A model generated the notes under the pieces. The model ran no database searches. It worked only from the letters and a program-made list of their open reading frames with translations, and was not told the DNA's origin. Below, piece after piece: positions 1-64,000 of a stretch of 64,000 bases of DNA. Numbering within the stretch: position 1 is the stretch's first letter; every line of letters starts with the position of its first letter. Source of the stretch: a bacterium (GTDB lineage Bacteria; Patescibacteriota; Saccharimonadia; UBA4664). The position numbers and the translations under genes were made by a program. The stretch lies in contig CP064960.1 in assembly GCA_016699105.1 (NCBI GenBank), positions 264,727-328,726 of the forward strand. The letters run 5' to 3'.

Positions 1-104
1 CCGTCATTCCATTACTTTTTATCGTATCAGCAATAGCGGTACTAACTAATTACAACGGATGGCGGTGGACGGCCTGCCTATGGACTCTGGGGGCCTTCTT
101 TGGG

Positions 105-842
105 GTGTGGGCGGTGGTAATTGGATATACTGACATCGACACCGATATCACCGGGTACCGGCAAATATTTACCGGGGCTTTAGTGATTGCACCCGTACTT
201 GCACTGACTGGTTTCCTGGTCATGTCCGAGGTAGCGGCCTCCACCGCATCACGGCACCGGCTCAAGCCATTTTGGCCATTCTCATATCTGGGAGACGATT
301 GGACGGAAGCAATTTTGAATCTGGGATTGCTCCTCCTACTGAGTCCGGCCATAATCATCATCTGGTGTTTCACCTTGGCGTGGGCGTGGGTGGCGCTTGT
401 GTTTCGGTTCCCCGAGCCCGAATGTGTACCGGCGGTAGTTCTCGATGATGAACAACCAGCTCAAGCTATTTTTGACCTGTATATCGAAGCTTTTCACGAG
501 GTCGCCGGAAAAATGTCGGCCACCTTCAAGGTTTCTGCGGACAGCGTGGTCGTACGCACCAAAAACGCCAAGGTCGAGTTGTGGCAGATGGATGAGATAG
601 TTGGCATAACGATCGACGGCCTCGACACTGGTTATTGGCATACGGGGGAGGACGGAAATATCGACGAGTATTTCTGGATAGCCATCGGTGCTTTACGTCA
701 TGGCATTAAGCATAAGCGGAATCTTTTATATATGCGCGAGGGTTGGGTGTATTGCGACGAAATGTCGATTTGGGCAGTGTCTTCGGCTCAAGATAGTAGC
801 TTCAGTTATCTCAAATACCGGCGAGATCGTAAAAAGTCCTAA
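105..842 (+). CDS. hypothetical membrane protein; N-terminus may lie outside the window
   Basis: 245-aa ORF with hydrophobic segments in the first ~100 aa; no recognisable motifs. Confidence 0.3.
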   Translation: MWAVVIGYTDIDTDITGYRQIFTGALVIAPVLALTGFLVMSEVAASTASRHRLKPFWPFSYLGDDWTEAILNLGLLLLLSPAIIIIWCFTLAWAWVALVFRFPEPECVPAVVLDDEQPAQAIFDLYIEAFHEVAGKMSATFKVSADSVVVRTKNAKVELWQMDEIVGITIDGLDTGYWHTGEDGNIDEYFWIAIGALRHGIKHKRNLLYMREGWVYCDEMSIWAVSSAQDSSFSYLKYRRDRKKS

Positions 843-1615
843 CGACTTTTACTAGCAGGCTTCTGCGATTCCAAATACTCGCGAACCTCACGAATGAGGA
901 AGAGGCTGACGTCGTCCATCGTGGTGCCAGAAGGATGAAACGGTACACTGATGACCCGGATGAGCAAGAGGATATATACCATCATAAAGGTAATACTGCC
1001 TGTAATGACCAGCTCGCCGGAGGTAGTCGACATATTAGTGAGCACAAGGGTAGTCACAACGATGCCCACGATTAGCCAGACCAGCAATGTAGCTGATGGT
1101 AAGAATTGAATGCGTTGAATGTAATTGATGCGGTATAAATTGTTTGATAATTGCGAAGATTGCGTCTTGAGCTTGGTTACAAAGTTTGGTGGTACCCCGG
1201 CGCGCTCCATTTGACCATACGAACCTTGGAGGTCGGTGATTTCCTGCCGTGCTTGGTGCCGCTCTTGCCGCGTACCCAGGCGAAATTGGGACAACACATT
1301 GAGTAAGCCCAACCGGAACGCTTCTAAGTCAAAATCGGGATAACTGACGTGCAGTTGCTTGGCATCGTGGTACATGTCGTCGATGGTAGACGCAAATTGA
1401 GCCGGTAATCGTTCACTTTCTTTGAAATCGGCAATATTAGCCGATAGCAAGAAGCTGATGACGAATATAGCGCTGGAGACGAGGGCGTTATGAAGAGAAC
1501 TCTGCTCGATGGGCTCGAATTGAAAATAGTAATGCAGCACGAGCTTGATCGTGATTACTACCAGCGTGACGAGTAAAGAAATGAGGAGCAGTTTGGTGCG
1601 GACGAATAGGTTCAT
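839..1615 (-). CDS. bestrophin-like / UPF0187-family membrane protein (tentative)
   Basis: Multi-TM protein; C-terminal 'VPFHPSGTTMDDVSLF' resembles the bestrophin 'NPFG.D.nDL' signature. Confidence 0.35.
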   Translation of the reverse strand: MNLFVRTKLLLISLLVTLVVITIKLVLHYYFQFEPIEQSSLHNALVSSAIFVISFLLSANIADFKESERLPAQFASTIDDMYHDAKQLHVSYPDFDLEAFRLGLLNVLSQFRLGTRQERHQARQEITDLQGSYGQMERAGVPPNFVTKLKTQSSQLSNNLYRINYIQRIQFLPSATLLVWLIVGIVVTTLVLTNMSTTSGELVITGSITFMMVYILLLIRVISVPFHPSGTTMDDVSLFLIREVREYLESQKPASKSR

Positions 1616-1621
1616 GACTTC

Positions 1622-2020
1622 CTATTGTAGCAGCTCGATCTTTAAGCCTGGCACCGTGCAACGAGCTAGGTGCTTGTCATTCGTCATAAATGTATCTGCC
1701 CTGACACTCATTGCCGTGGCGAGGTGAATGGCGTCACCAAGACCGATGAGTGGAGTGTGATGAGCCCGGAGCTTGGCGGCATCGATTAAAATGTGGCGGT
1801 CAATTGGCCTGAAGTTAAACGGCTGATCATCCAGAAAGGCTTGCGCAATTACGCGATGGCGCTCGGTCTGGAGACTTTGGTGTCCTAAAAGTTCGGCATA
1901 CACCAGCTCGCTGGCTGTACCTTGGGCGCCGGCTGCTCGCAGACAGGCGGCAGCGTGACGGCCAAACTCGTTATGGTCCTGCAGTACATAGATGAAGATG
2001 TTGGTGTCAAACGCTACCAT
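1622..2020 (-). CDS. vapC: PIN-domain toxin VapC
   Basis: N-terminal 'VAFDTNIFIY' with acidic residues typical of PIN nucleases; 132 aa; sits directly after a small AbrB-type ORF. Confidence 0.75.
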   Translation of the reverse strand: MVAFDTNIFIYVLQDHNEFGRHAAACLRAAGAQGTASELVYAELLGHQSLQTERHRVIAQAFLDDQPFNFRPIDRHILIDAAKLRAHHTPLIGLGDAIHLATAMSVRADTFMTNDKHLARCTVPGLKIELLQ

Positions 2021-2026
2021 GGCTGG

Positions 2027-2260
2027 CTACGACCGGTCCAGCTCGCGCCTCATGTGACGCTGATGGTCAATGGCGTCTTCCAGCAATACGCCTTTGAGTG
2101 TACCTTGGTACCTGTCGACAGGATCCTGCACAGTAAAGGTAATGCTGTGCTCGTTGACCGATTGGACATAGAGCTGTTGCCCTTTCTCCAGTGACAGTTG
2201 CCGCCGGGCTGCTTTCGGAATGACCACCTGGTAGTTATCTGATAATTTAACGGTATTCAT
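2027..2260 (-). CDS. vapB: AbrB/MazE-type antitoxin VapB
   Basis: 77-aa ORF immediately upstream of vapC with a swapped-hairpin-like N-terminus ('VKLSDNYQVVIPKAARRQL'). Confidence 0.6.
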   Translation of the reverse strand: MNTVKLSDNYQVVIPKAARRQLSLEKGQQLYVQSVNEHSITFTVQDPVDRYQGTLKGVLLEDAIDHQRHMRRELDRS

Positions 2261-2288
2261 ATGTTATATGATACTAAGTTATTGTACG

Positions 2289-2675
2289 TTATGCAAAACG
2301 TTTTAGAGTTTTAGTAGCTAGTCCGGTGGTATATACAGGAGTCGATACGTTCATGTTGCCCGACTTATTGTATTCTTGCGCGCCTATGGCTATGGCAGCT
2401 TCAATGCGATGCCAGTTAATTTGTCCCGTCAGATCGAGGTCATTGACTGGGTCTACCTGGGCGAAGCGGCCTATTTGGGATAGGTCGGTACGGGCTCCCA
2501 TGCTGCCCAACCCATGCCGTTGTCTGCAGCATTGGTGAGAGGGGGCGTAGGTAGTTCTATTTAGGGCGCAGCTAGTTAGACGATTGAGGTTGTCGTACGC
2601 TGGTACTTCGGTGCCCTTTCGGCGAGGACTTAATCTAGCGCACCCTAAGATGCCTGGCGTTTGCTGTCCAGCCAA
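2289..2675 (-). pseudogene. degenerate orphan RHS C-terminal remnant (core-end motif plus short variable tip)
   Basis: Encodes '...GARTDLSQIGRFAQVDPV...' matching RHS '[18 protein letters not shown]'. Nucleotides 2500-2522 (ctgcccaacccatgccgttgtc) are identical to 4901-4922. Confidence 0.45.
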
Positions 2676-3103
2676 GCTTCAAATCTATGCATATTTTTTG
2701 GGGAAGGTAGCGGCATAGTCCACATTGCCGACCAGTGTATGTTCTCGCCCAAATATTTCTTGGCTGCAGCCATAAATCTCATGTGAGCGTAAAAAGACGC
2801 GCAGGAAATCAGTATAATACCATAAATCAGCAATGATTTGACTATGTCACTCAGAATAGGCTGATATCTGAACAAAGTAGTTTCAACTAGAACTACAACC
2901 ACTAAGCATTGAAGCACTCTAAGAAGAATAAAGGCGCGGCGCTCCCAACTAGCAGCATCTCTCCCGAGCAGTTTTGTAAGGAGATTAAATGTCTCATTTC
3001 GCATACTCAAACCCATTTCTTTTAATACGAGGGACACATCTATCAATATACTACTGTTCAACGTTGCGCGATTGCACGCTATCTTATCGCCAATTAACTG
3101 CAA
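2645..3103 (-). CDS. hypothetical membrane protein (candidate immunity gene in the RHS orphan array)
   Basis: 152-aa ORF with a long hydrophobic helix; position only. Confidence 0.25.
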   Translation of the reverse strand: MQLIGDKIACNRATLNSSILIDVSLVLKEMGLSMRNETFNLLTKLLGRDAASWERRAFILLRVLQCLVVVVLVETTLFRYQPILSDIVKSLLIYGIILISCASFYAHMRFMAAAKKYLGENIHWSAMWTMPLPSPKNMHRFEAWLDSKRQAS

Positions 3104-3324
3104 TCAACTTAATAGCCAGCCAGCCGGACACCACGGTGATAAAAAATGATAATACTTGGCATAGCAACTTGAGAATATCGCTTCATAGCATTCGATTGAT
3201 CCAGATTTTTCAGTATCCGATTGCCGTTCTGTATCCAGTAAGCTAAGCAGACTAATGATGCAAGAAAGACCGACATCGATGCTATAAAAATACTCAGCAT
3301 ATCGTTCATTCAACTAACCCTTGT

Positions 3325-3731
3325 TCATTCGGTAAGACTTTGTAATAGCATCGCTATGCCCATGATAATCAATACCACACCAGTTACGGGACCGTATGCC
3401 TTTATTACCCGCTGTCGTTGAGGACTAACCTCAATTGTTTTCAATACTTCTTTTGTCATCCATTCTCTAAATATTATGCTGGCTACTCCGCCAAGGATTA
3501 AGAGGATCGAGTTCATTGTATTCATTAATATGATTCCATTAACTTTGAAATTGCATAGATAGCAAAAGCACTGCCCACAATTCGCAAAAATAAGTGTCCT
3601 TGGCGTATGTCTGCGTCGTAAGTTTTAATGCTTAGCATTGAGTCTCTCATGTCGCTCATTGTTTTTGTCGTTTGATATGGAAAGACGGCGAGAGTAGCTC
3701 CAAAGATAGCTAGTATTAAGTAAAATATCAT
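3325..3731 (-). CDS. two consecutive small membrane proteins (66 and 68 aa)
   Basis: ORFs 3525..3731 and 3325..3525 each carry 1-2 TM helices; function unknown. Confidence 0.25.
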
Positions 3732-3824
3732 AACAATTTCGCCTTACTCTAGAGGCTCCATAGCTTCATTACATAAATAGCTTGGCGTAAAGCTATCACA
3801 ATATATTTAGGCTTCGCTATATGT

Positions 3825-4157
3825 TTAGTGGCTACCTGAATGACTTCGACTCCAAGTATTAAGATGAAGCCATGTCTGAACACATACAATTGCAATAAAT
3901 ATTGCTAGCAGTACGATTGGCCAGCCTAAACCGACAAACGCTTGGCTTTCAAAACTCTTACCTAATTCATCAGCGCGTAAGGCCGCTTTAACAGTATTGC
4001 TTATAATGCCTGCGAAACTCAAATAGAGTAAAATAAGTATCAACTTCAAACCAATTGAGTATTTACCCTTACCAAATATTAATAGTGTTGTGCCCCATAC
4101 AACTACACAAATCATTGTAATTACGGCAATGATAGTTATTACGTCCCCAATGTACAT
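3825..4157 (-). CDS. hypothetical membrane protein (candidate immunity)
   Basis: 110 aa, three hydrophobic helices. Confidence 0.3.
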   Translation of the reverse strand: MYIGDVITIIAVITMICVVVWGTTLLIFGKGKYSIGLKLILILLYLSFAGIISNTVKAALRADELGKSFESQAFVGLGWPIVLLAIFIAIVCVQTWLHLNTWSRSHSGSH

Positions 4158-4180
4158 TATTTTTAATACCTTTCGTTAAA

Positions 4181-4486
4181 TTACGGATTGCAGCCACTTA
4201 ATTGCATACGTACCCAACTGACTTCAGGCGCATTATCATCGAGGTTCCAAGATTCTTTATATTCAGTAAAAAATAAACCTGGGTAGTTGGCATGACACTC
4301 GAATTGGTCATATAAACTCTGCGAGTACGGTGTATGACTTAACTGCAAAGCCTCACTAAATGCTCGTTCAGTATCCTCTCGAGAGTTTGACCTACCATAA
4401 GTTGTAGGTATGACTTCTAAGTAAGGAACGTTTGCTCTTGTTTTCCACTTAGCACTATTGATATATAGCGGCTTTTGGGGTGGCAA
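4181..4486 (-). CDS. hypothetical soluble protein (candidate immunity protein for orphan RHS tip)
   Basis: 101-aa ORF directly downstream of the orphan RHS cassette. Confidence 0.3.
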   Translation of the reverse strand: MPPQKPLYINSAKWKTRANVPYLEVIPTTYGRSNSREDTERAFSEALQLSHTPYSQSLYDQFECHANYPGLFFTEYKESWNLDDNAPEVSWVRMQLSGCNP

Positions 4487-4613
4487 AGGCTTATTAAGTT
4501 GGTTAAACGCATCACTTGCCCTTCGCTTAGATTCAGTTGTTGGTTCCTGCCTTGTATTTTTACAGCCTGGCTAGTAGAGACAGCTGTAGCGATAACACTA
4601 AATCCAAATGTGA

Positions 4614-5723
4614 CTATCGCGATAACCTGCCCTCCCCTGCCTTGATGTCATTATATAGTGCTGCGGCCCCTGCCTTAGCGTCATTGTAAAGCTGACCAGC
4701 CTTCGCTTTCATATCTTCCCACCAACCCCGACCAGAATAATCATTGAAGTTTACAGGATCATTCACATAGCTATATGCATTGTCCGTACCACCTTCTACG
4801 GGGTCGATACTGGTAAAGCGGCCAATGGAAGGTAAGTAGACCCTCGCGCCCATTTCAATGATGGGAATACTAAACATACTCTCGGCTTTGCGGGTGGGAC
4901 TGGCTGCCCAACCCATGCCGTTGTCACTAGCATTGGTGAGGGTAGTTTTGCTAGTACCAAAGGTGTTGCTGTTGAGAACTTGGCCAAAGGGATCGTAGAG
5001 CATGACGCTGGTGCTCGGTAGACCGGTGGCGGCTACTTGGATGGCTGTATCGCCATGGAAGTTTTTGAGGGAGTAGATAGGAGTGCCGTTTTTGACGGTA
5101 AGTGATACGCCTCCTGGAAGGCCAATGTATTTGTCGAGGGTGGTGCAGCTTGATTGGTTACTGGTGCTACATGTCAGCATAACACCACCGGCGTTGCGGT
5201 AGACTTTGTCGAGGACGGAGTTTCGATATTCTCGCTTGATGAGGACGGCACCACCGGCGGATTTGACGTACTCGGTCCAATTGGTGCCCTGCTGGATTTT
5301 GGTGTTTTGATCACTGGCGTCGTAGGTGAACTGGATGGGTGCACCGGCACCAGTAACTTGCGTGATGTTGCCGTGGTCGTCGTATGTGGGAGTGCCAATC
5401 TGAGAGTCAGTGGAGCTGAAGAGCCGGTCGGCCGCCGAGTAGCAGGATGTGGTGGTCGTGTTTTGAGAGTTGAGGGTATTGGTAATGCTCGTACTGGTTC
5501 GGTTGCCATTTTTGTGGGCATTGGCATTGTAGCCTGAGATACTCGTACAAGCAGCCTGTTGGGTACTGAAGCCGTATTGGTACTGCCAGTTGTCGATGGT
5601 CGTCTGAGTGAGCCGGCCGAGGGTGTCGTATTGGTAGGAGGCTCCGGCAGATTGGGCGCCTTTGGTGATGGTGTCTGAGGTAACGAGGCCTTTTTGGACT
5701 GAGAGACCGACAGTTTCGGACAT
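4614..5723 (-). CDS. orphan RHS C-terminal cassette (YD repeats, RHS core end, alternative short C-terminal tip)
   Basis: The 369-aa product is near-identical at protein level to residues ~1880-2230 of the 2446-aa RHS protein (starts '[17 protein letters not shown]', carries '[11 protein letters not shown]...[15 protein letters not shown]'). It then diverges into '[19 protein letters not shown]...'. Confidence 0.75.
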
Positions 5724-5915
5724 AGTGGCGCCATCCTCCTCAGCGCTGGCACGGCTGCTGCTGCATATTTGGTGCCGCTCTTACTACTGCCTGGCTCCAC
5801 ATGCCCTGTCGCTGGTGGTTTTGGCTTGTTTCAACTGGTCGTAGGTTAGCACTTTGTTCAAAGGGAACCTAGTGGCTGGCACCGGCGCCGTTATGCGGCG
5901 AGGCGGAGGCTAGTA

Positions 5916-6128
5916 TTAGGGCCTGATTTCGGCAAGAAGGTAATAGAGACCACCTATTGATAATGCGCTGCCGACAATAACATACATTATTCTTGTTATG
6001 ATACGTTCTCTATCGCCGAACTTTGAACCAAACATGTAATTTTGAGCTTTGATGTAGTAATTACTAATCCTGCCATTAAATATCACGAAGATTAACCCGG
6101 CGCAAATTTGAAGTAGTATCCAGAACAT
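5916..6128 (-). CDS. small two-TM protein, candidate cognate immunity protein of the main RHS toxin
   Basis: 70-aa ORF 28 bp downstream of the RHS stop; two hydrophobic helices. Confidence 0.35.
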   Translation of the reverse strand: MFWILLQICAGLIFVIFNGRISNYYIKAQNYMFGSKFGDRERIITRIMYVIVGSALSIGGLYYLLAEIRP

Positions 6129-6155
6129 ATCCTTATAATCCCACTTTATGTAAAG

Positions 6156-9100
6156 TTAATACAATACAAACGGACTGCCGACGCATTGCGTAAATACAGA
6201 CGCACCTCCAGGCAGCATGAGACCGTACTCTGCTTTCCGCGGATCAAGATCATTTCCTGACGAGACTCCGAAACCTGCACCCGCTGTCCATGAGGTGGTG
6301 CATCCCTCTGTGGGCTCACTAGGGGAATAAGTTATATTTAGGCCTTTTCCGGGTGTTGAAGGACCAGTGCCCCAATATGGCCTTGCGCCTTGGTTATTCA
6401 CCATAACACCTGCCCCCGCACCCCAGGGTATCGGTATGGCGGTACCTGGTACTGGTATAAGAAACCCATATGATACGCCAACATTAATGTAACCCCACCC
6501 AGACTCCCCTGGACTGGGATTGCTAGGTGGTAGAGATCTTACGATAGAGCCGCTTTGTATGTCCCTTGCAGTTTGGCGATTTTGCTGCTGTGTATTTGGT
6601 GCTGCTCGTACCGTTGCCTGTCTCCACACACCCTGGTTGATAGTAGCACTTATCGGAGCAGGAGCAGCATTGACCGTAGTTTTCTGGGGAGCACCTTGAA
6701 GCAGATAGTCTGTGTTGGCTGAGCAATAAACACCAGGGACACATCTGCCTGAATAATCGTTTGAGCTAACAGGGTCGTTTACATAGCTATAGGAGTTTAC
6801 TGAGCCGCCTTCGACTGGATCCACGCTCGTAAACCGGCCCACACTTGGCAGGTATACTCGGGCACCCATCTCCACTACTGGAATTGAAAACATCGATTCA
6901 GATTTACGTGCCGGGTCAGCCGCCCAGCCCATGCCATTGTCACTGGCATTAGTGAGCGATGTCTTACTCGTACCAAACGTATTACTCGCCAGTACCTGCC
7001 CAAACGGGTCATACAACATGACGGCGGTGGAAGGTAGGCCATTGGCACCCACCTGGATGGCAGTATCACCATGGAAGTTTTTGACTGAGTACACGGGTGT
7101 ACCGTTCTTGAGCGTTAAACTCACACCACCCGGAAGGCCGATGTATTTATCCAATGTGGTACATGAGCTCTGATTACTGGTGGAGCAGGTGAGCATGACC
7201 CCACCGGCATTACGATAGACTTTGTCGAGCACCGAGTTGCGGTATTCGCGCTTAATGAGCACGCTGCCGCCAGCACTCTTCACATACTCCGTCCAATTGG
7301 TGCCCTGCTGGATCTTGGTGTTCTGGTCACTGGCATCGTAGGTAAACTGGATGGGAGTACCGGCTCCGGCCAGTTGGGTAATGTTGCCGCGGTCGTCGTA
7401 GGTAGGGGTACCAACCTGGGTGTCGGTAGAACTGGCCAGCCGGTCGGCGGCGGAGTAGCAGTAGTTACTGGTAGTGGTACTGCTGGTAAGTGTGTTCGTG
7501 ACCGCAGTACTCGTCCGGTTGCCGTTCTTGTGAGCATTGGCGTTGTAACCAGGGGTGCTGGTACAAGCGGCTTGTTGCGTCCCAAAGCCGTATTGGTACT
7601 GCCAGTTGTCGACCGTAGCCTGAGTCAATCTCCCGAGGCCGTCGTACAGGTAGCTGGCGCCGGCGGTCTTGCCGCCTTGGGTGAGGCTGTCACTGGTAAC
7701 CAGGCCTTTTTGGACTGACAGGCCGACAGTCTCGGATATGGTGGTATTGTCGGCAAAGGTGAAGACCGAGCCAGTGGTGCGTTGGAGGTTGTCTCGTGTG
7801 ACTTGGGTCAGGCGCAGGGTGTTGGTGCCGTTGGTGGCCTGTGGGTAGTTCACGGTCGCCAAGCGACTGTAGCTGTCGTAGGTCATGGTGGCGTAGGTCG
7901 TGCCATCCAAGGCGTAACTGGTGACTTGGCTGAGGGTGTTGTAGGTAGGAACCTCGGTGCCCTTGAGGCTGGTGGTTTGACTAACCCGTCCGAGTGTATC
8001 GTAGGTGGTAGATGTGGTATAGCCGAAGACATCGGTAGTGTTGGTGGTGCGGCCCAAGAGGTCGATGGTGACGCTTGAAGTACCGGTGACTGAGTCAGTG
8101 GAAGAACCGTTTAGGGGGTTGCCCGAGACAGCATAATCGTAGCTGATTGTCCGGCCAGTCCGGCCTGAAATTGTCGGTGTGATGGTCTGCGAGACGCGGC
8201 CGCGGCTATCGTAAGTGGTACATGACCAGGGGTCGGTTTGATTTGTTGCGCCAATCATCCGCGAGGCCACGATGCGGCCAGCATCGTCGTAGATGACTTC
8301 GGTTTTTCGGCCGCTGAGCGTACCGCCACCATCTGGGTCCTGCTCGGTCTTGAGTTTGCTCATTCCGGCTTGTTTATAGCTTTCGGTGGTGCCTGCGGTA
8401 CACGGGTTGTCGGCTGTGTCGGTGGCGGCATAGTAGCTGTAGGTAGTAGCTGTACCACCAGGGAGCGTTTTACCGGTCTGACGTAGGTATGAGCCGGTGG
8501 CGCCCGGTGTTTCGTAGGTACTCGAACTAGAATAGTTGAGGCCGGTGGGATCGGCGGTTGCGGACGTAAGTAAACCAAGCTCGGGATTGGTGCCATAATT
8601 GTTGGTTGCTGTAGTATTACCTACTTGAGAATCATAGACTTTGTTGGTTGTACTCAAGCCGTAGCCAGGACTCCAGCCCCAGTTTTGGATGGCGCAGTCA
8701 TAGTATGCGTCTGGTCGGGTGACACAGAGGTCGAGGCGGGCGTCACTAAGGGTGCTGGGGGCAGTGTATTTTTCGATCCTGATACGGTGCCAGGAGTCGG
8801 CGGTGTTGACGTAATTGCCTTCAGTAAGCTGACGGTACCCGGTATCACGCCAGTCACCGACGATAAGCTGATCGTCGATATAGAGCAAAAATCCATCATC
8901 GGTATAGGCACGCCATTTGTAAGTACCTGTTTGCATGAGGTGGACCCACCCAGTCACGCGCGCGCCCCACCCTTTGCCGGAGTCGGGGGTGATAGGCTGG
9001 CCAATGCCATAGCCCGGCCAATTAGTGCCCCAAATGGCATATACGCCTTTATCAGCAGGGTTAAGTCCGGTTTGGTGCTTTCTGGGCGTGCCGACTAGGG

Positions 9101-12100
9101 TTTTAGTGGTTGGGTCTTCGTTATAGAAGGCGGCAGCGAGGGTGTTGATGCCTTCATCGTAGGTAGTTTGTGATCGAGGTGTTTGATTGGTATATGTAGC
9201 AAACGGCGCCCGATAGGCATTGCTCGGGTTTGCAGTCGTACTAACCGGAGCTGTTGGTCGCTTCCATACGGGCAGTCCGGCTTCATTGTAAATATTGGCT
9301 TGGCCGGTATTTTCAATGACTGTGCGACAATATGATCCGCCGACAGTATTGCTTGCCCAATAATCGGTAGCTCCGTTGTAGAGTACCAGGTTGCAGTCTG
9401 ATTGCATCAAGAGATGCGTGACAGCATGACCACCTGTCTGGCTACTCCAAACGGGTCCGGATGGTCCATATACTACGAGATTCCCATCGGATTGTAAGGC
9501 GAGACTGAAACGGCCATCTTGCGACATGAGGTAGCCACCCGGATACATAAACGAATTGGTAGACAAGACTCCTTTGGGAAACCACGCTGCTGGCGCGGGT
9601 CCGTATTGGTCAGTCGGCCGGTCGGCATAGTCATAGGCGATGGTGGAGCGCATACCTGTAGGATCGGTGGTAGCGACTACGAGGTCTTTGAGCTGATCCC
9701 ATTCGGTAGTGGTGGTGAGATCGGCAGCAGATGTATCGGATAATGTGCGGTAGATACCATCGTAGGTAATTTTGCGGCTAAAGCCATTTGGTTCCGCTGC
9801 CCCTGTGACGTGGATGCGTGATTCTCCTACTCGGTATTCATACGTGCGAGCCAGGCGGCTAGCACCGGCAGTGGCGGCGGGTAAGGTTGCACTAACAACC
9901 CGACCGAGGACATCGAAGGTATAGTCAGTACGTTCAGTGCCATCTTGGTTTCTGACACTAGCTGTAATTGCATCGTTTGCGAGACTATCACGAATGGAAT
10001 TGATGCGGCCTAAGTTGTCATAGCCATAATCGGTGAGGTCGGTTCCGGGCAATTCTATGCGCGCCAGACGAGGTATACCGCCTGAATCATTTGCATAAAA
10101 GAGTTTGGTTTGACGTCCATCGGAAGTGGCGACGGCACATAACATGCCCGAGGGTGTACTAACGAATCCACCGGGAACTGCCGGGCAGTTGGCATTACCC
10201 TGATAGTATAATTTTGCCCAACGGTCGGTGGAGATCCCGTCTGTTACCTGATCGAGCCGGGCAGGACTACCAGAGTAGGAATACGTTAAAGCTGCTGGAC
10301 GCAAGTCGTCTACTGGCATCGAGGTTGAACGCAACGTGCCATCGGAGCCGAAAATATAGGTTCGCCCATCGGTGTCTTGCAAAGTGATCGTACCGTCACC
10401 GGCGCGTGAGAGCTGTCCTGCTTCCCCGGAAGGCGGCGTAAAAACTGACCCCGAATATTTGTATTCATGCGAATTTCCTGACGTGTCGCGCAGCGTGACA
10501 CTATTGGTGTTGATGACTGCAAAATCGTAATTGACGTTATCGTCGATACCAAGCGTCCAGCCATCAGGTACCACTTGAGCTTTGGGTAAAAGCCAATCGC
10601 TTGGCACTGGCAGACCTTTGTCGATACCAGGGCCATCGACATACAAGCCAACATTGGCGGCTCCGGTGACTTCCTTGTACTCAACGGTAATTTGGGTGGT
10701 GTCACCGGCATTGGCAAATGATACCGTATTTGTTGCCCAGGTGGGCGTAGTGGTGGCGCCGCTCGACCATGTGTCGACCTGAGTTGTGCCGCCAACAATT
10801 ACCTTAGCCCCGTCATCTGATTGGGCGCCAAATTTGTAATTGCCGGCTTGGGGTGCCTTGAAGTAACCAGTCCAGCGCACCACAAAGTTGTCTGTGGGTC
10901 CTCCCGGTAACGGTGAGCCGTTGCCCCAATCTTGACTAGGGCTTGTATCTGATCGGACGAGAAACGTTCCGTTAGTATCAGTGTAGCTGGTAGGTAGGGT
11001 GGCGCCGTTGTAATAGCGTCCGATGAGTCCGTGGGGTGTGGCAACAGACCGGATACCAGTTTGCAACCAGTCAGCCGGTATGGGTCCGGCAGGTACTTTG
11101 CCATCAGTTGACCGCGCCAAGAATTGTACTGAGGCAGAGCCAGTAGTTTCAGCGTACTCGAGCTTTACTTTGACGATCTGTCCGGCAGTTAAGGCAACGT
11201 TACCACCCCACAAGCCGCTTTGTGATGTATTCCAAGAGTCTAGGTACGATTGGTCATCTAGATATAAACGCGCTCCATTGTCGTGGGCGAGCCCGAAATT
11301 ATAGGTTTTAGTTTGAGGCGCTACAAAGTAGCCAGTCCAACGAATTAGAAAATTATCTGTAGTTACAATACCTGGATAGGGACTACTGGATCCCCAATTG
11401 TAGTCGATACCATTATCTATTTTCGTTATTGCGGCTGCGGTACCGGCAGATGGGAATGTCCGAGTAGCTGACGGGTCATTATAGTATTCACCTACAAGGC
11501 CTGCCCGTGAACGCCATGGAGAATTGTAATCTAGGCCAATACCGAGAGTACCGCCTAATGCGGCAATGCCATGGGATTTAGCACTGGTAGTAGCGTTGCC
11601 GGAAGCTAAGTCGACGCTTAGGCCGCCAGCTGAATCATAACTTTGCGTACTATCTTGCCCACTTCGCAGGTCTACCCGAAATGATTGGGTAGGACCATAC
11701 GTTGGTATAACTCCGGTGCGATTATCCCAAGTTTGAACCTGCCAATAGTAGGTTGTGCCATCGCGCAAGATGTTATCGGGTATGGTCCATTTATTTGTGG
11801 TATAACCTGAGTCGGCAATGATTCCGCCAACTGAATTGGTGCCAGTTTTAACGGTGCCAATAACAAAACGGTAATTGACGGGATCTCCATCGGCATCGGT
11901 AGATGTGCTGGCCGTGAAACTCGGCTGCGTGGTAACGACGGTCTGGCCTTCGAGCGGAGCCAGTCCACTGCTGGCTGTGGGCAAGTTGGTGTAGTTGAAC
12001 CACACCTGAGTCTTGTCGTAGGCAAACTGTTTGTATGAGTAATAATTATTCTGATTTTCCTCGCCCCAGACCATAAACCAGGCGTTAGGGTCACCAGAAG

Positions 12101-13496
12101 CTGCCCGTTCCCGGTACATGTCGGTGGTATTGATGTCATAGGCGTTGGTATTCCATTGGGTAGCCGAGGGAGTGTTAGATGCAACACAACTAAAGCAGTT
12201 GCCGGTGTTGAGTTTGGTCGTAATGTAATGGCCATCGCAGTTGCCATATGCGGGATTGCTACAGGTGGGCATTTCAACATGGAAATTGGCTTCTATGAGG
12301 TATTTGGTCGGTGAAACAAATTGCGAGTAATCTACATGGTAGGCAAAGCGCCAATATTTGTTACTAATTGAACCAGTCGAATTACCGCAGCCTTGTCCGG
12401 CATAGCAGATAAATCCGTCAGACTTGTAATTTACGTAATTGTTGCTGGGGCCGCTTTGGACAACAAAGGTTGGATCTACAACCAATGGGAAGTCGGCAGT
12501 TGCACGGTCATTTAACCACTTTGGGTCGACGGTGATTGTCAGCCGTTGGCCTTTGAGTTTTTGACTAACGTATGGCTCAGCACCGATGATACCTTCGGTT
12601 TGAGTAGCAATGGTAGGTGCAGGAATAACGAAATCTTTGAGATTACCGTCGAGTTTGAACCAACCTGCTGGACGGTCAGCAACAGGCGTGAGAGAGGTGC
12701 CTGTTATATCAAAATTGAACGTGTTTGAAGCGAGTCGGCTTTTGATGATGATGTGTTCGCGTAGCTCTGACCCAAGTACGGCATACATGAGATCAATACC
12801 CGGCCAGGCATTGCGATATGTAACAGTTTGAACGCCATCTGATTCTGAGACTACCGGGTCAACGGCTGCTGCTCCAGCGGGTTTTAGGCTAACAGTTTGG
12901 TCGCCTTGAACGAGTTCAAGATTGGTGGCGCTGACTTTGCCGAACCGGACCTGCCACGAGTTCGCTCGACTTTTCCAACGGCCATCAGAACTATCTTGAA
13001 CTAGGGTGGTGTCTACTTTTTGCCAAGACCCTGCAGTGTCACGAAAGTTTGATGCCTGAAACGTTTCAACCGCAGTCTTGGTTCCATCCGCATTCTGATA
13101 AACAGTACGGTGGCCGGTGCGATCTTCGGGGAGCGTGGCTACCCGTGTTAGGTCACGTGGTCGACCTTTCGTGGCTATATCTCGATCTTCATCGAGTTGT
13201 TGCTGCAACGACTTTGAAATGGGCTGGGCTTTGGCGGCTGGTTCGATGGCATCGCTGGCGGTAATTTGGTCGGTAGTGTCTAGAGCGGCTAATGATTGTG
13301 GAGTGCGGGATTGTTGTCGTTGATAATATGACAAGAGCGCCGGGAGGCTCGTACCACTAATGCGAGAATTAGTATTGTGGCAATAAAACGGCGGACAGGG
13401 ACATGGGTGAATTTGAACGACCAATGCCGACGCAGCATAGTACACCTCAACAACACTTATTACTTGCAGCATAAGCTTATTCTCAGAGTGGTGCAA
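6156..13496 (-). CDS. giant RHS/YD-repeat polymorphic toxin with bulb-type lectin and three PA14 domains; C-terminal ~200-aa variable toxin domain
   Basis: Uninterrupted 2446-aa ORF. PA14-like segments at 'GLVGEYYNDPS...IRWTGYF', 'GLIGRYYNGATL...VRWTGYF' and 'WVHLMQTGTYKWRAYTDDGFLLYIDD'. Bulb lectin: 'SQDGRFSLALQSDGNLVVYG...QSDCNLVLYN'. Many YD repeats ('YTYDxxGR'). RHS core end '[34 protein letters not shown]' followed by a Cys-containing unique tail. The N-terminal start is uncertain, because an alternative-frame ATG near 13438 gives a signal-peptide-like start. Confidence 0.85.
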   Translation of the reverse strand: MHHSENKLMLQVISVVEVYYAASALVVQIHPCPCPPFYCHNTNSRISGTSLPALLSYYQRQQSRTPQSLAALDTTDQITASDAIEPAAKAQPISKSLQQQLDEDRDIATKGRPRDLTRVATLPEDRTGHRTVYQNADGTKTAVETFQASNFRDTAGSWQKVDTTLVQDSSDGRWKSRANSWQVRFGKVSATNLELVQGDQTVSLKPAGAAAVDPVVSESDGVQTVTYRNAWPGIDLMYAVLGSELREHIIIKSRLASNTFNFDITGTSLTPVADRPAGWFKLDGNLKDFVIPAPTIATQTEGIIGAEPYVSQKLKGQRLTITVDPKWLNDRATADFPLVVDPTFVVQSGPSNNYVNYKSDGFICYAGQGCGNSTGSISNKYWRFAYHVDYSQFVSPTKYLIEANFHVEMPTCSNPAYGNCDGHYITTKLNTGNCFSCVASNTPSATQWNTNAYDINTTDMYRERAASGDPNAWFMVWGEENQNNYYSYKQFAYDKTQVWFNYTNLPTASSGLAPLEGQTVVTTQPSFTASTSTDADGDPVNYRFVIGTVKTGTNSVGGIIADSGYTTNKWTIPDNILRDGTTYYWQVQTWDNRTGVIPTYGPTQSFRVDLRSGQDSTQSYDSAGGLSVDLASGNATTSAKSHGIAALGGTLGIGLDYNSPWRSRAGLVGEYYNDPSATRTFPSAGTAAAITKIDNGIDYNWGSSSPYPGIVTTDNFLIRWTGYFVAPQTKTYNFGLAHDNGARLYLDDQSYLDSWNTSQSGLWGGNVALTAGQIVKVKLEYAETTGSASVQFLARSTDGKVPAGPIPADWLQTGIRSVATPHGLIGRYYNGATLPTSYTDTNGTFLVRSDTSPSQDWGNGSPLPGGPTDNFVVRWTGYFKAPQAGNYKFGAQSDDGAKVIVGGTTQVDTWSSGATTTPTWATNTVSFANAGDTTQITVEYKEVTGAANVGLYVDGPGIDKGLPVPSDWLLPKAQVVPDGWTLGIDDNVNYDFAVINTNSVTLRDTSGNSHEYKYSGSVFTPPSGEAGQLSRAGDGTITLQDTDGRTYIFGSDGTLRSTSMPVDDLRPAALTYSYSGSPARLDQVTDGISTDRWAKLYYQGNANCPAVPGGFVSTPSGMLCAVATSDGRQTKLFYANDSGGIPRLARIELPGTDLTDYGYDNLGRINSIRDSLANDAITASVRNQDGTERTDYTFDVLGRVVSATLPAATAGASRLARTYEYRVGESRIHVTGAAEPNGFSRKITYDGIYRTLSDTSAADLTTTTEWDQLKDLVVATTDPTGMRSTIAYDYADRPTDQYGPAPAAWFPKGVLSTNSFMYPGGYLMSQDGRFSLALQSDGNLVVYGPSGPVWSSQTGGHAVTHLLMQSDCNLVLYNGATDYWASNTVGGSYCRTVIENTGQANIYNEAGLPVWKRPTAPVSTTANPSNAYRAPFATYTNQTPRSQTTYDEGINTLAAAFYNEDPTTKTLVGTPRKHQTGLNPADKGVYAIWGTNWPGYGIGQPITPDSGKGWGARVTGWVHLMQTGTYKWRAYTDDGFLLYIDDQLIVGDWRDTGYRQLTEGNYVNTADSWHRIRIEKYTAPSTLSDARLDLCVTRPDAYYDCAIQNWGWSPGYGLSTTNKVYDSQVGNTTATNNYGTNPELGLLTSATADPTGLNYSSSSTYETPGATGSYLRQTGKTLPGGTATTYSYYAATDTADNPCTAGTTESYKQAGMSKLKTEQDPDGGGTLSGRKTEVIYDDAGRIVASRMIGATNQTDPWSCTTYDSRGRVSQTITPTISGRTGRTISYDYAVSGNPLNGSSTDSVTGTSSVTIDLLGRTTNTTDVFGYTTSTTYDTLGRVSQTTSLKGTEVPTYNTLSQVTSYALDGTTYATMTYDSYSRLATVNYPQATNGTNTLRLTQVTRDNLQRTTGSVFTFADNTTISETVGLSVQKGLVTSDSLTQGGKTAGASYLYDGLGRLTQATVDNWQYQYGFGTQQAACTSTPGYNANAHKNGNRTSTAVTNTLTSSTTTSNYCYSAADRLASSTDTQVGTPTYDDRGNITQLAGAGTPIQFTYDASDQNTKIQQGTNWTEYVKSAGGSVLIKREYRNSVLDKVYRNAGGVMLTCSTSNQSSCTTLDKYIGLPGGVSLTLKNGTPVYSVKNFHGDTAIQVGANGLPSTAVMLYDPFGQVLASNTFGTSKTSLTNASDNGMGWAADPARKSESMFSIPVVEMGARVYLPSVGRFTSVDPVEGGSVNSYSYVNDPVSSNDYSGRCVPGVYCSANTDYLLQGAPQKTTVNAAPAPISATINQGVWRQATVRAAPNTQQQNRQTARDIQSGSIVRSLPPSNPSPGESGWGYINVGVSYGFLIPVPGTAIPIPWGAGAGVMVNNQGARPYWGTGPSTPGKGLNITYSPSEPTEGCTTSWTAGAGFGVSSGNDLDPRKAEYGLMLPGGASVFTQCVGSPFVLY

Positions 13497-13697
13497 TGAT
13501 AGTATTTGGTATGAAATTTAATCAGAAGTCACGTACGACCAGCCGGGCTGCCAGGCCTTGCGGGGCGCCAGTCTTCGGCGACGGCCTGGGGCCAGGTGCG
13601 GTGGCGGAGGAGGACTTCGAGGGCGAGTTGTGGGGCATGATGACCCATGATGGCGATGTGCTGGCCGTCGTAGTTTTTCTGTAAGAATTCGACGAAA

Positions 13698-14063
13698 CTA
13701 TGGATGCGGTGCTCGACGTCCTGGTAGCTTTCGCCGCCGGGGGAAGGGCGTGGTGAAATAGTCGGCTAGGTTGGCTTTGAAGGTGTCGGGTTGGCCATTA
13801 AAATCGCCGTAGTTGCATTCGCGCAGGCGCTTGTCTTGGATGATGTGATATTGGTAGCCAAAGCCAATTTCGGCTGATTCGACCGCCCGCTTGAGATCGG
13901 AGCTGAAAATAGCGTCAAACTTGATGTGTTTGACTTGCTTGCCGAGATCGTTGGCTTGCTTGCGACCAGTGGGCGACAATTCGCCGGGGAGCCAGCCGGT
14001 GGCTCGGTCTTCTTCGTCATCGAACGTAGTACCGTGAACGAAATAGGTTATGTGGACACTCAT
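13698..14063 (-). CDS. histidine phosphatase (phosphoglycerate mutase-like) family protein, probably C-terminally frameshifted
   Basis: 'YFVHGTTFDDEEDRATGW...SPTGRKQA' resembles the 'RHGE(T/S)xWN' fold, with R replaced by V. The ORF ends in an odd Pro/Arg tail and the downstream frame continues in a plausible phosphatase sequence. Confidence 0.4.
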   Translation of the reverse strand: MSVHITYFVHGTTFDDEEDRATGWLPGELSPTGRKQANDLGKQVKHIKFDAIFSSDLKRAVESAEIGFGYQYHIIQDKRLRECNYGDFNGQPDTFKANLADYFTTPFPRRRKLPGRRAPHP

Positions 14064-14068
14064 AGTAC

Positions 14069-14554
14069 CTATTTTAGGCTACGTGTATCAGGATTCAAGT
14101 CAGATGGGGCTTTCGAGCGCACCAGATCGTCGACGAGGCGGGTAATTTGGGTGAAGGCAGCGGCTACAGCGGCGGTCTTGGCTGACTCAGTAACAGCGAT
14201 CCGGCCCGGTTCGCCCATATCGGCTACGTCCCAGACGAGAGTTGATTTTGGCAAACTGTAGGTATCTTTGGCTTCGGCGCAAACGACGGCGTTTAGGCAG
14301 ACGACCATATCGGCCCAATTGATGTGTGCCTGAGTTAAGGCATCGGCGTAATGATCTTTGGTGAAAGGTCCGAGACCTTGCGCTTGGAGGAAGGTGAAGG
14401 TCCGCTGGTAGCTTTGCTGGTTGAAACCTTTGTGTTCGACCGCCAGTGTGCCGGCTGAGCGACAAGCCACGTCAGGCAGACCTAAAGAATTGGTGTAGGC
14501 TTCGGCGATCAGGCTGCGGAAAGCATTGCCGCGGCAGACATAGAGAATGTTCAT
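14069..14554 (-). CDS. low-molecular-weight protein tyrosine phosphatase / ArsC-like phosphatase
   Basis: N-terminal P-loop 'ILYVCRGNAFRSLIAEA' (CX5R); 161 aa. Confidence 0.6.
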   Translation of the reverse strand: MNILYVCRGNAFRSLIAEAYTNSLGLPDVACRSAGTLAVEHKGFNQQSYQRTFTFLQAQGLGPFTKDHYADALTQAHINWADMVVCLNAVVCAEAKDTYSLPKSTLVWDVADMGEPGRIAVTESAKTAAVAAAFTQITRLVDDLVRSKAPSDLNPDTRSLK

Positions 14555-14565
14555 ATAACCTTAGT

Positions 14566-15690
14566 CTACTGGGTCGGGCATAGCTCGGCCACATCACCGT
14601 GGTAGGCCAGCATGGTCTTGGTGAGGGCGCAGGTGCGAGCACTGATGTCAGATTGTGACGGTTGGGCTGCCGCCTGCGGCCAGCGTCCGTGTTTGATGGC
14701 ACCGAGGAGGCTGGTGATAAAACCAGTTGAGCTGTCGGAGCGGACGACGGTGTAATCGGCACCCACTTGGGCGGCTTCGGCCAGGAGCGAGTAGGCATCG
14801 TCACGGTTGGCGGTGGCATCGATGAGTTTGAGGTCTTTGGCGGTTTTATTGTCGTAGCTGAGGGCGCCAATCTGGTTTTTGATGGTGTCGGCCGTGAGCT
14901 GGCGGCGGGAAGCTACGTAAGCCACAAAGTTTTCGTACTCATTATTGACTTGGCGCTGGAGGAGGGCGACCTCATCACCAGTCAGACGGCGGTAGGGGTT
15001 GCCAATGTCTTTGGAACGGCCGGCGGTGATGTAGGTTTGTTCGACACCGTTCTGGGTGATGACTCCACCCCCGAGCAGACCGCCGTCGGTGGCAATAACT
15101 TTGTTGTAATACTCGAATGGCCCCATGATGACGCCGATGCTGCCGGTGTCTGAACCGTAGTCGGCTAAGATTTTGTCGGTGCTGGCGGCGGCCCAGTAGG
15201 CACCGGAGTCACCCATGCCCGAGATAAAGGCATAGACGGGCTTCTTGGTTTGGGTGCGGTAGTATTCGACACCGTCAGCGATGGCGTGAGAGCCGTAAAT
15301 GGTGCCGCCAGGTGAGTTGATCTCTAAGATTACGCCCTTGATGTCGGGGCTATCGGCGGCGGCTATGAGCTGGTCCTTGATGGCATAGCCCGAGGACAAA
15401 CCGCCAAGTGACCCAAAGAAGGTGTCGGCTTCGGTCTCGCCGGCAATGATGCCCTCGACTTTGATCGACAACAGCTGGTTGAGTCCGTCACCATAGACGG
15501 GCGTCAGGCTAGAGAGGGCGCCACCTTGGCTGGGGGCCGGTGGCGTGCTGGCGGCCAGGCCGATAGCTAAAATTATGAGGAAGAACAACGGGGCGAGTAA
15601 ACACAACATCAGGGTGTGGTAGCCCACAAAGATAAAACCAGCGAACTTAAGTAAATTCTTGTAATAGGGGTGCCGAGTGAAAAATGACAT
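14566..15690 (-). CDS. sppA: signal peptide peptidase SppA (S49 family)
   Basis: N-terminal TM, then 'GVILEINSPGGTIYGS...YAFISGMGDSGAYWAAAS', typical of the SppA/ClpP-crotonase fold. Confidence 0.7.
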   Translation of the reverse strand: MSFFTRHPYYKNLLKFAGFIFVGYHTLMLCLLAPLFFLIILAIGLAASTPPAPSQGGALSSLTPVYGDGLNQLLSIKVEGIIAGETEADTFFGSLGGLSSGYAIKDQLIAAADSPDIKGVILEINSPGGTIYGSHAIADGVEYYRTQTKKPVYAFISGMGDSGAYWAAASTDKILADYGSDTGSIGVIMGPFEYYNKVIATDGGLLGGGVITQNGVEQTYITAGRSKDIGNPYRRLTGDEVALLQRQVNNEYENFVAYVASRRQLTADTIKNQIGALSYDNKTAKDLKLIDATANRDDAYSLLAEAAQVGADYTVVRSDSSTGFITSLLGAIKHGRWPQAAAQPSQSDISARTCALTKTMLAYHGDVAELCPTQ

Positions 15691-15972
15691 GCTTTTATTG
15701 TGGTATAACGCTTACGTTTGTACAAGCGGCAAGATCACAAATGACTCAGTCGTCAAGAATTTGTGTGATAAGCAGAAGCGTTTTGAGCTTAAAACCGATC
15801 GCTCCCGTACGCGTGTTAAGCGCTTTCCCCCATCACTTTCCCCCCGTTGTCCCCAGGGTTTTCCACTGGTTTTATATCTGTTGGCTGATGAGCCTGTGTA
15901 AAAATAGGCTACGAGGATTTGGGTGCAATATCAAGCGTTGTGGATAAGCGGTTTGAGACGTAGTATAGAGGT
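15691..15972. promoter_or_regulatory. candidate oriC / dnaA promoter region with DnaA boxes
   Basis: Perfect DnaA box TTATCCACA (as 'tgtggataa' at ~15939-15947) immediately upstream of dnaA. Degenerate boxes: 'tgtgtgataa' ~15762 and 'ttttccact' ~15860. AT-rich patches are present. Confidence 0.5.
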
Positions 15973-17346
15973 ATGCAAGATGTGAAGGGGTTGTGGCAAT
16001 CTGTGCTGGGGGACTTGGAGACCACCATCTCTGAGGCTATGTTTAAAACCTGGTTTAAGCAGACCGACATTCTGACCAAGGAAGATGGTCATGTTGTAGT
16101 GGCAGTGCCTAATGCCTTTGCGCAAAAGTGGCTGCGGGATAAATTCCATGGTGAAATCAAAACCGCACTGGCCCGGGCTGACCGGACTATTCAGACGGTT
16201 GATTACAAAATCATCCAAGTACCCAAGGAGCCAGTTAAGCCCGGCCGAGTAGCTCCGGCGACTTTCAAAAAAACGACGGTGGAGCAAATCGCCATTCCGA
16301 CGACGCCAGCCCCGAAAACTAATTTGAACCCACGTTATACCTTCGCCACATTTGTGGTGGGCGGCAGCAATGATTTCGCCCATGCGGCCGCTCAAGCTGT
16401 GGCTAAGAATCCGGGGACTAAATATAATCCCCTCTTTATATATGGTGGCGTGGGTCTTGGTAAGACACATCTCATGCAGGCCGTGGGTAATGAAATTGTG
16501 CACAAGGACCCCAGTAAGCGCATCGAGTATGTGAGTATCGAGAGTTTTACGAACGAATTTATTAACGCTATTCAAAAGAAAAAAAATGACGCGTTTGCCG
16601 ACAAGTACCGCGGGGTCGACGTACTCATAATTGATGATATGCAGTTTTTGGCGGGTAAAGAAAAAACCCAGGACGAATTTTTTCATACCTTTAATGCCCT
16701 CCACCAAGCCAACAAGCAGATTATTATCTCCAGCGATAAACCACCTAAACTCCTGACAATGCTCGAAGATCGCTTGATCAGCCGCTTTGAAATGGGTATT
16801 ACGGTGGACATCCAACCGCCCGACCTTGAGACTCGCTCGGCTATTATTCAAAACAAGGCCGCTTCTCAAGGTATGGTGTTGCCGCTCGAAGTCGTTGACT
16901 TCATCGCCCGTCACGCTCAACATAATATCCGAGAACTTGAGGGAACACTCACCAAGGTATTGGCGGAGCTAGAACACAACAAGGGTACGATGTCGCTGGA
17001 GCGGGTACGATCACTATTGGCTCATGATGCGGCAGCCCGGCCCCGACTACGCGTCACCAATGCCAAGACCATCATGGAACGGGTGGCTCGATATTTCGAT
17101 CTGACAGTAGCCGACCTAGAAGGACCAAAACGCGACAAAGAAATCGTGGTGCCGCGGCAAATCGCTATGTACCTGATGCGAACCGATCTCGATTTGAGTT
17201 TTCCCAAAATTGCAGCAGCGGTCGGTGGGCGTGACCATACTACCGCCATGCACTCAGTCCAAAAGCTCGAGAAACTGGTCGACAATGACGATACGTTACG
17301 TAGTGACATAACAGCCATTCGCGAACAACTCGGATTGGTAAATTAG
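15973..17346 (+). CDS. dnaA: chromosomal replication initiator DnaA
   Basis: 457 aa; Walker A 'GGVGLGKTHL'; AAA+ sensor motifs; C-terminal DnaA-box-binding HTH ('IAMYLMRTDLDLSFPKIAAAVGGRDHTTAMHSVQKL'). Confidence 0.95.
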   Translation: MQDVKGLWQSVLGDLETTISEAMFKTWFKQTDILTKEDGHVVVAVPNAFAQKWLRDKFHGEIKTALARADRTIQTVDYKIIQVPKEPVKPGRVAPATFKKTTVEQIAIPTTPAPKTNLNPRYTFATFVVGGSNDFAHAAAQAVAKNPGTKYNPLFIYGGVGLGKTHLMQAVGNEIVHKDPSKRIEYVSIESFTNEFINAIQKKKNDAFADKYRGVDVLIIDDMQFLAGKEKTQDEFFHTFNALHQANKQIIISSDKPPKLLTMLEDRLISRFEMGITVDIQPPDLETRSAIIQNKAASQGMVLPLEVVDFIARHAQHNIRELEGTLTKVLAELEHNKGTMSLERVRSLLAHDAAARPRLRVTNAKTIMERVARYFDLTVADLEGPKRDKEIVVPRQIAMYLMRTDLDLSFPKIAAAVGGRDHTTAMHSVQKLEKLVDNDDTLRSDITAIREQLGLVN

Positions 17347-17621
17347 GTTGGAAATATGGGGGGAGAACTACGTGGAAAAGCCTGAGGATAGAGTGGGGAC
17401 AGTCTGTGGGAGGAATGGTAGTCGTCCACAAGACAGCAACCGACGACTCCAAAATATACACAAGGTTGTGCGCAGGTACTCCCGAGGATATACCCAAGTT
17501 GTACGCAAGTGCTGTGACCATTCCGAGCTTACCGTGAGCCACATTTGGACTTTTACCCAGAATCCACAGGACCTATGATTATGACTATGATTTATAGAGT
17601 AAAAAATAATAGGGTCAGAAC
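17347..17621. promoter_or_regulatory. dnaA-dnaN intergenic region with DnaA-box-like sites
   Basis: 'cgtccacaag' (~17427) and 'gaatccacagg' (~17560) are 7/9 matches to TTATCCACA. Confidence 0.3.
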
Positions 17622-18746
17622 TTGGGGAAAGATTTTATGAAACTTAGCCTAACACAAGAGAATCTTTCGAAGGCCTTGGCAAGCGTTGGTAGAGTGGTAT
17701 CGACGCGAGCAAGTTTGCCCGTGTTATCTCATGTATTACTAGCAACTGACGGGAATCGTTTACGCTTGTCGGCTACAAATTTAGAAATTGGTATCAACTA
17801 TTGGATTGGATCAAAGGTGGAAGAACAAGGTGCCGTGACGGTACCAGCTCGGTTAGTGAGTGAGTTTGTATCCAGTCTGCCTCATAGCACCATTGAGTTG
17901 TCGGCTGAAGATGCCATTTTGGTAGTAAAAGCTCCCAATTATGAATCGAAAATCAACGGTATAGCGGCAGAGGAATTTCCGGAGATTCCGACGATCACCG
18001 CGGATCCAGTTTTGCAGGTCGAAGCGTCGGCGCTGCGGGAGGCTTTGGTTCAGGTGGTAGTGGCAGCTTCCGCGGACGAGGCGCGCCCAGTACTGGCGGG
18101 GGTATATTTATACACCGAAGAGGATAACTTGTACCTAGTGGCAACCGATTCGTATCGTTTGGCGGAAAAAAGACTACCGCTGGCTAAGGTGCCGGACGAG
18201 GAGCTCAAAGTGATTGTGCCAGCCCGAACCATGCAGGAGCTGATGCGCTTATTGGCGGATGTGACGGAGCCGGTCGAGCTGTACATGGATGAAAATCAGG
18301 TAATGTGGCGGCTGGGTGATATTGAATTGGTGTCCCGGTTGATTGAGGGACAATTTCCGCCGTATCGGGGGATTTTACCAGAGCAAGCCGAAACATCGTT
18401 TGAGATAGATGTGTCTGAATTTATGCGTATTACCAAGGTGGCCAGTTTATTTGCCCGGGAAAGTGCTGGCAGTGTGAAGCTCGAAGTGCAAGCTGAGGGA
18501 CAGGTGCGCGTGGTTAGCGGTGATACTGAAGTGGGTGGCAATACGTCGGCGGCTGATTGTGAAGTCAGTGGTGATGACGCCGTGGTTTCCCTGAATGCGC
18601 GCTATTTGACTGACGCTCTGGGGGTGATGAAAAGCCAGGTAGTGATGTTTGCAACCAGTGGTAAAGACAAAGCCTGTGTGTTATCACCGGCTGGTGAAGA
18701 GGCGGCGGACGATTATCTTCACATCATCATGCCGCTGCGAACATAA
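17622..18746 (+). CDS. dnaN: DNA polymerase III beta sliding clamp
   Basis: 374 aa; begins 'MKLSLTQENLSKALASVGRVVSTRASLPVLSHVLL'; three-domain clamp length; gene order after dnaA. Confidence 0.95.
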   Translation: MGKDFMKLSLTQENLSKALASVGRVVSTRASLPVLSHVLLATDGNRLRLSATNLEIGINYWIGSKVEEQGAVTVPARLVSEFVSSLPHSTIELSAEDAILVVKAPNYESKINGIAAEEFPEIPTITADPVLQVEASALREALVQVVVAASADEARPVLAGVYLYTEEDNLYLVATDSYRLAEKRLPLAKVPDEELKVIVPARTMQELMRLLADVTEPVELYMDENQVMWRLGDIELVSRLIEGQFPPYRGILPEQAETSFEIDVSEFMRITKVASLFARESAGSVKLEVQAEGQVRVVSGDTEVGGNTSAADCEVSGDDAVVSLNARYLTDALGVMKSQVVMFATSGKDKACVLSPAGEEAADDYLHIIMPLRT

Positions 18747-18800
18747 GCATAGTTTACGTAGTCGCTTTGCAGTACAATTAAGGCAACGGATGGAGTACAT

Positions 18801-20486
18801 ATGAAGAAGTTTTTTCGTTGCGGCGCGTTGTTTGGGTCGGCAATACTACTGGCTCTGGCACTGGTAATACCAGTACCGGCTGAAGCAGCTAGTAATACTT
18901 GTGTCTGGACAGGCGGGGGTGGTGATACGAAATTTAGTACGCCAGCAAACTGGTCGGGTTGCGGCGGAGCACCGGTCAATGGGGTCGACCTTGTATTTGA
19001 CAGGACTAACCTAGTCTCGGCTGTTACCGTTGAGAATGATGTCCCAGGTCTAAGTGTCGGTACAATTTATAGCCAGCAGCCAGGTAGTGACTATAGTTAT
19101 TATGAAGCGAGCTTTAGTATAGGTGGTACGAACCCTTTGACGATTACTAAAGGTCTCACCGGAAATGCAGTCATTGCTATCCTGACTCCTGTGATATTGG
19201 GCGGAGATGTATCTATTAGCAGTCGTTGGATCTCGCTTGGCAATGTACTCCTCAATGGGAAGGATCTGACTGTAGATGGATCTCTTGGTAGTGACGGTAT
19301 CATTAGTGGACAAGGCAATATAATCGTAAATGGTGGCATGTATCTCGGCGGCAATAGCACCTGGACAGGAAACTTAACTATTAAAAATGGGGCCGGAGTA
19401 GATATTAGTTCTAACTTTAGTACTGCTCTTGGTGCAGCAACCAATAGTGTCGCAGTTGAGTCGGGAGGTACATTATATATTTGTACGCCGAACGGAGCAT
19501 CAATCCCTCAAAATCTGACTTTGGGGGGTGGCGACGAGTTGGCTTGGCAACTGGAAATTTCGAGCTGCTCTCAGAAAGGCAGTGAAATTTCCGAGGTAGA
19601 GGGATCGGTATCGTTTACGGGTCAACTTACTTTGACTGCCGATACTTGGGCATATACTACCGGGAGTACGACGTTTACCAAACCCATTAAGCCGGGATAC
19701 TCGATCTATCTTGTTGAAGGGTATGCTTTGCCGAATAGCCTGCATGTGTCATATGCAGGAGCGAACGGTGCGGCTAACTCTAGCAATGCCTCACCCACTC
19801 CTAGTACGTCTCCAGCTCCTATGGTCGTCACCGACAATCAGCCATCGACTGATGTGGAATTAGCAAGCGGCGAAGTATTGGTGGTTGACGGCGTCCGCGG
19901 CGAAGTTGTCATTGATGGTGGAACCCTCAAAGGTACTGGTAAAGTCGGTACCGTGACCATGCATGCCGGCGCGGTGGCTCCAGGTCACAGTCCGGGTGTG
20001 CTCCAGACTGGTGCGTTGAATTTTGAGGGTGGCACCTATCAGGTTGAATTAGGTGGAACTGCCAGTGGCGCATACGATCAACTGAAAGTAGTTGGAACAG
20101 TGTCGTTGGCCGATGAAGCTGGCCAAGCGGCGCTGTCGGTGGCTCATTGGCTCACGTTTCGGCCCCAGACTGGTGATGAATTTGTGATCATCGATAATGA
20201 TGGTGAAGACGCAATCAATGGAACGTTTAAGGGACTCGCGGAAGAGGCAAAGCTCGTCGTGGGTGATTTGACGTATGAGATTAGCTACGTTGGAGGAGAT
20301 GGTAACGACGTCACACTAACGGCCGCAAACGTACCGGCTGTATTAGGTAGTAGTGTTGGTGCGCCAACGACGGGTGTCGGTTTTGTGAAAACTCACCCGC
20401 TCCAGACGCTGGTTGTGACTTTGATGGTGAGTGCTGGTTTGGCGGCATTCGGTTTTGGTGTACGCCGCCGCTATGGCATCGGCTAA
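18801..20486 (+). CDS. secreted, probably sortase-anchored surface protein (beta-helix/adhesin-like)
   Basis: Signal peptide 'MKKFFRCGALFGSAILLALALVIPVPAEA'; Gly/Thr/Ser-rich repeats. C-terminus carries a hydrophobic helix plus an 'RRRYGIG' tail, i.e. a cell-wall sorting signal architecture. No canonical LPXTG ('...GAPTTGVGFVKTHPLQT...'). Confidence 0.5.
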   Translation: MKKFFRCGALFGSAILLALALVIPVPAEAASNTCVWTGGGGDTKFSTPANWSGCGGAPVNGVDLVFDRTNLVSAVTVENDVPGLSVGTIYSQQPGSDYSYYEASFSIGGTNPLTITKGLTGNAVIAILTPVILGGDVSISSRWISLGNVLLNGKDLTVDGSLGSDGIISGQGNIIVNGGMYLGGNSTWTGNLTIKNGAGVDISSNFSTALGAATNSVAVESGGTLYICTPNGASIPQNLTLGGGDELAWQLEISSCSQKGSEISEVEGSVSFTGQLTLTADTWAYTTGSTTFTKPIKPGYSIYLVEGYALPNSLHVSYAGANGAANSSNASPTPSTSPAPMVVTDNQPSTDVELASGEVLVVDGVRGEVVIDGGTLKGTGKVGTVTMHAGAVAPGHSPGVLQTGALNFEGGTYQVELGGTASGAYDQLKVVGTVSLADEAGQAALSVAHWLTFRPQTGDEFVIIDNDGEDAINGTFKGLAEEAKLVVGDLTYEISYVGGDGNDVTLTAANVPAVLGSSVGAPTTGVGFVKTHPLQTLVVTLMVSAGLAAFGFGVRRRYGIG

Positions 20487-21236
20487 ACGACAGCGGCTTG
20501 ATGGATTAGCTAGTCCGGTTCGTCGAACTCCGATCGAGCTTCCGGTACCTATACCTACATCTCGACGCACACGAAGGTGGCGGCTGGACTATGCTATCTG
20601 GATAGTAGCCTTCGCGATATTGGCAGGAGGTGCTTGGCTCAGCTATGACGCCTGGCGAGTCAACCGGGTGGTTGAACAGCAGGCTGAACAATTGATGGAA
20701 ACACCTAGTGGTAGTGAGTCTAATAATGTGCCAGTGCCCGATGAAGCTTCTCCACCGAGTGATTATTTGCAGTCATATCGAGTAGCGGCCGATCTACCGA
20801 GAGTATTGCGGATTCCTGGATTAAACGTTGAAGCCCGGGTGATGAGGGTAGGTGTAAACTCAACAATGAACTGATTGCCCCAGCATCGATATATGATGCC
20901 GGTTGGTATGAAAATAGTAGCCGCCCAGGTGATGCTGGTGCGGTGTTGATCGACGGGCACGTGGCGGGTCCAACGAAGCCGGGTGTGTTTGCGAAATTGG
21001 CCAATTTGCGACCGGGCGATACGCTCAGCGTGGAAACGGGCGCCGGTCGACTCTATACCTATAAAGTGATTAAACTCCAGTCTTATGGGGCCGATCGGGT
21101 AGATATGGCGGCGGCGTTAGCTCCCGTGACGCCAGCTAAGCCAGGTTTGAATTTGATCACATGTGCCGGCCAACCTGATGCTCGGACGCATCTCTATGAT
21201 AGGCGGCTGGTGGTCTTTACCGAGCAGGTTAATTAG
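20431..21236 (+). CDS. srt: sortase (transpeptidase), interrupted by one frameshift near 20860-20880
   Basis: ORF 20431..20874 gives the TM anchor and N-terminal part. ORF 20943..21236 gives the catalytic part with the TLxTC motif ('LNLITCAG') and 'RLVVF'. The reading frames join as '...VGVNS|NELIAPASIYDAGWY...'. Confidence 0.65.
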
Positions 21237-21267
21237 ATAACGCCGTCTTTTCAGATACAATACCTGT

Positions 21268-22329
21268 ATGGTGTTAACTCGTTTGGAACTGACTAATTTT
21301 CGCTCGTATACAGCGGCCATTTTTGATTTGCATCCCGAAGTAACGCTGGTGGTAGGGCCAAATGCGACGGGTAAAACCAATTTGCTCGAGGGATTGTATG
21401 TATTGGCAGCCACCAAAAGTTTTCGGGCCCGGGATCGCGATGTTGTCCATCACGAAGCTGATTTTTACCGGATAGTTGCCCGGGGAGAGATGGAAATGGC
21501 ATTGGCTGTTAGCATGGCAGCTGGCGTTAGTAAAAAAGTCACGCATGATGGTGTCAAACGGACCTTGGCGGCGCATATCGGCCGATTACAAGTAACACTA
21601 TTCGAACCGGCTGAACTGACTATGTTACAAGGTCCTCCAGATGGACGGCGGCGGTATCTCGATTTTGTGTTGTGCCAAACTGATCGATCATACCTGTTGG
21701 CTTTGATGCAATACCGGCGCGTGCTCAAGCAACGCAATGCTTTGCTCGATAGTAAACAATGGTCAGTCCCTCCCAGAGACCAGTTGTTTGCCTGGAACGT
21801 TAAATTGGCTGAGCTGGCGGTTGATATCTGGAAAAAACGTAGTCGCTTCCTGGAAGTCATCAACAAGCAATTGCCGCAATTGTATCAGGAGATTGCCGGG
21901 GAACCGGTTCCGGTGTCCCTGGAATACCAGCCGAGCGTCACCGGCGATTACGCGGCCAATTTCCTGGATGAGCTTGAGCGTTGTCTGGATCGAGACTTTG
22001 CCGCTGGATTTACGACTATTGGCCCGCATCGAGAGGATTTCGGGGCCAAGTTTAAGACTGGTCAGGTGGTCAATGTGGCATCACGCGGTGAAGTGCGGAC
22101 GGTGGTGCTGGCGCTCAAGCTGGCGGAGTTGGAGTATGCCCAGGCGCAGACCGGAGTGCGTCCCCTCTTGTTGCTCGACGACGTTTTCAGTGAGCTTGAT
22201 AAGCAACGGCGGGCATATTTACTCGACCGGTTGGGTGGTTATCAAACGGTAATTACGACGACCGATGCGGACGCGGTGACCAAAGAATTCCGCACCGATC
22301 ATAGTACGATTTGGACTGGTGAAGTGTGA
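21268..22329 (+). CDS. recF: DNA replication/repair protein RecF
   Basis: 'LTNFRSYTAAIFDLHPEVTLVVGPNATGKTNLLEGL' Walker A; SMC-like signature near the C-terminus ('LLLLDDVFSELD'). Confidence 0.9.
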   Translation: MVLTRLELTNFRSYTAAIFDLHPEVTLVVGPNATGKTNLLEGLYVLAATKSFRARDRDVVHHEADFYRIVARGEMEMALAVSMAAGVSKKVTHDGVKRTLAAHIGRLQVTLFEPAELTMLQGPPDGRRRYLDFVLCQTDRSYLLALMQYRRVLKQRNALLDSKQWSVPPRDQLFAWNVKLAELAVDIWKKRSRFLEVINKQLPQLYQEIAGEPVPVSLEYQPSVTGDYAANFLDELERCLDRDFAAGFTTIGPHREDFGAKFKTGQVVNVASRGEVRTVVLALKLAELEYAQAQTGVRPLLLLDDVFSELDKQRRAYLLDRLGGYQTVITTTDADAVTKEFRTDHSTIWTGEV

Positions 22330-22627
22330 TTGACTCTAGTTATTTTGACCAGAAACGCCAACAGCTGGGCATGGACAGGGTTGATGTCTTGGAGCGGGTG
22401 CAGCAATTGCTCGATGAATGGTATCCAGGACGCGTCAGAGCCCGCCAATGGCATCGGGGGTACTGCGACTGGTTACACCCAGTGCCAGCGTTGCAGGGTC
22501 GTTGAGAATGCGTCAAATGGAACTTATTGAGTTGGCAGGTCTGACCACGGATTCCCCTGCTACCCCTGACGGATTACCAGCCCGGGTGAGAATTATGATA
22601 AGCATAAGTTCAATTTCGGCTCATTGA
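22326..22627 (+). CDS. DUF721-family (recF-associated, YaaA-like) small protein, frameshifted
   Basis: GTG start overlapping the recF stop. The second frame gives 'GVLRLVTPSASVAGSLRMRQMELIELAGL', matching the DUF721 'DGvL.v.v.ssawaqeL...' core. Confidence 0.4.
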
Positions 22628-22628
22628 G

Positions 22629-23386
22629 CTAATTGATTGGCAAATATTTGCCACCAAATTCGGTGACGCCCAGCGACTCGCGGAAGTACAGTTGGTAGCG
22701 CTCACTGGTATAGCCATTGGCATTGAGCCAGACGACAGCCGCGGCGCGACTGGCTCGAATATATCTAAGGTTTGAAGGATCAGTTGCAGTCGCTAATGGG
22801 TTGGTGAGATTGATGAACATGCTCGTGATAGCGAGCGGTATTTTGGTTTCCAGGGGTTTGGCGCCAGATATTCGATTTCGTAATTATCGGTTATGAGTGG
22901 CAATTTAGTGGTCAGACTAAAATTGGTTTTGAGCTCGTCTGGATTCGTAAATTGAGCATGAATGGCATCGGCGGCAATTTGGTTGGCGGCCGCAGTTGGC
23001 GTTAGTTCTTCGGTTTCAACGAGCTTGAGAAGCCAACGGTTGTTTTTGATATCTGATACGCATAGCAAATATCCATTTGTCGTTTGATGCTGTCCACAGA
23101 AATTGTAAGGCCCGAAACTATACTCTTGAAAACCAGATTGGTCATGCGGGTTGATGCGGAAAATGCTTTTGCCTTGGACAACTACTATCTGACCTTGATA
23201 AACCAAAAAATCCGACACTGATTTGATAGTAAATGCATTGTCTAAACCTTCGTCCTGGATCTTGAAGGTTTGAAGGCTATTGTTGAGCGCATTGAATGCA
23301 CATAGCATTTGATTGCCACAAAACAACAATTTGGAGATTTTGCCTGCTGTTGTGAAGTGTCGAGTAGTTTTACCAGGTGATGACAA
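22629..23386 (-). CDS. hypothetical protein (two ORFs, 22793..23386 and 22629..22820, probably one gene with a frameshift; may continue into 23515..24231)
   Basis: Adjacent same-strand ORFs overlap in different frames; no known motifs. Confidence 0.3.
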
Positions 23387-23514
23387 AACTATTTCGGACG
23401 TATTCTTACTATGGTCTTCTTCCGATTTTTCGGAGAAATAAGCTATGGCAACTGATTGCTCAAATGTGGTGATGGCTGCTGGCTTGGCAGCTTTGGTCTG
23501 TGCGGCTTCGAGCG

Positions 23515-24231
23515 TTATGGTCTGAGGGTCTGTACCAAAACCGGTGTAATACTGAACTTGGGAAAATCAGCATTGTGGACCAAGAAACCGGAAAAATATG
23601 GCGATAAGCGATACTCGATGCCAGATCGCAAACCTTTAATGGATTCAGTTTTGGTCGGTTCAATTTTGCCGGTAAATAGATGCAGTAGAGGCCCGCTGTC
23701 GCCAATGGCTTGGCTGAGGACAATTGTACCAATACTGGTATCTAGGCTATCCATAAAGCGACCACGAATGGCGGTGTATTCTTGATTAGTGTTGGCCATG
23801 GTAGCAGTGGCTGGTGTATGGAGTGTCATGTAATTTTGATTGCCGGTGCAGGTGCTAGTCAACGCAATGTTGGCGATGAGATAGGCACAGTTTCCGGGAT
23901 CGTCGGCAATGACATTGCGGGCAATTTGCGACTGGAGGCCAGCCGTGACGTTGGTTGTAGCTAGGAAAGGAGCGGTATCAGCAAGAAAGAAGCGCGATTT
24001 CATGCCCTGAGTGACGACGATGCGATATGAGCCCTTGGGCACAATTTTGCTATACGAGCTAGCAGACGTTTTAACGGTGGTAGCTTTGCCTCCAGCCTGG
24101 TTTTCGATGGTGACAGAATATTCGCCGGAAATATCCGGAATTGAGATACTTAAGCGGGAGTAATTCCAGAGACTGGCGATAGCTGCAACGAAAGTAATGG
24201 CCAGGGCTAAGATGAGAATTTTTGCTTTCAT
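23515..24231 (-). CDS. secreted hypothetical protein
   Basis: Signal peptide 'MKAKILILALAITFVAAIASL'; 238 aa; last gene of the minus-strand T4SS operon. Confidence 0.35.
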   Translation of the reverse strand: MKAKILILALAITFVAAIASLWNYSRLSISIPDISGEYSVTIENQAGGKATTVKTSASSYSKIVPKGSYRIVVTQGMKSRFFLADTAPFLATTNVTAGLQSQIARNVIADDPGNCAYLIANIALTSTCTGNQNYMTLHTPATATMANTNQEYTAIRGRFMDSLDTSIGTIVLSQAIGDSGPLLHLFTGKIEPTKTESIKGLRSGIEYRLSPYFSGFLVHNADFPKFSITPVLVQTLRP

Positions 24232-24255
24232 AGTGGGTACCTTTCTGGAGAATTA

Positions 24256-25539
24256 TTAGACGCCACCGCGGACATCCCAGTGCCAAGGTTCGCGGGGATT
24301 TTTGAGCTCGTAGAAGCCATATTTTTCGCCATTAGCGAGTAGCCACTTATACATACCAGCGCTGGTGTTAGAGCTAAAACTAAAGTCGATGGCTAACCCC
24401 GTTTGGTGATAGGAGTAGCCGGGTCGGCCGGCCATTGGTGGTCCGATTTTGGCCCAGAGATACTCCTGATGAGCCATGGAACGGAATGTAGATGAGGCGG
24501 CTATATCAAAGTTTCCCCAAGTGTTGGCACTACTGTCGCGATACGCGATGGCATCAGTGATCAGTTTGAAAAGCGCTCCAGAGACGCGCGAGTTGACCAC
24601 AGCGTGGCCATCTCCAAACTGATTACACTCTTGATTTGAACATGGGAAATTAGGAATGGCACAAAGACGAATCTTGATTAATTTACCATCATGGTAACCA
24701 TCATGAATACCGGCGTCGGTGGTGCCGTCAGCACAGGCTATGGCTGTGGAATCGTCGTAAATGTGTTCCCAGTCAATTTCGGCTGAAGCTTGACCAGAGG
24801 TAGAGGGGCAATTCGAGGCTGTAGTGCCGGTAGTTTCGCTGGGGATGGAAGCATCTGGCGTAACTGTGCTCGATGGCGGGAATAAATTCTTTTCTTTGAT
24901 ATATTTAATAACTGCTTGCTGGATGGAAATGTTTTTGCTGACGTAATTGGGGTCGGTGGCATAGCCGGCATTGAAAATGGCAGTTATATATTTGGCAGGG
25001 TCTCCGGGGAAATTGAGGGCCGCGGCGTAGCGGCTATTGGCATGGATGAACTGGCCGTAGCCCGCAAAGCCGGCTTCAGCTGTCGGGTACGCCCGAAACT
25101 TAGCCGATACGGTAACTGTTTGACCATTGATGACTTCTTCGGTATTGAGGGTGACGGTATCGCCGGTCCAGTTGCTACCGGCTTTAATGCCAAAGAAGTT
25201 GTTATATTGCCGAGTGAGGAGTGACCGACCATAGCCTGATTCGAGAGCTGCTTGGGCAATAATTGCTTCGTAAGGAATGCCGTATTGTTTGCCGATAGTA
25301 AAGGCTGCCTGAGCATATTTGTCGATAAACTCAGTGAGTGACAGTGTAGCTTCGGCTGCTTCAGTGTTATTTGAGGTTCCTCCAGATGTTGAGCAGGTTT
25401 CTGCTATATAGTTATCGTACCAATAGGTCTCGTTGGTGACTGAGACATCATCGCGATTCCAGATGGCTTGTGCGACGGGCGCTGTGGCTAGTTGGCTCGT
25501 AATAATGAGGGTGAATATGAGGCTGAGGCGTCTGAACAT
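24256..25539 (-). CDS. bifunctional peptidoglycan hydrolase: N-acetylglucosaminidase (FlgJ/LytD-type) plus M15 (VanY-like) D,D-/L,D-peptidase
   Basis: Signal peptide. 'AQAALESGYGRS...NNFFGIK' is the glucosaminidase signature. C-terminal 'GYSYHQTGLAIDF...EPWHWD' is M15 zinc peptidase. Confidence 0.8.
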   Translation of the reverse strand: MFRRLSLIFTLIITSQLATAPVAQAIWNRDDVSVTNETYWYDNYIAETCSTSGGTSNNTEAAEATLSLTEFIDKYAQAAFTIGKQYGIPYEAIIAQAALESGYGRSLLTRQYNNFFGIKAGSNWTGDTVTLNTEEVINGQTVTVSAKFRAYPTAEAGFAGYGQFIHANSRYAAALNFPGDPAKYITAIFNAGYATDPNYVSKNISIQQAVIKYIKEKNLFPPSSTVTPDASIPSETTGTTASNCPSTSGQASAEIDWEHIYDDSTAIACADGTTDAGIHDGYHDGKLIKIRLCAIPNFPCSNQECNQFGDGHAVVNSRVSGALFKLITDAIAYRDSSANTWGNFDIAASSTFRSMAHQEYLWAKIGPPMAGRPGYSYHQTGLAIDFSFSSNTSAGMYKWLLANGEKYGFYELKNPREPWHWDVRGGV

Positions 25540-25542
25540 GGC

Positions 25543-28125
25543 TTAACTTCCCCACTTGAGTGACTGATACATCTCAGACATGCCAGGCACATCGCCGACT
25601 GGGAAGATTTCTATCTTGTAACCACCTTCATCTTCGTTGAAATAGACATCGTAAATGAACTGACCAGGACCAGAGCCGGCGTTCTTTACCATAAATTCAT
25701 TCATTGTTTTGATGTATTCGGAGTTATCTTTGGTTTGACCTTGAGTGTTGTTGGCTCCCCACTCCGGGAAAGCTAACGGCTTGCCATGGCTGAGAGCAAA
25801 TTGACGCCAAGCCTCGATTCCGATTGGGGATCCATCACTGGTTTTGGCATCATGGGGTGTATCCCAATCGTAGGTATCGGGTCCGACTACATCAACGCAG
25901 GCGTCCCCAGGGTAGGCGGCAATAGGTGTGGCTGCACCACCGAGCGTGCCATCATTAAATGACCAAGTCATTTTCAGACCAGCTGCGTGTGCCATGGTGG
26001 CGACGTTACAAAACGTGGTTTTATAAGCAGCTTCTTCGCCTGGCATGACGGCCCATTGGGAGAAATCCATATTAGCTTCGTGAGCAAAGCGGACAAACGA
26101 CAGACCTTTACCGGCGCGATGAGTCTTGATATTGTTGATGGCTTCTTGCCAACGCGCATTGTAAGCACCACTAGCAGCGGCTGACCATGATTCGCCGTTT
26201 TGTTTGAAGATACCACCAATAGCAACATCGACGGCGCCGTTGAAATAATCATAAGCACTAATATTGCTGGCATCGGTGCAGTCAGGAATATCGCACCAGG
26301 TACCAACGATAGTAACAGGTGATTTGCGCCATGTCCCTAGATTGGGATTCAAATCATGCTTTCCATCCTCGAAGCTAGCGCCAGACATCCAGTTGGCGGT
26401 CAGTGGAGCGCTGGTCTGAACTTGTTCGACGAATCCGCACGGGCCTGGTTCGCCACCGGAGCCGATGCCGCCGTCGTCATTGGAATGGCCGCTGCCGGCG
26501 CACATACCTAGGGCCAGGCCGGTGTCAGTCAGGCACTTGTTAACTTTACTGGGGTCGCGGGCGTCGAAAGTGGTGGCGATCATTGATCGGCCGTCAGCTG
26601 AGGGCAATGCCATTTTACCTTCTGGGGTGACGCAATCGTAGATGTCGATGCGCTTATCGGGACCAGGGTAGTTGCCATTAGTATCCGGTGGACCGTTGAT
26701 GTCCTGAACGGCTACGTTTAGGTTGGTGTCGTTGAGTGTCTCTTTGTCGATAGCATAATGGACGACACCCACCGGCGACTTGAGGCTCGGTGGATCGACG
26801 GCTAAGCTGGCCGGGGTAAACGACTGTAACGTATTAGCAAAGTAGTTAACCGGATGTAGAAACAGCGTCGAAGCAAGGCTCGTAAATTTATTGGTGGCCG
26901 AAGCTGGTGTGGCGGGTAGAGCTGCCAGTAATCGCGATCCCATAGAGCCAGGTGTCTCCCAAGCTAGTAAACTGGCAAAGGGTCCCTGGGCGGCCAAATT
27001 GCGCTGGCGTTCAGCGGCAAACTGAGTGGTCTGCTCATAGCTGGCTTCGTACGATACCATGGCAGCACCGAGGTTATCGCGCAGGAAATTATTGGCAATT
27101 ATTTCCCAGCCGCCATCAATGGCATTGCCAAGAGGTGCCCCCCATTCCCCGTTATAGACGAGCCCAAATATTTTTTCGTAGATTACACCTAGCAATTCGG
27201 CTAAATGCTCGCCAACCCAATTGATGGCATCACTCAACCCCGTGATATCAGCAAAAAAGCTCAGAAGTGCGCCTATGCCCGTATTCCTGACGAAGACCAT
27301 AATAGCGTCGGTGATTTTATCGAGAGCTGTGCGGATAGTACATAGACTCGTGTGTTGGAAGCTCAGGCTGGTGAGGCGGCGGTACCACAGGGTCCACTGT
27401 TCGTACTCAGACATGACACGGCCTTCAGCGGGAATGCCTTGAAATTCTGGCGAACCAGCGTAGGTAACACCGCAAAAACCATAATTATTGGCTTTGGAGA
27501 TGAAATTTGAATCGGTACCGACCCGCTTGTCTTCGGGTATTGTGATACCGCCGTCGACATTGTTTGAATTAGTGCGCTGGTAAGCATTAGACTTTTCGAC
27601 GCCATCAATCATCTGCATCAAGACATTGATTTGGCTGGCCGTAAGCTCATCGGCTTTCATTTGGTCTTTGAGGCTAGCCCATGTTTGAGCGACTGTCACA
27701 TATTGGATCGAGCGTAAGGTCACGCCAAGTTTAAACCAGGTGCCATCCCAGATGAAATGGTCGACGTCGGCCGCTAGTGACACCCAGCCAATGATGGGTA
27801 AACCTTTGAGGGCGGCTTTGGCGGCAGTTTCGCCGATCACTTTTGCCAATATACTTTCGATGACTTTGCCAGATTTGGTTTTGAGGTCTGAATACTGTTC
27901 CCGTAGATTCTTTTTACTCTCGTCTTGGACTTCGCGTTGCTCGTCGTTTCTGGGTGCGGCTGCAACTGGCTTAAATGACGGATCACCATTGGGGTCGCGG
28001 CTTCGGACATATGGATCTTCGTCTTGGCAGTCATCTGGGCTTGAAACACAGCCTAGTGACTCGATGGTTTTATCGTTGGGGCCATCGAGCGCCAATGATC
28101 TCGCTTGAGTTTCGGTGTCATGCAT
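25543..28125 (-). CDS. very large secreted protein with a C-terminal GH26-like (mannanase-type) glycoside hydrolase domain; may be fused to the upstream ORFs by frameshifts
   Basis: The C-terminal ~300 aa contain 'VRFAHEANMDFSQW' (GH26 'RFgHEmN' acid/base motif), 'YPGDACVDVVGPDTYDW' (GH26 'yPGddyVDwvGvDvY') and 'LAFPEWGAN' (nucleophile region). 860 aa. Confidence 0.5.
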   Translation of the reverse strand: MHDTETQARSLALDGPNDKTIESLGCVSSPDDCQDEDPYVRSRDPNGDPSFKPVAAAPRNDEQREVQDESKKNLREQYSDLKTKSGKVIESILAKVIGETAAKAALKGLPIIGWVSLAADVDHFIWDGTWFKLGVTLRSIQYVTVAQTWASLKDQMKADELTASQINVLMQMIDGVEKSNAYQRTNSNNVDGGITIPEDKRVGTDSNFISKANNYGFCGVTYAGSPEFQGIPAEGRVMSEYEQWTLWYRRLTSLSFQHTSLCTIRTALDKITDAIMVFVRNTGIGALLSFFADITGLSDAINWVGEHLAELLGVIYEKIFGLVYNGEWGAPLGNAIDGGWEIIANNFLRDNLGAAMVSYEASYEQTTQFAAERQRNLAAQGPFASLLAWETPGSMGSRLLAALPATPASATNKFTSLASTLFLHPVNYFANTLQSFTPASLAVDPPSLKSPVGVVHYAIDKETLNDTNLNVAVQDINGPPDTNGNYPGPDKRIDIYDCVTPEGKMALPSADGRSMIATTFDARDPSKVNKCLTDTGLALGMCAGSGHSNDDGGIGSGGEPGPCGFVEQVQTSAPLTANWMSGASFEDGKHDLNPNLGTWRKSPVTIVGTWCDIPDCTDASNISAYDYFNGAVDVAIGGIFKQNGESWSAAASGAYNARWQEAINNIKTHRAGKGLSFVRFAHEANMDFSQWAVMPGEEAAYKTTFCNVATMAHAAGLKMTWSFNDGTLGGAATPIAAYPGDACVDVVGPDTYDWDTPHDAKTSDGSPIGIEAWRQFALSHGKPLAFPEWGANNTQGQTKDNSEYIKTMNEFMVKNAGSGPGQFIYDVYFNEDEGGYKIEIFPVGDVPGMSEMYQSLKWGS

Positions 28126-29260
28126 TTTGGTCTCTTTATCGACCTCGTCTTCTTTTTGTCGATGCCCCAGCGTTTGACATCGTAGGATTTGGATAGATAA
28201 TAGCGCACCGATCGTCGCTGCAAGATGCGAAAACCCTTATATCGATTTTCGGTAAATCTGGAGATTGTCGCTTCTAGACTGTTCCCAGCTGGGTTGGTTT
28301 TGAAGATTTCTTTTAGTTGACCAATATCATTGGCTTCAATGACTTCACCGCTGCCGCTCGTGAATCTGATGGAGCCGGCTGTACTACCACGCTCGATTTT
28401 AATATTGTGAGCTGTCATCAATTTCTGCTCAAATTGATCTTTGACCATATTACCCCAGAGCATCTTGATGATGTTGGAATTGGTATACATGGGATCGGAC
28501 TCGAGCGTGCCATTGAGGCGAGCAAATAAATATCGGTACACAATGATCTTGGTGCGGTGCTCGGCGTAAGCCTGCATTTTTCTTCTTGATATCCAATTAC
28601 ATTGTTCATGAAAGATTCAAGTTTGAGTGGCAAAAAGGCAATGGTAGAGATAACGAGTGCAATCACAATTCCGAGACCACCACCTCCGGCAATAAGCGAT
28701 TTGCGGTGTTTGCTGGCAAAGTCAAACGTGCGGCCAGCGATACGACGGCCGATAGGACCATTGGCAGCGGCGTTAGCATAGGCATTTCTAGCTCCGGCAT
28801 TATTGGCGAATGAGCCTGGTTTTCCAGGTTGGCTGGGCGTGGCGGTAGTGGTGCCACCTGGCGCCGAGCCACCGGATGCTGCAGCATTGGAATCGGTGGC
28901 GCCGGTGTTTTTGGAACTTGGGCTCGTGGAGTTGGCGTTGTTGATCATCTGATTGCCACGATCATCACCATGGACGGCGTCAAGCGGCTCATTTCTGGCT
29001 GAGGGTATTTCATTGGATCGAGACATTTTGGCTGGCTCATTATCGGCAGCGCCATCGTTTGGGGCTGAAGGTTGGACAATGGTTGCCGGCTTCGGAGCTT
29101 GGTTGCCGTCTATGAGCTGAAATTGTGACCGGCGAGCCTTGGCCTCGGAGTTAACGGCACGGTCGGCGGCCTGCTCGCGGACAGCTTGTAGAAATCGACT
29201 GTCTTTCGGCGGCTCATTATTCGGACTTGATCTGAGGCTGCCAGCAGAACGTAATGCCAT
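28053..29260 (-). CDS. membrane-anchored protein (two overlapping ORFs joined by a probable frameshift in a T/A homopolymer near 28578-28590), possibly the N-terminal part of the 860-aa protein
   Basis: ORF 28418..29260 has a Gly/Asn/Ala-rich low-complexity region and the TM segment 'LIAGGGGLGIVIALVISTIAFL'. ORF 28053..28577 continues in another frame. Both frames stay open across the 28053-28125 overlap with the next gene. Confidence 0.35.
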
Positions 29261-29266
29261 CGCGGA

Positions 29267-31155
29267 TTAAGCTCCTTGCTCCGACGGGGCAACTGCTTCA
29301 TCTGGTGCGGGAGTGGCATTAGCTTTGTCAGCAGGGTTGGTACTGATCAAACTGGCTTCAGTCTCGGAAGCTAGAACTCGGATAATGACGTGGTTGAGTC
29401 CAGCAAAGAACAGGCCTTCACCCACTGGGAATTCGGTAAGCCGAGCTTTTTCCTCATTGGTAAGTTTAAACGTTTCACCAATGATATCGACGGCGGACGG
29501 TGCTTGCTTGAGGAGAAGTTGCAAGGAAGAGTTGGCCACTACCGCCCGCCCCATTTTGTTGCTCAGGAAATCCTCAACGTCTTGCGAGATTGTTGTCAGA
29601 CCCAGGAAATATTTACGAGCCCGTTTGGCTAGACTAAACATGAAGGCTGCTGAATCGTCGTATTTCATGAGCTGCCAAGCTTCGTCAACTATTAAGATGC
29701 GCTTGCGGCGATCAGATTTGACTTTATTCCAGATATAATTGAGTACGATATACATGCCAATGGGGCGAAGTTCGTCTTCTAGGTCGCGGATGTTAAAGAC
29801 GAGGAAGGGGTTGTCAATCTCGACGTTTGATTGTTCAGAGAAGATTCCCGAGAATGTACCGGTAGTAAATTTGCGAAGTCGCATGGCCAGATCTGGACCG
29901 TTGCCAGTCATTGACGCTAATGTGTTGTATAGGTCGTTCATGGTTGGCGGGGTGGCATTGTGTGTGAGTGGATCGCGGGTGATACCGGCACGGGCGTAGG
30001 TGTTGATGATAGCAAGGTCGAGATCAGCGTCTTCACTCGGTGTGAGATTGGTCATGCTGGTGGCACCAGTGGAGTTGGAGACAGTGGCACCACCAATCAT
30101 CAGGCGCAAGAGCCCATGGAGCGTGATGATATTAGCCTGGAGGGCATTGTCGGCTTCGTCTTGATCAAAAACGCGTGGTAAATCAAAAGGGTTGATGCGC
30201 GTCTGACTAGCCAGCGATAAGCGTAAGTACGTTCCACCGACAGCTTCACAAAGGGTTTTATACTCGTTTTCTGGGTCGATCACAATGATCTCGATGCCCA
30301 TCATGAGCGAGCGTAAAGCCTCGAGCTTAATTGAGAACGATTTACCAGCTCCGGATTTGGCGAAGACAACCATATTGGCGTTTTCGAGAGAGAAGCGGTC
30401 GAATAAGACGAGACCATTGTTGTGGCGGTTCAGGCCGTAGAGGATGCCTTCGTTGCGACTAAGTTCGGCAGAAGTGAACGGGAAGCTGGTCGACAAGGCA
30501 CCGGTATCCATGTTGCGGGAGATTTGGAGCTGGTCATTCGCGATGGGGCTGGTAGAATTGAAGCCCTGCTCCATTTGCATGGTAGCCGCTTTGGTGTACA
30601 CCAACGATTGGCCGAAGATACCCTCGATCTTGCGATTGAGGTCGGTCATGGCATCGAGCGAGTCGGCGTACATAGTTAGATACATACCAAATCGAAAGAA
30701 GCGCTCTTCTCCGACTTGGAGCTTGTCACGCAACTCCTCAGCATCCTGGAGTGCAGCCTCGAGACCAGGGTCACGTACTTTGCCCTTCTCTTCATTAATG
30801 GCATAAGACGCTTCCATTTGGGTGACTTTTTACGCAGGTTATCGAGGACTACCCGCGACTCAACGGGGTAAATGTAGAGCGAAATGTCGATAATCTCGTC
30901 GAGGTTGATGATGGGCGATAACCAACCGGTGAATACTTGGCGAGGGTAACCGTAGACGTATAGGGTTTTGCAATAGCGTTTGCCGATGCGGACGTAGTTG
31001 GCATCAATTTCGAGAGACGACGGCGCGATGAGATCGCGCATGGTGATGACGCCCTGACGATAGATGAGCTCAGCTTCGCGTTGTTCTAGAGCCTGCTGGT
31101 AGGCAGCCAGAGCCTGGGGGTCGACTTTGGGTTTGGATGGGCCGAATAATCCCAT
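29267..31155 (-). CDS. virB4: VirB4/TrbE/CagE-family T4SS ATPase (main body), interrupted by one frameshift near 30815-30830
   Basis: ORF 30676..31155 gives 'IDANYVRIGKRYCKTLYVYGYPRQVFTGWLSPIINL' (the CagE_TrbE_VirB region). ORF 29267..30817 gives Walker A 'VVFAKSGAGKSF', Walker B 'ILIVDEAWQL' and 'NMDTGALSTSFPFTSAEL'. Confidence 0.8.
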
Positions 31156-31748
31156 TAGAACGGACCTCCTTCGATAGTACTATGGGGCGCGCGGCCATCG
31201 CCTTTGAGGACGACTGGTCCGGTCAGTTGTTCGGCATCAATCAACTTTTGATTGTGGGCGACGTCGGGGTTGTACCAGGTATAGTACAGATCGACGAGTT
31301 CTTGCGTGCCAAGAGCTAAGGCTCTAATACCAATTTGCCCCAAACCGCTGGTGACCAACGCCATACGCTCAGACAACTCTTGCTTGTAGGCTTTGAAATC
31401 CTCTTCGGTGACCGTGATGTCTGCTGGTGTACTGTAGGCATTTTTGAGGTTTTTCACGAGCGCTGGCGTTTTGCCTGAAACAACTCCAGGGAAATATGGC
31501 ACCACAATGTAGATTTGCTTGTCCATAATGTTGACCTCGTCGACCAACGATTTGACGTTGGCGATGTAGTCGTCCATGAGGGCACCTAATAGTTCGTTAG
31601 CTTGCTCGGTGCGCTTGGTCTGCATACGCTCGATGTAGGCCGAAAGGTCAATACGTTCGGAACGGATAACTATTTGAATCGGGAAATGAAGTGAATTGAG
31701 GAAGCTCTGATACGCCATCTCAATGCCTTGTTGTTCCTGGCTACTCAT
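31155..31748 (-). CDS. VirB4 N-terminal domain encoded as a separate ORF (stop/start overlap TAATG with the next piece)
   Basis: 'FPIQIVIRSERIDLSAYIERMQ...IYIVVPYFPG' matches the VirB4 N-terminal 'lqvhvlRrpvdl...ylt' region that normally precedes the 'IEIDxDYxRIG' segment. Confidence 0.5.
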   Translation of the reverse strand: MSSQEQQGIEMAYQSFLNSLHFPIQIVIRSERIDLSAYIERMQTKRTEQANELLGALMDDYIANVKSLVDEVNIMDKQIYIVVPYFPGVVSGKTPALVKNLKNAYSTPADITVTEEDFKAYKQELSERMALVTSGLGQIGIRALALGTQELVDLYYTWYNPDVAHNQKLIDAEQLTGPVVLKGDGRAPHSTIEGGPF

Positions 31749-31877
31749 GAGCTCGAAGTTGATGGCGCTACCGAGGATGACTCCCGAATGGAACCATCGC
31801 GCAAAATTACGACACCGTCCTTAATCTCTGAGATTAAAAGACTTTGCTGTGTACTTTTTCCGGCTTTGCTGGCGGTA

Positions 31878-32702
31878 TTAGCTGGCACTCGTTGCTGTCT
31901 CCACAGTTGCGCCTGCTGTTGGACTCAAGCGGGTAGCTTGGGCGGCAACAGAGGCAATGCTCATTCCCTCACTCTGGGTGGCTAATCGTAGTATATCGTC
32001 TTGGCCTAAAGCTGTCACGCCGCTTATGCTTTTGGCGGGTGTTTCAAAATGCGATGGCTTGGGCAGGTCGGTTCCAGGTACCATATTAGCGACAGCCGAT
32101 TGTCGAACCTGGCTAGCTGATTGTTGGAGCAATACTGATAGATTTTGAGCTAATGGGCTATTCTTGAGGTCGAGCATGTCGGTATGAGGGGCTGTTATGT
32201 TTGACGGTGTGGCATCTGGTTGGACGATACGAGCGGAACTTGGGGTGCTCGGCATGATGAGATGAGTATTGGTGTCGGAGGATTGAGGAATATTCCAGCC
32301 GCGGGAGTCTATAAGCGTGGCTAGTTTTTCTAGTTCACTAATAACCAACTGGGGATTGCGTTGGGTGATTTCAGCCTTAAGTGCGGTTGGTGTTATATGA
32401 AATGTTTCGAGATTTTCTTCTTTGATCCACAGACGTTTGCGGGGTGCGGCAAAGAAACCAACGACTGCAACTAGCAGATGCTCGAAGTCTTGGCCATCGC
32501 GGCGGAAGAACGCTAGCAACAAGAACAAGATTGCCGGCGGTACACCAATGACAATGAACCCGGCAATCAACTGGCGGAAAATGGCAAAAGTAATAATGAT
32601 CCAGCCTAAACCGATCATCATATAGATGAATTGCCGAAACGTCAGCGGGCCTAGGATATGGTCTTCGGCTTCAACATTTTGGGGAACAGTATATTGACCC
32701 AT
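31878..32702 (-). CDS. PrgI/VirB3-like T4SS membrane protein
   Basis: N-terminus 'MGQYTVPQNVEAEDHILGPLTFRQFIYMMIGLGWIIITFAIF' matches the PrgI-family pattern (M.Y..VP...edkI.g.LT.RQ followed by two TM helices). Located directly upstream of virB4. Confidence 0.5.
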   Translation of the reverse strand: MGQYTVPQNVEAEDHILGPLTFRQFIYMMIGLGWIIITFAIFRQLIAGFIVIGVPPAILFLLLAFFRRDGQDFEHLLVAVVGFFAAPRKRLWIKEENLETFHITPTALKAEITQRNPQLVISELEKLATLIDSRGWNIPQSSDTNTHLIMPSTPSSARIVQPDATPSNITAPHTDMLDLKNSPLAQNLSVLLQQSASQVRQSAVANMVPGTDLPKPSHFETPAKSISGVTALGQDDILRLATQSEGMSIASVAAQATRLSPTAGATVETATSAS

Positions 32703-32807
32703 AGACTACTCTGACTGGGGCATAAATATCCCCTCTCATCCTCACAGTTGATATATAAAGCTTACGCTAAATTAGGTTGCGAGGAAGATAGGACGGTGTG
32801 ATGTCTA

Positions 32808-35800
32808 CTAAAGATTATTGTTAGTCTTGTATCCAAGAACAATTTTTTCGAGTGCTTTTCGATGTTGTTCTTCTGCGCCTGGGGTACTTCCAAATTGTGC
32901 CTTGAATCTGTCAAGTACAGCTTGTCGTGGAGTGCCCATACTTTTGCCATCGGCATTAAACAAGAACCTATACATGGCATCGTAGTCCGCAGGAGTCTGC
33001 TTTGGATTTATATTACCTTCAGTCATTATCTGCTTGATGTTGGATACCGATTCGCCGATCATCTTACTTCTCTTGGAGTCAAGATCTGCGAAATCAGGAT
33101 GTGTTGATGGTACTGGAACAGGCGCCAAAGCGAATTCAAACAAATGCTCTTTAGTCTTGTAATCCATGGCAGCAACTTCACCGGCTTTGGCATTTTCAAA
33201 GGCGGCTGCTGGACCCTTGACGATGTCTGGTCGCTTATCAGCATTCACCGTTGAGACGACCCGCTGGAAAAAGCTGTTGGCTGAAAAGTCAGTATCACCA
33301 GCGGCACGGGCGTCGGCTTCCAGATTGGCAGCGATGGTTCGATCGACGCGTACGTTTCCATCGGTACCGAATGTTTCTTTTAGTAATTCACGAACTTTTT
33401 CAGAACCACTGGTTGTCAGTGCTAGTGCTGAAGTGAGAGCCGTAAACTTTGCCCGGTCGCCCGTTTTGAACGCATCAACCGCTTCAGTGTATATTTTATC
33501 TTTATTTCCACTATTGGGTTTTAGGGTGCTTATCGGAACCTCCATACCTGTACTGGGATCCAGGAACATACTGCGTCCAGCTTCAGCCACGAGGCTTTCA
33601 AACTGTCTTTCGCTCGCTGCTTTTCGGGCTGTATCAACTTTTTCGCCATAAGTTTTATCGGTTTGGCTTAATCGAACTTGTTGATCAGCTTCTTTGGCGG
33701 CAAGCGATGCCTCTGAGTCTCGTCGTGCCATTTCGAGCTGAGCGGTAGCTGCTGCTTTTGTCGGTGATTTATATGCCCGTTCTTGAGCGATTAGTGTTCC
33801 TTGAGCAGCAGCTTCAGATCTTTGTCCTGTGTCAATTCCGGCGAGTGTTGCCGAGCCAATGACATCAGCTTGGGCACTATCGGCCAGGCTTGTTAGAATC
33901 TCGGCTTGAGCTTTTTCACGATTAGCTGATGGGTTTCCAGTTGTCATCCCGCGGAGAGCGGCTTCATTATTCAAGTAGTCTTCCATTGCTTGCTCGTCGC
34001 TCACTCCGGGGGCGAATGCTCTAGCTTGAGCAAGTAAGGCAGCTCCGGCAGTAGCTCCGATAGCGGCTGTTACTGACTGGTTTTTGCCAACTGCTTGTCC
34101 GATAGAACCGGCTTGACCCTGCGCTGCCGTCAAATAGGCGCCTTCTGCGCTTGCGTCATGATAGATACGACTTGCATCGGCATCAGACACAGATCCAGGC
34201 AGGTTGGCAGCAATATTTAATTCTGCCTGTCGCTTGATGGCGTCGTCTGATATACCTGCCAGGCTGTGTTCTTCGGCTTTTTCCCGAGTCATGCCGGTAT
34301 TGCTAGCAAGCCGTTGTTGTATATCCTTTTCACGTATTCTTTCAGATTCTTTGGCAATCCTGATTTCCCTTTACCTTTTTCGAAACCGTCAACTTCACCA
34401 CGAGCTTTGGCGATTTGTAATCGAGTGTTGAAGCCAGCTTCGCCCGATCCTTGATAGCAATTTTTTGCTGATATCAGCACGTACATTAGCTCGATCAGCA
34501 GCCGATGCTGTGCTTGGGTCTATGCCGTTTTTAATTAAGACCCTATCTTCTGCTTCGGTTACTTCTTGCAGTCGTTCACCTACGGCCATGTCTTTGGTGA
34601 GTTGATCATTGGTAGCTTTGAAGGTGGCATCGTCAAGTTGCTCGGCGGTTGACGGCCGAGTAGGACTTTGTCCATTGTATCCACGGACAGATCTGACGGC
34701 ACCAGTACGCTGGGCACTGGTTGCAACGGCCGAATCTTCACCGCGCACACCGGCAGCGATTAAGCGATTTTGAGACTTGGTGTCCGCGAAGTGTCGCCAT
34801 TGTTAGCTGCCAAGATATCGTCATTTTCAATCTGATTTCCTTTCTTTTGGCTCATGACTTGACTGCCAATGCTCTCTTGGGCTTCTCGTCTGGCCGCTTG
34901 TTCAACCTCACGATCGGACATGTGGCCTTCAGTTGTACCTGGATGGCTACTCTGTTTCGACGTGCCTGACGCGCCGCCGATAGATTGCCGCGTTGTTGTA
35001 AGGCAGCTGCATCCATGATGGTAGCAGCTGATTCGTCGCGGTGAGTATTGTAGTCGATTTGACCTTGACGAAGTTTACCGCCTTCATCGAGCACGCCTTC
35101 TCGAGCCGAGACGCGAGCATTGGTTTGACGGTACTGCTGAATCCGATTTTTAGCATTATTGCGTTGATCATCGGTGGCTGTCAGGGGATTAATGCCCATG
35201 TGCAATAACTCAGCATCTTCGAGATGCTTCTGGCCGTTAATCCGACCCTCTGTCTTGCCTTTATCGTCACTGAGACTATCGATCTGGCTTTTGCGGGCAT
35301 CTTCGATAAGATCGCCGGTACTAGGCGCGTTGCCATTATATTTCGATTCAGCAGTTCCTGTCCCTGAGCCATAGAGACTGGCAGCGCTTTTGCGACTAGA
35401 TTCCAAGCCTGCTTGATAGCTGCCTTTGGCAAAATTTACCATTTTTCGGGTAGATCTGCGCCTTCGATGGCATCGACGGTTTCCATTAGTCCAGCTCGAT
35501 CAGATCGGCCTTTCGTAATGCCCTGTAGTGCTGCGGTAGTTTCTGCGTCGACGCGTTGCTTGTTGGTTTCACCGGTACGAGTAGCGCCAGCTAGTTTGGA
35601 AGCATTGATAGCACCTTGGGTTTTAAAATGCAGCGCTCGCAGCTTCTTCAAATTTAAGTTTTTCAGGTCATTACCCTTACCGCCGAGAAAGCCGCCATGG
35701 CCAGCTGATTTCATTGCGACACGCTGCCTGAAATTCTTTGATAATTTTCCGCCAAGGCTAGTTGGCTGTTCTCGATCGATTTCTTTGGCGCGTTGGACAG

Positions 35801-36032
35801 CATTGTGCTGTCGATTAGCTCTGCGACTTTCATAAGCTCCAGCCAGTTGGTTGCCGAGCCTTGCCGTACCTTGTTTGTTGAGGAAGTTTTGGGCTTTGTT
35901 AACTCCCTTTTGTGCAGCAGACATAAATGTTCCAGCGCCCTGTGCTGTTCCTGGTACTAAGAAAAGCGGAATATAGAGACCAGCTAGGGCTACAGCTACT
36001 TGAATTGGTTCGCTTAATAGATCTGAGAGCAT
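32808..36032 (-). CDS. large (~1070 aa) N-terminally membrane-anchored, low-complexity/coiled-coil T4SS-associated protein split into four ORFs by about three frame changes
   Basis: Contiguous same-strand ORFs 35436..36032, 34852..35442, 34395..34748 and 32808..34292 abut or overlap. N-terminal TM 'VAVALAGLYIPLFLVPG'. Ala/Gln/Lys/Arg/Thr-rich repeats. No catalytic motifs. Confidence 0.4.
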
Positions 36033-37189
36033 CAGAATCCTCCCGCTACAGCCGAAAATAACCTACCGGCTTCGAAAAGTAATACGATCAAAGGGTACAT
36101 CAGAATGAGTCGGATGAGATTATCGAGCCACTTGCTGAAATACTTGCTAGTGTTGGGCAAAATGTATGTCAATGCCGCGAGCGGACTAATGACGATAAGC
36201 ACAAGAATTAGCACATTACGAAGAATAAGCGTTGCAAATGTTGCTACTAAGCCGATGAGTATGCCAAGTAATATTGGCCACAGCATGCCCGTGTAAGCAG
36301 TAAAGCCAGTGACGCCGAGCAATACTCCACCGCCTGCTGTGTAGACAAGTTCCGATACCGGCGAAGTAAAATCTATCTTTGGATCAGGGATGAGCGGTGC
36401 AGTTATCGCGACGATACCTTGGCCGAGTATATTGCCTAGATCCACCATGAATACGCATATGTACCATGATAGCGGCATGAGGATTGCAGTTGCGATGAGG
36501 CGTGGCAGGGTTTTCTTGATAGTGTAATTGTCATAGCCAATAGCTGTGCCGAAGATGATAACCAGGAACAAGAGTATCAGAACTACACTGGCAACATTTC
36601 GCATGCCGGACCAGATATCATACAGTGGCTTGATGTCAGCGGCATCTTTATCAAGCGGAGCTTGTTGTAGGAGCGGAATAATTACAGTATTACGAATCCA
36701 ATCAATAACACCTAACGACCATTCAATGGTGCCACAGATAAGCCAAGTGAAGCCTTTGCCAGCATTACACTTGACCGGGTCTTCGTTATCGCCGTCTTCG
36801 CCCTCGTCAACGGCGTTGGCTAATCGTCCCGAGACCTCTTGGCTTCCTAGTGTCAAAGAACCAACTTGCTCGCCATCAACAACATATTGACCGCTGGTAC
36901 CATTGGCACTCACGTTTTCAATCGAAATAGATATATTTGCTTCGGGGTCAGTACCGCCAAGGTACTCTTTCTTGGGCTCTGAATTGTCATTTGGATTGGG
37001 AGTAAAGTCTATGGACAGTGTGGGGTCAGTCGCGAATCCGGTACAGCGGATGGTAGTGGTGTTTACCCAAACACAACTCGTTGGTGGGACGTCAACGGCT
37101 TGAGCCGTGCCTGAAAGCACAGTTAAACCAATCATGGGAGCAAATACTGCCCACGCCATCAGCGCAATGAGAGTCCACCTCGACTTCAT
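36032..37189 (-). CDS. VirB6/TrbL-like polytopic T4SS channel protein
   Basis: Start assigned to 'MKSRWTLIALMAWAVFAPMIGLTVLSGTAQA' (signal peptide). The annotated upstream Met at 37447 is less plausible. Extracellular domain, then at least 5 TM helices at the C-terminus. Confidence 0.55.
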   Translation of the reverse strand: MKSRWTLIALMAWAVFAPMIGLTVLSGTAQAVDVPPTSCVWVNTTTIRCTGFATDPTLSIDFTPNPNDNSEPKKEYLGGTDPEANISISIENVSANGTSGQYVVDGEQVGSLTLGSQEVSGRLANAVDEGEDGDNEDPVKCNAGKGFTWLICGTIEWSLGVIDWIRNTVIIPLLQQAPLDKDAADIKPLYDIWSGMRNVASVVLILLFLVIIFGTAIGYDNYTIKKTLPRLIATAILMPLSWYICVFMVDLGNILGQGIVAITAPLIPDPKIDFTSPVSELVYTAGGGVLLGVTGFTAYTGMLWPILLGILIGLVATFATLILRNVLILVLIVISPLAALTYILPNTSKYFSKWLDNLIRLILMYPLIVLLFEAGRLFSAVAGGF

Positions 37190-37220
37190 GTTCAAAATTG
37201 TAACATGAGCGTTTTGACTT

Positions 37221-37598
37221 TTGCTATTGGTGCTTCCTATAATGTGTCTAATGGAAAGACCAGCTGATGCTGCCGCCGGATCGTGCGGTACAACTACCGG
37301 AGGCCTACCTGGATTATGGGATGGGCTCAATTGTGATGGCGCGGGCAACATTGAGTTGGCTGCTGTGTCCGATGTATTTGTGATTGTGGGAAATGTACTC
37401 CGGATTTTGATTGCACTATCAGGTGCGATTGCCGTGATTATGATCATCGTGGCGGCAATTTACTATGTGACGTCTATGGGTGATCCAGGCAGAGTGAAGA
37501 AAGCTAAGGATATGCTGACAAATCTAGTAATTGGCTTAGTGCTTTTGATAGGCGCCTATGCGGTGGTTGATTTTGTGACGAAAGGAATCGCCGGATGA
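37221..37598 (+). CDS. VirB2/TrbC-like pilin paralog 1
   Basis: Two hydrophobic helices separated by 'SMGDPGRVKKAKDM'; 125 aa; first of four tandem paralogs. Confidence 0.5.
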   Translation: MLLVLPIMCLMERPADAAAGSCGTTTGGLPGLWDGLNCDGAGNIELAAVSDVFVIVGNVLRILIALSGAIAVIMIIVAAIYYVTSMGDPGRVKKAKDMLTNLVIGLVLLIGAYAVVDFVTKGIAG

Positions 37599-37912
37599 AT
37601 TTTGATTGGCTTGTAGCCACGTCCGTATCGGCGGAAGAAATTGGGTTGCCCAATGATGTAGGCACCATCGGTGATGGTTTGAGTAATGTCATATTGCTCT
37701 TGATGGGGCTCATTGGTGGCTTGGCACTCATTGCTCTCATATATGGGGGCGTTCAGTTTACCCTATCGGCCGGTGATCCGGGCCAGACGAAACAAGCTAA
37801 AAATACAATTCTATACGCTGTCGTAGGAATAGTACTGGCAGCTTCGGCTTATATGCTGGTGTGGTTTATAACGCATAATATTGGTGACGGGTTCGATTTC
37901 TTTTCGGGCTAA
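37595..37912 (+). CDS. VirB2/TrbC-like pilin paralog 2
   Basis: 'LIGGLALIALIYGGVQFTLSAGDPGQTKQAKNTILYAVVGIVLAASAYML'. Confidence 0.5.
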   Translation: MNFDWLVATSVSAEEIGLPNDVGTIGDGLSNVILLLMGLIGGLALIALIYGGVQFTLSAGDPGQTKQAKNTILYAVVGIVLAASAYMLVWFITHNIGDGFDFFSG

Positions 37913-37936
37913 CACCGCAATTAAGGAGTAAGGTAC

Positions 37937-38266
37937 ATGGAACAAAGTTTTCAACTCATGTTAGCGAGCGCTTCAGACGTCATTGGTCAGAGTGCGCAAA
38001 ACGCGTGTGGCACATCGTGTAATACCAATCTGTCGGTGACGGCTATTTTGGCGAATATTGCCAACGTTTTGGTGTTTATTGTCGGTTCGGTGTCGGTGAT
38101 TATGATTATCATTGGTGGTTTGCGCTATGTATTGTCGCAGGGTGATACTGGCGCGGTCAGTAAGGCCAAAAATACGATATTGTACTCGGTCGTTGGGGTT
38201 GTGGTAGCTGTAATCGCGTATGCCATTATTCAATTCGTGACAGACATACTCTCAAAAACGGGTTAG
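37937..38266 (+). CDS. VirB2/TrbC-like pilin paralog 3
   Basis: 'VFIVGSVSVIMIIIGGLRYVLSQGDTGAVSKAKNTILYSVVGVVVAVIAYAI'. Confidence 0.55.
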   Translation: MEQSFQLMLASASDVIGQSAQNACGTSCNTNLSVTAILANIANVLVFIVGSVSVIMIIIGGLRYVLSQGDTGAVSKAKNTILYSVVGVVVAVIAYAIIQFVTDILSKTG

Positions 38267-38344
38267 TTTGCGCTTACGCTTAGGCTTATGCTACGCTAAT
38301 TGCAACTTGGAATATCATAAAGGTAGTAAGGAGACAACCTGTCG

Positions 38345-38788
38345 ATGAGTATTATGTCATTAACCCAGAAAACAGCGGTGTCGCTGCAGGCACTAGCCCT
38401 AGTCTTCGGGTTTGGGTTCGGTACAGTAGCGGCCGCGGTAGCGTTGAGCGCTCCGGCACAAGCAGCCTGTTCCGATGGCTTTGATTCGGCGGACCCACTC
38501 AACTCGGGTGCTAGTTGTGCCAAGGCTAACGGTACCAGCAACAATTTGTTCGCTGAAGGCGGCGTGTTCCAAACCGTTGCCAACACCTTGGTGTTCTTGG
38601 TAGGTGCCGTTTCGGTCATCTTCCTGATCATCGGTGGTTTGCGCTATGTCATCTCCCAAGGTGAAAAGAGCAACGTTGAGCAAGCTAAAAACACCATCCT
38701 CTACGCAGTTATTGGTATTGTGGTGGCCGTCATATCCTTTGCTTTGGTGCAGTTCGTGATCAGCGCCTTGGCCAAGAGTAGCGCCTAA
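38345..38788 (+). CDS. VirB2/TrbC-like pilin paralog 4
   Basis: Signal-like N-terminus, Cys-containing mature N-terminus, 'VFLVGAVSVIFLIIGGLRYVISQGEKSNVEQAKNTILYAVIGIVVAVISFAL'. Confidence 0.55.
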   Translation: MSIMSLTQKTAVSLQALALVFGFGFGTVAAAVALSAPAQAACSDGFDSADPLNSGASCAKANGTSNNLFAEGGVFQTVANTLVFLVGAVSVIFLIIGGLRYVISQGEKSNVEQAKNTILYAVIGIVVAVISFALVQFVISALAKSSA

Positions 38789-38815
38789 TTTAAGCCAATC
38801 GTTCGTACTAAAAAA

Positions 38816-38837
38816 CCCCGGGAAACCGGGGCTTTTT
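38816..38837. terminator. bidirectional rho-independent terminator
   Basis: 'aaaaaa-CCCCGG-gaaa-CCGGGG-cttttt' between the convergent pilin gene (+) and hsp20 (-). Confidence 0.6.
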
Positions 38838-38851
38838 AGTAGGGGGCTGGT

Positions 38852-39289
38852 CTAGATGACCGGCTTGACTTTGATTTTCTTGACCTTGTCTTGGGCGACC
38901 TTGGGGATGGTAACTGTCAGTACGCCGTCCTTGAGGGAAGCGGCCGCCTTTTCGGCAATCGTCGAAGTCGGTAAGATGACTGAGCGGCTAAAAGCACCCC
39001 AGTAGCATTCTTGGACGTAGTAGTGCTCGCGGTCGACTTCGCGGTTTTCGACACGCTCGCCCCGGATGGTGACGACGTCTTCGGCGACCTCGATATCAAT
39101 TTTGTCGGGAGTCACACCGGCGATAGGGGCTTTGATAACAACGTTTTCTTTGGTCTGATAAACGTCGACCGCGAGCTGACCCTCGGCTTCGGCCATCCAA
39201 TCGTCTTCACCCTCCATCGGGGCGTCGAGGAAGTCGTCTTGAAGGACGTTGTCTTGTGGTTCGGGGGCGGATTTCTTGCCTGGCATCAC
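38852..39289 (-). CDS. hsp20: Hsp20/alpha-crystallin family small heat-shock protein
   Basis: 'DVYQTKENVVIKAPIAGVTPDKIDIEV...LKDGVLTVTIPK' alpha-crystallin domain; 145 aa. Confidence 0.85.
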   Translation of the reverse strand: MMPGKKSAPEPQDNVLQDDFLDAPMEGEDDWMAEAEGQLAVDVYQTKENVVIKAPIAGVTPDKIDIEVAEDVVTIRGERVENREVDREHYYVQECYWGAFSRSVILPTSTIAEKAAASLKDGVLTVTIPKVAQDKVKKIKVKPVI

Positions 39290-39397
39290 GGCGGGGGGTT
39301 CTCCAAAAATTACTTAGGCTACAAATATGTAGGCGCTGAGTGCGTCTTTGCATTATTATAGTAGGAATCTAAGGGAAAAAGCAAGGTATCTCAAGGT

Positions 39398-40066
39398 ATG
39401 CTCGGTCAGTTGATGAGATTATTGGTGCCGTTGGCCTGCGCTGGTTGCCAGCGTGAGGGTTCGGTGTTGTGTCAGCAGTGTGGTGCGCAGTATCGCTTGA
39501 TGACTCAACAGTGTGGTGGCTGCGGTGTGGCGTCACGGCACGGCCGAACGTGCGAACGTTGCCAAAAGTCGGCTGGCAGTGGCGTACATCAATTGAGGGG
39601 GGTTGGTGTGGCATTGCGCTACGACGGCCCGGTTAAGCAGGCAGTGCTCGACTTGAAATTCAAAGGCCAGCGCTGGGCGGCTGACGATCTAGCTAGTTGG
39701 TATCAGGACTTGATACCGGCAGAGGCATTTGACGTGGTTACGTGTGTACCGATTAGCCCGGAACGCTATCGAGAACGGGGGTATAATCAGAGTGAATTGT
39801 TGGCAAAGGCGGTGGCGCGGCAATTGCATATCCCCTATCGCTCGTGCTTGGGACGTTATTCTAATAGCCATCAGCTGGGACTAGGTCGAACGGACCGATT
39901 GAAACAAGTCGCAGGTGTGTTTTACTCGACGATTCAGAGACCACCCAAGCGAGTGCTGATTGTGGACGATGTGGTGACTACTGGCGCCACGCTCAATGAA
40001 TGCGCCAGGCTGTTGCGGGCGAGCGGCGCGACAGAGGTGTGGGGCTTGGCTTTGGCCCGGCATTAA
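39398..40066 (+). CDS. comFC: ComF family protein (ComFC-type phosphoribosyltransferase with N-terminal double zinc ribbon)
   Basis: Cys pairs 'CAGCQ...CQQCG...CGGCG...CERCQ'; PRTase motif 'VLIVDDVVTTGATLNECA'. Confidence 0.75.
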   Translation: MLGQLMRLLVPLACAGCQREGSVLCQQCGAQYRLMTQQCGGCGVASRHGRTCERCQKSAGSGVHQLRGVGVALRYDGPVKQAVLDLKFKGQRWAADDLASWYQDLIPAEAFDVVTCVPISPERYRERGYNQSELLAKAVARQLHIPYRSCLGRYSNSHQLGLGRTDRLKQVAGVFYSTIQRPPKRVLIVDDVVTTGATLNECARLLRASGATEVWGLALARH

Positions 40067-40088
40067 TGCTATGATGTCAACGTTTTCT

Positions 40089-40178
40089 GGAGAGGTACCC
40101 AAGAGGCTGAAGGGCGGGTTTGCTAAACCTGTAGGGGGCGTAAGCTCTCGCGAGAGTTCGAATCTCTCCTCTCCGCCA
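40089..40178 (+). tRNA. tRNA-Ser (anticodon GCT)
   Basis: Manual fold: acceptor GGAGAGG/CCTCTCC, anticodon stem CGGGT/ACCTG with loop TTGCTAA, long variable arm, T-loop TTCGAAT, 3' CCA encoded. Confidence 0.85.
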
Positions 40179-40400
40179 GGAATTATTGATTTTGTCTGAA
40201 AATACGCGGCCGTTTTCGGAAGCAATATAGTGCAAAAATGGCCGAGATTCTATAAGCGGGGAACTTGCCAAGGTTTTCAGTACCTGAAAGCTCAATAGCG
40301 TTTTTGAGCGCTCGGGTAGTGCCACCGCAACGCACTGGCTGTGCGTTGCGGTGGGTGGTGACGGGTTGTTTCGGTCGGTACATGTTTTCCTTTGATCGAG

Positions 40401-41282
40401 TCAGACCTCGTAGCCCAATGCCAGGAGTCTGAGTACTGTGAAGGCGAATCCCCGTCTCACCCAGATGATTTCTGGGGTTGCGTCCACCATTCTCTCGGAA
40501 TGCGCCCAGGTGGCACTGATCACACTCGGATACTTGCCCGCGATGTCTGCGGGATCAGCCGTCATGATCATGTCGAGTAGCAGGCTACCATTCTGACCAG
40601 ACTGACCAGTGCCGTCTGTCCAATGGTTGAGGTGACCCGAGAACATCCAGAACTTCTGGACGATGTCCGCGGGGTTCATGTTGGCGGCTGTCGCGAGATC
40701 GGTCAGCCGCACCCAGCCGAGATTGCTGCGCCGGCGTTCACGAGGCTTGCGAACATTGGGCTTCTGGCCGGATTCGAAAGCCTGGCGGACGTAATTGATA
40801 CGCGGGATCGGCACTGTCCGGCCAAGTTCGCTCTGGTGGATCTGTCGGGCGCAACTCAGGCGCAGCCTGCCAGATTGGCGGCCGACGCCTGGCGCTACAA
40901 CCACTTCACTGCCATCTGCCGTTACACACCCGAAGGGTTCGGGGTTTATGAACAGTGTGCGAGTGGCACTGTGCTTGTCGATGTACCACAGCTCCCTCAA
41001 CTCATCGGTGACCCCGATGATCGAGTTCTTGCAGTAGGGCGTCTCCATGACCCATAGGCCGTTGGGGACGACGTGCGGGGTTTGAATCAGTGTGACATCA
41101 GACTTCCGGTACCGCCATCCCTGGGTCTGGTAATCCCAGTACATTGTCGCTCCGGGGCGGACAACCCATTCGTGATCGACGTAAGTACGTCCCTTGAGTG
41201 AGTTCGTCATCAGAATCAACTCCATGCGGTAAGCCGGATACCAAGTGAAACTACCGCCATCCCACCTGGCTTGTGTTGTCAA
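40401..41282 (-). CDS. hypothetical protein
   Basis: 293-aa ORF; no recognisable motifs; first gene 3' of tRNA-Ser. Confidence 0.3.
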   Translation of the reverse strand: MTTQARWDGGSFTWYPAYRMELILMTNSLKGRTYVDHEWVVRPGATMYWDYQTQGWRYRKSDVTLIQTPHVVPNGLWVMETPYCKNSIIGVTDELRELWYIDKHSATRTLFINPEPFGCVTADGSEVVVAPGVGRQSGRLRLSCARQIHQSELGRTVPIPRINYVRQAFESGQKPNVRKPRERRRSNLGWVRLTDLATAANMNPADIVQKFWMFSGHLNHWTDGTGQSGQNGSLLLDMIMTADPADIAGKYPSVISATWAHSERMVDATPEIIWVRRGFAFTVLRLLALGYEV

Positions 41283-41370
41283 AAAGCTGTTATATTTTAA
41301 ACTAATTAGTTATAATTGTCAAATCTTGCGGTAAGATTTGAATGATCATGTGTGCTACCATTGAAACACG

Positions 41371-43278
41371 ATGTGGGCTGTGGTGCTGCAAATATTGGCG
41401 GTAGCTGTCGGTTGGCAAGTGGTTCGCCAATTGCCAGTGACTTGGCGAAGATTGGAAGCGGCTGCTGCTAGTGTGGCTGTCGGTTTTGCGTTGTGTGCCT
41501 GGGTGTTTTTCGCCGGGGCGATAACGGTGGGCTGGAATCTGACGATGGCCGTAGTGCCCGCATTGCTGGTGCTGGCGGTGGGCGTGAGCTGGTGGCGGCT
41601 TCCGGCGCGCTGTCAGGTGACGAGTACGCCCTACACCCACAGTCGCTGGGGTATGGTCGTGAGCTGGTTGGTGGTTGTGCCAGTGACGGCTTGGCTGATG
41701 TGGCTGACGGCCGAAAGTTATCAGTTTCCGGCAGCCAATGGCGCCTGGTACGCAAATGGCAATGTCTGGGGGGATGCGCCCTTACATGTGAGTCTGGTAA
41801 ACCAGTTTGCTATCGGTGACAAACTTGATCTGGTATCGCCGGTATATAAGCAAGTCGCACTCACCTACCCGATTATGAGTGATCTATGGTCGGCGGTGAG
41901 CCGGCGGCTGGGCGGCGATTGGGTGGTGAGATTGATGTTGCCCTCGGCGGTTATGTTGTTGGCATTGCTACAGCTATTATTTAGCTTTGCATATCGCCTA
42001 CTTGGATCGGCACGGGGGGCAGGCTTGAGCTGGCTCATGATTGTATTTTCGGGCTCGGCGTTGAGTGGCTGGCGGGTTGGTGGTGTCTTGGTGACTCAAG
42101 GCTATGAAGCCTTTTTGGTTGAGATTCGGCATATTGGCGATAATTATCTCAACTTTATTTACTCTCATCCCCTGCCCCAACGGGCGTATTTGTTTGGTAT
42201 GCCGTTGTTTATTGTGGTGATGACAGTCGCTCTGGAGCTATGGCGGCAGCGGAAACAGCGGGCTGCCCATGCGCGGGCAATTGGTGCGGTGGTGGCAGGT
42301 GTCATTTTGGGCTTAATGCCATTGGTGCACACTCATAGCTTCATGGTGAGTGCGGGAGCGTTTGTGCTGGCTACTGGGGCAATGTGGTGGGCCAGGCGAC
42401 GGGTGCCTGCTGGCTGGTGGCAGATGATAATTGTGGGATTTGGACTGGCCTTGCCGCAGATTTGGTGGCAATTTAGTACCACCTACCACGGTGGGTTTAG
42501 CCGCTGGATCTGGGGTTGGAAAATGGCTGATTTTTATCCTGATCCGACGGCGAACTGGTGGCTGTTTTGGATAGTAAATACCGGATGGCTGTTTGTGGTC
42601 CTGCTGGGTGGATGGTGGTGGCTGCGCCGGCAGCGGGCAAAGGCTGAGCTGTGGATTGTGTATGCGGCGGCAGTAGGCATATTTGCGGTGTGTAACGTGT
42701 ATGTGTTTCAGCCGAGTATGTGGGACAACATGAAGTTTTTCGAATATGCTTTTTGGCTTATTATGATTGTGGCGGCCGGAATTATGGCGCCGTGGCTGAA
42801 AGCGTGGGTGGGTCGGATGATTGTCGGTGGTCTCATGTTAAGCTTAACCATTATGGGTTTTTGCTTGCTGTTTTTGGCGGCACCCCGGCAAACCTATGAG
42901 TTGTTGAGTGCCGATGAAGTGACATTTGGCCAGCATATGCAACGTGATCTACCCGAGAATGCCTATGTGCTCGTCGGAGACCGGCATAATCACCCTATAA
43001 CCATGCTGGCTGACCGCAAGGTATTGATGACGTTTGCTGGCTGGTATAACTTGTACGATGGCAATTGGATTCAAACCTACACTGACCGTGGGATAATGTT
43101 GCGCGGCGAAAGTGGTGCCGAAGATTTGATCGCCACGTATGGGCTAAACTTTGTGGTATTTAGTGACGGCGAGATCTGGTCTAATCAGGTGAATCAACAG
43201 TTTTTTGCTGACCGCTACCGGTTGTTTGCCAATGAAGGGGGTTGGTGGGTGTACGACTTGCGGCCAGCGATTCAATGA
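41371..43278 (+). CDS. polytopic membrane protein, probable GT-C-type (polyprenyl-phosphate-sugar dependent) glycosyltransferase
   Basis: 635 aa with at least 12 predicted TM helices. Immediately followed by, and overlapping, a Ppm1/DPM1-like GT2 gene, as in the Ppm1-PMT pairing. Confidence 0.45.
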   Translation: MWAVVLQILAVAVGWQVVRQLPVTWRRLEAAAASVAVGFALCAWVFFAGAITVGWNLTMAVVPALLVLAVGVSWWRLPARCQVTSTPYTHSRWGMVVSWLVVVPVTAWLMWLTAESYQFPAANGAWYANGNVWGDAPLHVSLVNQFAIGDKLDLVSPVYKQVALTYPIMSDLWSAVSRRLGGDWVVRLMLPSAVMLLALLQLLFSFAYRLLGSARGAGLSWLMIVFSGSALSGWRVGGVLVTQGYEAFLVEIRHIGDNYLNFIYSHPLPQRAYLFGMPLFIVVMTVALELWRQRKQRAAHARAIGAVVAGVILGLMPLVHTHSFMVSAGAFVLATGAMWWARRRVPAGWWQMIIVGFGLALPQIWWQFSTTYHGGFSRWIWGWKMADFYPDPTANWWLFWIVNTGWLFVVLLGGWWWLRRQRAKAELWIVYAAAVGIFAVCNVYVFQPSMWDNMKFFEYAFWLIMIVAAGIMAPWLKAWVGRMIVGGLMLSLTIMGFCLLFLAAPRQTYELLSADEVTFGQHMQRDLPENAYVLVGDRHNHPITMLADRKVLMTFAGWYNLYDGNWIQTYTDRGIMLRGESGAEDLIATYGLNFVVFSDGEIWSNQVNQQFFADRYRLFANEGGWWVYDLRPAIQ

Positions 43279-44012
43279 CAGCTAGCCACAAACCTGAGCT
43301 TGATGTCGTATGCGTAGTACCGGTATATAACGAAGCTATCGTGCTGGCCGAAGCTATTGGTATGTTGGTACACGGTCTGGAGGCAATTCCTGGCATCGGC
43401 ACCTGGAAGATCGTCATTGCCAGCAACGGATGTACTGACAGAACTGATGAAGTCGGTCGTGAACTGGAAAATACCTATAACGGGAATGTGAAGCTGATCG
43501 TGTGCCAATCCAGGGGTCGGGGTTTGGCTTTGCGCGAGGTGTTGGCAGACGTGAAAGCTAAGCATTACATGTACATTGATGTTGATTTGCCCTGCGAAGT
43601 CACCGATTTGGCGGTGGTGTTGGCGCCGTTACACTATGGTGCCGATCTAGTGGTTAGTCACCGGACTGGCTACCGGCCGTGGCACCGGCGCTTGATGACA
43701 TTGGGTCTACGCTCGCTCAACCAGCTGGTATTTGGAGTGCGAGTAAGTGATTCCCAGTGCGCGGTCAAAGCCTTGAGCCCCAAGGCTGTCAAAATATTGG
43801 TCGATGAATGCCGGCAACCGGGTTGGTTTCTCGATACTGAGCTGGTAGTACTAACGCGAACCCTTCAGTTGGAAGTGGCCGAAGTACCGATACATTGGGT
43901 CGAAAAGCGCTTCAAGCAACGTGAGAGTAAGGTAGACAATTGGCGTGACAGCTGGCGGGCGCTCAAGGCGTTGCGTCAGATTCGGAACCGGCAGCGCAGT
44001 CAGCAGACCTAA
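43242..44012 (+). CDS. GT2-family polyprenyl-phosphate glycosyltransferase (DPM1/Ppm1-like)
   Basis: 'VVCVVPVYNEAIVL' N-terminal GT2 signature; 'IDVDL' DxD-like motif; 256 aa. Confidence 0.7.
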   Translation: MVGVRLAASDSMTASHKPELDVVCVVPVYNEAIVLAEAIGMLVHGLEAIPGIGTWKIVIASNGCTDRTDEVGRELENTYNGNVKLIVCQSRGRGLALREVLADVKAKHYMYIDVDLPCEVTDLAVVLAPLHYGADLVVSHRTGYRPWHRRLMTLGLRSLNQLVFGVRVSDSQCAVKALSPKAVKILVDECRQPGWFLDTELVVLTRTLQLEVAEVPIHWVEKRFKQRESKVDNWRDSWRALKALRQIRNRQRSQQT

Positions 44013-44022
44013 CCGAGAATAT

Positions 44023-45308
44023 TTAAGCTGTAGGCAATTTACTCCAACTGTGATGGCGCGGGCGCAAGGCGATCGTCCAGTTTGAGTCTAAGTGTTCGTA
44101 GGGCGGTCTCACTGGATAGTTTCTTTTGTCGCTGGTACCTTCCCAGAGGTCTTCGGGTAAGCCGCCGTTTTGGACAAGAAGCTGATGTATGAGCTCTCGA
44201 ATCATAACCGGATTCTCTTGTAGCTCAGACTCTAATTCACCGGCGACCGATTCCGGTATGAGAATACGACTATGTAAGAAATTGCCAAGTCGACCGTCAC
44301 TGCATTTATACCCAATTTCGCTGGCGACTTCACTAGTTGGCCTGAAATGATAGTCAAGATAGACACCAGGTTCTGTGTTGCCGGTTTTGGGGTTAACAGC
44401 TTCTATGGGTTTTTGACCCGTCACGACTGTATTATAAACAATTTGCTTTCGTCCGAATAATCCGCCTAATCCGCCGGCTCGCACTTTTTTAGTTGTAGTT
44501 TCGGTGATATCCTCGGTGGCCATCGTGAAAAGTACGGCTTCTGCAGGAGGAGACGGTAGTTCACGGCTAACACGATTGAATGTGTTGAGGAGATTTAGCC
44601 GAATTGCCCGTTCGTTTGCTAAACCGCCAAAATTTTGAAAGCCAACATTGGTACGTCTGGACTGCGAACCTTCGCTCATGTTCAACTCAACGCCACCAAC
44701 CATATCGGTATTTATGAGTGTGTAGTCTTTGGCTGCAATTACTGTCTCGTTGATTATGGCGCTGTCGGTATACTTTATGGTCTCAGGTGTAGCTGGTAAT
44801 GGTGCTTCGTATAGGAATTCGCGGGCGGCATCAACTCTATCCGCTTGTTCAACCTGAGCATTGGCTGTGTTTTTTTCAGCTTGAAGCCTCTGAAAGTGAG
44901 CTGTTATTAGACTATACATAGTACGTTGTATGCGTGAACGTTCTGTCAGCAGGTTGTGTAGTTCTAGAGAAATATCGGATGGCTTATGGATAGCAGACAA
45001 ATCACCAAAAGGTATATTTTGTTTGTCATGAAAATCGCTTGGACCCCCGGGTATTAAGGAGCCCAGATAATCTTGCAAACATGATTTTACCTGCAGTTTA
45101 AATTTTCAAATTGTAGCCGCGTTGTATTTGGCGGTAAGTCGAACGCTTTTAGTGCTGCTGGAGTAATTGAACCGAGCTCAGTTTGAGCCAGCCAGATGTC
45201 GTCGACTGTAATCGGATCCATCGATTGCTGTCGAGTTCGTAAATCATTATCCGTGCCCGACGCGAGATATGAATTTAGACTATCTTGCCAATCTGCTTGA
45301 GCTTCCAT
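44023..45308 (-). CDS. hypothetical protein (351-aa ORF plus upstream 73-aa ORF, possibly one frameshifted gene extending towards ~45600)
   Basis: ORFs 44023..45078 and 45087..45308 lie on the same strand 9 bp apart. The upstream reading frame stays open without an ATG. No known motifs. Confidence 0.3.
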
Positions 45309-45618
45309 AACTTCAACAAACGGTCGTTCGTTCTCCAGAATATCGGGTTTTGGCTGATAGATTCCGCCTTCACGGGTGTGGGTCGCCGCGATGATATGTT
45401 GGGTAGTGAGCTGACGTAAGAGGTTCAGACCGGGGTAGCGTCTATCGTGGCTTGCTTTTCGGCATCATCGACTTCTCCCCCGCTTCACTCGTGAGCGCTA
45501 TGTTCTGCTGAACGCCATCTTGGAGTCGGTTGGCAATTAATGCATAGTCAACTTGAGGTTGTGGATTTTTTTTCGGTTTGCTCGTGTTCAGGATTATGAT
45601 TCAAGTTAAGCCTGTAGT

Positions 45619-47125
<1,507 letters not shown>

Positions 47126-47129
<4 letters not shown>

Positions 47130-47728
47130 GCATTTAGCTTAGCATGGAGAGGCTTTCGATTGGGTGAGCCAAGGATACTATATGCTAATACGATATTGAT
47201 TATCACGAGATACGCTGGAAAAGCGAACGCCGAAAATGTCCACGCAGTTATCGCGGTAAAGCCAGTCAAAGCGTTAAAAGTTGATAACACAAACGGTGTG
47301 GCGGACTCGGTATGAGGGTGATACCAAGCTTTAATTATGGTTGGAGCAGCGGCTAAAGCGTCGCTAGCAATCGCAAAAATAATAGCAACTTCAGGGTTTT
47401 TAGTTATGCCCCAGAGTACGAGCGCCAATACTGCTAGGAGTCCACAACTATAGTCTAGTCGTCCAAGTTTCCAATATGCTTGGCGATCGATAAATGAGGC
47501 CAATAGCACTAATAATGGACCAAAGCCAGATATAAATACCGGTAATACAGCCCAAGTGACACCATTTGAAATTGCAGCAAAGGTTGCAATGAGAGGGGCT
47601 ACTGACCACAAAAGCCAGGTCATTCGATTAGGCCTGGTTTGTCCCCGTAATGTATCGCGGATGTAGATGGAGATGGCCGCGAGCTGGATAATTGCTCCGA
47701 TGATCACCAATATTGGACCATAGATCAT
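47126..47728 (-). CDS. hypothetical membrane protein (5-6 TM helices)
   Basis: 200 aa, strongly hydrophobic. Confidence 0.3.
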
Positions 47729-47767
47729 GGCTTTTCCTTATTTGCGAGTTGTAAGTAAATAATTCCT

Positions 47768-47855
47768 TGGCGGAGGGTGGGATTCGAACCCACGGAACCC
47801 TTGCGGGCTCTCCTGTTTTCAAGACAGGTGCACTCGGCCACTATGCGACCCCTCC
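47768..47855 (-). tRNA. tRNA-Ser (anticodon TGA)
   Basis: The reverse complement folds as acceptor GGAGGGG, anticodon stem CCTGT/ACAGG with loop CTTGAAA, long variable arm, T-loop TTCGAAT, CCA. Confidence 0.85.
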
Positions 47856-47901
47856 AGGTCTAATATGCAGGCTCGCTCCATAGTGTACACTCCTCGGGTA
47901 G

Positions 47902-48528
47902 TTGCCGCCAAGAGTGAGATGGCGCATAATGACAAGCACAAGAGGTACACAAATGCCAGAGTTTTTGGGTAAGGCCGTACAAGAGACGCAAATTTCACCG
48001 GTGGAACCGGAGCCATTGACTGCGCCGGATGACGAAATGACGGCAGAGCAGCTGGAGTATCTGAGATCACATGAAGCAGTTTTCAAATGGCAGGCATCGG
48101 AGTTCGTTCATCACCGTAAAAGTATCGTCTGGTACGGTGTTCTTGCTTTGATAGCAGTTGGGTTACTGGCAGTGGCAATTTGGCTCCATTATTGGCTAGA
48201 GATTGGCCTAATTAGCGTGATGGTGGTGGCAATTATTGTATATGCACGAAAACCACCCAGAACTCTAGCTTACGAGGTGTCGCCACAGGGAATTACTATA
48301 GACGGTAAATTGCACTCATATGATGTGTTTCGGTCTTTTGGAGTGTTACCTGATCAGTCTTGGCATACGATTGACCTAGAGCCGGCGCAGCGATTGATGC
48401 CCCGGATGGCTATACTATTTGATGAGCAAGATTTTGATCAGATAATTGGTCATTTGGAGCTGCATTTACCACGAGTAGACCGAATGCCGGATTTGATCGA
48501 GCGTGTTACTCGGCTCGTGCGGTTTTAA
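47902..48528 (+). CDS. hypothetical membrane protein (possible bacterial PH-domain protein)
   Basis: Two adjacent TM helices followed by a ~100-aa soluble domain. Confidence 0.3.
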   Translation: MPPRVRWRIMTSTRGTQMPEFLGKAVQETQISPVEPEPLTAPDDEMTAEQLEYLRSHEAVFKWQASEFVHHRKSIVWYGVLALIAVGLLAVAIWLHYWLEIGLISVMVVAIIVYARKPPRTLAYEVSPQGITIDGKLHSYDVFRSFGVLPDQSWHTIDLEPAQRLMPRMAILFDEQDFDQIIGHLELHLPRVDRMPDLIERVTRLVRF

Positions 48529-48573
48529 GCTTGGTCTTTGAAGCTGAATGTGGTACAGTATTCAGGTTCATAA

Positions 48574-48650
48574 GCGCCTGTAGCTCAGTGGATTAGAGCA
48601 TCAGCTTGCGGTGCTGGGGGTCGCAGGTTCGAATCCTGCCAGGCGCACCA
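48574..48650 (+). tRNA. tRNA-Arg (anticodon read as GCG)
   Basis: Cloverleaf: acceptor GCGCCTG/CAGGCGC, D-arm GCTC..GAGC, anticodon stem TCAGC/GCTGG with loop TTGCGGT, T-arm GCAGG-TTCGAAT-CCTGC, discriminator A, CCA. Position 34 is G where bacterial tRNA-Arg usually has A, so the fold should be verified. Confidence 0.65.
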
Positions 48651-48808
48651 GGAATTATTCTAGCGAAACGGCCATGTAGGTCGTTTTTTGGTCTGACATT
48701 GTGGAAAACAACCGTTGTTTCATACTTAAAAGTATATAGGTTTTGGAACGAAAGAGGTTTGGCGCTTGAGCTGCAGGCGATTTTTGTGCTAATCTGGGCT
48801 AGCTATGG

Positions 48809-48899
<91 letters not shown>

Positions 48900-49047
48900 T
48901 AATTATTTGGGGATATAATCCCCGTTTGTGGCTTGGGAATCGGTTTTGAAATTTTTGGCTAAAATCGTTTTCAAACTTCTTTTGGTTAAAACCGTTCGGC
49001 GGTGATCAAGGGTGCCCGACCGCACTAGCTGTTGTATAGTTTGAACT

Positions 49048-49923
49048 ATGCTACAAGATCCAATTTTAGACCAATTTGTGCGTCAAACTTTTGCTGAAAC
49101 GTTTCAATTTATCAATGGCTATCTGATTAATTATCAAGAATTTAATCAACAGCTCAATAATCGTATCAAGATTAAAGCTGGTGAAAATGAACAATTCGAA
49201 TTTGATGTAGCGTTGGATGAAATATATCTTTCAAGTTTACATGGCCTATCGAAACGAGTGCGCGTCTTCTCGGAAGAGAGCGCTTGGTCGGGTCCAGAAA
49301 CTGCGGATTATACGGTGATTTATGATCCCTTATGCAACAGTTCTTTGGCTGCGCGAACTTTCTTGGATGCAGCGGTTGGCATGACGTTTTTTGATTCACA
49401 GAAACAATGGTTGGCATCGCTTATCATGGATTATCAAACTGGAATATTAGGTGTGGCGCAAGCTAACGGGACGTGTTTTTGGCAGATTCAGTCTGAATCT
49501 ACAGTGTCATTCGAAAGGATGGCGGCGACTGATCTAAGTCAAGCTTGGGTAGTTCTGACGCTCGAAGCGGTCGATGAAAGGCTCCGACGCCATGAAGCGG
49601 ATGAGGTGCTTGATACTGCTAAGCGCGTGATATCGAGTAGCGGACATATTTATTGGTTACGATTAGCAGAAGGCACGATTGATGCCTATGCCGATCCTTT
49701 TGGCGGTGAAGAATTGTACGAGATGTTTGCGTGTATGGTAGCGATTCAAGCTGGTTGTATGGTGACTGATATGACGGGGCAACCTTTTAACCCTGACGAA
49801 ATGCTCGGTAATTTCGAGCATGACCGACATTATCGGTTTTATCCGGTAGCAGCTAGAACCGCTTCATTGCACCAACAGCTGTTGGCGGGATTACGGTCGG
49901 CCGGAAGTAAGTCGGTCGATTAG
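49048..49923 (+). CDS. inositol monophosphatase / FBPase-family phosphatase (tentative)
   Basis: 'FSEESA', 'IYDPLCNSS' (DPIDGT-like) and C-terminal 'MVAIQAGCMVTD' (WDxAAG-like) motifs; 291 aa. Confidence 0.5.
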   Translation: MLQDPILDQFVRQTFAETFQFINGYLINYQEFNQQLNNRIKIKAGENEQFEFDVALDEIYLSSLHGLSKRVRVFSEESAWSGPETADYTVIYDPLCNSSLAARTFLDAAVGMTFFDSQKQWLASLIMDYQTGILGVAQANGTCFWQIQSESTVSFERMAATDLSQAWVVLTLEAVDERLRRHEADEVLDTAKRVISSSGHIYWLRLAEGTIDAYADPFGGEELYEMFACMVAIQAGCMVTDMTGQPFNPDEMLGNFEHDRHYRFYPVAARTASLHQQLLAGLRSAGSKSVD

Positions 49924-50721
49924 TTCGGACTGGGTAGCGGCGCCGTTGAGGTCGTCTAGATCTTGATATACCATCCTGAGAAGTTGGCGGGCTTCGAGGC
50001 TGGCTGGGTTGAGATTCGTGGCCGTGATCAAGAGATCGCGCGCTGATTGAAGACTTGTTTGCGTGTGCAAATCATAGTGAATACGGGCGAGAAGTAGGTT
50101 GCGAACTGGTGATACTGGTTCGTTAGAAAGAATTCTCTGTGTGCTTAAATGAAGCCCGTTGGCGTAGAGAGCAGTTGCTAACGTAATTGGGTCACCTTGA
50201 GCTCTCAAAATGCTTGTGATAGCCTCTGGTGAGCTCACACGGCCTGCTAATGGCCCGCATGCTGGTGCTTGACCCATGACAGCTTGAGCTAAACAAGCTG
50301 TAACGATAGTGGGCTCGGAAGCCAGAGGGTCTATTGTAATTGGTGTAATTGTTTCGACAGCCGCGCTCGGTTGGTTGTCTTCGAGTAAGAGTTGGGCTTT
50401 GAGGGTGACAGTGGTTGGATTGGCGGGTAAAAATTTGAGTTGGTTTAATCCGGTGACTGGATCATGTAGTTTGAGACTAGCCTGGGCAATACTTAGGTGA
50501 GCTTCGGGGTTGTCGTGGTCGAACCATGTGGCAAATCGGTTGAGCAGTAGTTGTTCATCGACTGAAGCGGTTTGGGCAAGGTGGCGCAAGTAAGACGCTT
50601 GCGTCTGCGGGAGGTGCGACCACCACGGCATTGATGTTGCCAACATACCGGCAGCAGCCAATAGCGTCAAAGCACACAAGGTGATAAACGCTGGCAAGCC
50701 TTGAGTCTCGTTATTGGTCAT
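49891..50721 (-). CDS. membrane-anchored TPR-like hypothetical protein
   Basis: N-terminal TM 'AFITLCALTLLAAAGMLA'; C-terminal helical-repeat-like segments. Confidence 0.3.
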   Translation of the reverse strand: MTNNETQGLPAFITLCALTLLAAAGMLATSMPWWSHLPQTQASYLRHLAQTASVDEQLLLNRFATWFDHDNPEAHLSIAQASLKLHDPVTGLNQLKFLPANPTTVTLKAQLLLEDNQPSAAVETITPITIDPLASEPTIVTACLAQAVMGQAPACGPLAGRVSSPEAITSILRAQGDPITLATALYANGLHLSTQRILSNEPVSPVRNLLLARIHYDLHTQTSLQSARDLLITATNLNPASLEARQLLRMVYQDLDDLNGAATQSELIDRLTSGRP

Positions 50722-50750
50722 GCCTGAATCGTAGTTGGTATGATGGCCTC

Positions 50751-52280
50751 ATGCAATGGCTTATACAGGCTGGCCGCTGGGCGTATCGGTGGGGTCCTTT
50801 GGTGGGAACTTTTGCCCTATTGGTCTTTATTTGTATCAATCGCGTTGACCCGGATTTTGGTTGGCATTATGCGACTGGGCAGTACATCTGGAGTTTGGCG
50901 TGCCACAGCACGACATATTTACCTATACCGCCCGGGATTTTGCTTGGGTCAATCATGAATGGGCTTACAGCGCCTTAGTCTACTTGGTAGCCAGCACTTG
51001 GAGCTATACCTGGCTGGGGTGCTATTTGCGGGACTATGGCTGGGAGCATTGTGGCTGGCTGTGGGGCGCCGGCCATCCTGGATCACCATGAGTCTGGCGG
51101 TAGGTGCCGTCATTCAATACGTGGGGATTAGAGGTATAACATGGTCTGCTGTAGGGCTGGCAATTACGCTGTGGTTGCTGCGGCGTCGCCGCGGATATTG
51201 GTTGCTGGTGCCGCTGGCCGCAATCTGGGCCAACGTCCATGGCGGGTTTGTGATCGGGTTAGCCATTACGAGCCTGGCGGCGGTTTGGCGGCGGGAGTGG
51301 TATTTGGGTGGCTGGATCGGTATCGCGGGACTGGCTGCAATGCTCAACCCCTATGGTTGGCGGGTCTATGAGGAAATTTGGCGGACGATGAGCGATGGAA
51401 AGCTGGCCGGGCGAATCGTGGAGTGGGCTCCCTTGTCACCCACGCCCGCGACTGCACCTTATGTGGTACTGATAATCGTGCTTGTGTTGACGATGCATGG
51501 CTGGGGATTTGACCGAGTCCGGGCCATAGGATTGATTGTGGCGGCACTATGGTCGAACCGGCATATGCCTATGTTGGTGGTAGGTACGATTGGATTATTC
51601 GATCAAACTGTCTGGCGAATCCTAACTTTGTGGCAATCAGGATGGGTAAACGTGGTGTGGGCATAGTGCCAGTGGTAGTAGTTGCTATTGGTATCACGTA
51701 TCCCTTTGTTGCTGCTTTTTGGCGGTGGCCGTTGTCGACCAGCCCGCAAACATTGGATCGTCCGACGCAGGCTTTGGCAGCGCTACGCGACTTCCCTTGC
51801 CGGGGAAACGTGTTTAACGATTATACCTATGGTGGACTGATGATTATGAGCTTGCCGGGTGTGCCTGTATACATTGATGGGCGTATGCCGAGTTGGCACG
51901 GACTCGAAGGCAGCTACTTGGATCGATATGTGCAAGTACTCAAAGGTGAAGAGATTATGCAGACAGAATTTGCGCGCTATGATGTGCAATGCGTGCTATT
52001 GAGTGATTTTGATACCAAATTGAGCGATGCATTGGCTAATGATCCACAGTGGCGGCGGACGATCAAAGCTCAGAACGCCGAGTTGTGGCGACGGGACTCA
52101 GTGGGCGACAGAGTTCCGGATTTAGCCAATAACCTTGGAGTAAATGGTACCAGAAGGAAACTGACGGCAGTCAACGCGGCCCAAAACATCATGATGTGTG
52201 ACTGCCGTTGGGTGATGATTGACGACGCCAGCAAGACGAGCGCCGAGCCGCCAATCACAAAGTGCGGAGCAAAGAGCTGA
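50751..52280 (+). pseudogene. polytopic membrane protein, probable GT-C-type glycosyltransferase, broken into at least 3 frames
   Basis: Consecutive overlapping + ORFs (50751..50978, 50861..51091, 50959..51666, 51549..52280) read through as one hydrophobic protein ('...DFAWVNHEWAYSALVYLV...', 'IWANVHGGFVIGLAI...'). Confidence 0.4.
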
Positions 52281-53650
52281 TTAGAGACGGGTCTTTTTTT
52301 GGTTTTGTGGCCTTTCGGGTGACCTTATAACCAAGTTTGCGGCGCCTGAAGAGTGCGAAAAAGGCCATCAGAAAGGTCGGCCAAACTGCAATGTTGATGA
52401 TGATAGCGCTCCATAAAACACCGCGCTCCAGATAGGGTCTAATATTGAAATTTTGGAGCCATAAGTCGATGGCTTCGAGTACCACCATCAACCCGAGGTA
52501 GGCACACAAGAACGGTATGAGCGTGAGGTTGGCTGTTTGGAGACCAAAGCCAAAATAGCAGGTCAAACCGACCAGGCTGACCAACATGGCAAGACCAGAG
52601 AAGTAATGTTGCTGGATCCAAAGGTAATAAAACCGCTGGCGCCAACTCAAATGCCGTAAATATTTAGGAGTGTAATGAAACAAGATATGCATGCAGCCGT
52701 AGGCCCAGCGCTTTTGCTGATCGAAAAAGCTTTCCATGAGGAGGACCTTCACCGATAGCTAATACTTCGGGTACATACCGGCTGGTCCAGCCATGGGCAT
52801 GTAATTTCATACCAGTTAGCAGATCTTCGGTAATGTGGGCGCTATAGTAACCAACGCTTTTGAGGGCGTCGACTCGAATGACGTGATTGGCGCCAATGAG
52901 CAATGTCGCGCCAAAGCCATGTAATCCCGCATGAGCGGTCCGTAGAAGTTGTAAGTCTGTTCGGCGGCGCCTTTGGCGACCAGCGAATGGGCGGTATTAC
53001 CATAGATCTGAGGCGTGCCGACGAAACCAACATGTGGATCCTGAAAGTACCCGAGTGTTCGCTCCAGAAAGTATCGGCTGGGTACAAAATCGGTGTCAAT
53101 TTGAGCGACAAAATCATAATTTTGACCGTACAGATCATACCAGGCATTGTGATTGCCACCCTTAGTCTTGCGCGCGAATTGGCCTTCGGGCTGATTGTAG
53201 CGCTGGCGGCCAGACCGGCTAAAGTGACGCACACCGAGCTGGGCACACAAAATACGGGCCGTGTCATCATTGCCTTCATCAAGCAACCACGTATCGTGGG
53301 GATAGTGGGTGGCGAGCATTGCCGGTAGGGTTTGTTTGAGTAGTTCTATAGGTTCAGAGTTCGGTACGTAGGTCGTAATGAATGCGACGCGTAAACCTCG
53401 CGCCGGCTTTGGCGGTGGTGTCGAGATACCTCGGGAATATGACGCGACACTTGCCACATCAACATTTTCATAATGATTGGCAGCCAGACGACATATGAAG
53501 TCAGTCCAAACAACGTGTAGTCGGCGAGGTGGCCCCAGCCTTTAAAGTTTTGGGGAAGGTTTCCGGAGCCCACCAAAACAGACCAAACATGACGACCGCA
53601 AAATATCCGATGAGGGTGATGAGTTGGTGCTGAGCCGAATGTCGTGGTGT
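52255..53650 (-). pseudogene. processive GT2 glycosyltransferase (cellulose-synthase/CESA-like), broken into at least 4 frames
   Basis: Pieces 52816..53457 ('WLLDEGNDD...QIDTDFVPS' D,D,D motifs), 52664..52903 ('HITEDLLTG') and 52255..52752 ('FFDQQKRWAYGCMHI', the Q(Q/R)xRW motif, plus C-terminal TM helices). N-terminal TM piece ~53460-53650. Confidence 0.6.
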
Positions 53651-53783
53651 CATAAGCGAAAGTGGATAGGTATAATTTAACGGAGTAAGCAGTCTATATT
53701 TTCTTCATGAATCTTACACCGGTCAAGCTTCCAATATTGCGACGGTTCCTCTGGCGACTATTACGCGGATACAATTACATTTT

Positions 53784-55305
53784 TTGGTAACGGCGGCTTT
53801 ACTATCTGTCATCGTAGCGGTGGTGCCGGCCGAACACAAATTTCATTTGTTTGGGCCGACGTTATCAATCTCTATCTGTGCTGCGCTGATAGTGGCAGTA
53901 TTGGCCGTGCGATTGAATCGTTATCCTCACGTCTGGCGACCGTGGCAGACGGTGGCGGTATTTGGCGGACTACTGGTGATCCAGTTATTGGCATGGTCGC
54001 TGACTTCGACTGGTTCTGCTGGGATAGCCAGATTGTACTTGATCAAGCGGTGCGCTACGCCCAGACTGGCGCCATCGATCCAGCCCTGCGGACTATTTTC
54101 GAACGTATCCCAATAACGTCGCTCTCTTGAGTATTTTGGCAACGCTCTTCCGAGGACTGAGTACGATAGGCATTACCGATTTTGCCACAGCCGCAACATT
54201 CATGAATGCGCTTGTGCTGTGGTTAAGTCTGGTGATGCTGTATCTGGTGGCGCGACGGTTGTATGGGGCAGCGGTAGCGCGCCTGACCTGGCCTTTGGGA
54301 TTGTTGCTCTTGGTGCTGAGTCCGCAAATTTCGACCGTGTATACCGACACGTTGGCGATGATTTTTCCAATTAGTTTGTGGTATGTAGCGCTCAAAATAG
54401 CGGCAGCAGAACAAGGTCGACGACGGTTTGCGGCTGATGCTGGCGGCAGTGCTATCGGTTATTGGTATTTTGATCAAACCGACGGTGATTATGGCGACAC
54501 TAGCGGCACTGATTGCTTTTGGGGTCTGGGTTATGTTGAGCCCAGCACCGTCTGCGCAATGGCGTCATCGTCGGCGCATCACGATCGGCGGCACTATCGT
54601 CCTGGGATTGGTGAGTCTTTGCACCTATGCGTTGTATATCAAAAGCGTCGATACGCTGGCGATATTGCCTTATCCGGCAGCTCAAAATGAATCAAGAAGC
54701 GATGCCAGCCGAGCACTATATGGCAATTGGTATGAAGGCCAGTCTGCAAGATGGTATTCCCGCCTACGGAGTGATATTCGGCCCAAGCGCTCGCGAACAT
54801 GACTGCCCTACCTGATCGACAGTCGCGCGTGGAGTATGCCCGTAACGACATTTGGCAGCAGCTGAGTGAGTATGGCGTTTTTGGCTACGCTGATTTTTTG
54901 TTGAAAAAGATGGTGTGGATTTTGTCTGATGGCACTTTTTATGCCTATGGTGAGGGCAATACTCAACTCGAGTTTTATCACCATGATCCGCTGAGTCAGT
55001 GGATCCGGCAGTTTCTTTACGTCGGGGGCTGGGGCTATGGCGGCTATTCAAACATGGCGCAAGCCGTGTGGTTGGCAGTATTGCTGTTGGTGGCATTACC
55101 AGTGGCGCGATTACGCAATGCCCGGCGCAACAGTTTTGGGTTTACGACGTTGGTGCCGCGCCTCATGCTGACCGGTTTGGTGATCTTTATTTTGCTATTT
55201 GAGGGTCGGGCGCGCTATTTATTTTTGTATGTGCCGGTGATTATTGGTTTGGGTTTGTATACGCTGAAAATTTTTGAAGCCGACGAGGCGTCCAGGGTTA
55301 AATAA
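53784..55305 (+). pseudogene. PMT_2/ArnT-like (GT-C) membrane glycosyltransferase, broken into 4 ORFs
   Basis: ORFs 53784..54116, 54127..54690, 54428..54802 and 54799..55305 are all highly hydrophobic and read consecutively. The C-terminal soluble part is 'GTFYAYGEGNTQLEFYHHDP'. Confidence 0.45.
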
Positions 55306-55602
55306 TTGCACACGGAGCGAGAACCGTTCGCGAATATCATACATATCGCCGGCGTTAAGTCGGGCTAAGACGGGGTTTTAAATTGTTTATGACTATGGCA
55401 TTCTTGATCATTCATACCGCCAATGGGATTATGATTACAGGAAAGGGATACCACCATTGCCGAATATACTGAGCACGTTCCGAAAGATCAGCTGGGTTCA
55501 TCGACGGGAGAGACACTAGCTGAAGATCTGACCGAGCAATTAAAGACGCGGCCAGGACTGGAGTTATCTTTAGAGTCAACTTCTCATGGAATTGATGAAG
55601 TT

Positions 55603-57003
55603 TTGGGACAAAAACAAAGAGCAGACGAGGCACGAGCACAATTGGGTTTGGAAGCGCCCTCTGAAATAAAGCCGACAATATATATTATCGAACGCGATTT
55701 AGCTAAGAACGCAGAATCTTACGACGCTAGCGGGCGACTTCGACCGGAATTCTCGATTGCAGGTAGACGAGTTGTCTTTAAAAATCGCATGGAGAAGGTA
55801 GCCCTCGATAATAGAGCGGTCACGATTGTTGGTGCAGAATCTACTGCGCCGGTTCAATTAAAGAAAATGTATGCTGGTACCGAAGCAGTTTTAGATAATA
55901 ACAGTGTCGTTTCCGAAGAAGCACAACTACAGATCCATGGCCAGTTGGTAGAGGATGATTTGCGCGAAGAACAAGTTATACATGATCTTGACGAGTACAA
56001 TAGAGCGCATAGTGAAAAAGCCGATGAGCCCGAGAACGTTCTGGTAGTTACGAATACTCCACTCGGTTTAATCGAAGCGGCAATTATTCTCGGTAATTCG
56101 GATTTGCAGCCAATTGCTGACCTTATGAAGTCGGGAAAGTACAGTGATCCTGATTGTATTGAGATTATCGACAACATGATTGCTGCAATGGCAATATCTG
56201 ATGAGGGTACAGCTTCTGAGAAATATGATACTGACGGCCTTGCACTTGCACTCGCTGCAATGACAGGCAATGCTGATGCCCGGGCGGTAATCGCACTAAA
56301 ACGTGGTGGACTTGAATCAGTTGAAAAAAGTCGCTTACAGGCAATCCAGGAGCAGAGTCTCAAAGCAAAAGCGGGCTATGAGATTCAGGGTATTGAACCC
56401 TTGCCACTTGATCATATGTTCCTAGTACACTCCACGGCATTCATGCCCGAAATTCAAGATGACGGCTCATTAGCTATCTACCCTACCGGCCGGTATGTCG
56501 GAGACGTGCCGAGGGCCTCAGTACATTTTACAATTAATAGTAATGTCTTTCCGCATGCACAAGCTAACGGTGCGTGGGGAGCTGAAAACTCCATCATAAT
56601 TGCTCCAGTAAATGAAACAATACAACAAAATGGCAAACCTCGAGCGCTTGAGGGTGTAGATACATGGTTTACCGTTAATCCTGGTGAACCATTACGTATA
56701 CCAGAGTCGACATTAGTTGTTCCCGTATCGGAATCAGAGCATTTGGTGGAGCAAACGGGCAATGTAGTCCGGGTACTTACGCGGGCAGAATATACTCCTC
56801 AAGAGCAAGCTCAGATAGTAGACATTATGCGTCAGGTTGGCATGGTTGAAGCCGGACCTGAGAATCAGGTGTCTCGGGGTATAACGGCTAAAGAATTGCG
56901 TGAAGCGGTAGTGCGCCAAGTGTTGCAAGCGCTTGGGGTTCAGCAATCGGAATGCGACTCGCCTTCACAAGATGGGCATGGTATGACCAACAGCATGGGC
57001 TAA
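55603..57003 (+). CDS. hypothetical protein (466 aa; TTG start as listed; the frame is open upstream to ~55435)
   Basis: Long acidic ORF with no recognisable motifs; start codon uncertain. Confidence 0.35.
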   Translation: MGQKQRADEARAQLGLEAPSEIKPTIYIIERDLAKNAESYDASGRLRPEFSIAGRRVVFKNRMEKVALDNRAVTIVGAESTAPVQLKKMYAGTEAVLDNNSVVSEEAQLQIHGQLVEDDLREEQVIHDLDEYNRAHSEKADEPENVLVVTNTPLGLIEAAIILGNSDLQPIADLMKSGKYSDPDCIEIIDNMIAAMAISDEGTASEKYDTDGLALALAAMTGNADARAVIALKRGGLESVEKSRLQAIQEQSLKAKAGYEIQGIEPLPLDHMFLVHSTAFMPEIQDDGSLAIYPTGRYVGDVPRASVHFTINSNVFPHAQANGAWGAENSIIIAPVNETIQQNGKPRALEGVDTWFTVNPGEPLRIPESTLVVPVSESEHLVEQTGNVVRVLTRAEYTPQEQAQIVDIMRQVGMVEAGPENQVSRGITAKELREAVVRQVLQALGVQQSECDSPSQDGHGMTNSMG

Positions 57004-57311
57004 TCGTATCCATGTTACCTGTCGGCGAACCCTCGGTGGTTGGTGAACTCAGGTACGGCATTTTAATTTTCCTGGTGAAGCCGATTAGAGAAGTTTCCAG
57101 TTACGCGTTGTTGAAGCATATGATTAGCCCCAATCCCAGAGAGGCAGCATTTAGTGATGGACGTATGAGCGCCCAAGATTCAGCAGCGGTCAAGCTTGCC
57201 CACAGATGATTCTGGACAAGATTCGTAAGCGGTAGCTTGAAGCGACGCCACCAAATCGCGCTAAACCGCTAGATACGAGCAAGTTATGCCTCCCGTATAA
57301 AATACGAGTGT

Positions 57312-60045
57312 TCATGTTCTAAAATATTTGTCCCCTAGTTTTGGAGTGCTTTGAGTTGTTTCGCCTAGGGACGCTCTGCTTTGCTGACGGGTATTGATGA
57401 GGCGGTCGCGGGTTTCGGCGACGACAGCTTCAGGAGCGTTTTGAACATATGCTTTGTTGTCGAGTTTGGCGGTCAAACCTTTGGTATACGATTGTTTTTC
57501 GTCGAGTTGGAGCTTGAAGCCGGTGCTGACGGGCGGCAATGAGAGTATCGTCGGCTTCGATCCAGGCGGGAACGCTCGTGCCAAGGTAGAGGCCAGTCCC
57601 CTTTGCTCGCGAACTCGACTTTGCCAAGCTTACCCAAGCGGATGAGGAGTTCGGTGGAATCGGTGAGTTGTTTGGCGGTGGTGATGAGCGTAGGTTTGCA
57701 AGTTGTTCTTCGCCGCAATGGTACGGGTTTTTTGGACTAGATCTTTGATGGTTTCAAATCGTTCAGATAGTTTGGTTTGTGTTCTTGTAGTGTCCACAAC
57801 AGTTGGCCAGGCAGTTGTAATGAGTAAATCGTGGCTGTGCCAAGGCATTTCTGACCAAATACCGGTGACGAACGGCGCGATTGGGTGAGCCAATTTGAGG
57901 ATAGTCTCGGAGTGCAGCAACGAGCAAGTCATGGTTGGGGGACACTTTGAGGCTTCGATATACCAGTCGGCAAAATCATCCCAGAGCAGTGAGTACACGG
58001 TCTGGCCAGCTTCGGAGAAGCGATAGTCTTCGATAGCTTGAGCAACCGAGAGCGTGGCGGCATCCGTCTTAGTTGCAACCAGTGATCAGCAGGGGAGTTG
58101 AGCTGGGGCGTAGCGGGGAGCAATCATCGGGCAACTGACCCAAGATGAAGCGGGCAACATTCCAGAGCTTGTTTACAGAAATTGCGATAGCCCCTGATTT
58201 TGCGCGCTCGGACAACGGTCCGTCATTGCCGGCGGTAATACCGATAGTAGCGGGCAAGGCGAACAGCGTCGGTACCATATTTGGCGGTTACCGCGAGGTT
58301 GAGGACATTTGCTCTTGGACATTTCTTGCCGTGGCACGGCATTCATGCCGTGGAGATAGACGGTCCGGAAGGACTTCGTCTGGTGTTCATGACTTGGTTT
58401 TAAACATGCCAAACATGATCATGCGAGTGACCCATAGGTATAAAATGTCGCGCCGGTCCTTATGACGCTGGTGGGGTAGAAGCTGGGCTGCCCATTCGTG
58501 GGGTCAAAGTCGCCGGTGGCCAGCGGGAGGGTGGCGTAGGGCCATCACGGAGCTAAAACCAGGTATCGAAATTACCGGTTTCAGCCTTCGTAGCCGTTTG
58601 GTCCATACAGGGCTTTGGCGTCAGCTTCGGTGCCGATGATGTACTCGGGCAATGATTGATCGATGGAGCGGTTGTATGACCGGCACGCGGATGCCCCACC
58701 AGTTTTGGCGGAGATATTCCACCGCGTAAGTTTTCGAGCCAGTCGAGGGCCGACTTGGTAAACCGCTCGGGAACAAATGTGATCTCGCCGATTTGATGGC
58801 GGCAATGGCCGGTTTTTGAGCTCATCGGACACGCAACCACCATTGTTCGACGGTGAGCGGCCTCATGAGGGCGCGCAACGATCGTGGAAGCCTGGCGGAG
58901 TGTGTGTGTAATCGAATCTTCGACATGATCGACTCAGCCCGCGGAACTTCGAGGTCGCGGAAAGACCTGTGTGCGCGTCGGGCCACTGGCATGTTGGCGT
59001 AGCGACCAGCGAAAGTTCGGTGAGGAGGCAGCCGTCGGTGCCGATAACCTGTTTAACTACCAAGTTGTGGCGGAGGCCACTTGGCCGTTGGGGCCGTGGG
59101 CGGGGTTATTCATGGCGCCGGTGCCAAAGGCCGGGTCGATGTGGTGGTCGCCAATGACGTTGAGCTTGATGGGTCCATTGAGGTCTTCGGCTTCGATGGT
59201 GGTACCAATGAGGTGCTGGCAGCGCCTGTCTTCGGGTGGACGGCAATGGCGGTGTCGCCGAACTTGGTTTCAGGCCGGACGGTGGGCTGTGCACGAAGGG
59301 GACCGTACTTGACGTAGTAGAGCGGGTCGGTTTGTTCGCGATATTTGACCTCAATATCGGCGAAGGCAGAGAGCGGCAGAAGGGACACCAGTTGACGATG
59401 CGGGTTACCGCGGTAGATATAGCCGGCGTCATGTAACTCTTTGAAGGTTTCGTAGACGGTTTTTACAATCTTGTCGTCAAGGGTGTAGGTAAGGTGCGAC
59501 CTAACTCACCCAGAAGCCCAGCGATTTAACCTGAGCGATCATGTTGCTCATGTTGTCTTTGGTAAATTGGTCGACTTGACGGTAGAATTCATCGCGGCCG
59601 AGATCGAAGCGATTTCCGGCTCTGCTTTTCGAGGAGGCGCTCGTAGACGACTTGGGTTTCGATGCCGGTACGGTCAGCGCCAGGAGCCAGAGGTGGGGTG
59701 ACCTTACGTGGCGGTAACGGATCATCAGATCCTCGATGACGAAACATAGCGTGGCCCATGTGGAGGTTACCATTGGCGTTGGGCGGTGGCATGATGATGG
59801 TAAATGGTCTTTGCGGGTAGTAGAATCTCTCGAAACGCCTCCCCTCACGCTGGCGAACGTCGTCTTCTCTTCGAGGAGCTTAACTATCAGAACCCACACC
59901 CGCTTGTTCGGTCGGCATTTCCTTCGACGCTACTCGCAAATGCGCATTGCCGTCTGTGGTGAAGGCGCTGGCGTCCTCCCACTTGGTGTAGAGTTTGGAT
60001 TCGTATTTTTGCGGATCGTAGGCTTTATCGAGCTGGTGGCTCATG
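57312..60045 (-). pseudogene. valS: valyl-tRNA synthetase, interrupted by at least 8 frameshifts (essential gene, so assembly errors are more likely than true decay)
   Basis: Pieces in order: 'MSHQLDKAYDPQKYESKLYTKWE' (start 60045); 'PPPNANGNLHMGHA' (HIGH region, 59589..59792); 'TTRPETKFGDTAIAVHP' (59110..59388); 'FDTWF' and 'LDWLENL' (58553..58843); 'NKLWNVARF' (58069..58278); 'DDFADWYIE...KLAHPIAPFVTGIWSEMP' (57630..57998); C-terminal coiled coil (57312..57584). Good SD 'gaggaaa' before the ATG. Confidence 0.8.
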
Positions 60046-60204
60046 AGTATTTCCTCTCAAACGTTAGCGTTATGTGGTGAGAGATTCACTTGTAAAGGCG
60101 GCTGGGCCGGATGGCGAGACCGCCGGGGGAGCGATATCTGAGGATATTTTAGCGCGCGGGAGGCGATTGCGCCAGGTTAAGCGGAATGAACGTCGAAAAT
60201 ATAG

Positions 60205-60290
60205 TCAATTCCGGGATTTCCGGAAAGACAAATAATTACCGGGAATCCCGGTCAGATTGACTTTTACCGATTCCCGGTAAATTCTATGTA
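60205..60290. promoter_or_regulatory. promoter region with three spaced palindromic operator-like sites (core CCGGGAWTCCCGG)
   Basis: 'ttCCGGGAtttCCGGaa' (~60210-60226), 'aCCGGGAATCCCGGt' (60238-60252) and 'taCCGATTCCCGGta' (~60265-60279) have centres ~27-28 bp apart. They overlap a TTGACT...TAAATT/TATGTAT promoter-like sequence upstream of the 60312 gene. Confidence 0.4.
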
Positions 60291-60311
60291 TGAAGATACA
60301 TATCCCAAATA

Positions 60312-61060
60312 GTGCCTTCCTTGGCAACCTCGATGCGTTTTTTGATGGGATTTGACCCAACTGATCCTGGCTATTTACAGATCACAACGAATGACCGTTG
60401 GATAGCGGTACACCCAGTTGTGTTATCGATGATTGGAGCGCTTGGTCTTACTGTCGCCCCTGAACGGATCCAATTTGACGATATTGGTCACAAATCAGGA
60501 CATTATTTGGAGGCTATGGGGCTCTTCAGCCTGCTTAACGTGCCTTCCCCGATGCAGATTGAACGCCATGAACCTGTGGGCCGATTCATCCCGTTAGCTG
60601 AAATTAACAATTCTGATGACTTACAACGCTTCATGACCGACATGGTTCCCTTTGCTTCATCTACCTTCGCATCAGGCCGACTCGATTCGCTATATTGTGA
60701 GGAACTTGTGCGAAATGTATTTGAACATTCTCTGTCCACCCATGGCGCGGTTGTTTCGGCTCAATATTTTAAGAAACCAACAGTTCAATTGAGTGGCGGA
60801 CACCGGGTCGGAATCTGAAAACCATGAATTCCCATCCCGCCCATACTGACCTAGATGCAATTAAATTAGCGCTTACGCCGGGTATTACGGGGTACAACCT
60901 CTCGAGAGGGCGGCACTGAGACAAATGCTGGTGCTGGATTGTTTTCGGTCAGGTCTACAGCCAAGATTAATCGAGATTTTTTTGTTTCGCCATTCTGGTC
61001 GCGGTTTTTAAGGTTGCTTCAACCTGCTAAGGAGCTCAAGGAATGACGCTTTATGCGGAT
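60312..61060 (+). CDS. GHKL-type (HATPase_c-like) ATP-binding protein, frameshifted
   Basis: The 168-aa ORF contains the N-box-like 'EELVRNVFEHS'. After its stop another frame gives 'TNAGAGLFSVRSTAKINRDFF' (a G2-box-like GxGL). Confidence 0.35.
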
Positions 61061-61245
61061 CCGAGCCGTGAGGCATACTGAAAGAGAAGATATGCCTCTG
61101 GTTAGGACGGCTGGTAGGAATAGACTTGTCACTAGACGCAACAAGCGAACTGGACGTATTTGCTCGACCTTATTGGTGATGTGTATGCTACGGCACAGCT
61201 GAGAGACGCAGAGCTCGATTTAAGCAACCGAGGTTTTTATAGCCT

Positions 61246-61561
61246 ATGCAAGAACAGCCACGTATTGTCATCAATATTCTTCAAGAAGTTGGCGCGTTTG
61301 CTGAAAATATGATGTCGCCGCACAGCTAAGGAGCAGCAAATAATGCCCGCATTAAAGCTGCATAAAATAGTGCGTTTGAATTTTCAAGGTGTTACGTCGG
61401 CGACCCAATCTGTGCATGCACTAATAAGTGAAGCGATGAGGGTGTATACGGCAAAACGTATTGACCAGATCGAGTTTAAGGAATGTAACGATAAGGTTCG
61501 TAAAATCATCATTATCGTCACCGATTATAGCGCAAAGCGATGCGGCGTAAGACTGGTATAA
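61246..61561 (+). CDS. DUF4325 (STAS-like) domain protein, one frameshift
   Basis: 'MQEQPRIVINILQEVGAFAENMMSP' (61246..61329) then 'KIVRLNFQGVTSATQSVHALISEAMRVY...KIIIIVTDY' (61343..61561). Fits the DUF4325 pattern 'v.ldF.gV..itsSF.del.g'. Confidence 0.4.
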
Positions 61562-61605
61562 GCATGAACTTAGCGCGATTTGGGCCGTACCTAATCTCTC
61601 CTGAA

Positions 61606-62470
61606 TTACCTCAAACCCATTCACGCTGCGCGACGATAGCGAACCCGATAATCGCTGTCTCAATGCTCGGGTTCGCGAACAAAAGTTTCTTGGCAATTTC
61701 GTTGAAGGTGGCGCCGGAGCCGACTGCGTCATCAATCAGCAATAGCTTTTGTAATGTGCGTATTAGGGGAGATTTGAGATAGATGGTCTCTGGGCGTTGG
61801 TGATCTTTTCCGAAGCCCTGAAAGCGACTTCTGGGGAACGATCACGTCGCCGCGATATGATTTCACGAGGTTGGCTTTGGGTAGATTGAGCCTGGAGTTT
61901 GTCGGCAAACTCATGCATGAATTGGAGCTTGCGGGGAACGCTCGGTGGGACAACAAGATTGCATCGATGCCATAGGTGGCAATAATTTGATGGATGATTG
62001 GTTTTACCTGGCCGACGGCGGAATTTATTAACTGCCGGTTTTGCGATTGTTTGGCGTAGAGGACAAGGTTACCCAGCTTGGCTTTGCCAAATTTGGGAAT
62101 GCTGTAGAAGTCTCCATAGAGGAGCCACAGGACATTGTCCGTGAAGGTTGTAGTTACTTGGTGGCGTCAATCCAGCCCTCCGGTGACCGGTTCTTTCCCA
62201 GGCACTGTGCAAGCCTCGATACTTCGTCCGAGAGGGCTACAAACTGGGCATCTTGCTTGGTGGCGTGCCCAAGCTTGGAACCCAGTCATGCCATAGAGCA
62301 GTTGACCCTGTGGTGAGACGTAGAGATAGTGTTTATCAATATAGTTGATGTGCCGGCGGACAGATCTGCTGTGTGGGTAGCGGGCGTGGCTGCGCTGTGC
62401 GAGCATGTAAACACGAGCGGGGGTTTGCCAACCTGTTGAAGTTTGCCCTGCGCAACCAACTTATTTAGCT
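61606..62470 (-). pseudogene. degraded ComF/phosphoribosyltransferase-family paralog
   Basis: Minus-strand translation around 61620-61760 gives 'LLLIDDAVGSGATFNEIAKKLLFANPSIETAIIGFAIVAQREWV*' (PRTase C-terminus). Upstream segments change frame repeatedly. Confidence 0.4.
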
Positions 62471-62792
62471 GCCGGTGGACCGCGGTTTGGCTAATACCAA
62501 AATTTTGCCTATATCATGCGCCCGCGCTTGATGGTTTGCGGCTATGTATTCGATTATTCGGATCTGGCAGGTATCAAGCCATCTATAGTGCATAGTATAT
62601 AGTGCACTATGCAATTATGTCATTATTGAAGATCTTGAGATGGATCGGATCAGAGACCGTCCCCGGTAATATGAGGATATAAAAGTAGCTGACGATTCCC
62701 TATCTGGGTTTGTTTGCGAGATAAGCATTACTGTGTTTATCCCGGGCTGCGGTGGCGCAGCTCGGGATAGGTTGGTTCGATGGTGGCGCTTG

Positions 62793-63185
62793 TTAGAGGA
62801 CCGTTTGATAATTAGGCCCGAAGAGACGTGTGGCGGCTGATGGATCACGGTCTAGAGTCCGTTTTACGCTTGAGAGGCTCACATGGACACCATGTTCGAG
62901 CAGCTCTGCGTGGACAACCTCAGCGCATCTGTTGTGCTTGAGACGCTCGGCGATGATGGCTTGGACGATTGCCTTGGAGAGCGCTTTCGGATGAGACTGA
63001 GGCCGCGAGGACTCGGTTGGAATATTCATCCGGCCGTCGGCCGGAGCTTTAGCGACCCAGCGCACAATGGTGGACTGGTTGTACCCGAAATGAAGGGCGA
63101 CTGCACGAGTAGTCCACCCTTTTCTTACAAGTTTGACCGCTTCCATGCGGAGTTTAGGGAGCTTTTCGTTAGATGTGTAGGCCAT
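62793..63185 (-). mobile_element. IS481-like transposase N-terminal (HTH) fragment; DDE core absent or decayed
   Basis: 'LVRKGWTTRAVALHFGYNQSTIVRWV' HTH, followed by 'SRPQSHPKALSKAIVQAIIAERLKHNRCAEVVHAELLEHGVHVSLSSVKRTL', which matches the IS481 'RPhrSP...g.kia..L...g...s.stV.riL' region. The ORF stops after 130 aa. Confidence 0.4.
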
Positions 63186-63313
63186 GGTTCATTGTAGCGT
63201 TACTTTGATGCAAAGCTATTGAACCATTACGGATGATTGGAAACAAACATAATTTATGGTATAACCTGTTTACTCGTAATCCGAGAGTACCTCGAGTGAA
63301 CTGGAGCTTCGCT

Positions 63314-64000
63314 GTGTCTGATAAATCTGAAGTGCAACGGCCAAAGTTGACACCGACTGAAAGGCTCGTAGTTGATTTAGTGAGTCAAGGCTTGACCAAT
63401 AAGGAAGTGGCAGCAAGGTTGGGTAGATCGCCATTGACAATAAAATCGCACCTGAATCGGATATCGGGTAAATGTGGTGGACGACATGGACGAGCTGACA
63501 TTATTTTGGCATTTGGAACATCAGTTTCAAGTTTGCAAGTTCATTTGTTTAAGCAGTCGTGGGACAGTTTGAACAGATATGCTTACATAATTGCGTCGTT
63601 GGCTGCACAGGGTATGACGAATCAGCAGATAAGTAGTCGAATAGGTATTTCTGTGGATTCGGTCAAGTATCGTTTGCGAAAGATATTTCAGCAATTGGGT
63701 GTCAGTAGACGATTTGAGCTTGTTGAACAGTGGCGAGTTATGAATACTATTGCACACCAATCCGAATATGATGAGAGCCCATTCGGCCGATTGCGAAATT
63801 GGTTTTTAAATCAGCAGCAACCGCTGGATCAGTCTGAACTGTTGACGCTCATACAAATAGCCTTGAATGGTGATTCCGAGGATTCTGAGTTGTTGGCTAT
63901 TCGGTCGGAGCGAGTTCGAACTTTGATCGAAGATATCTTGCGCAATCAATTGTCGTTTGCACCAGTATTACTGATGCGACTCTGGCTTGAAAGTGGTTGG
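63314..64000 (+). CDS. regulator with two tandem LuxR/GerE-type HTH domains (GTG start; runs off the window end)
   Basis: 'LTPTERLVVDLVSQGLTNKEVAARLGRSPLTIKSHLNRI' and 'LNRYAYIIASLAAQGMTNQQISSRIGISVDSVKYRLRKIFQQLGV'. Not in the ATG-ORF track because of the GTG start and the open end. Confidence 0.5.
   Translation, partial: MSDKSEVQRPKLTPTERLVVDLVSQGLTNKEVAARLGRSPLTIKSHLNRISGKCGGRHGRADIILAFGTSVSSLQVHLFKQSWDSLNRYAYIIASLAAQGMTNQQISSRIGISVDSVKYRLRKIFQQLGVSRRFELVEQWRVMNTIAHQSEYDESPFGRLRNWFLNQQQPLDQSELLTLIQIALNGDSEDSELLAIRSERVRTLIEDILRNQLSFAPVLLMRLWLESGW

Follow-up and report, generated by a model that had tools for sequence, protein, structure and literature searches.

A tandem array of four PF18895 pilin-like genes in a chromosomal, origin-proximal T4SS locus of Saccharimonadia

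Pilin arrays of the kind presented here have already been described and are the rule in Patescibacteria, and the locus is not a new kind of system. In Candidatus Southlakia epibionticum ML1 a six-pilin array, SEML1_0014-0019, is reported in which each gene is individually called essential (Wang 2023, PMC10633639, Table S1), and the syntenic HSP20 gene SEML1_0020 is also called essential. Polar effects, together with how few insertion sites genes this short offer, could have inflated the Tn-seq essentiality calls in Southlakia. A survey of Patescibacteria counts 441 "VirB2 arrays" of 2–11 genes, with paralogs that are on average 25% and at most 54% identical (Quinonero-Coronel 2025, PMC12102498). 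To date no T4SS of Patescibacteria has been seen to bear a pilus (reviews PMC12857230 and PMC11665869).

The array examined here lies in a 64-kb window, by which we mean the whole stretch of DNA analysed, and its genes are annotated in the GenBank record of this MAG merely as hypothetical proteins. It forms part of a chromosomal, monoderm-type T4SS cluster located ~20 kb from dnaA, in the gene order dnaA-dnaN-recF-T4SS-pilins-HSP20-PRTase-tRNA-Ser. It shares with the Southlakia array and those of the survey the PF18895 domain, the divergent arrangement with a VirB6-like gene, and the convergent HSP20 gene, PRTase-like gene and tRNA-Ser that follow; with Southlakia it also shares the position of the T4SS cluster near the origin, behind dnaA-dnaN-recF (the order of SEML1_0001-0022). 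Paralog identity is low (27–49%), as it is in the survey. Southlakia has six genes where this locus has four; in the nearest lineages there are five, the additional one being a gene 1-like copy that precedes the rest. In our own count, 76 of 79 related loci contain at least three pilin genes, mostly 5–7 with a norm of 4–8, which puts an array of four at the small end, and the polarity is kept across the 79 loci, a gene 1-like copy coming first and a gene 4-like copy usually last. The initial annotation had called tandem amplification uncommon for T4SS pilins; this is true of classical T4SSs, whereas arrays are usual in Patescibacteria.

The four consecutive small genes on one strand are present as first reported, with mechanical open reading frame lengths of 125, 105, 109 and 147 aa; their corrected window coordinates are given in Table 1. 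There are several features common to all four. First, hydropathy and charge maps (n=4) reveal two hydrophobic helices separated by a short Lys/Arg-rich loop in every paralog. Second, each matches PF18895 (T4SS_pilin) above the gathering threshold of 26.6 bits, with E-values of 3e-8 to 2.5e-12 and coverage from position 4, 5 or 10 to 70 or 71 of the 71-position model. Third, these are the only PF18895 domains in the window, and four above-threshold matches of this kind are far beyond chance. Finally, the family has more than 5,900 homologues, of which all those listed carry a precomputed PF18895 match and the named ones are from Saccharimonadia; the relatives are Saccharimonadia MAGs. Similarity to a pilin family, the absence of which would have spoken against the first description, is therefore present in all four genes. 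Three homologues (P0021, P0048 and P0091) are natural two-domain pilin fusions, consistent with paralogs that work side by side. An Rfam scan of the window found tRNAs only, and nothing within the array.

Table 1. Window positions of the pilin-like array, its flanking genes and its candidate control elements.
Feature	Position	Strand	Details
VirB6/TrbL-like polytopic membrane protein	36032..37189	-	385 aa; signal peptide MKSRW...AQA
Divergent control region	37190..37250	.	61 bp; two back-to-back candidate promoters
Pilin paralog 1	37251..37598	+	115 aa; QQR52860.1, IPG36_01935; PF18895 34.0 bits
Pilin paralog 2	37595..37912	+	105 aa; QQR52861.1; PF18895 47.1 bits; exact match to P0055
Pilin paralog 3	37937..38266	+	109 aa; QQR52862.1; PF18895 37.9 bits
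Spacer with promoter-like element P2	38267..38344	+	78 bp between genes 3 and 4
Pilin paralog 4	38345..38788	+	147 aa; PF18895 36.3 bits; QQR52863.1 is the 144-aa form from the second ATG
Bidirectional intrinsic terminator (terminator scan)	38806..38841	.	GC-rich 6-bp stem, A and T tracts on either side
HSP20/alpha-crystallin small heat-shock protein	38852..39289	-	PF00011, E 1.5e-18; convergent with the array

The paralogs are well diverged, with pairwise identities of about 27–35%, genes 3 and 4 being the closest pair at 45–49%. The shared motif IIGGLRYV.SQG...AKNTILY that had been ascribed to all four is complete in genes 3 and 4, whereas in gene 2 one half, AKNTILYAVVGIVLA, is retained and gene 1 diverges further. 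The N-terminal extensions do differ as described, the heads being wholly different among the paralogs. A Cys-containing head is found in gene 4 as had been noted, but is not peculiar to it, a conserved Cys pair also being present in genes 1 and 3. Since homopolymer indels in the window split neighboring large genes, it might be supposed that the array represents fragments of one frameshifted gene, or else redundant duplicates in decay. However, every open reading frame contains one complete PF18895 domain (approximately positions 4–70 of 71) with its own start and stop, proteins predicted from independent assemblies match genes 2–4 exactly, the gene structure is kept in other lineages, including short-read assemblies from other samples, and the genes are under strong purifying selection. 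Fragmentation of a single gene is thereby ruled out, and we give artefact or decay as a whole a probability close to nil.

Each gene has features of its own. Paralog 1 has an acidic head of ~40 aa with conserved Cys12/Cys28, and the most diverged core. Its start is almost certainly ATG 37251 and not TTG 37221, because the 10 codons upstream are unconserved in orthologs and overlap a sigma-70 promoter scoring 11/12; the NCBI (PGAP) call for this genome likewise gives 115 aa. Paralog 2 has neither Cys nor a signal peptide, and its start overlaps the stop of gene 1 (ATGA), which suggests translational coupling of the two genes. Paralog 3 is preceded by the Shine-Dalgarno sequence AAGGAG (37923-37928) and has a head with a CxxxC pair (Cys24/Cys28). 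Paralog 4 alone has a signal peptide (judged by hydropathy only, n=4), of long Sec-type and spanning residues 1–40, with APAQA at its end and ACS following; behind it are conserved Cys42/Cys58 and a GAxCxxANGT motif, and then the helix-loop-helix core. Structure prediction, which the initial annotation had proposed as a check, yields for gene 4 a two-helix hairpin (AF2, helices 74–103 and 108–146, pLDDT 86–90).

Upstream of the array are genes for PrgI, a VirB4-like ATPase (~6.5 kb from the array; conju_CD1110 at 316 bits) and a glucosaminidase+VanY cell-wall hydrolase, and four tandem pilin genes near these and a VirB6-like gene are what is expected of a patescibacterial T4SS pilin array, which is defined by at least two tandem PF18895/VirB2-like genes close to virB4 and further MPF_FATA-type components. 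The VirB6/TrbL-like gene is confirmed as divergent from gene 1; it has a weak match to PF04610 (TrbL, E 0.0076), its orthologs carry precomputed PF19590 (TrbL_3), its start ATG is kept in four lineages, and at least 53 related loci have a homologue placed divergently upstream. Its product is presumed to be the assembly platform of a pilus or channel. On the other side, 74 of 76 related loci have a convergent HSP20 gene close behind the array, and a role of HSP20 as a chaperone of the pilins is speculative. Among the open reading frames scanned, no relaxase or coupling protein was recognised, and no VirB5, VirB7, VirB9 or VirB10 was detected.

Because gene 1 starts at ATG 37251, the gap to the divergent VirB6-like ATG is 61 bp, and not the ~31 bp originally given. 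In the minus direction it contains the extended -10 sequence TGTTACAAT (plus-strand 37197-37205), 7 nt before the VirB6 ATG, and in the plus direction P1, with -35 TTGACT (37214-37219), an 18-nt spacer and -10 TATAAT (37238-37243), 7 nt before the gene 1 ATG (promoter-scan score 11/12). Both hexamer sets and their 6–7 nt distance to the ATGs are kept in L001, L009, L012 and L013, while flanking bases vary. Neither ATG is preceded by a Shine-Dalgarno sequence, and the geometry of both putative promoters implies leaderless mRNAs. The spacer between genes 3 and 4 contains TTTGC (38267-38271), TATGCTA (38287-93), a TATCAT box (38313-18) and the Shine-Dalgarno sequence AAGGAG (38328-33), with the hexamers TTGCGC and TACGCT 18 nt apart. 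TTTGC, TATG.TA and AAGGAG are invariant across 10 lineages whose gene 4 proteins are 55–97% identical, and the motif precedes the last pilin gene in eight of the eight closest genome loci; we regard it as a candidate internal promoter-like element (P2) of gene 4. The terminator beyond gene 4 is a 16-nt inverted repeat, 94% complementary, and is common to the pilin operon and the convergent HSP20 gene.

The name "VirB2-like" is appropriate as to architecture and the name of the Pfam family, but membership in TrbC/VirB2 (PF04956), the first comparison proposed, is sub-threshold: the cut-off of 27.9 bits is missed by all four genes, genes 1 and 2 scoring 17 and 19.5 bits (E 0.007 and 0.001) and genes 3 and 4 giving no match. 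Alignment by hhalign of the family profile with seven annotated VirB2/TrbC proteins (annotated virB2 genes were taken from a plasmid collection with an Agrobacterium VirB2 sequence, 99% identical to them, as the probe) is not significant (probability 0.18%, E 0.34), even though it pairs the corresponding helix-loop-helix regions. No match was found by tblastn of gene 2 against 72,556 plasmids; in the PDB the family profile likewise found none by sequence, and Foldseek returned non-specific hairpin matches only. Homology to classical VirB2/TrbC is thus not demonstrated. The likeness to VirB2/TrbC/TraA pilins (PF04956, e.g. Agrobacterium VirB2) consists in small size, two hydrophobic helices, a short basic loop and adjoining VirB6 and VirB4 homologues, and the helical hairpin itself is seen in the maps of all four genes and in the AF2 model of gene 4. 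There are differences too: the long signal peptide is shared by gene 4 alone, three of the four paralogs being without one, the cell is monoderm, there are several paralogs (essential in a relative) rather than one major pilin, and nothing indicates cyclisation.

The nearest curated family outside Pfam is NF045849, the Mbov_0395 family of pilin-like proteins from mycoplasma ICEs, in which gene 2 scores 41.5 bits (cut-off 40) and genes 1, 3 and 4 score 32.7, 26.1 and 28.3. Each of the four paralogs can be aligned with this Mbov_0395/MMCAP2_0565 model over its whole length of 80 positions, the VirB4-like ATPase also matches the mycoplasma ICE VirB4 model (214 bits), and both systems are monoderm (MPF_FATA-related). 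The Mbov_0395-type gene is single-copy and located on a mobile conjugative element with a relaxase, in contrast to the chromosomal multi-gene array here.

These comparisons bear on whether the products form a pilus at all, as they could instead be small integral-membrane or wall-spanning channel components, or lipid-associated stalk elements, that resemble pilins merely as helical hairpins. Gram-positive-type T4SSs normally lack a pilus, no pilus of a patescibacterium has yet been imaged, neither the fold nor the profile comparison with genuine VirB2 reaches significance, and the mycoplasma family consists of "pilin-like" proteins of wall-less cells for which we know of no demonstrated pilus. 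Nonetheless, the PF04956 model gives weak but consistent cross-matches over the same hairpin (E 0.001–0.007), and homologues carry precomputed PF04956 co-matches (as also in Table S2 of PMC10633639). Cys-pair heads further suggest an exposed extracytoplasmic domain. The classical pilin signature, established for VirB2, TraA and TrbC, combines a long signal peptide with two helices joined by a basic loop and a location beside VirB6 and VirB4. On balance a role outside a pilus seems to us somewhat unlikely.

The same four genes are present in the same order in four further lineages, with orthologs about 81–97% identical compared with 27–49% between paralogs, and dN/dS is 0.01–0.12 over all four genes. 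Gene 4 is the most constrained (orthologs 96–100% identical, as against 74–93% for genes 1–3; dN/dS 0.01–0.035, with 0.03–0.07 for gene 1), and the ~147-aa form predominates among the family matches. In one strain, L001, a 1,455-bp segment (36737-38191) containing the VirB6 N-terminus, the promoter and genes 1–3 is 16.8% diverged, but L001 is otherwise 100% identical, both in gene 4 and for over 1 kb to either side of the block. The window-type allele of the block recurs in two independent assemblies (L094 and L095), indicating that two haplotypes of genes 1–3 circulate. In the VirB6 part ~40 nucleotide changes produce only ~6 amino acid changes. A diversity-generating or hypermutation origin of the block was considered and rejected, as the changes are mainly synonymous.

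It was originally proposed that the array serves antigenic or functional variation of the conduit tip. Spelled out, the paralogs would be alternative versions of one subunit, interchangeable in use or swapped among strains, that alter an exposed surface and so evade recognition by host or phage or switch hosts. The wholly different, presumably exposed heads and the two haplotypes of an otherwise identical strain might be read in this way, and tandem diverged pilin copies are also found in Bartonella Trw and Anaplasma/Ehrlichia VirB, an analogy raised in PMC12102498, where those copies are read as surface-variation or host-adaptation devices of animal pathogens. Here, however, the orthologs are stable and under purifying selection. 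The changes in the block are overwhelmingly synonymous (dN/dS 0.03–0.07), and the amino acid changes are conservative without concentration in the heads. Every paralog is maintained as a distinct ortholog across lineages, and genes 1–3 have one operon promoter in common. Silent cassettes, long identical tracts and invertible-element repeats are absent from the array, the only repeats being those of the coding core (66–75% identical); the terminator is the sole strong inverted repeat, the one other pair being of 15 nt with arms 1.2 kb apart in genes 1 and 4. The individual essentiality of the six Southlakia genes (PMC10633639, Table S1) likewise fits non-redundant parts and not interchangeable variants. 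The proposal of antigenic or host-range variation is not borne out by these data, and we hold it to be very unlikely.

We therefore favor, as a reasonably probable interpretation, an operon of ancient non-redundant pilin-like subunits (PF18895) belonging to an origin-proximal monoderm-type T4SS conserved in Saccharimonadia, the counterpart of SEML1_0014-0019. Gene 4 is probably the major subunit, being the most conserved, the only one with a long Sec signal peptide and the one with a conserved promoter-like element ahead, and genes 1–3 are probably non-redundant minor subunits; the evidence for these roles is conservation together with the anatomy of signal peptide and promoter. Each product would enter the membrane as a helical hairpin, for which the positive-inside rule predicts a cytoplasmic Lys/Arg-rich loop and an N-terminal head and C-terminus outside. 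Gene 4, with its own candidate promoter and strong ribosome-binding site, would supply the bulk subunit by Sec export and cleavage of the long signal peptide. Genes 1–3, expressed from a putative leaderless promoter back-to-back with that of the VirB6-like gene and with genes 1 and 2 perhaps coupled in translation, would provide low-copy accessory subunits (base, adaptor or tip), whose heads of 30–45 aa are assumed to be exported without a signal peptide. The VirB4-like ATPase would pull all four out of the membrane, and they would then assemble together on the VirB6-like platform, giving a single heteromeric filament or conduit that extends to the host bacterium.

A bolder version of this interpretation, which we consider unlikely, is an ordered heteropolymer in which gene 4 forms an invariant shaft, genes 1–3 are essential low-copy subunits standing in for the missing VirB5 as adaptor and tip, the universally linked HSP20 is a dedicated chaperone, and genes 1–3 with the VirB6 N-terminus and the promoter constitute a cassette exchanged between strains by recombination. 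If true, a monoderm cell would have a multi-pilin T4SS filament of a new type, and host contact would have a defined genetic module.

The arrangement of promoters, the fixed gene order, the higher conservation of the last gene, the almost universal linkage to HSP20 and the strain mosaic described here do not appear in the parts of PMC10633639 and PMC12102498 available to us. The ultrasmall Saccharibacteria need a T4SS for life on host bacteria, and the T4SS of Patescibacteria, which is essential for epibiotic growth and lacks a relaxase and coupling protein, is the only monoderm-type T4SS with pilin genes. The comparative anatomy of this locus provides hypotheses for the published arrays, for which Southlakia is a genetically tractable test system: that the paralogs are fixed, ordered and non-redundant and not antigenic variants, that the major subunit comes from the last gene, which depends on Sec and may have a promoter of its own, that the first genes are read from a leaderless promoter common to VirB6, and that HSP20 almost always accompanies the array.

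The four tandem genes (genes 1–4, see table) encode proteins in which two hydrophobic helices are separated by a short Lys/Arg-rich loop, as seen in hydropathy and charge maps of all four. An ORF listing of the 35–41 kb region bears out the four consecutive reading frames of the initial annotation, and the pilin motif quoted there is entire in genes 3 and 4 but incomplete in genes 1 and 2. Pairwise identity among the paralogs is 28–35%, with genes 3 and 4 sharing 49%. The N-terminal heads of genes 1, 3 and 4 contain a cysteine pair, and gene 4 alone begins with a hydrophobic, signal-like stretch (residues 1–40, ending APAQA/ACS). Genes 2–4 are identical to QQR52861-63 (IPG36_01940-01950), each annotated 'hypothetical protein'.

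Features of the pilin array and its surroundings (positions in the window)
Feature	Position	Strand	Remarks
Giant ORF	6156-13496	-	2,446 aa; PA14, GLEYA, RHS-repeat domains
dnaA	15973-17346		then dnaN, recF, within 15973-22329
Wall hydrolase, T4SS cluster	24256-25539	-	427 aa; N-acetylglucosaminidase + VanY D,D-carboxypeptidase domains
VirB4-like ATPase	29267-31748	-	upstream of array; conju_CD1110 316 bits; mycoplasma VirB4_plasma 214 bits
PrgI (VirB3-like)		-	upstream of array
~1,076-aa gene, split	32808-34292, 34852-35442, 35436-36032	-	upstream of array
VirB6/TrbL-like gene	start 37189	-	upstream of array
Intergenic region	37190-37250		61 bp
ORF 1, as listed	37221-37598	+	125 aa
ORF 2	37595-37912	+	105 aa
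ORF 3	37937-38266	+	109 aa
ORF 4	38345-38788	+	147 aa
Bidirectional terminator	38806-38841		
HSP20	38852-39289	-	
ComF-like phosphoribosyltransferase			downstream of array
tRNA-Ser(GCT)	40088-40177		
Segment after tRNA	40187-41371		~1.2 kb
ORF in this segment	40401-41282	-	293 aa

All four proteins are members of PF18895 (T4SS_pilin), scoring 34, 47.1, 37.9 and 36.3 bits (genes 1–4) against a gathering threshold of 26.6 with near-full coverage of the 71-position model, and a family HMM scan of the 64-kb window detects just these four domains; describing them as T4SS pilin-like paralogs is sound. Their relationship to VirB2 is one of resemblance. First, PF04956 (TrbC/VirB2) is matched by genes 1 and 2 only, and below threshold (17 and 19.5 bits versus 27.9). 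Second, in an hhalign comparison with seven bona fide annotated VirB2/TrbC proteins, the equivalent helix-loop-helix aligns without significance (probability 0.18%, E 0.34). Third, a Foldseek comparison of the gene 4 AF2 model (mean pLDDT 73.8; hairpin 86–90) with the PDB returns generic hairpins only, and a PDB sequence search with the family profile finds nothing. Because these comparisons are non-specific or non-significant, the earlier label 'VirB2-like' holds for resemblance and not for classical VirB2/TrbC membership. Outside Pfam, the nearest curated family is NCBIfam NF045849 (Mycoplasma ICE pilin-like conjugal transfer protein), to which all four align, gene 2 above the cut-off (41.5 bits versus 40) and the others at 26–33 bits. 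These matches hint that pilin-like genes of this sort could be indigenous to monoderm (MPF_FATA-related) T4SSs and not borrowed from diderm ones, a choice left open in PMC12102498; the VirB4-like ATPase also matches the mycoplasma ICE VirB4 model.

TTG 37221 is almost certainly not the start of gene 1, since the ORF harbors an 11/12 sigma-70-type promoter (TTGACT, 37214-19, and TATAAT, 37238-43, with 18 nt between them) and the codons preceding the ATG are not conserved in four orthologous loci, which keep both hexamers and this ATG 6–7 nt after the −10 box. The start is thus placed at ATG 37251 (115 aa), in agreement with the NCBI call (QQR52860.1). The VirB6-like protein starts at ATG 37189 (MKSRW..., a signal peptide) and not at the top of its 471-aa ORF; an extended −10 sequence (TGnTACAAT) lies 6–7 nt before this ATG and is conserved in four of four lineages. 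The intergenic region is thus 61 bp, and the compact divergent promoter proposed initially stands in spirit although its length of 31 bp was wrong. From conservation and geometry, the region appears to contain two back-to-back putative promoters that would yield leaderless mRNAs. The start of gene 2 overlaps the stop of gene 1 (ATGA), and an AAGGAG ribosome-binding site precedes each of genes 3 and 4. These two genes are separated by a 78-bp spacer with, in order, TTTGC, TATG(G/C)TA, a TATAAT-like box and AAGGAG, with 17–18 nt between TTGCNN and TANNNT hexamers. Across ten lineages, with gene 4 proteins only 55–97% identical, TTTGC, TATG(G/C)TA and AAGGAG are invariant, which suggests that gene 4 has a candidate internal promoter. 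Downstream of gene 4 is one bidirectional terminator, which the convergent HSP20 gene shares.

The same four genes are present in the same order, from the VirB6-like gene to HSP20, in four further lineages (loci L001-8, L009-11, L012 and L013-14). Orthologs of genes 1–4 are 88%, 83%, 81% and 97.5% identical respectively, versus 27–49% between paralogs, and dN/dS is 0.01–0.12 in all four genes, with dS near or beyond saturation. The duplications are old and every copy is maintained, gene 4 being the most constrained. A repeat search of the array turned up neither long identical tracts nor invertible repeats. Retention of distinct orthologs, low dN/dS and lack of switching repeats argue for four non-redundant parts and against antigenic or phase variation; the initial antigenic-variation reading is not supported. 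The sole evidence leaning toward variation is a strain-level mosaic. The window and L001 are 100% identical over 35659-36736 and 38192-39433, more than 1 kb per side and including all of gene 4, but differ at 245 of 1,455 positions (16.8%) in 36737-38191, a block that runs from the VirB6 N-terminus through the divergent promoters and genes 1 and 2 into gene 3, most of which it includes. L094 and L095, two independent short-read contigs, match the window fully over 36703-38402 and are ~4.5% different over 38403-39242 (gene 4 and HSP20). Since L001 matches the flanks and these contigs the block, the window joins the gene 1–3 haplotype of one strain to the flanks of another, either through natural recombination or because the MAG consensus is chimeric; under either reading, two haplotypes of genes 1–3 exist in separate samples. 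The block differences are mostly synonymous, and the simplest reading is that a diverged allele was imported neutrally, not that new surfaces were selected.

Arrays of this kind have been described before and are usual in Saccharimonadia: 441 VirB2 arrays of 2–11 pilin genes, notably frequent in Saccharimonadia and Microgenomatia, are reported from 383 Patescibacteria assemblies, with within-array identity averaging 25% (maximum 54%; Quinonero-Coronel et al. 2025, PMC12102498). The role of T4SSs in Patescibacteria is described as unknown in PMC11665869. Related loci are nearly all from Candidatus Saccharimonadia or Saccharibacteria MAGs. Among 79 species-representative loci, the largest tandem array has six pilin domains in 32, five in 20, seven in 10, four in 6, eight in 5, one in 3, three in 2 and ten in 1, which makes four a small number. 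Arrays in the nearest lineages consist of five genes, an additional gene 1-like copy preceding 1-2-3-4. Over all loci, the leading gene is most often gene 1-like and the last nearly always gene 4-like. Of 76 arrays, 74 are directly followed by a convergent HSP20; a PRTase-like gene comes next in 63, and a divergent VirB6-like gene lies upstream in at least 53.

Gene order corresponds to SEML1_0001-0022 of Candidatus Southlakia epibionticum ML1, including dnaA/dnaN/recF ~20 kb from the array; cumulative GC skew climbs monotonically across the window with no turn at dnaA. In Southlakia, six PF18895 genes (SEML1_0014-0019) lie between a VirB6-like gene and Hsp20, and Tn-seq calls each growth-defective or essential (PMC10633639 Tables S1, S2). 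In nearly all the Saccharimonadia loci examined, the HSP20/alpha-crystallin gene is convergent with the array and shares its terminator. This gene has an essential Southlakia counterpart (PMC10633639) and may encode a dedicated chaperone for the hydrophobic pilins. A solo pilin encoded elsewhere in the source genome, outside the window, IPG36_04680 (P0079, 247 aa), has a Pro/Thr-rich linker and gene 4-like core and resembles SEML1_0024, a non-essential solo pilin.

The 427-aa hydrolase is probably a wall-remodelling (VirB1-like) component. The ~1,076-aa gene is intact in L001, and the VirB4-like gene looks split too (a 516-aa ORF spans only model positions 288–730); where the window and L001 differ by a single base, the window nearly always has a deletion, mostly in short homopolymer runs, and both splits look like long-read assembly errors, not pseudogenes. 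The segment directly after tRNA-Ser(GCT), a strain-variable insertion, is absent from L001, present in L005 and, as far as its contig extends (window 40680), in L094; its 293-aa ORF has no Pfam match. The product of the giant ORF is a candidate epibiont adhesin at the cell surface or a candidate polymorphic toxin.

The VirB2/VirB4/VirB6 extraction-assembly scheme belongs to established models for Gram-negative systems, and its application here is by analogy. The four proteins are predicted to be membrane-embedded, their basic loop facing in and their heads facing out. The VirB4-like ATPase would extract them from the membrane, and the VirB6-like platform would be where they assemble into a single heteromeric filament or conduit. 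Fusions of two PF18895 domains among the homologs (P0021, P0048 and P0091 in the family alignment) fit such side-by-side function. Given its putative Sec signal, highest conservation, candidate promoter and RBS, last position and the family-dominant ~147-aa form, gene 4 is probably the major subunit; genes 1–3, predicted to be leaderless and sharing a control region with VirB6, are probably accessory subunits.

What the first reader, a model, noticed from the sequence alone, without database searches (positions are those of the whole stretch)
60205..61561. GHKL ATPase plus DUF4325 (STAS-like) two-gene module under a triple-palindrome operator
Three near-palindromic sites with core CCGGGA(A/T)TCCCGG, spaced ~27-28 bp apart (about 2.5 helical turns), overlap a promoter-like TTGACT...TAAATT. 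Downstream is a gene with a GHKL N-box-like 'EELVRNVFEHS' and, in a shifted frame, 'GAGLFSV'. Next comes a small gene matching the DUF4325 STAS-like pattern ('KIVRLNFQGVTSATQSVHALISE'). HATPase_c plus DUF4325 pairs are poorly characterised partner-switching-like modules, sometimes found in mobile or defence contexts. Here the module is tightly regulated by what looks like a dedicated repressor site array, and it sits next to a degraded ComF paralog and an IS481 fragment. Both genes carry frameshifts.
Basis: partly seen in the sequence, partly recalled or inferred. Interest (0 to 1): 0.55.

Follow-up and report, generated by a model that had tools for sequence, protein, structure and literature searches.

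The report
Self-regulated kinase–STAS two-gene cassette
This is a copy, garbled by assembly errors, of a widespread uncharacterised two-gene cassette (a VapK-like GHKL kinase plus a VapS-like STAS protein); the cassette carries its own palindromic operator and leaderless promoter and occurs almost unchanged in both Bacteria and Archaea, yet has no recognisable DNA-binding domain or effector gene.

Summary
Palindromes of the form TACCGGGAWTCCCGGTA bracket a TTGACT/TAAATT promoter. A GHKL-ATPase gene (K, 60290-61242) and a DUF4325 gene (S, 61246-61550) follow.

The frameshifts are very probably not biological. A sharply bounded patch (56,998-62,789) has 143 small indels relative to syntenic relatives whose genes are intact, and it also shatters an essential ValRS. 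After indel repair, K and S have no stops and pass Pfam cut-offs (HATPase_c 28.8 bits, DUF4325 33.5 bits).

The cassette is a large family: at least 2,546 clusters at 90% identity and 455 hits in species-representative genomes. Only K, S and the operator are conserved.
- Bacterial loci place the palindromes around the -35 and -10.
- Archaeal loci keep the palindrome but use a TATA box.
- Both layouts are leaderless.
- A phage-borne subfamily has the same architecture with a different 17-mer.

K is homologous to VapK and CapK, and S is in the same Pfam family as VapS (Chambers et al., EMBO J 2026). The cassette lacks VapC and lacks the wHTH of CapS.

Best reading: an autorepressed switch, probably sensing nucleic acid, in which K phosphorylates S. 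Which protein binds the operator, and what the output is, remain open. I rate it a new variant of a known kind.

The parts
60209..60225 (.). Operator site 1 (distal, imperfect palindrome TTCCGGGATTTCCGGAA)
   Evidence: It is identical in the close relatives L081-L083. A third, distal site is also seen in L007, L014, L027 and L036.
60237..60253 (.). Operator site 2 (TACCGGGAATCCCGGTC, perfect 13-mer core), directly upstream of the -35
   Evidence: It occupies the conserved position, with its centre about -47 from the ATG, seen in bacterial loci.
60257..60262 (+). -35 hexamer TTGACT
   Evidence: TTGAC lies between the two palindromes in 55 of 64 bacterial loci.
60265..60279 (.). Operator site 3, filling the -35/-10 spacer. 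In the window it reads TACC--GATTCCCGGTA, a full palindrome with a 2-nt deletion.
   Evidence: L081-L083 read TACCGGGATTCCCGGTA. Its centre, about -19 from the ATG, is the most conserved operator position.
60278..60283 (+). -10 hexamer TAAATT (TATCTT in L081; TATAAT in most relatives), overlapping the last GGTA of site 3 and ending 6 nt before the ATG. This implies a leaderless mRNA.
   Evidence: The -10 ends 5-8 nt before the ATG in 41 of 50 scored bacterial loci. There is no SD-like tetramer in 74 of 80 loci.
60290..61242 (+). K gene: STAS-like N-domain + GHKL kinase/ATPase + C-terminal helix with a basic tail (321 aa when repaired). It is interrupted by 21 frame-changing indels in this assembly.
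   Evidence: Fold matches are SpoIIAB plus RsbV-like for the N-domain. hhalign to VapK gives 96.9% and to CapK 93.2%.
61246..61550 (+). S gene: DUF4325 STAS-like protein (103 aa when repaired). It starts 3 nt after the K stop and has 7 indel events in this assembly.
   Evidence: DUF4325, 33.5 bits. Model pLDDT is 91.5 and the fold is STAS. The invariant T54-Q55-S56 aligns with VapS S48.
56998..62789 (.). Low-accuracy patch of the assembly: 143 small indels and raised mismatch relative to syntenic relatives. It covers ValRS, K, S and the 333-aa gene.
   Evidence: The flanks 55258-56997 and 63232-64000 align to L081 with zero indels.

Best explanation
The locus is one copy of an autonomous, horizontally spread two-gene cassette of the VapK/VapS type.

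Gene 1 (K) encodes a STAS-like domain fused to a GHKL Ser/Thr kinase, plus a family-specific C-terminal helix and basic tail. Gene 2 (S) is translationally coupled to it and encodes a roughly 100-aa DUF4325 STAS-like substrate.

The cassette brings its own promoter, with 17-bp palindromes (TACCGGGAWTCCCGGTA) placed upstream of and inside the core promoter. The transcript is leaderless, which lets the same cassette be expressed in Bacteria (-35/-10) and Archaea (TATA box).

Proposed mechanism, with the status of each step:
1. In the resting state a cassette-encoded species occupies the palindromes and represses the operon. The species could be unphosphorylated S, K, or a K-S complex. That an operator exists is shown; the binder is inferred.
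2. A nucleic-acid signal, probably ssDNA as for CapK and VapK, activates K. This is inferred from conserved aligned residues.
3. K phosphorylates S on T54 or S56 at the start of helix 2. This is inferred from homology and position.
4. Phosphorylation changes S partnering, relieving autorepression and triggering an unknown output.

The frameshifts in this window are assembly errors, so the organism most likely has an intact cassette.
For: Cassette identity and autonomy:
- Only K (80/80) and S (80/80 by clustering; 69 in a clean frame) are conserved among 80 loci. The next real family occurs in at most 6 loci.
- No 10-mer is shared by more than 3 loci outside the cassette.
- S starts 0-3 nt after the K stop.
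- Downstream neighbours are 36 same-strand and 38 opposite.

Operator:
- 146 copies in 79 of 80 promoters, 58 of them perfect 17-mers, centred at about -19 and -47, spaced 27-28 bp, about 218-fold enriched.
- Archaeal loci keep the palindrome plus a TATA box whose first T is 29-32 nt from the ATG in 16 of 16, and 10 of 16 have a half-site before the ATG.
- A gene-blind scan for the operator in metagenomes found a K gene 19-78 nt downstream in 39 of 80 loci.
- The phage subfamily (K 42-43% identical) has an identical layout with a different 17-mer, ATACCCGTAGATCGTAT and its inverted copy. So the operator co-varies with the cassette.

Homology:
- K vs VapK: probability 96.9%, E = 2e-10. K vs CapK: 93.2%, E = 3e-7. 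N142 aligns with catalytic N218, and K161/K162 align with the ssDNA-binding K237/K239.
- S and VapS both hit DUF4325.
- VapS S48 falls within the invariant TQS motif, present in 65 of 69 partners.
- N-box and G2 motifs are intact in 78-80 of 80 loci.
- phrog_5816 fuses K-like and S-like regions in one protein.

Mechanistic precedent: CapK phosphorylates CapS, causing derepression; VapK phosphorylates VapS, releasing VapC; both are activated by ssDNA (PMC13373217).

Assembly error:
- 143 indels lie only in 56,998-62,789, with intact syntenic relatives.
- Repaired K and S have 0 stops and are 96% and 99% identical to L081.
Against: - Neither K nor S has a recognisable DNA-binding domain. S lacks the wHTH that CapS uses. 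S has pI 6.1 and the K N-domain pI 4.9.
- No effector is encoded. There is no VapC and no downstream cargo, so the output is unknown.
- The match to HATPase_c_2 is below the Pfam cut-off for most members.
- The similarity of S to VapS by direct profile search is weak, E = 0.17.
- The ssDNA-sensing inference rests on aligned residues only.
- 41 of 80 operator hits in metagenomes lack K. Most are coding coincidences or terminator-like hairpins, but a few are unexplained.
- Assembly error cannot be proven without reads.
Confidence: 0.55

Rival explanations
1. Kinase-toxin/STAS-antitoxin (TA-like or abortive-infection) module. K itself is the effector, phosphorylating host or phage targets. S is a stoichiometric inhibitor or pseudosubstrate. 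The K-S complex autorepresses through the palindromes, as in type II TA conditional cooperativity. This overlaps with the best explanation and differs mainly in the output.
For: - It is an autonomous two-gene operon with tight palindromic autoregulation, broad horizontal spread and no third gene.
- Its relatives VapK/VapS belong to a TA-like anti-phage system.
- A subfamily sits as a moron between tail genes of a siphovirus-like phage.
- At least one MAG carries two copies, L010 and L020.
- A K-like domain is fused to the N-terminus of one DrmA (DISARM) model.
Against: - Toxicity of K has not been tested.
- In VapKSC the toxin is VapC, not the kinase.
- Neighbours are mostly housekeeping rather than defence islands.
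- The gene order, large protein first, is not the common antitoxin-first layout.
Confidence: 0.25
2. The palindromes are bound by a host factor or serve a non-operator role. Candidates are a hairpin or cruciform, a terminator or insulator, a recombination site, or an ssDNA hairpin ligand that activates K. On this reading no cassette protein acts as a dsDNA-binding repressor.
For: - K and S have no DNA-binding domain.
- The 17-mer can form a 7-bp GC-rich hairpin with a 3-nt loop, and the terminator scan flags it.
- The same 17-mer acts as a terminator-like hairpin in unrelated contexts.
- CapK and VapK are activated by ssDNA.
Against: - The palindromes sit at fixed positions relative to the -35/-10 in Bacteria and to the TATA box and start site in Archaea, which is classic operator geometry.
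- They lie upstream of the start site, so they are not in the mRNA.
- No host factor is shared by Elusimicrobia, CPR, Planctomycetes and DPANN archaea.
- The operator changes when the cassette diverges.
- The phage-type sites are not individually palindromic, so a per-site hairpin is not conserved.
Confidence: 0.12
3. The window copy is a genuine pseudogenised module, in a decaying island next to an IS481 element, rather than an assembly artefact.
For: - The indels are in the deposited sequence, and NCBI annotated a 165-aa fragment (P0001).
- The patch ends about 60 bp before a real structural difference, the IS481-like HTH segment at 62,848-63,231 that is absent from L081.
- Mismatches are spread over codon positions: K 3/12/15 and ValRS 41/36/53. 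That pattern fits neutral decay as well as error.
Against: - There are 143 indels in 5.8 kb against 246 substitutions, both insertions (60) and deletions (83), mostly 1-2 nt, and 83 of 143 are next to the same base.
- The boundaries are sharp and fall inside genes, with zero indels in the flanks.
- An essential ValRS carries 65 indel events.
- Removing the indels alone restores full-length K and S with no nonsense codons.
- Five independent contigs carry intact copies in the same synteny.
Confidence: 0.1
4. A classical anti-sigma / anti-anti-sigma partner-switching pair (SpoIIAB/SpoIIAA or RsbW/RsbV type) controlling a sigma factor.
For: - The best fold matches are SpoIIAB for K and RsbS, SpoIIAA and RsbV for S.
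- JGI names many members 'anti-sigma regulatory factor (Ser/Thr protein kinase)'.
Against: - No sigma factor or PP2C phosphatase gene is linked in 80 loci.
- The cassette occurs in Archaea, which have no sigma factors.
- K has an extra N-terminal STAS-like domain and a C-terminal extension absent from SpoIIAB and RsbW.
Confidence: 0.03

Closest known systems
VapK-VapS-VapC (vapKSC) DNA-damage-activated toxin-antitoxin/anti-phage system (Chambers et al., EMBO J 2026, PMC13373217)
   Same: - K has the STAS + GHKL architecture and is homologous to VapK (hhalign 96.9%, E = 2e-10).
- S and VapS both belong to Pfam DUF4325.
- The gene order is K then S, immediately adjacent.
- A conserved Ser/Thr sits at the start of STAS helix 2: VapS S48 aligns within the TQS motif.
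   Different: - There is no VapC/PIN gene or any other third gene.
- S (96-105 aa) is shorter than the 116-aa VapS, whose residues 94-116 inhibit VapC. Whether S has an equivalent tail was not resolved.
- K has an extra C-terminal helix and a basic tail.
- The cassette has a highly conserved palindromic operator and a leaderless promoter, and it occurs in Archaea. None of this is described for vapKSC.
CapK-CapS transcriptional regulators of immune operons (same paper)
   Same: - The kinase is homologous (hhalign 93.2%, E = 3e-7). Aligned residues include the catalytic Asn, the two ssDNA-binding lysines and the STAS-GHKL linker motif.
- Both are autoregulated through short palindromes with half-sites 1 bp apart that overlap the promoter.
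   Different: - K has no N-terminal HTH.
- S has no wHTH and shows no detectable similarity to CapS.
- There is no downstream immune operon.
- The operator sequence is unrelated: TTAA half-sites in CapS against TACCGGGA here.
SpoIIAB/SpoIIAA and RsbW/RsbV partner-switching modules
   Same: A GHKL Ser kinase paired with a STAS-fold substrate; these are the best structural matches.
   Different: There is no sigma factor or phosphatase partner, K has extra domains, the cassette is present in Archaea, and it is self-contained and mobile.
Type II toxin-antitoxin operons (e.g. hipBA)
   Same: A two-gene, translationally coupled, horizontally mobile operon with several palindromic operators over its own promoter. 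HipA is likewise a kinase.
   Different: The protein folds are unrelated, there is no HTH/RHH/AbrB antitoxin domain, and toxicity has not been shown.

Membership tests
VapKSC | Kinase with a STAS domain followed by a GHKL domain, homologous to VapK | tested here: met
   - hhalign of the K profile against VapK: probability 96.9%, E = 2e-10.
- Fold search: SpoIIAB for the GHKL part, plus RsbV chains matching a separate region of about 80 residues, taken to be the N-terminal domain.
VapKSC | Small STAS (DUF4325) protein encoded immediately downstream, with a conserved Ser/Thr on helix 2 | tested here: met
   - Repaired S scores DUF4325 33.5 bits and VapS scores 64.2 bits.
- The TQS motif is present in 65 of 69 partners and aligns around VapS S48.
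- S starts 0-3 nt after the K stop.
VapKSC | VapC-like PIN nuclease as the third gene (the toxin) | tested here: not met
   No third conserved gene in 80 loci. PIN is not among the recurrent neighbour families. In the window the next gene is convergent.
VapKSC | VapS C-terminal inhibitory helix (residues 94-116) | tested here: inconclusive
   S is 96-105 aa. The alignment to VapS ends at about native residue 85, so no counterpart of the tail could be assessed.
VapKSC / CapKS | Kinase activated by ssDNA; phosphorylation of the STAS Ser switches partner binding | not testable with these tools
   There is only indirect support: K161/K162 align with CapK K237/K239 and N142 with N218, and W37 is invariant.
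CapKS | CapK N-terminal HTH domain | tested here: not met
   K starts directly with the STAS-like domain. No HTH hit in Pfam.
CapKS | CapS is a STAS domain plus a wHTH DNA-binding repressor | tested here: not met
   S is a single domain of about 100 aa. hhalign against CapS gives probability 0.3%. CapS hits HTH_24 and not DUF4325; S does the reverse.
CapKS | Located upstream of, and controlling, an immune operon | tested here: not met
   Downstream gene orientation is 36 same-strand and 38 opposite. Neighbours are heterogeneous and mostly housekeeping.
SpoIIAB/RsbW partner switching | Linked sigma factor (and usually a PP2C phosphatase) | tested here: not met
   None is found among conserved or recurrent neighbours. 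The cassette is present in Archaea.
Pfam HATPase_c / HATPase_c_2 | Score above the gathering threshold; N-box, G1 and G2 motifs present | tested here: met
   - Repaired window K scores HATPase_c 28.8 bits (cut-off 26.4). HATPase_c_2 scores 23.1 bits (cut-off 27.4), so it is below threshold.
- N-box is present in 78 of 80 loci, G1 in 71 of 80 and G2 in 80 of 80.
Type II TA system | A toxic component neutralised by the co-encoded partner | not testable with these tools
   Only the architecture (two coupled genes plus an operator array) is shown.
DISARM DrmA | SNF2-like helicase core with DrmB/DrmC partners | tested here: not met
   Only positions 28-250 of one 1750-position DrmA model (PDLC02567) match K. 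There is no helicase and no drm neighbours.

The most novel reading that the evidence does not exclude
The cassette encodes sequence-specific operator recognition and autorepression using only a STAS-GHKL kinase and a STAS-like protein, with no canonical DNA-binding fold. Candidate determinants are the ultra-conserved N-terminal arm of K, the nucleic-acid groove between its STAS and GHKL domains, and its basic C-terminal tail. On this reading it is a domain-crossing selfish or defence element. Its portable operator and leaderless design let the same two genes be regulated under both bacterial sigma-70 and archaeal TBP/TFB transcription, and the kinase itself is the effector.
Probability: 0.3. 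Interest if true: 0.8.

Novelty: new variant of a known kind. Interest (0 to 1): 0.62.

Why it matters
K/S (GHKL kinase + STAS) pairs were shown only in 2026 to couple DNA-damage sensing to immune-operon derepression (CapKS) or to toxin release (VapKSC). This cassette is a much more widespread minimal form, with thousands of clusters across Bacteria, DPANN and other Archaea, and phages. It has neither the DNA-binding domain nor the effector of those systems.

It still carries one of the most strictly conserved operator arrays I have seen kept across the two prokaryotic domains, with the core promoter rebuilt for each domain around an unchanged palindrome.

That makes three questions directly testable:
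1. How does a STAS/GHKL pair recognise DNA?
2. What does a K/S switch do when it stands alone?
3. How do leaderless, self-regulated cassettes cross the bacterial-archaeal boundary?

On the practical side, the case shows that the 'pseudogenes' in this MAG region are an assembly artefact.

Tried and rejected
- Pfam on the raw ORF pieces gave no hits; frame repair was needed.
- blastn of the locus against PLSDB plasmids and E. coli genomes found nothing.
- tblastn of a VapS fragment against plasmids found nothing. The VapK and CapK sequences were taken from the paper's supplements instead.
- The K and S profiles against PDB sequences gave only weak hits: SpoIIAB at E = 0.26 and VapS at E = 0.17.
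- NCBIfam has no specific family for either protein.
- PADLOC gave only the N-terminus of one DrmA model, so this is not a listed defence system.
- Search for a third conserved gene or motif: none found.
- Search for a regulon. The window has no other operator copy. The 814 kb of related loci contain only noise plus one solo site in L053. The gene-blind metagenome scan gave 41 sites without K, which are mostly coding coincidences, terminator-like hairpins or relic promoters. No convincing regulon emerged.
- Defence-island enrichment: not seen.
- The neighbouring wHTH + PRTase-like gene as the cognate repressor: rejected, because it is not conserved with the cassette.
- The K C-terminal basic tail as the specificity determinant: rejected, because it is conserved in the phage subfamily that has a different operator.
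- A second viral scan returned only the same three contigs.
- Distant K/S pairs in GenBank phages are too AT-rich or truncated to be informative.
- The sigma-70 scan did not call the window promoter, because the 2-nt deletion shortens the spacer to 15 nt.
Full report
**1. What is in the window**

Upstream of an ATG at 60290 lie three sites and a promoter:
- Site 1: TTCCGGGATTTCCGGAA (60209-60225).
- Site 2: TACCGGGAATCCCGGTC (60237-60253).
- TTGACT (60257-60262).
- Site 3: TACCGATTCCCGGTA (60265-60279).
- TAAATT (60278-60283).

Downstream are fragments of a GHKL ATPase gene and a small gene, broken over several frames. The quoted peptides are present. On the window alone the motif count is not significant: 3 matches against 1.24 expected, and 11 of 100 shuffles reach 3. 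The raw ORF pieces give no Pfam hits.

**2. The frameshifts are almost certainly an assembly artefact**

The longest ORF is 100% identical to 'hypothetical protein IPG36_02110' from a 1.32-Mb MAG contig. A homologue search with the repaired partner found P0031 (103 aa, 88% identical, DUF4325). Its contigs L081-L085 are syntenic with the window and carry intact genes: ValRS (906 aa, minus strand), K (321 aa), S (103 aa), and a 333-aa gene (minus strand).

L081 aligns to window 55258-62847 at 94% identity with 143 indel events:
- 96 are 1 nt and 31 are 2 nt.
- 83 are deletions and 60 are insertions.
- 83 of 143 are next to the same base.
- All lie between 56,998 and 62,789.

The flanks 55258-56997 and 63232-64000 have no indels. 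ValRS alone carries 65 indel events, K carries 21 and S carries 7.

Removing only the indels gives full-length K and S with no internal stop, 96% and 99% identical to L081. The third 'half-site' is a full palindrome in L081-L083, and the window has lost GG there. Restoring it gives a 17-nt spacer.

I therefore treat 'frameshifted genes', 'degraded ComF paralog' and the broken ValRS as one localised low-accuracy patch, with probability about 0.9. Reads are needed for proof.

Repaired K scores HATPase_c 28.8 bits (cut-off 26.4) and HATPase_c_2 23.1 bits (below its 27.4 cut-off). Repaired S scores DUF4325 33.5 bits (cut-off 23).

**3. A large, autonomous two-gene family**

A profile of full-length homologues found at least 2,546 clusters at 90% identity, nearly all about 320 aa. 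It found 3,700, 1,136 and 120 representatives at 50% identity for E ≤ 1e-3, 1e-10 and 1e-30. It found 455 relatives in one-genome-per-species collections.

The 80 best loci come from Elusimicrobia, Omnitrophota, Saganbacteria, Patescibacteria, Planctomycetes, Deltaproteobacteria and Chlamydiae. Sixteen archaeal MAGs are among them: Woese-, Nano-, Aenigmat- and Micrarchaeota, Methanosarcinales and Thermoplasmata. Identity is 57-71%.

Clustering all ORFs of the 80 loci shows only two conserved genes. K is in 80 of 80. A 94-106-aa partner that starts 0-3 nt after the K stop is in 69 in a clean frame and 80 by clustering. The next real family is in at most 6 loci.

Other context findings:
- No 10-mer is shared by more than 3 loci upstream of the operators or downstream of the S stop.
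- The downstream gene is same-strand in 36 loci and opposite in 38.
- The 133 immediate neighbours hit 158 Pfam families, mostly housekeeping: ABC transporters, HisRS ×3, RecA and GatB. A minority are mobile or defence-type: AAA_14/DUF4143 (PDC-S01) ×3, integrase ×2, AbiEii ×1.

**4. The operator**

In 79 of 80 loci, the 160 nt before the ATG hold 1 copy (18 loci), 2 copies (55) or 3 copies (6) of CCGGGAWTCCCGG at up to 2 mismatches. That is 146 copies, 58 of them perfect 17-mers TACCGGGAWTCCCGGTA. The density is 11.4 per kb against 0.052 per kb elsewhere in 814 kb, about 218-fold. Centre-to-centre spacing is 27-28 bp in 62 of 67 pairs.

In Bacteria one palindrome abuts TTGAC (55 of 64 loci). 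The second fills the spacer, and its last GGTA runs into the -10 (GGTAnAnT in 50 of 64). The -10 ends 5-8 nt before the ATG in 41 of 50 loci.

In all 16 archaeal loci the palindrome lies upstream of a TATA box whose first T is 29-32 nt from the ATG, and 10 of 16 have a TTCCCGG-type half-site just before the ATG.

74 of 80 loci have no SD-like tetramer. Both layouts therefore imply a leaderless mRNA; this is inferred, as the start site has not been mapped.

A K gene starts 19-78 nt downstream in 39 of the 80. The other 41 break down as follows:
- About 22 lie in coding sequence, such as Walker-A TGNPGTGKT codons and GNPGNPG repeats.
- Some are terminator-like hairpins followed by a T-run (L125, L143).
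- A few look like relic cassette promoters (L156, L097, L139, L150).

I see no convincing regulon.

**5. The operator co-varies with the cassette**

Three IMG/VR contigs (GC 38%) carry a K/S pair with K only 42-43% identical. The pair lies between a 181-aa gene and the tail-assembly and tape-measure genes, downstream of head protease/capsid genes. This is a moron-like position.

Their promoter reads ATACCCGTAGATCGTAT-ATTGACA-AAA-ATACGACCTACGGGTAT-AAT-TTAGAT-ATG. The architecture and the 6-nt distance from the -10 to the ATG are the same, but the 17-mer is different and the second site is the inverted copy of the first.

Because only K and S travel with the operator, across two domains and into phages, the operator-recognising activity is most simply encoded by K and/or S. 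This is an inference.

Between the two subfamilies S is nearly unchanged. K diverges most in its STAS-like N-domain: residues 1-25 are 36% identical and residues 26-105 are 32.5%, against 49% for the GHKL part. Within the main family residues 1-25 are the best conserved, at 80%. The basic C-terminal tail (ERKKARYKKPRF) is conserved in both subfamilies and is absent from CapK. This hints that K, rather than S, sets specificity, but the evidence is weak.

**6. The proteins**

The S model (pLDDT 91.5) is a β-α-β-α-β-α fold. Its best PDB matches are STAS proteins: RsbS (probability 0.98), SLC26 STAS domains, SpoIIAA and RsbV, with TM-scores of 0.5-0.6.

The K model (pLDDT 83.5) has an N-domain (1-105), a GHKL domain (about 108-285) and a C-terminal helix (289-314). 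SpoIIAB is the best match (probability 1.0, target TM 0.61-0.68). Separate hits of about 80 columns to RsbV chains (rmsd 2.2-3.1 Å) probably cover the N-domain and would indicate that it is STAS-like; the search output does not give aligned query ranges.

Catalytic N-box and G2 motifs are intact in 78-80 of 80 loci. S has FAENKD in 69 of 69 and T-Q-S before F[IV]HAL in 65 of 69. PHROGs adds phrog_3364 (K-like) and phrog_5816, a 441-position family that matches the K GHKL region at 153-278 and S at 336-437. That is a K-S fusion, which supports a physical partnership.

**7. Comparison with what is known**

A weak PDB sequence hit of S to 'Escherichia VapS' (9z7o) led to Chambers et al., EMBO J 2026 (PMC13373217). 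Their findings:
- CapK (HTH-STAS-GHKL) phosphorylates CapS (STAS-wHTH repressor, TTAA-n1/n10-TTAA palindromes) on S54 when activated by ssDNA.
- VapK (STAS-GHKL) phosphorylates VapS (STAS plus a C-terminal tail) to release the PIN toxin VapC.

The paper mentions no stand-alone pair, no archaeal members, no leaderless layout and no DUF4325.

Using sequences from its supplements:
- K profile vs VapK: probability 96.9%, E = 2e-10.
- K profile vs CapK: probability 93.2%, E = 3e-7. N142 aligns with catalytic N218, K161/K162 with the ssDNA-binding K237/K239, and SKHYLxRMGLF with SAKNYLNRLGFF.
- S profile vs CapS: no match.
- VapS scores DUF4325 64 bits, while CapS hits only HTH_24.
- VapS S48 (chain residue 66 after an 18-residue tag) aligns inside T54-Q55-S56, at the N-terminus of helix 2.
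- A 2017 PIN survey noted a VapC subgroup 'transcriptionally coupled to DUF4325'.

The cassette is therefore a vapK/vapS-type pair. It fails the VapKSC membership test on the defining third gene. It fails the CapKS test on both HTH domains and on the downstream operon.

**8. Mechanism and what remains open**

I propose an autorepressed switch. A cassette-encoded species occupies the palindromes. K, on sensing nucleic acid (probably ssDNA), phosphorylates S at T54 or S56. This changes S partnering and derepresses the operon.

What is shown: the architecture, the homology, the conserved catalytic and acceptor residues, and the operator geometry and its co-variation with the cassette.

What is inferred: who binds the DNA, what the signal is, that phosphorylation occurs, and what the output is.

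Neither protein has a known DNA-binding fold, and no effector is encoded. A kinase-toxin/STAS-antitoxin reading is a serious and partly overlapping rival.

**9. Verdict**

The cassette is a new variant of a recently defined kind and is of moderate to high interest at the family level. This particular copy is simply badly assembled.

Noticed in passing
window 56998-62789: A sharply bounded stretch with about one small indel per 41 bp and raised mismatch relative to syntenic contigs. It breaks valS (57.3-60.04 kb, minus strand; 65 indel events), K, S and a 333-aa gene. The rest of the window has long intact ORFs. It looks like an unpolished long-read patch in the MAG.
   Followed up: yes
window 62793-63185 (-), and 62848-63231 vs L081 7625-8020: A 130-aa ORF with a transposase-type HTH (HTH_23 32 bits; LZ_Tnp_IS481 18 bits, below cut-off). 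It replaces most of a 141-aa gene found in the relative L081, and only the last 17 residues are shared. This is a real structural difference, sitting just past the end of the error patch.
   Followed up: partly
It has weak hits to an N-terminal wHTH (MarR_2, 23 bits) and a C-terminal PRTase-CE (17 bits), both below their cut-offs. It is not conserved with the cassette.
   Followed up: partly
L087 7363-12515 (also L086, L088): A divergent K/S pair sits as a moron between a 181-aa gene and the tail-chaperone/tape-measure genes of an uncultivated phage (GC 38%). It has its own promoter and a different 17-mer operator.
   Followed up: yes
PHROGs phrog_5816; PADLOC PDLC02567 (DrmA): One phage protein family (441 positions) matches the K GHKL region and S in a single polypeptide, which is a K-S fusion. 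Separately, one 1750-position DrmA (DISARM) model has a K-like STAS+GHKL region at its N-terminus (positions 28-250).
   Followed up: partly
L053 ~6956; L156 ~470; L097, L139, L150: Solo copies of the operator, some with the full palindrome-TTGACA-palindrome or half-site layout but no K gene after them. They may be relics of lost cassettes or captured promoters. In L150 the next gene is a 213-aa protein that I suspect is AbiEi-like; that is my impression only and was not tested.
   Followed up: partly
K genes, about +603 from the ATG in many loci (e.g. L004, L008, L040): The codons of the invariant K motif L-T-P-G-I-T-G read CCGGGAATCACGG, a 2-mismatch look-alike of the operator core inside the gene it controls. 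This is probably coincidence.
   Followed up: no
L125 5856 and L143 641: The same 17-mer palindrome, followed by a T-run on one strand, lies next to homologous genes of about 120 aa on two unrelated metagenome contigs. It behaves there like an intrinsic terminator hairpin.
   Followed up: partly
L211 2414-2452 (Clostridioides phage ES-S-0173-01, CP067352.1): A distant K-like (308 aa) plus DUF4325-like (90 aa) pair has a 19-nt inverted repeat over its -10. Here there is an SD and a leader. The genome is very AT-rich, so the repeat may be chance.
   Followed up: partly
window 6156-13496 (-): A 2,446-aa ORF, the largest in the window. I did not examine it.
   Followed up: no
window 40089-40175, 47771-47855 (-), 48574-48647, 48809-48895: Four tRNA genes were found by Rfam. 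No other RNA family reached its gathering score in the window.
   Followed up: no
L010 and L020: Two separate copies of the cassette lie on different contigs of one Elusimicrobiota MAG (SMAG_U13921), which fits a mobile or duplicating element. Aminoacyl-tRNA synthetase genes recur next to the cassette: ValRS in the window lineage and HisRS in three loci. I have no explanation for that.
   Followed up: no
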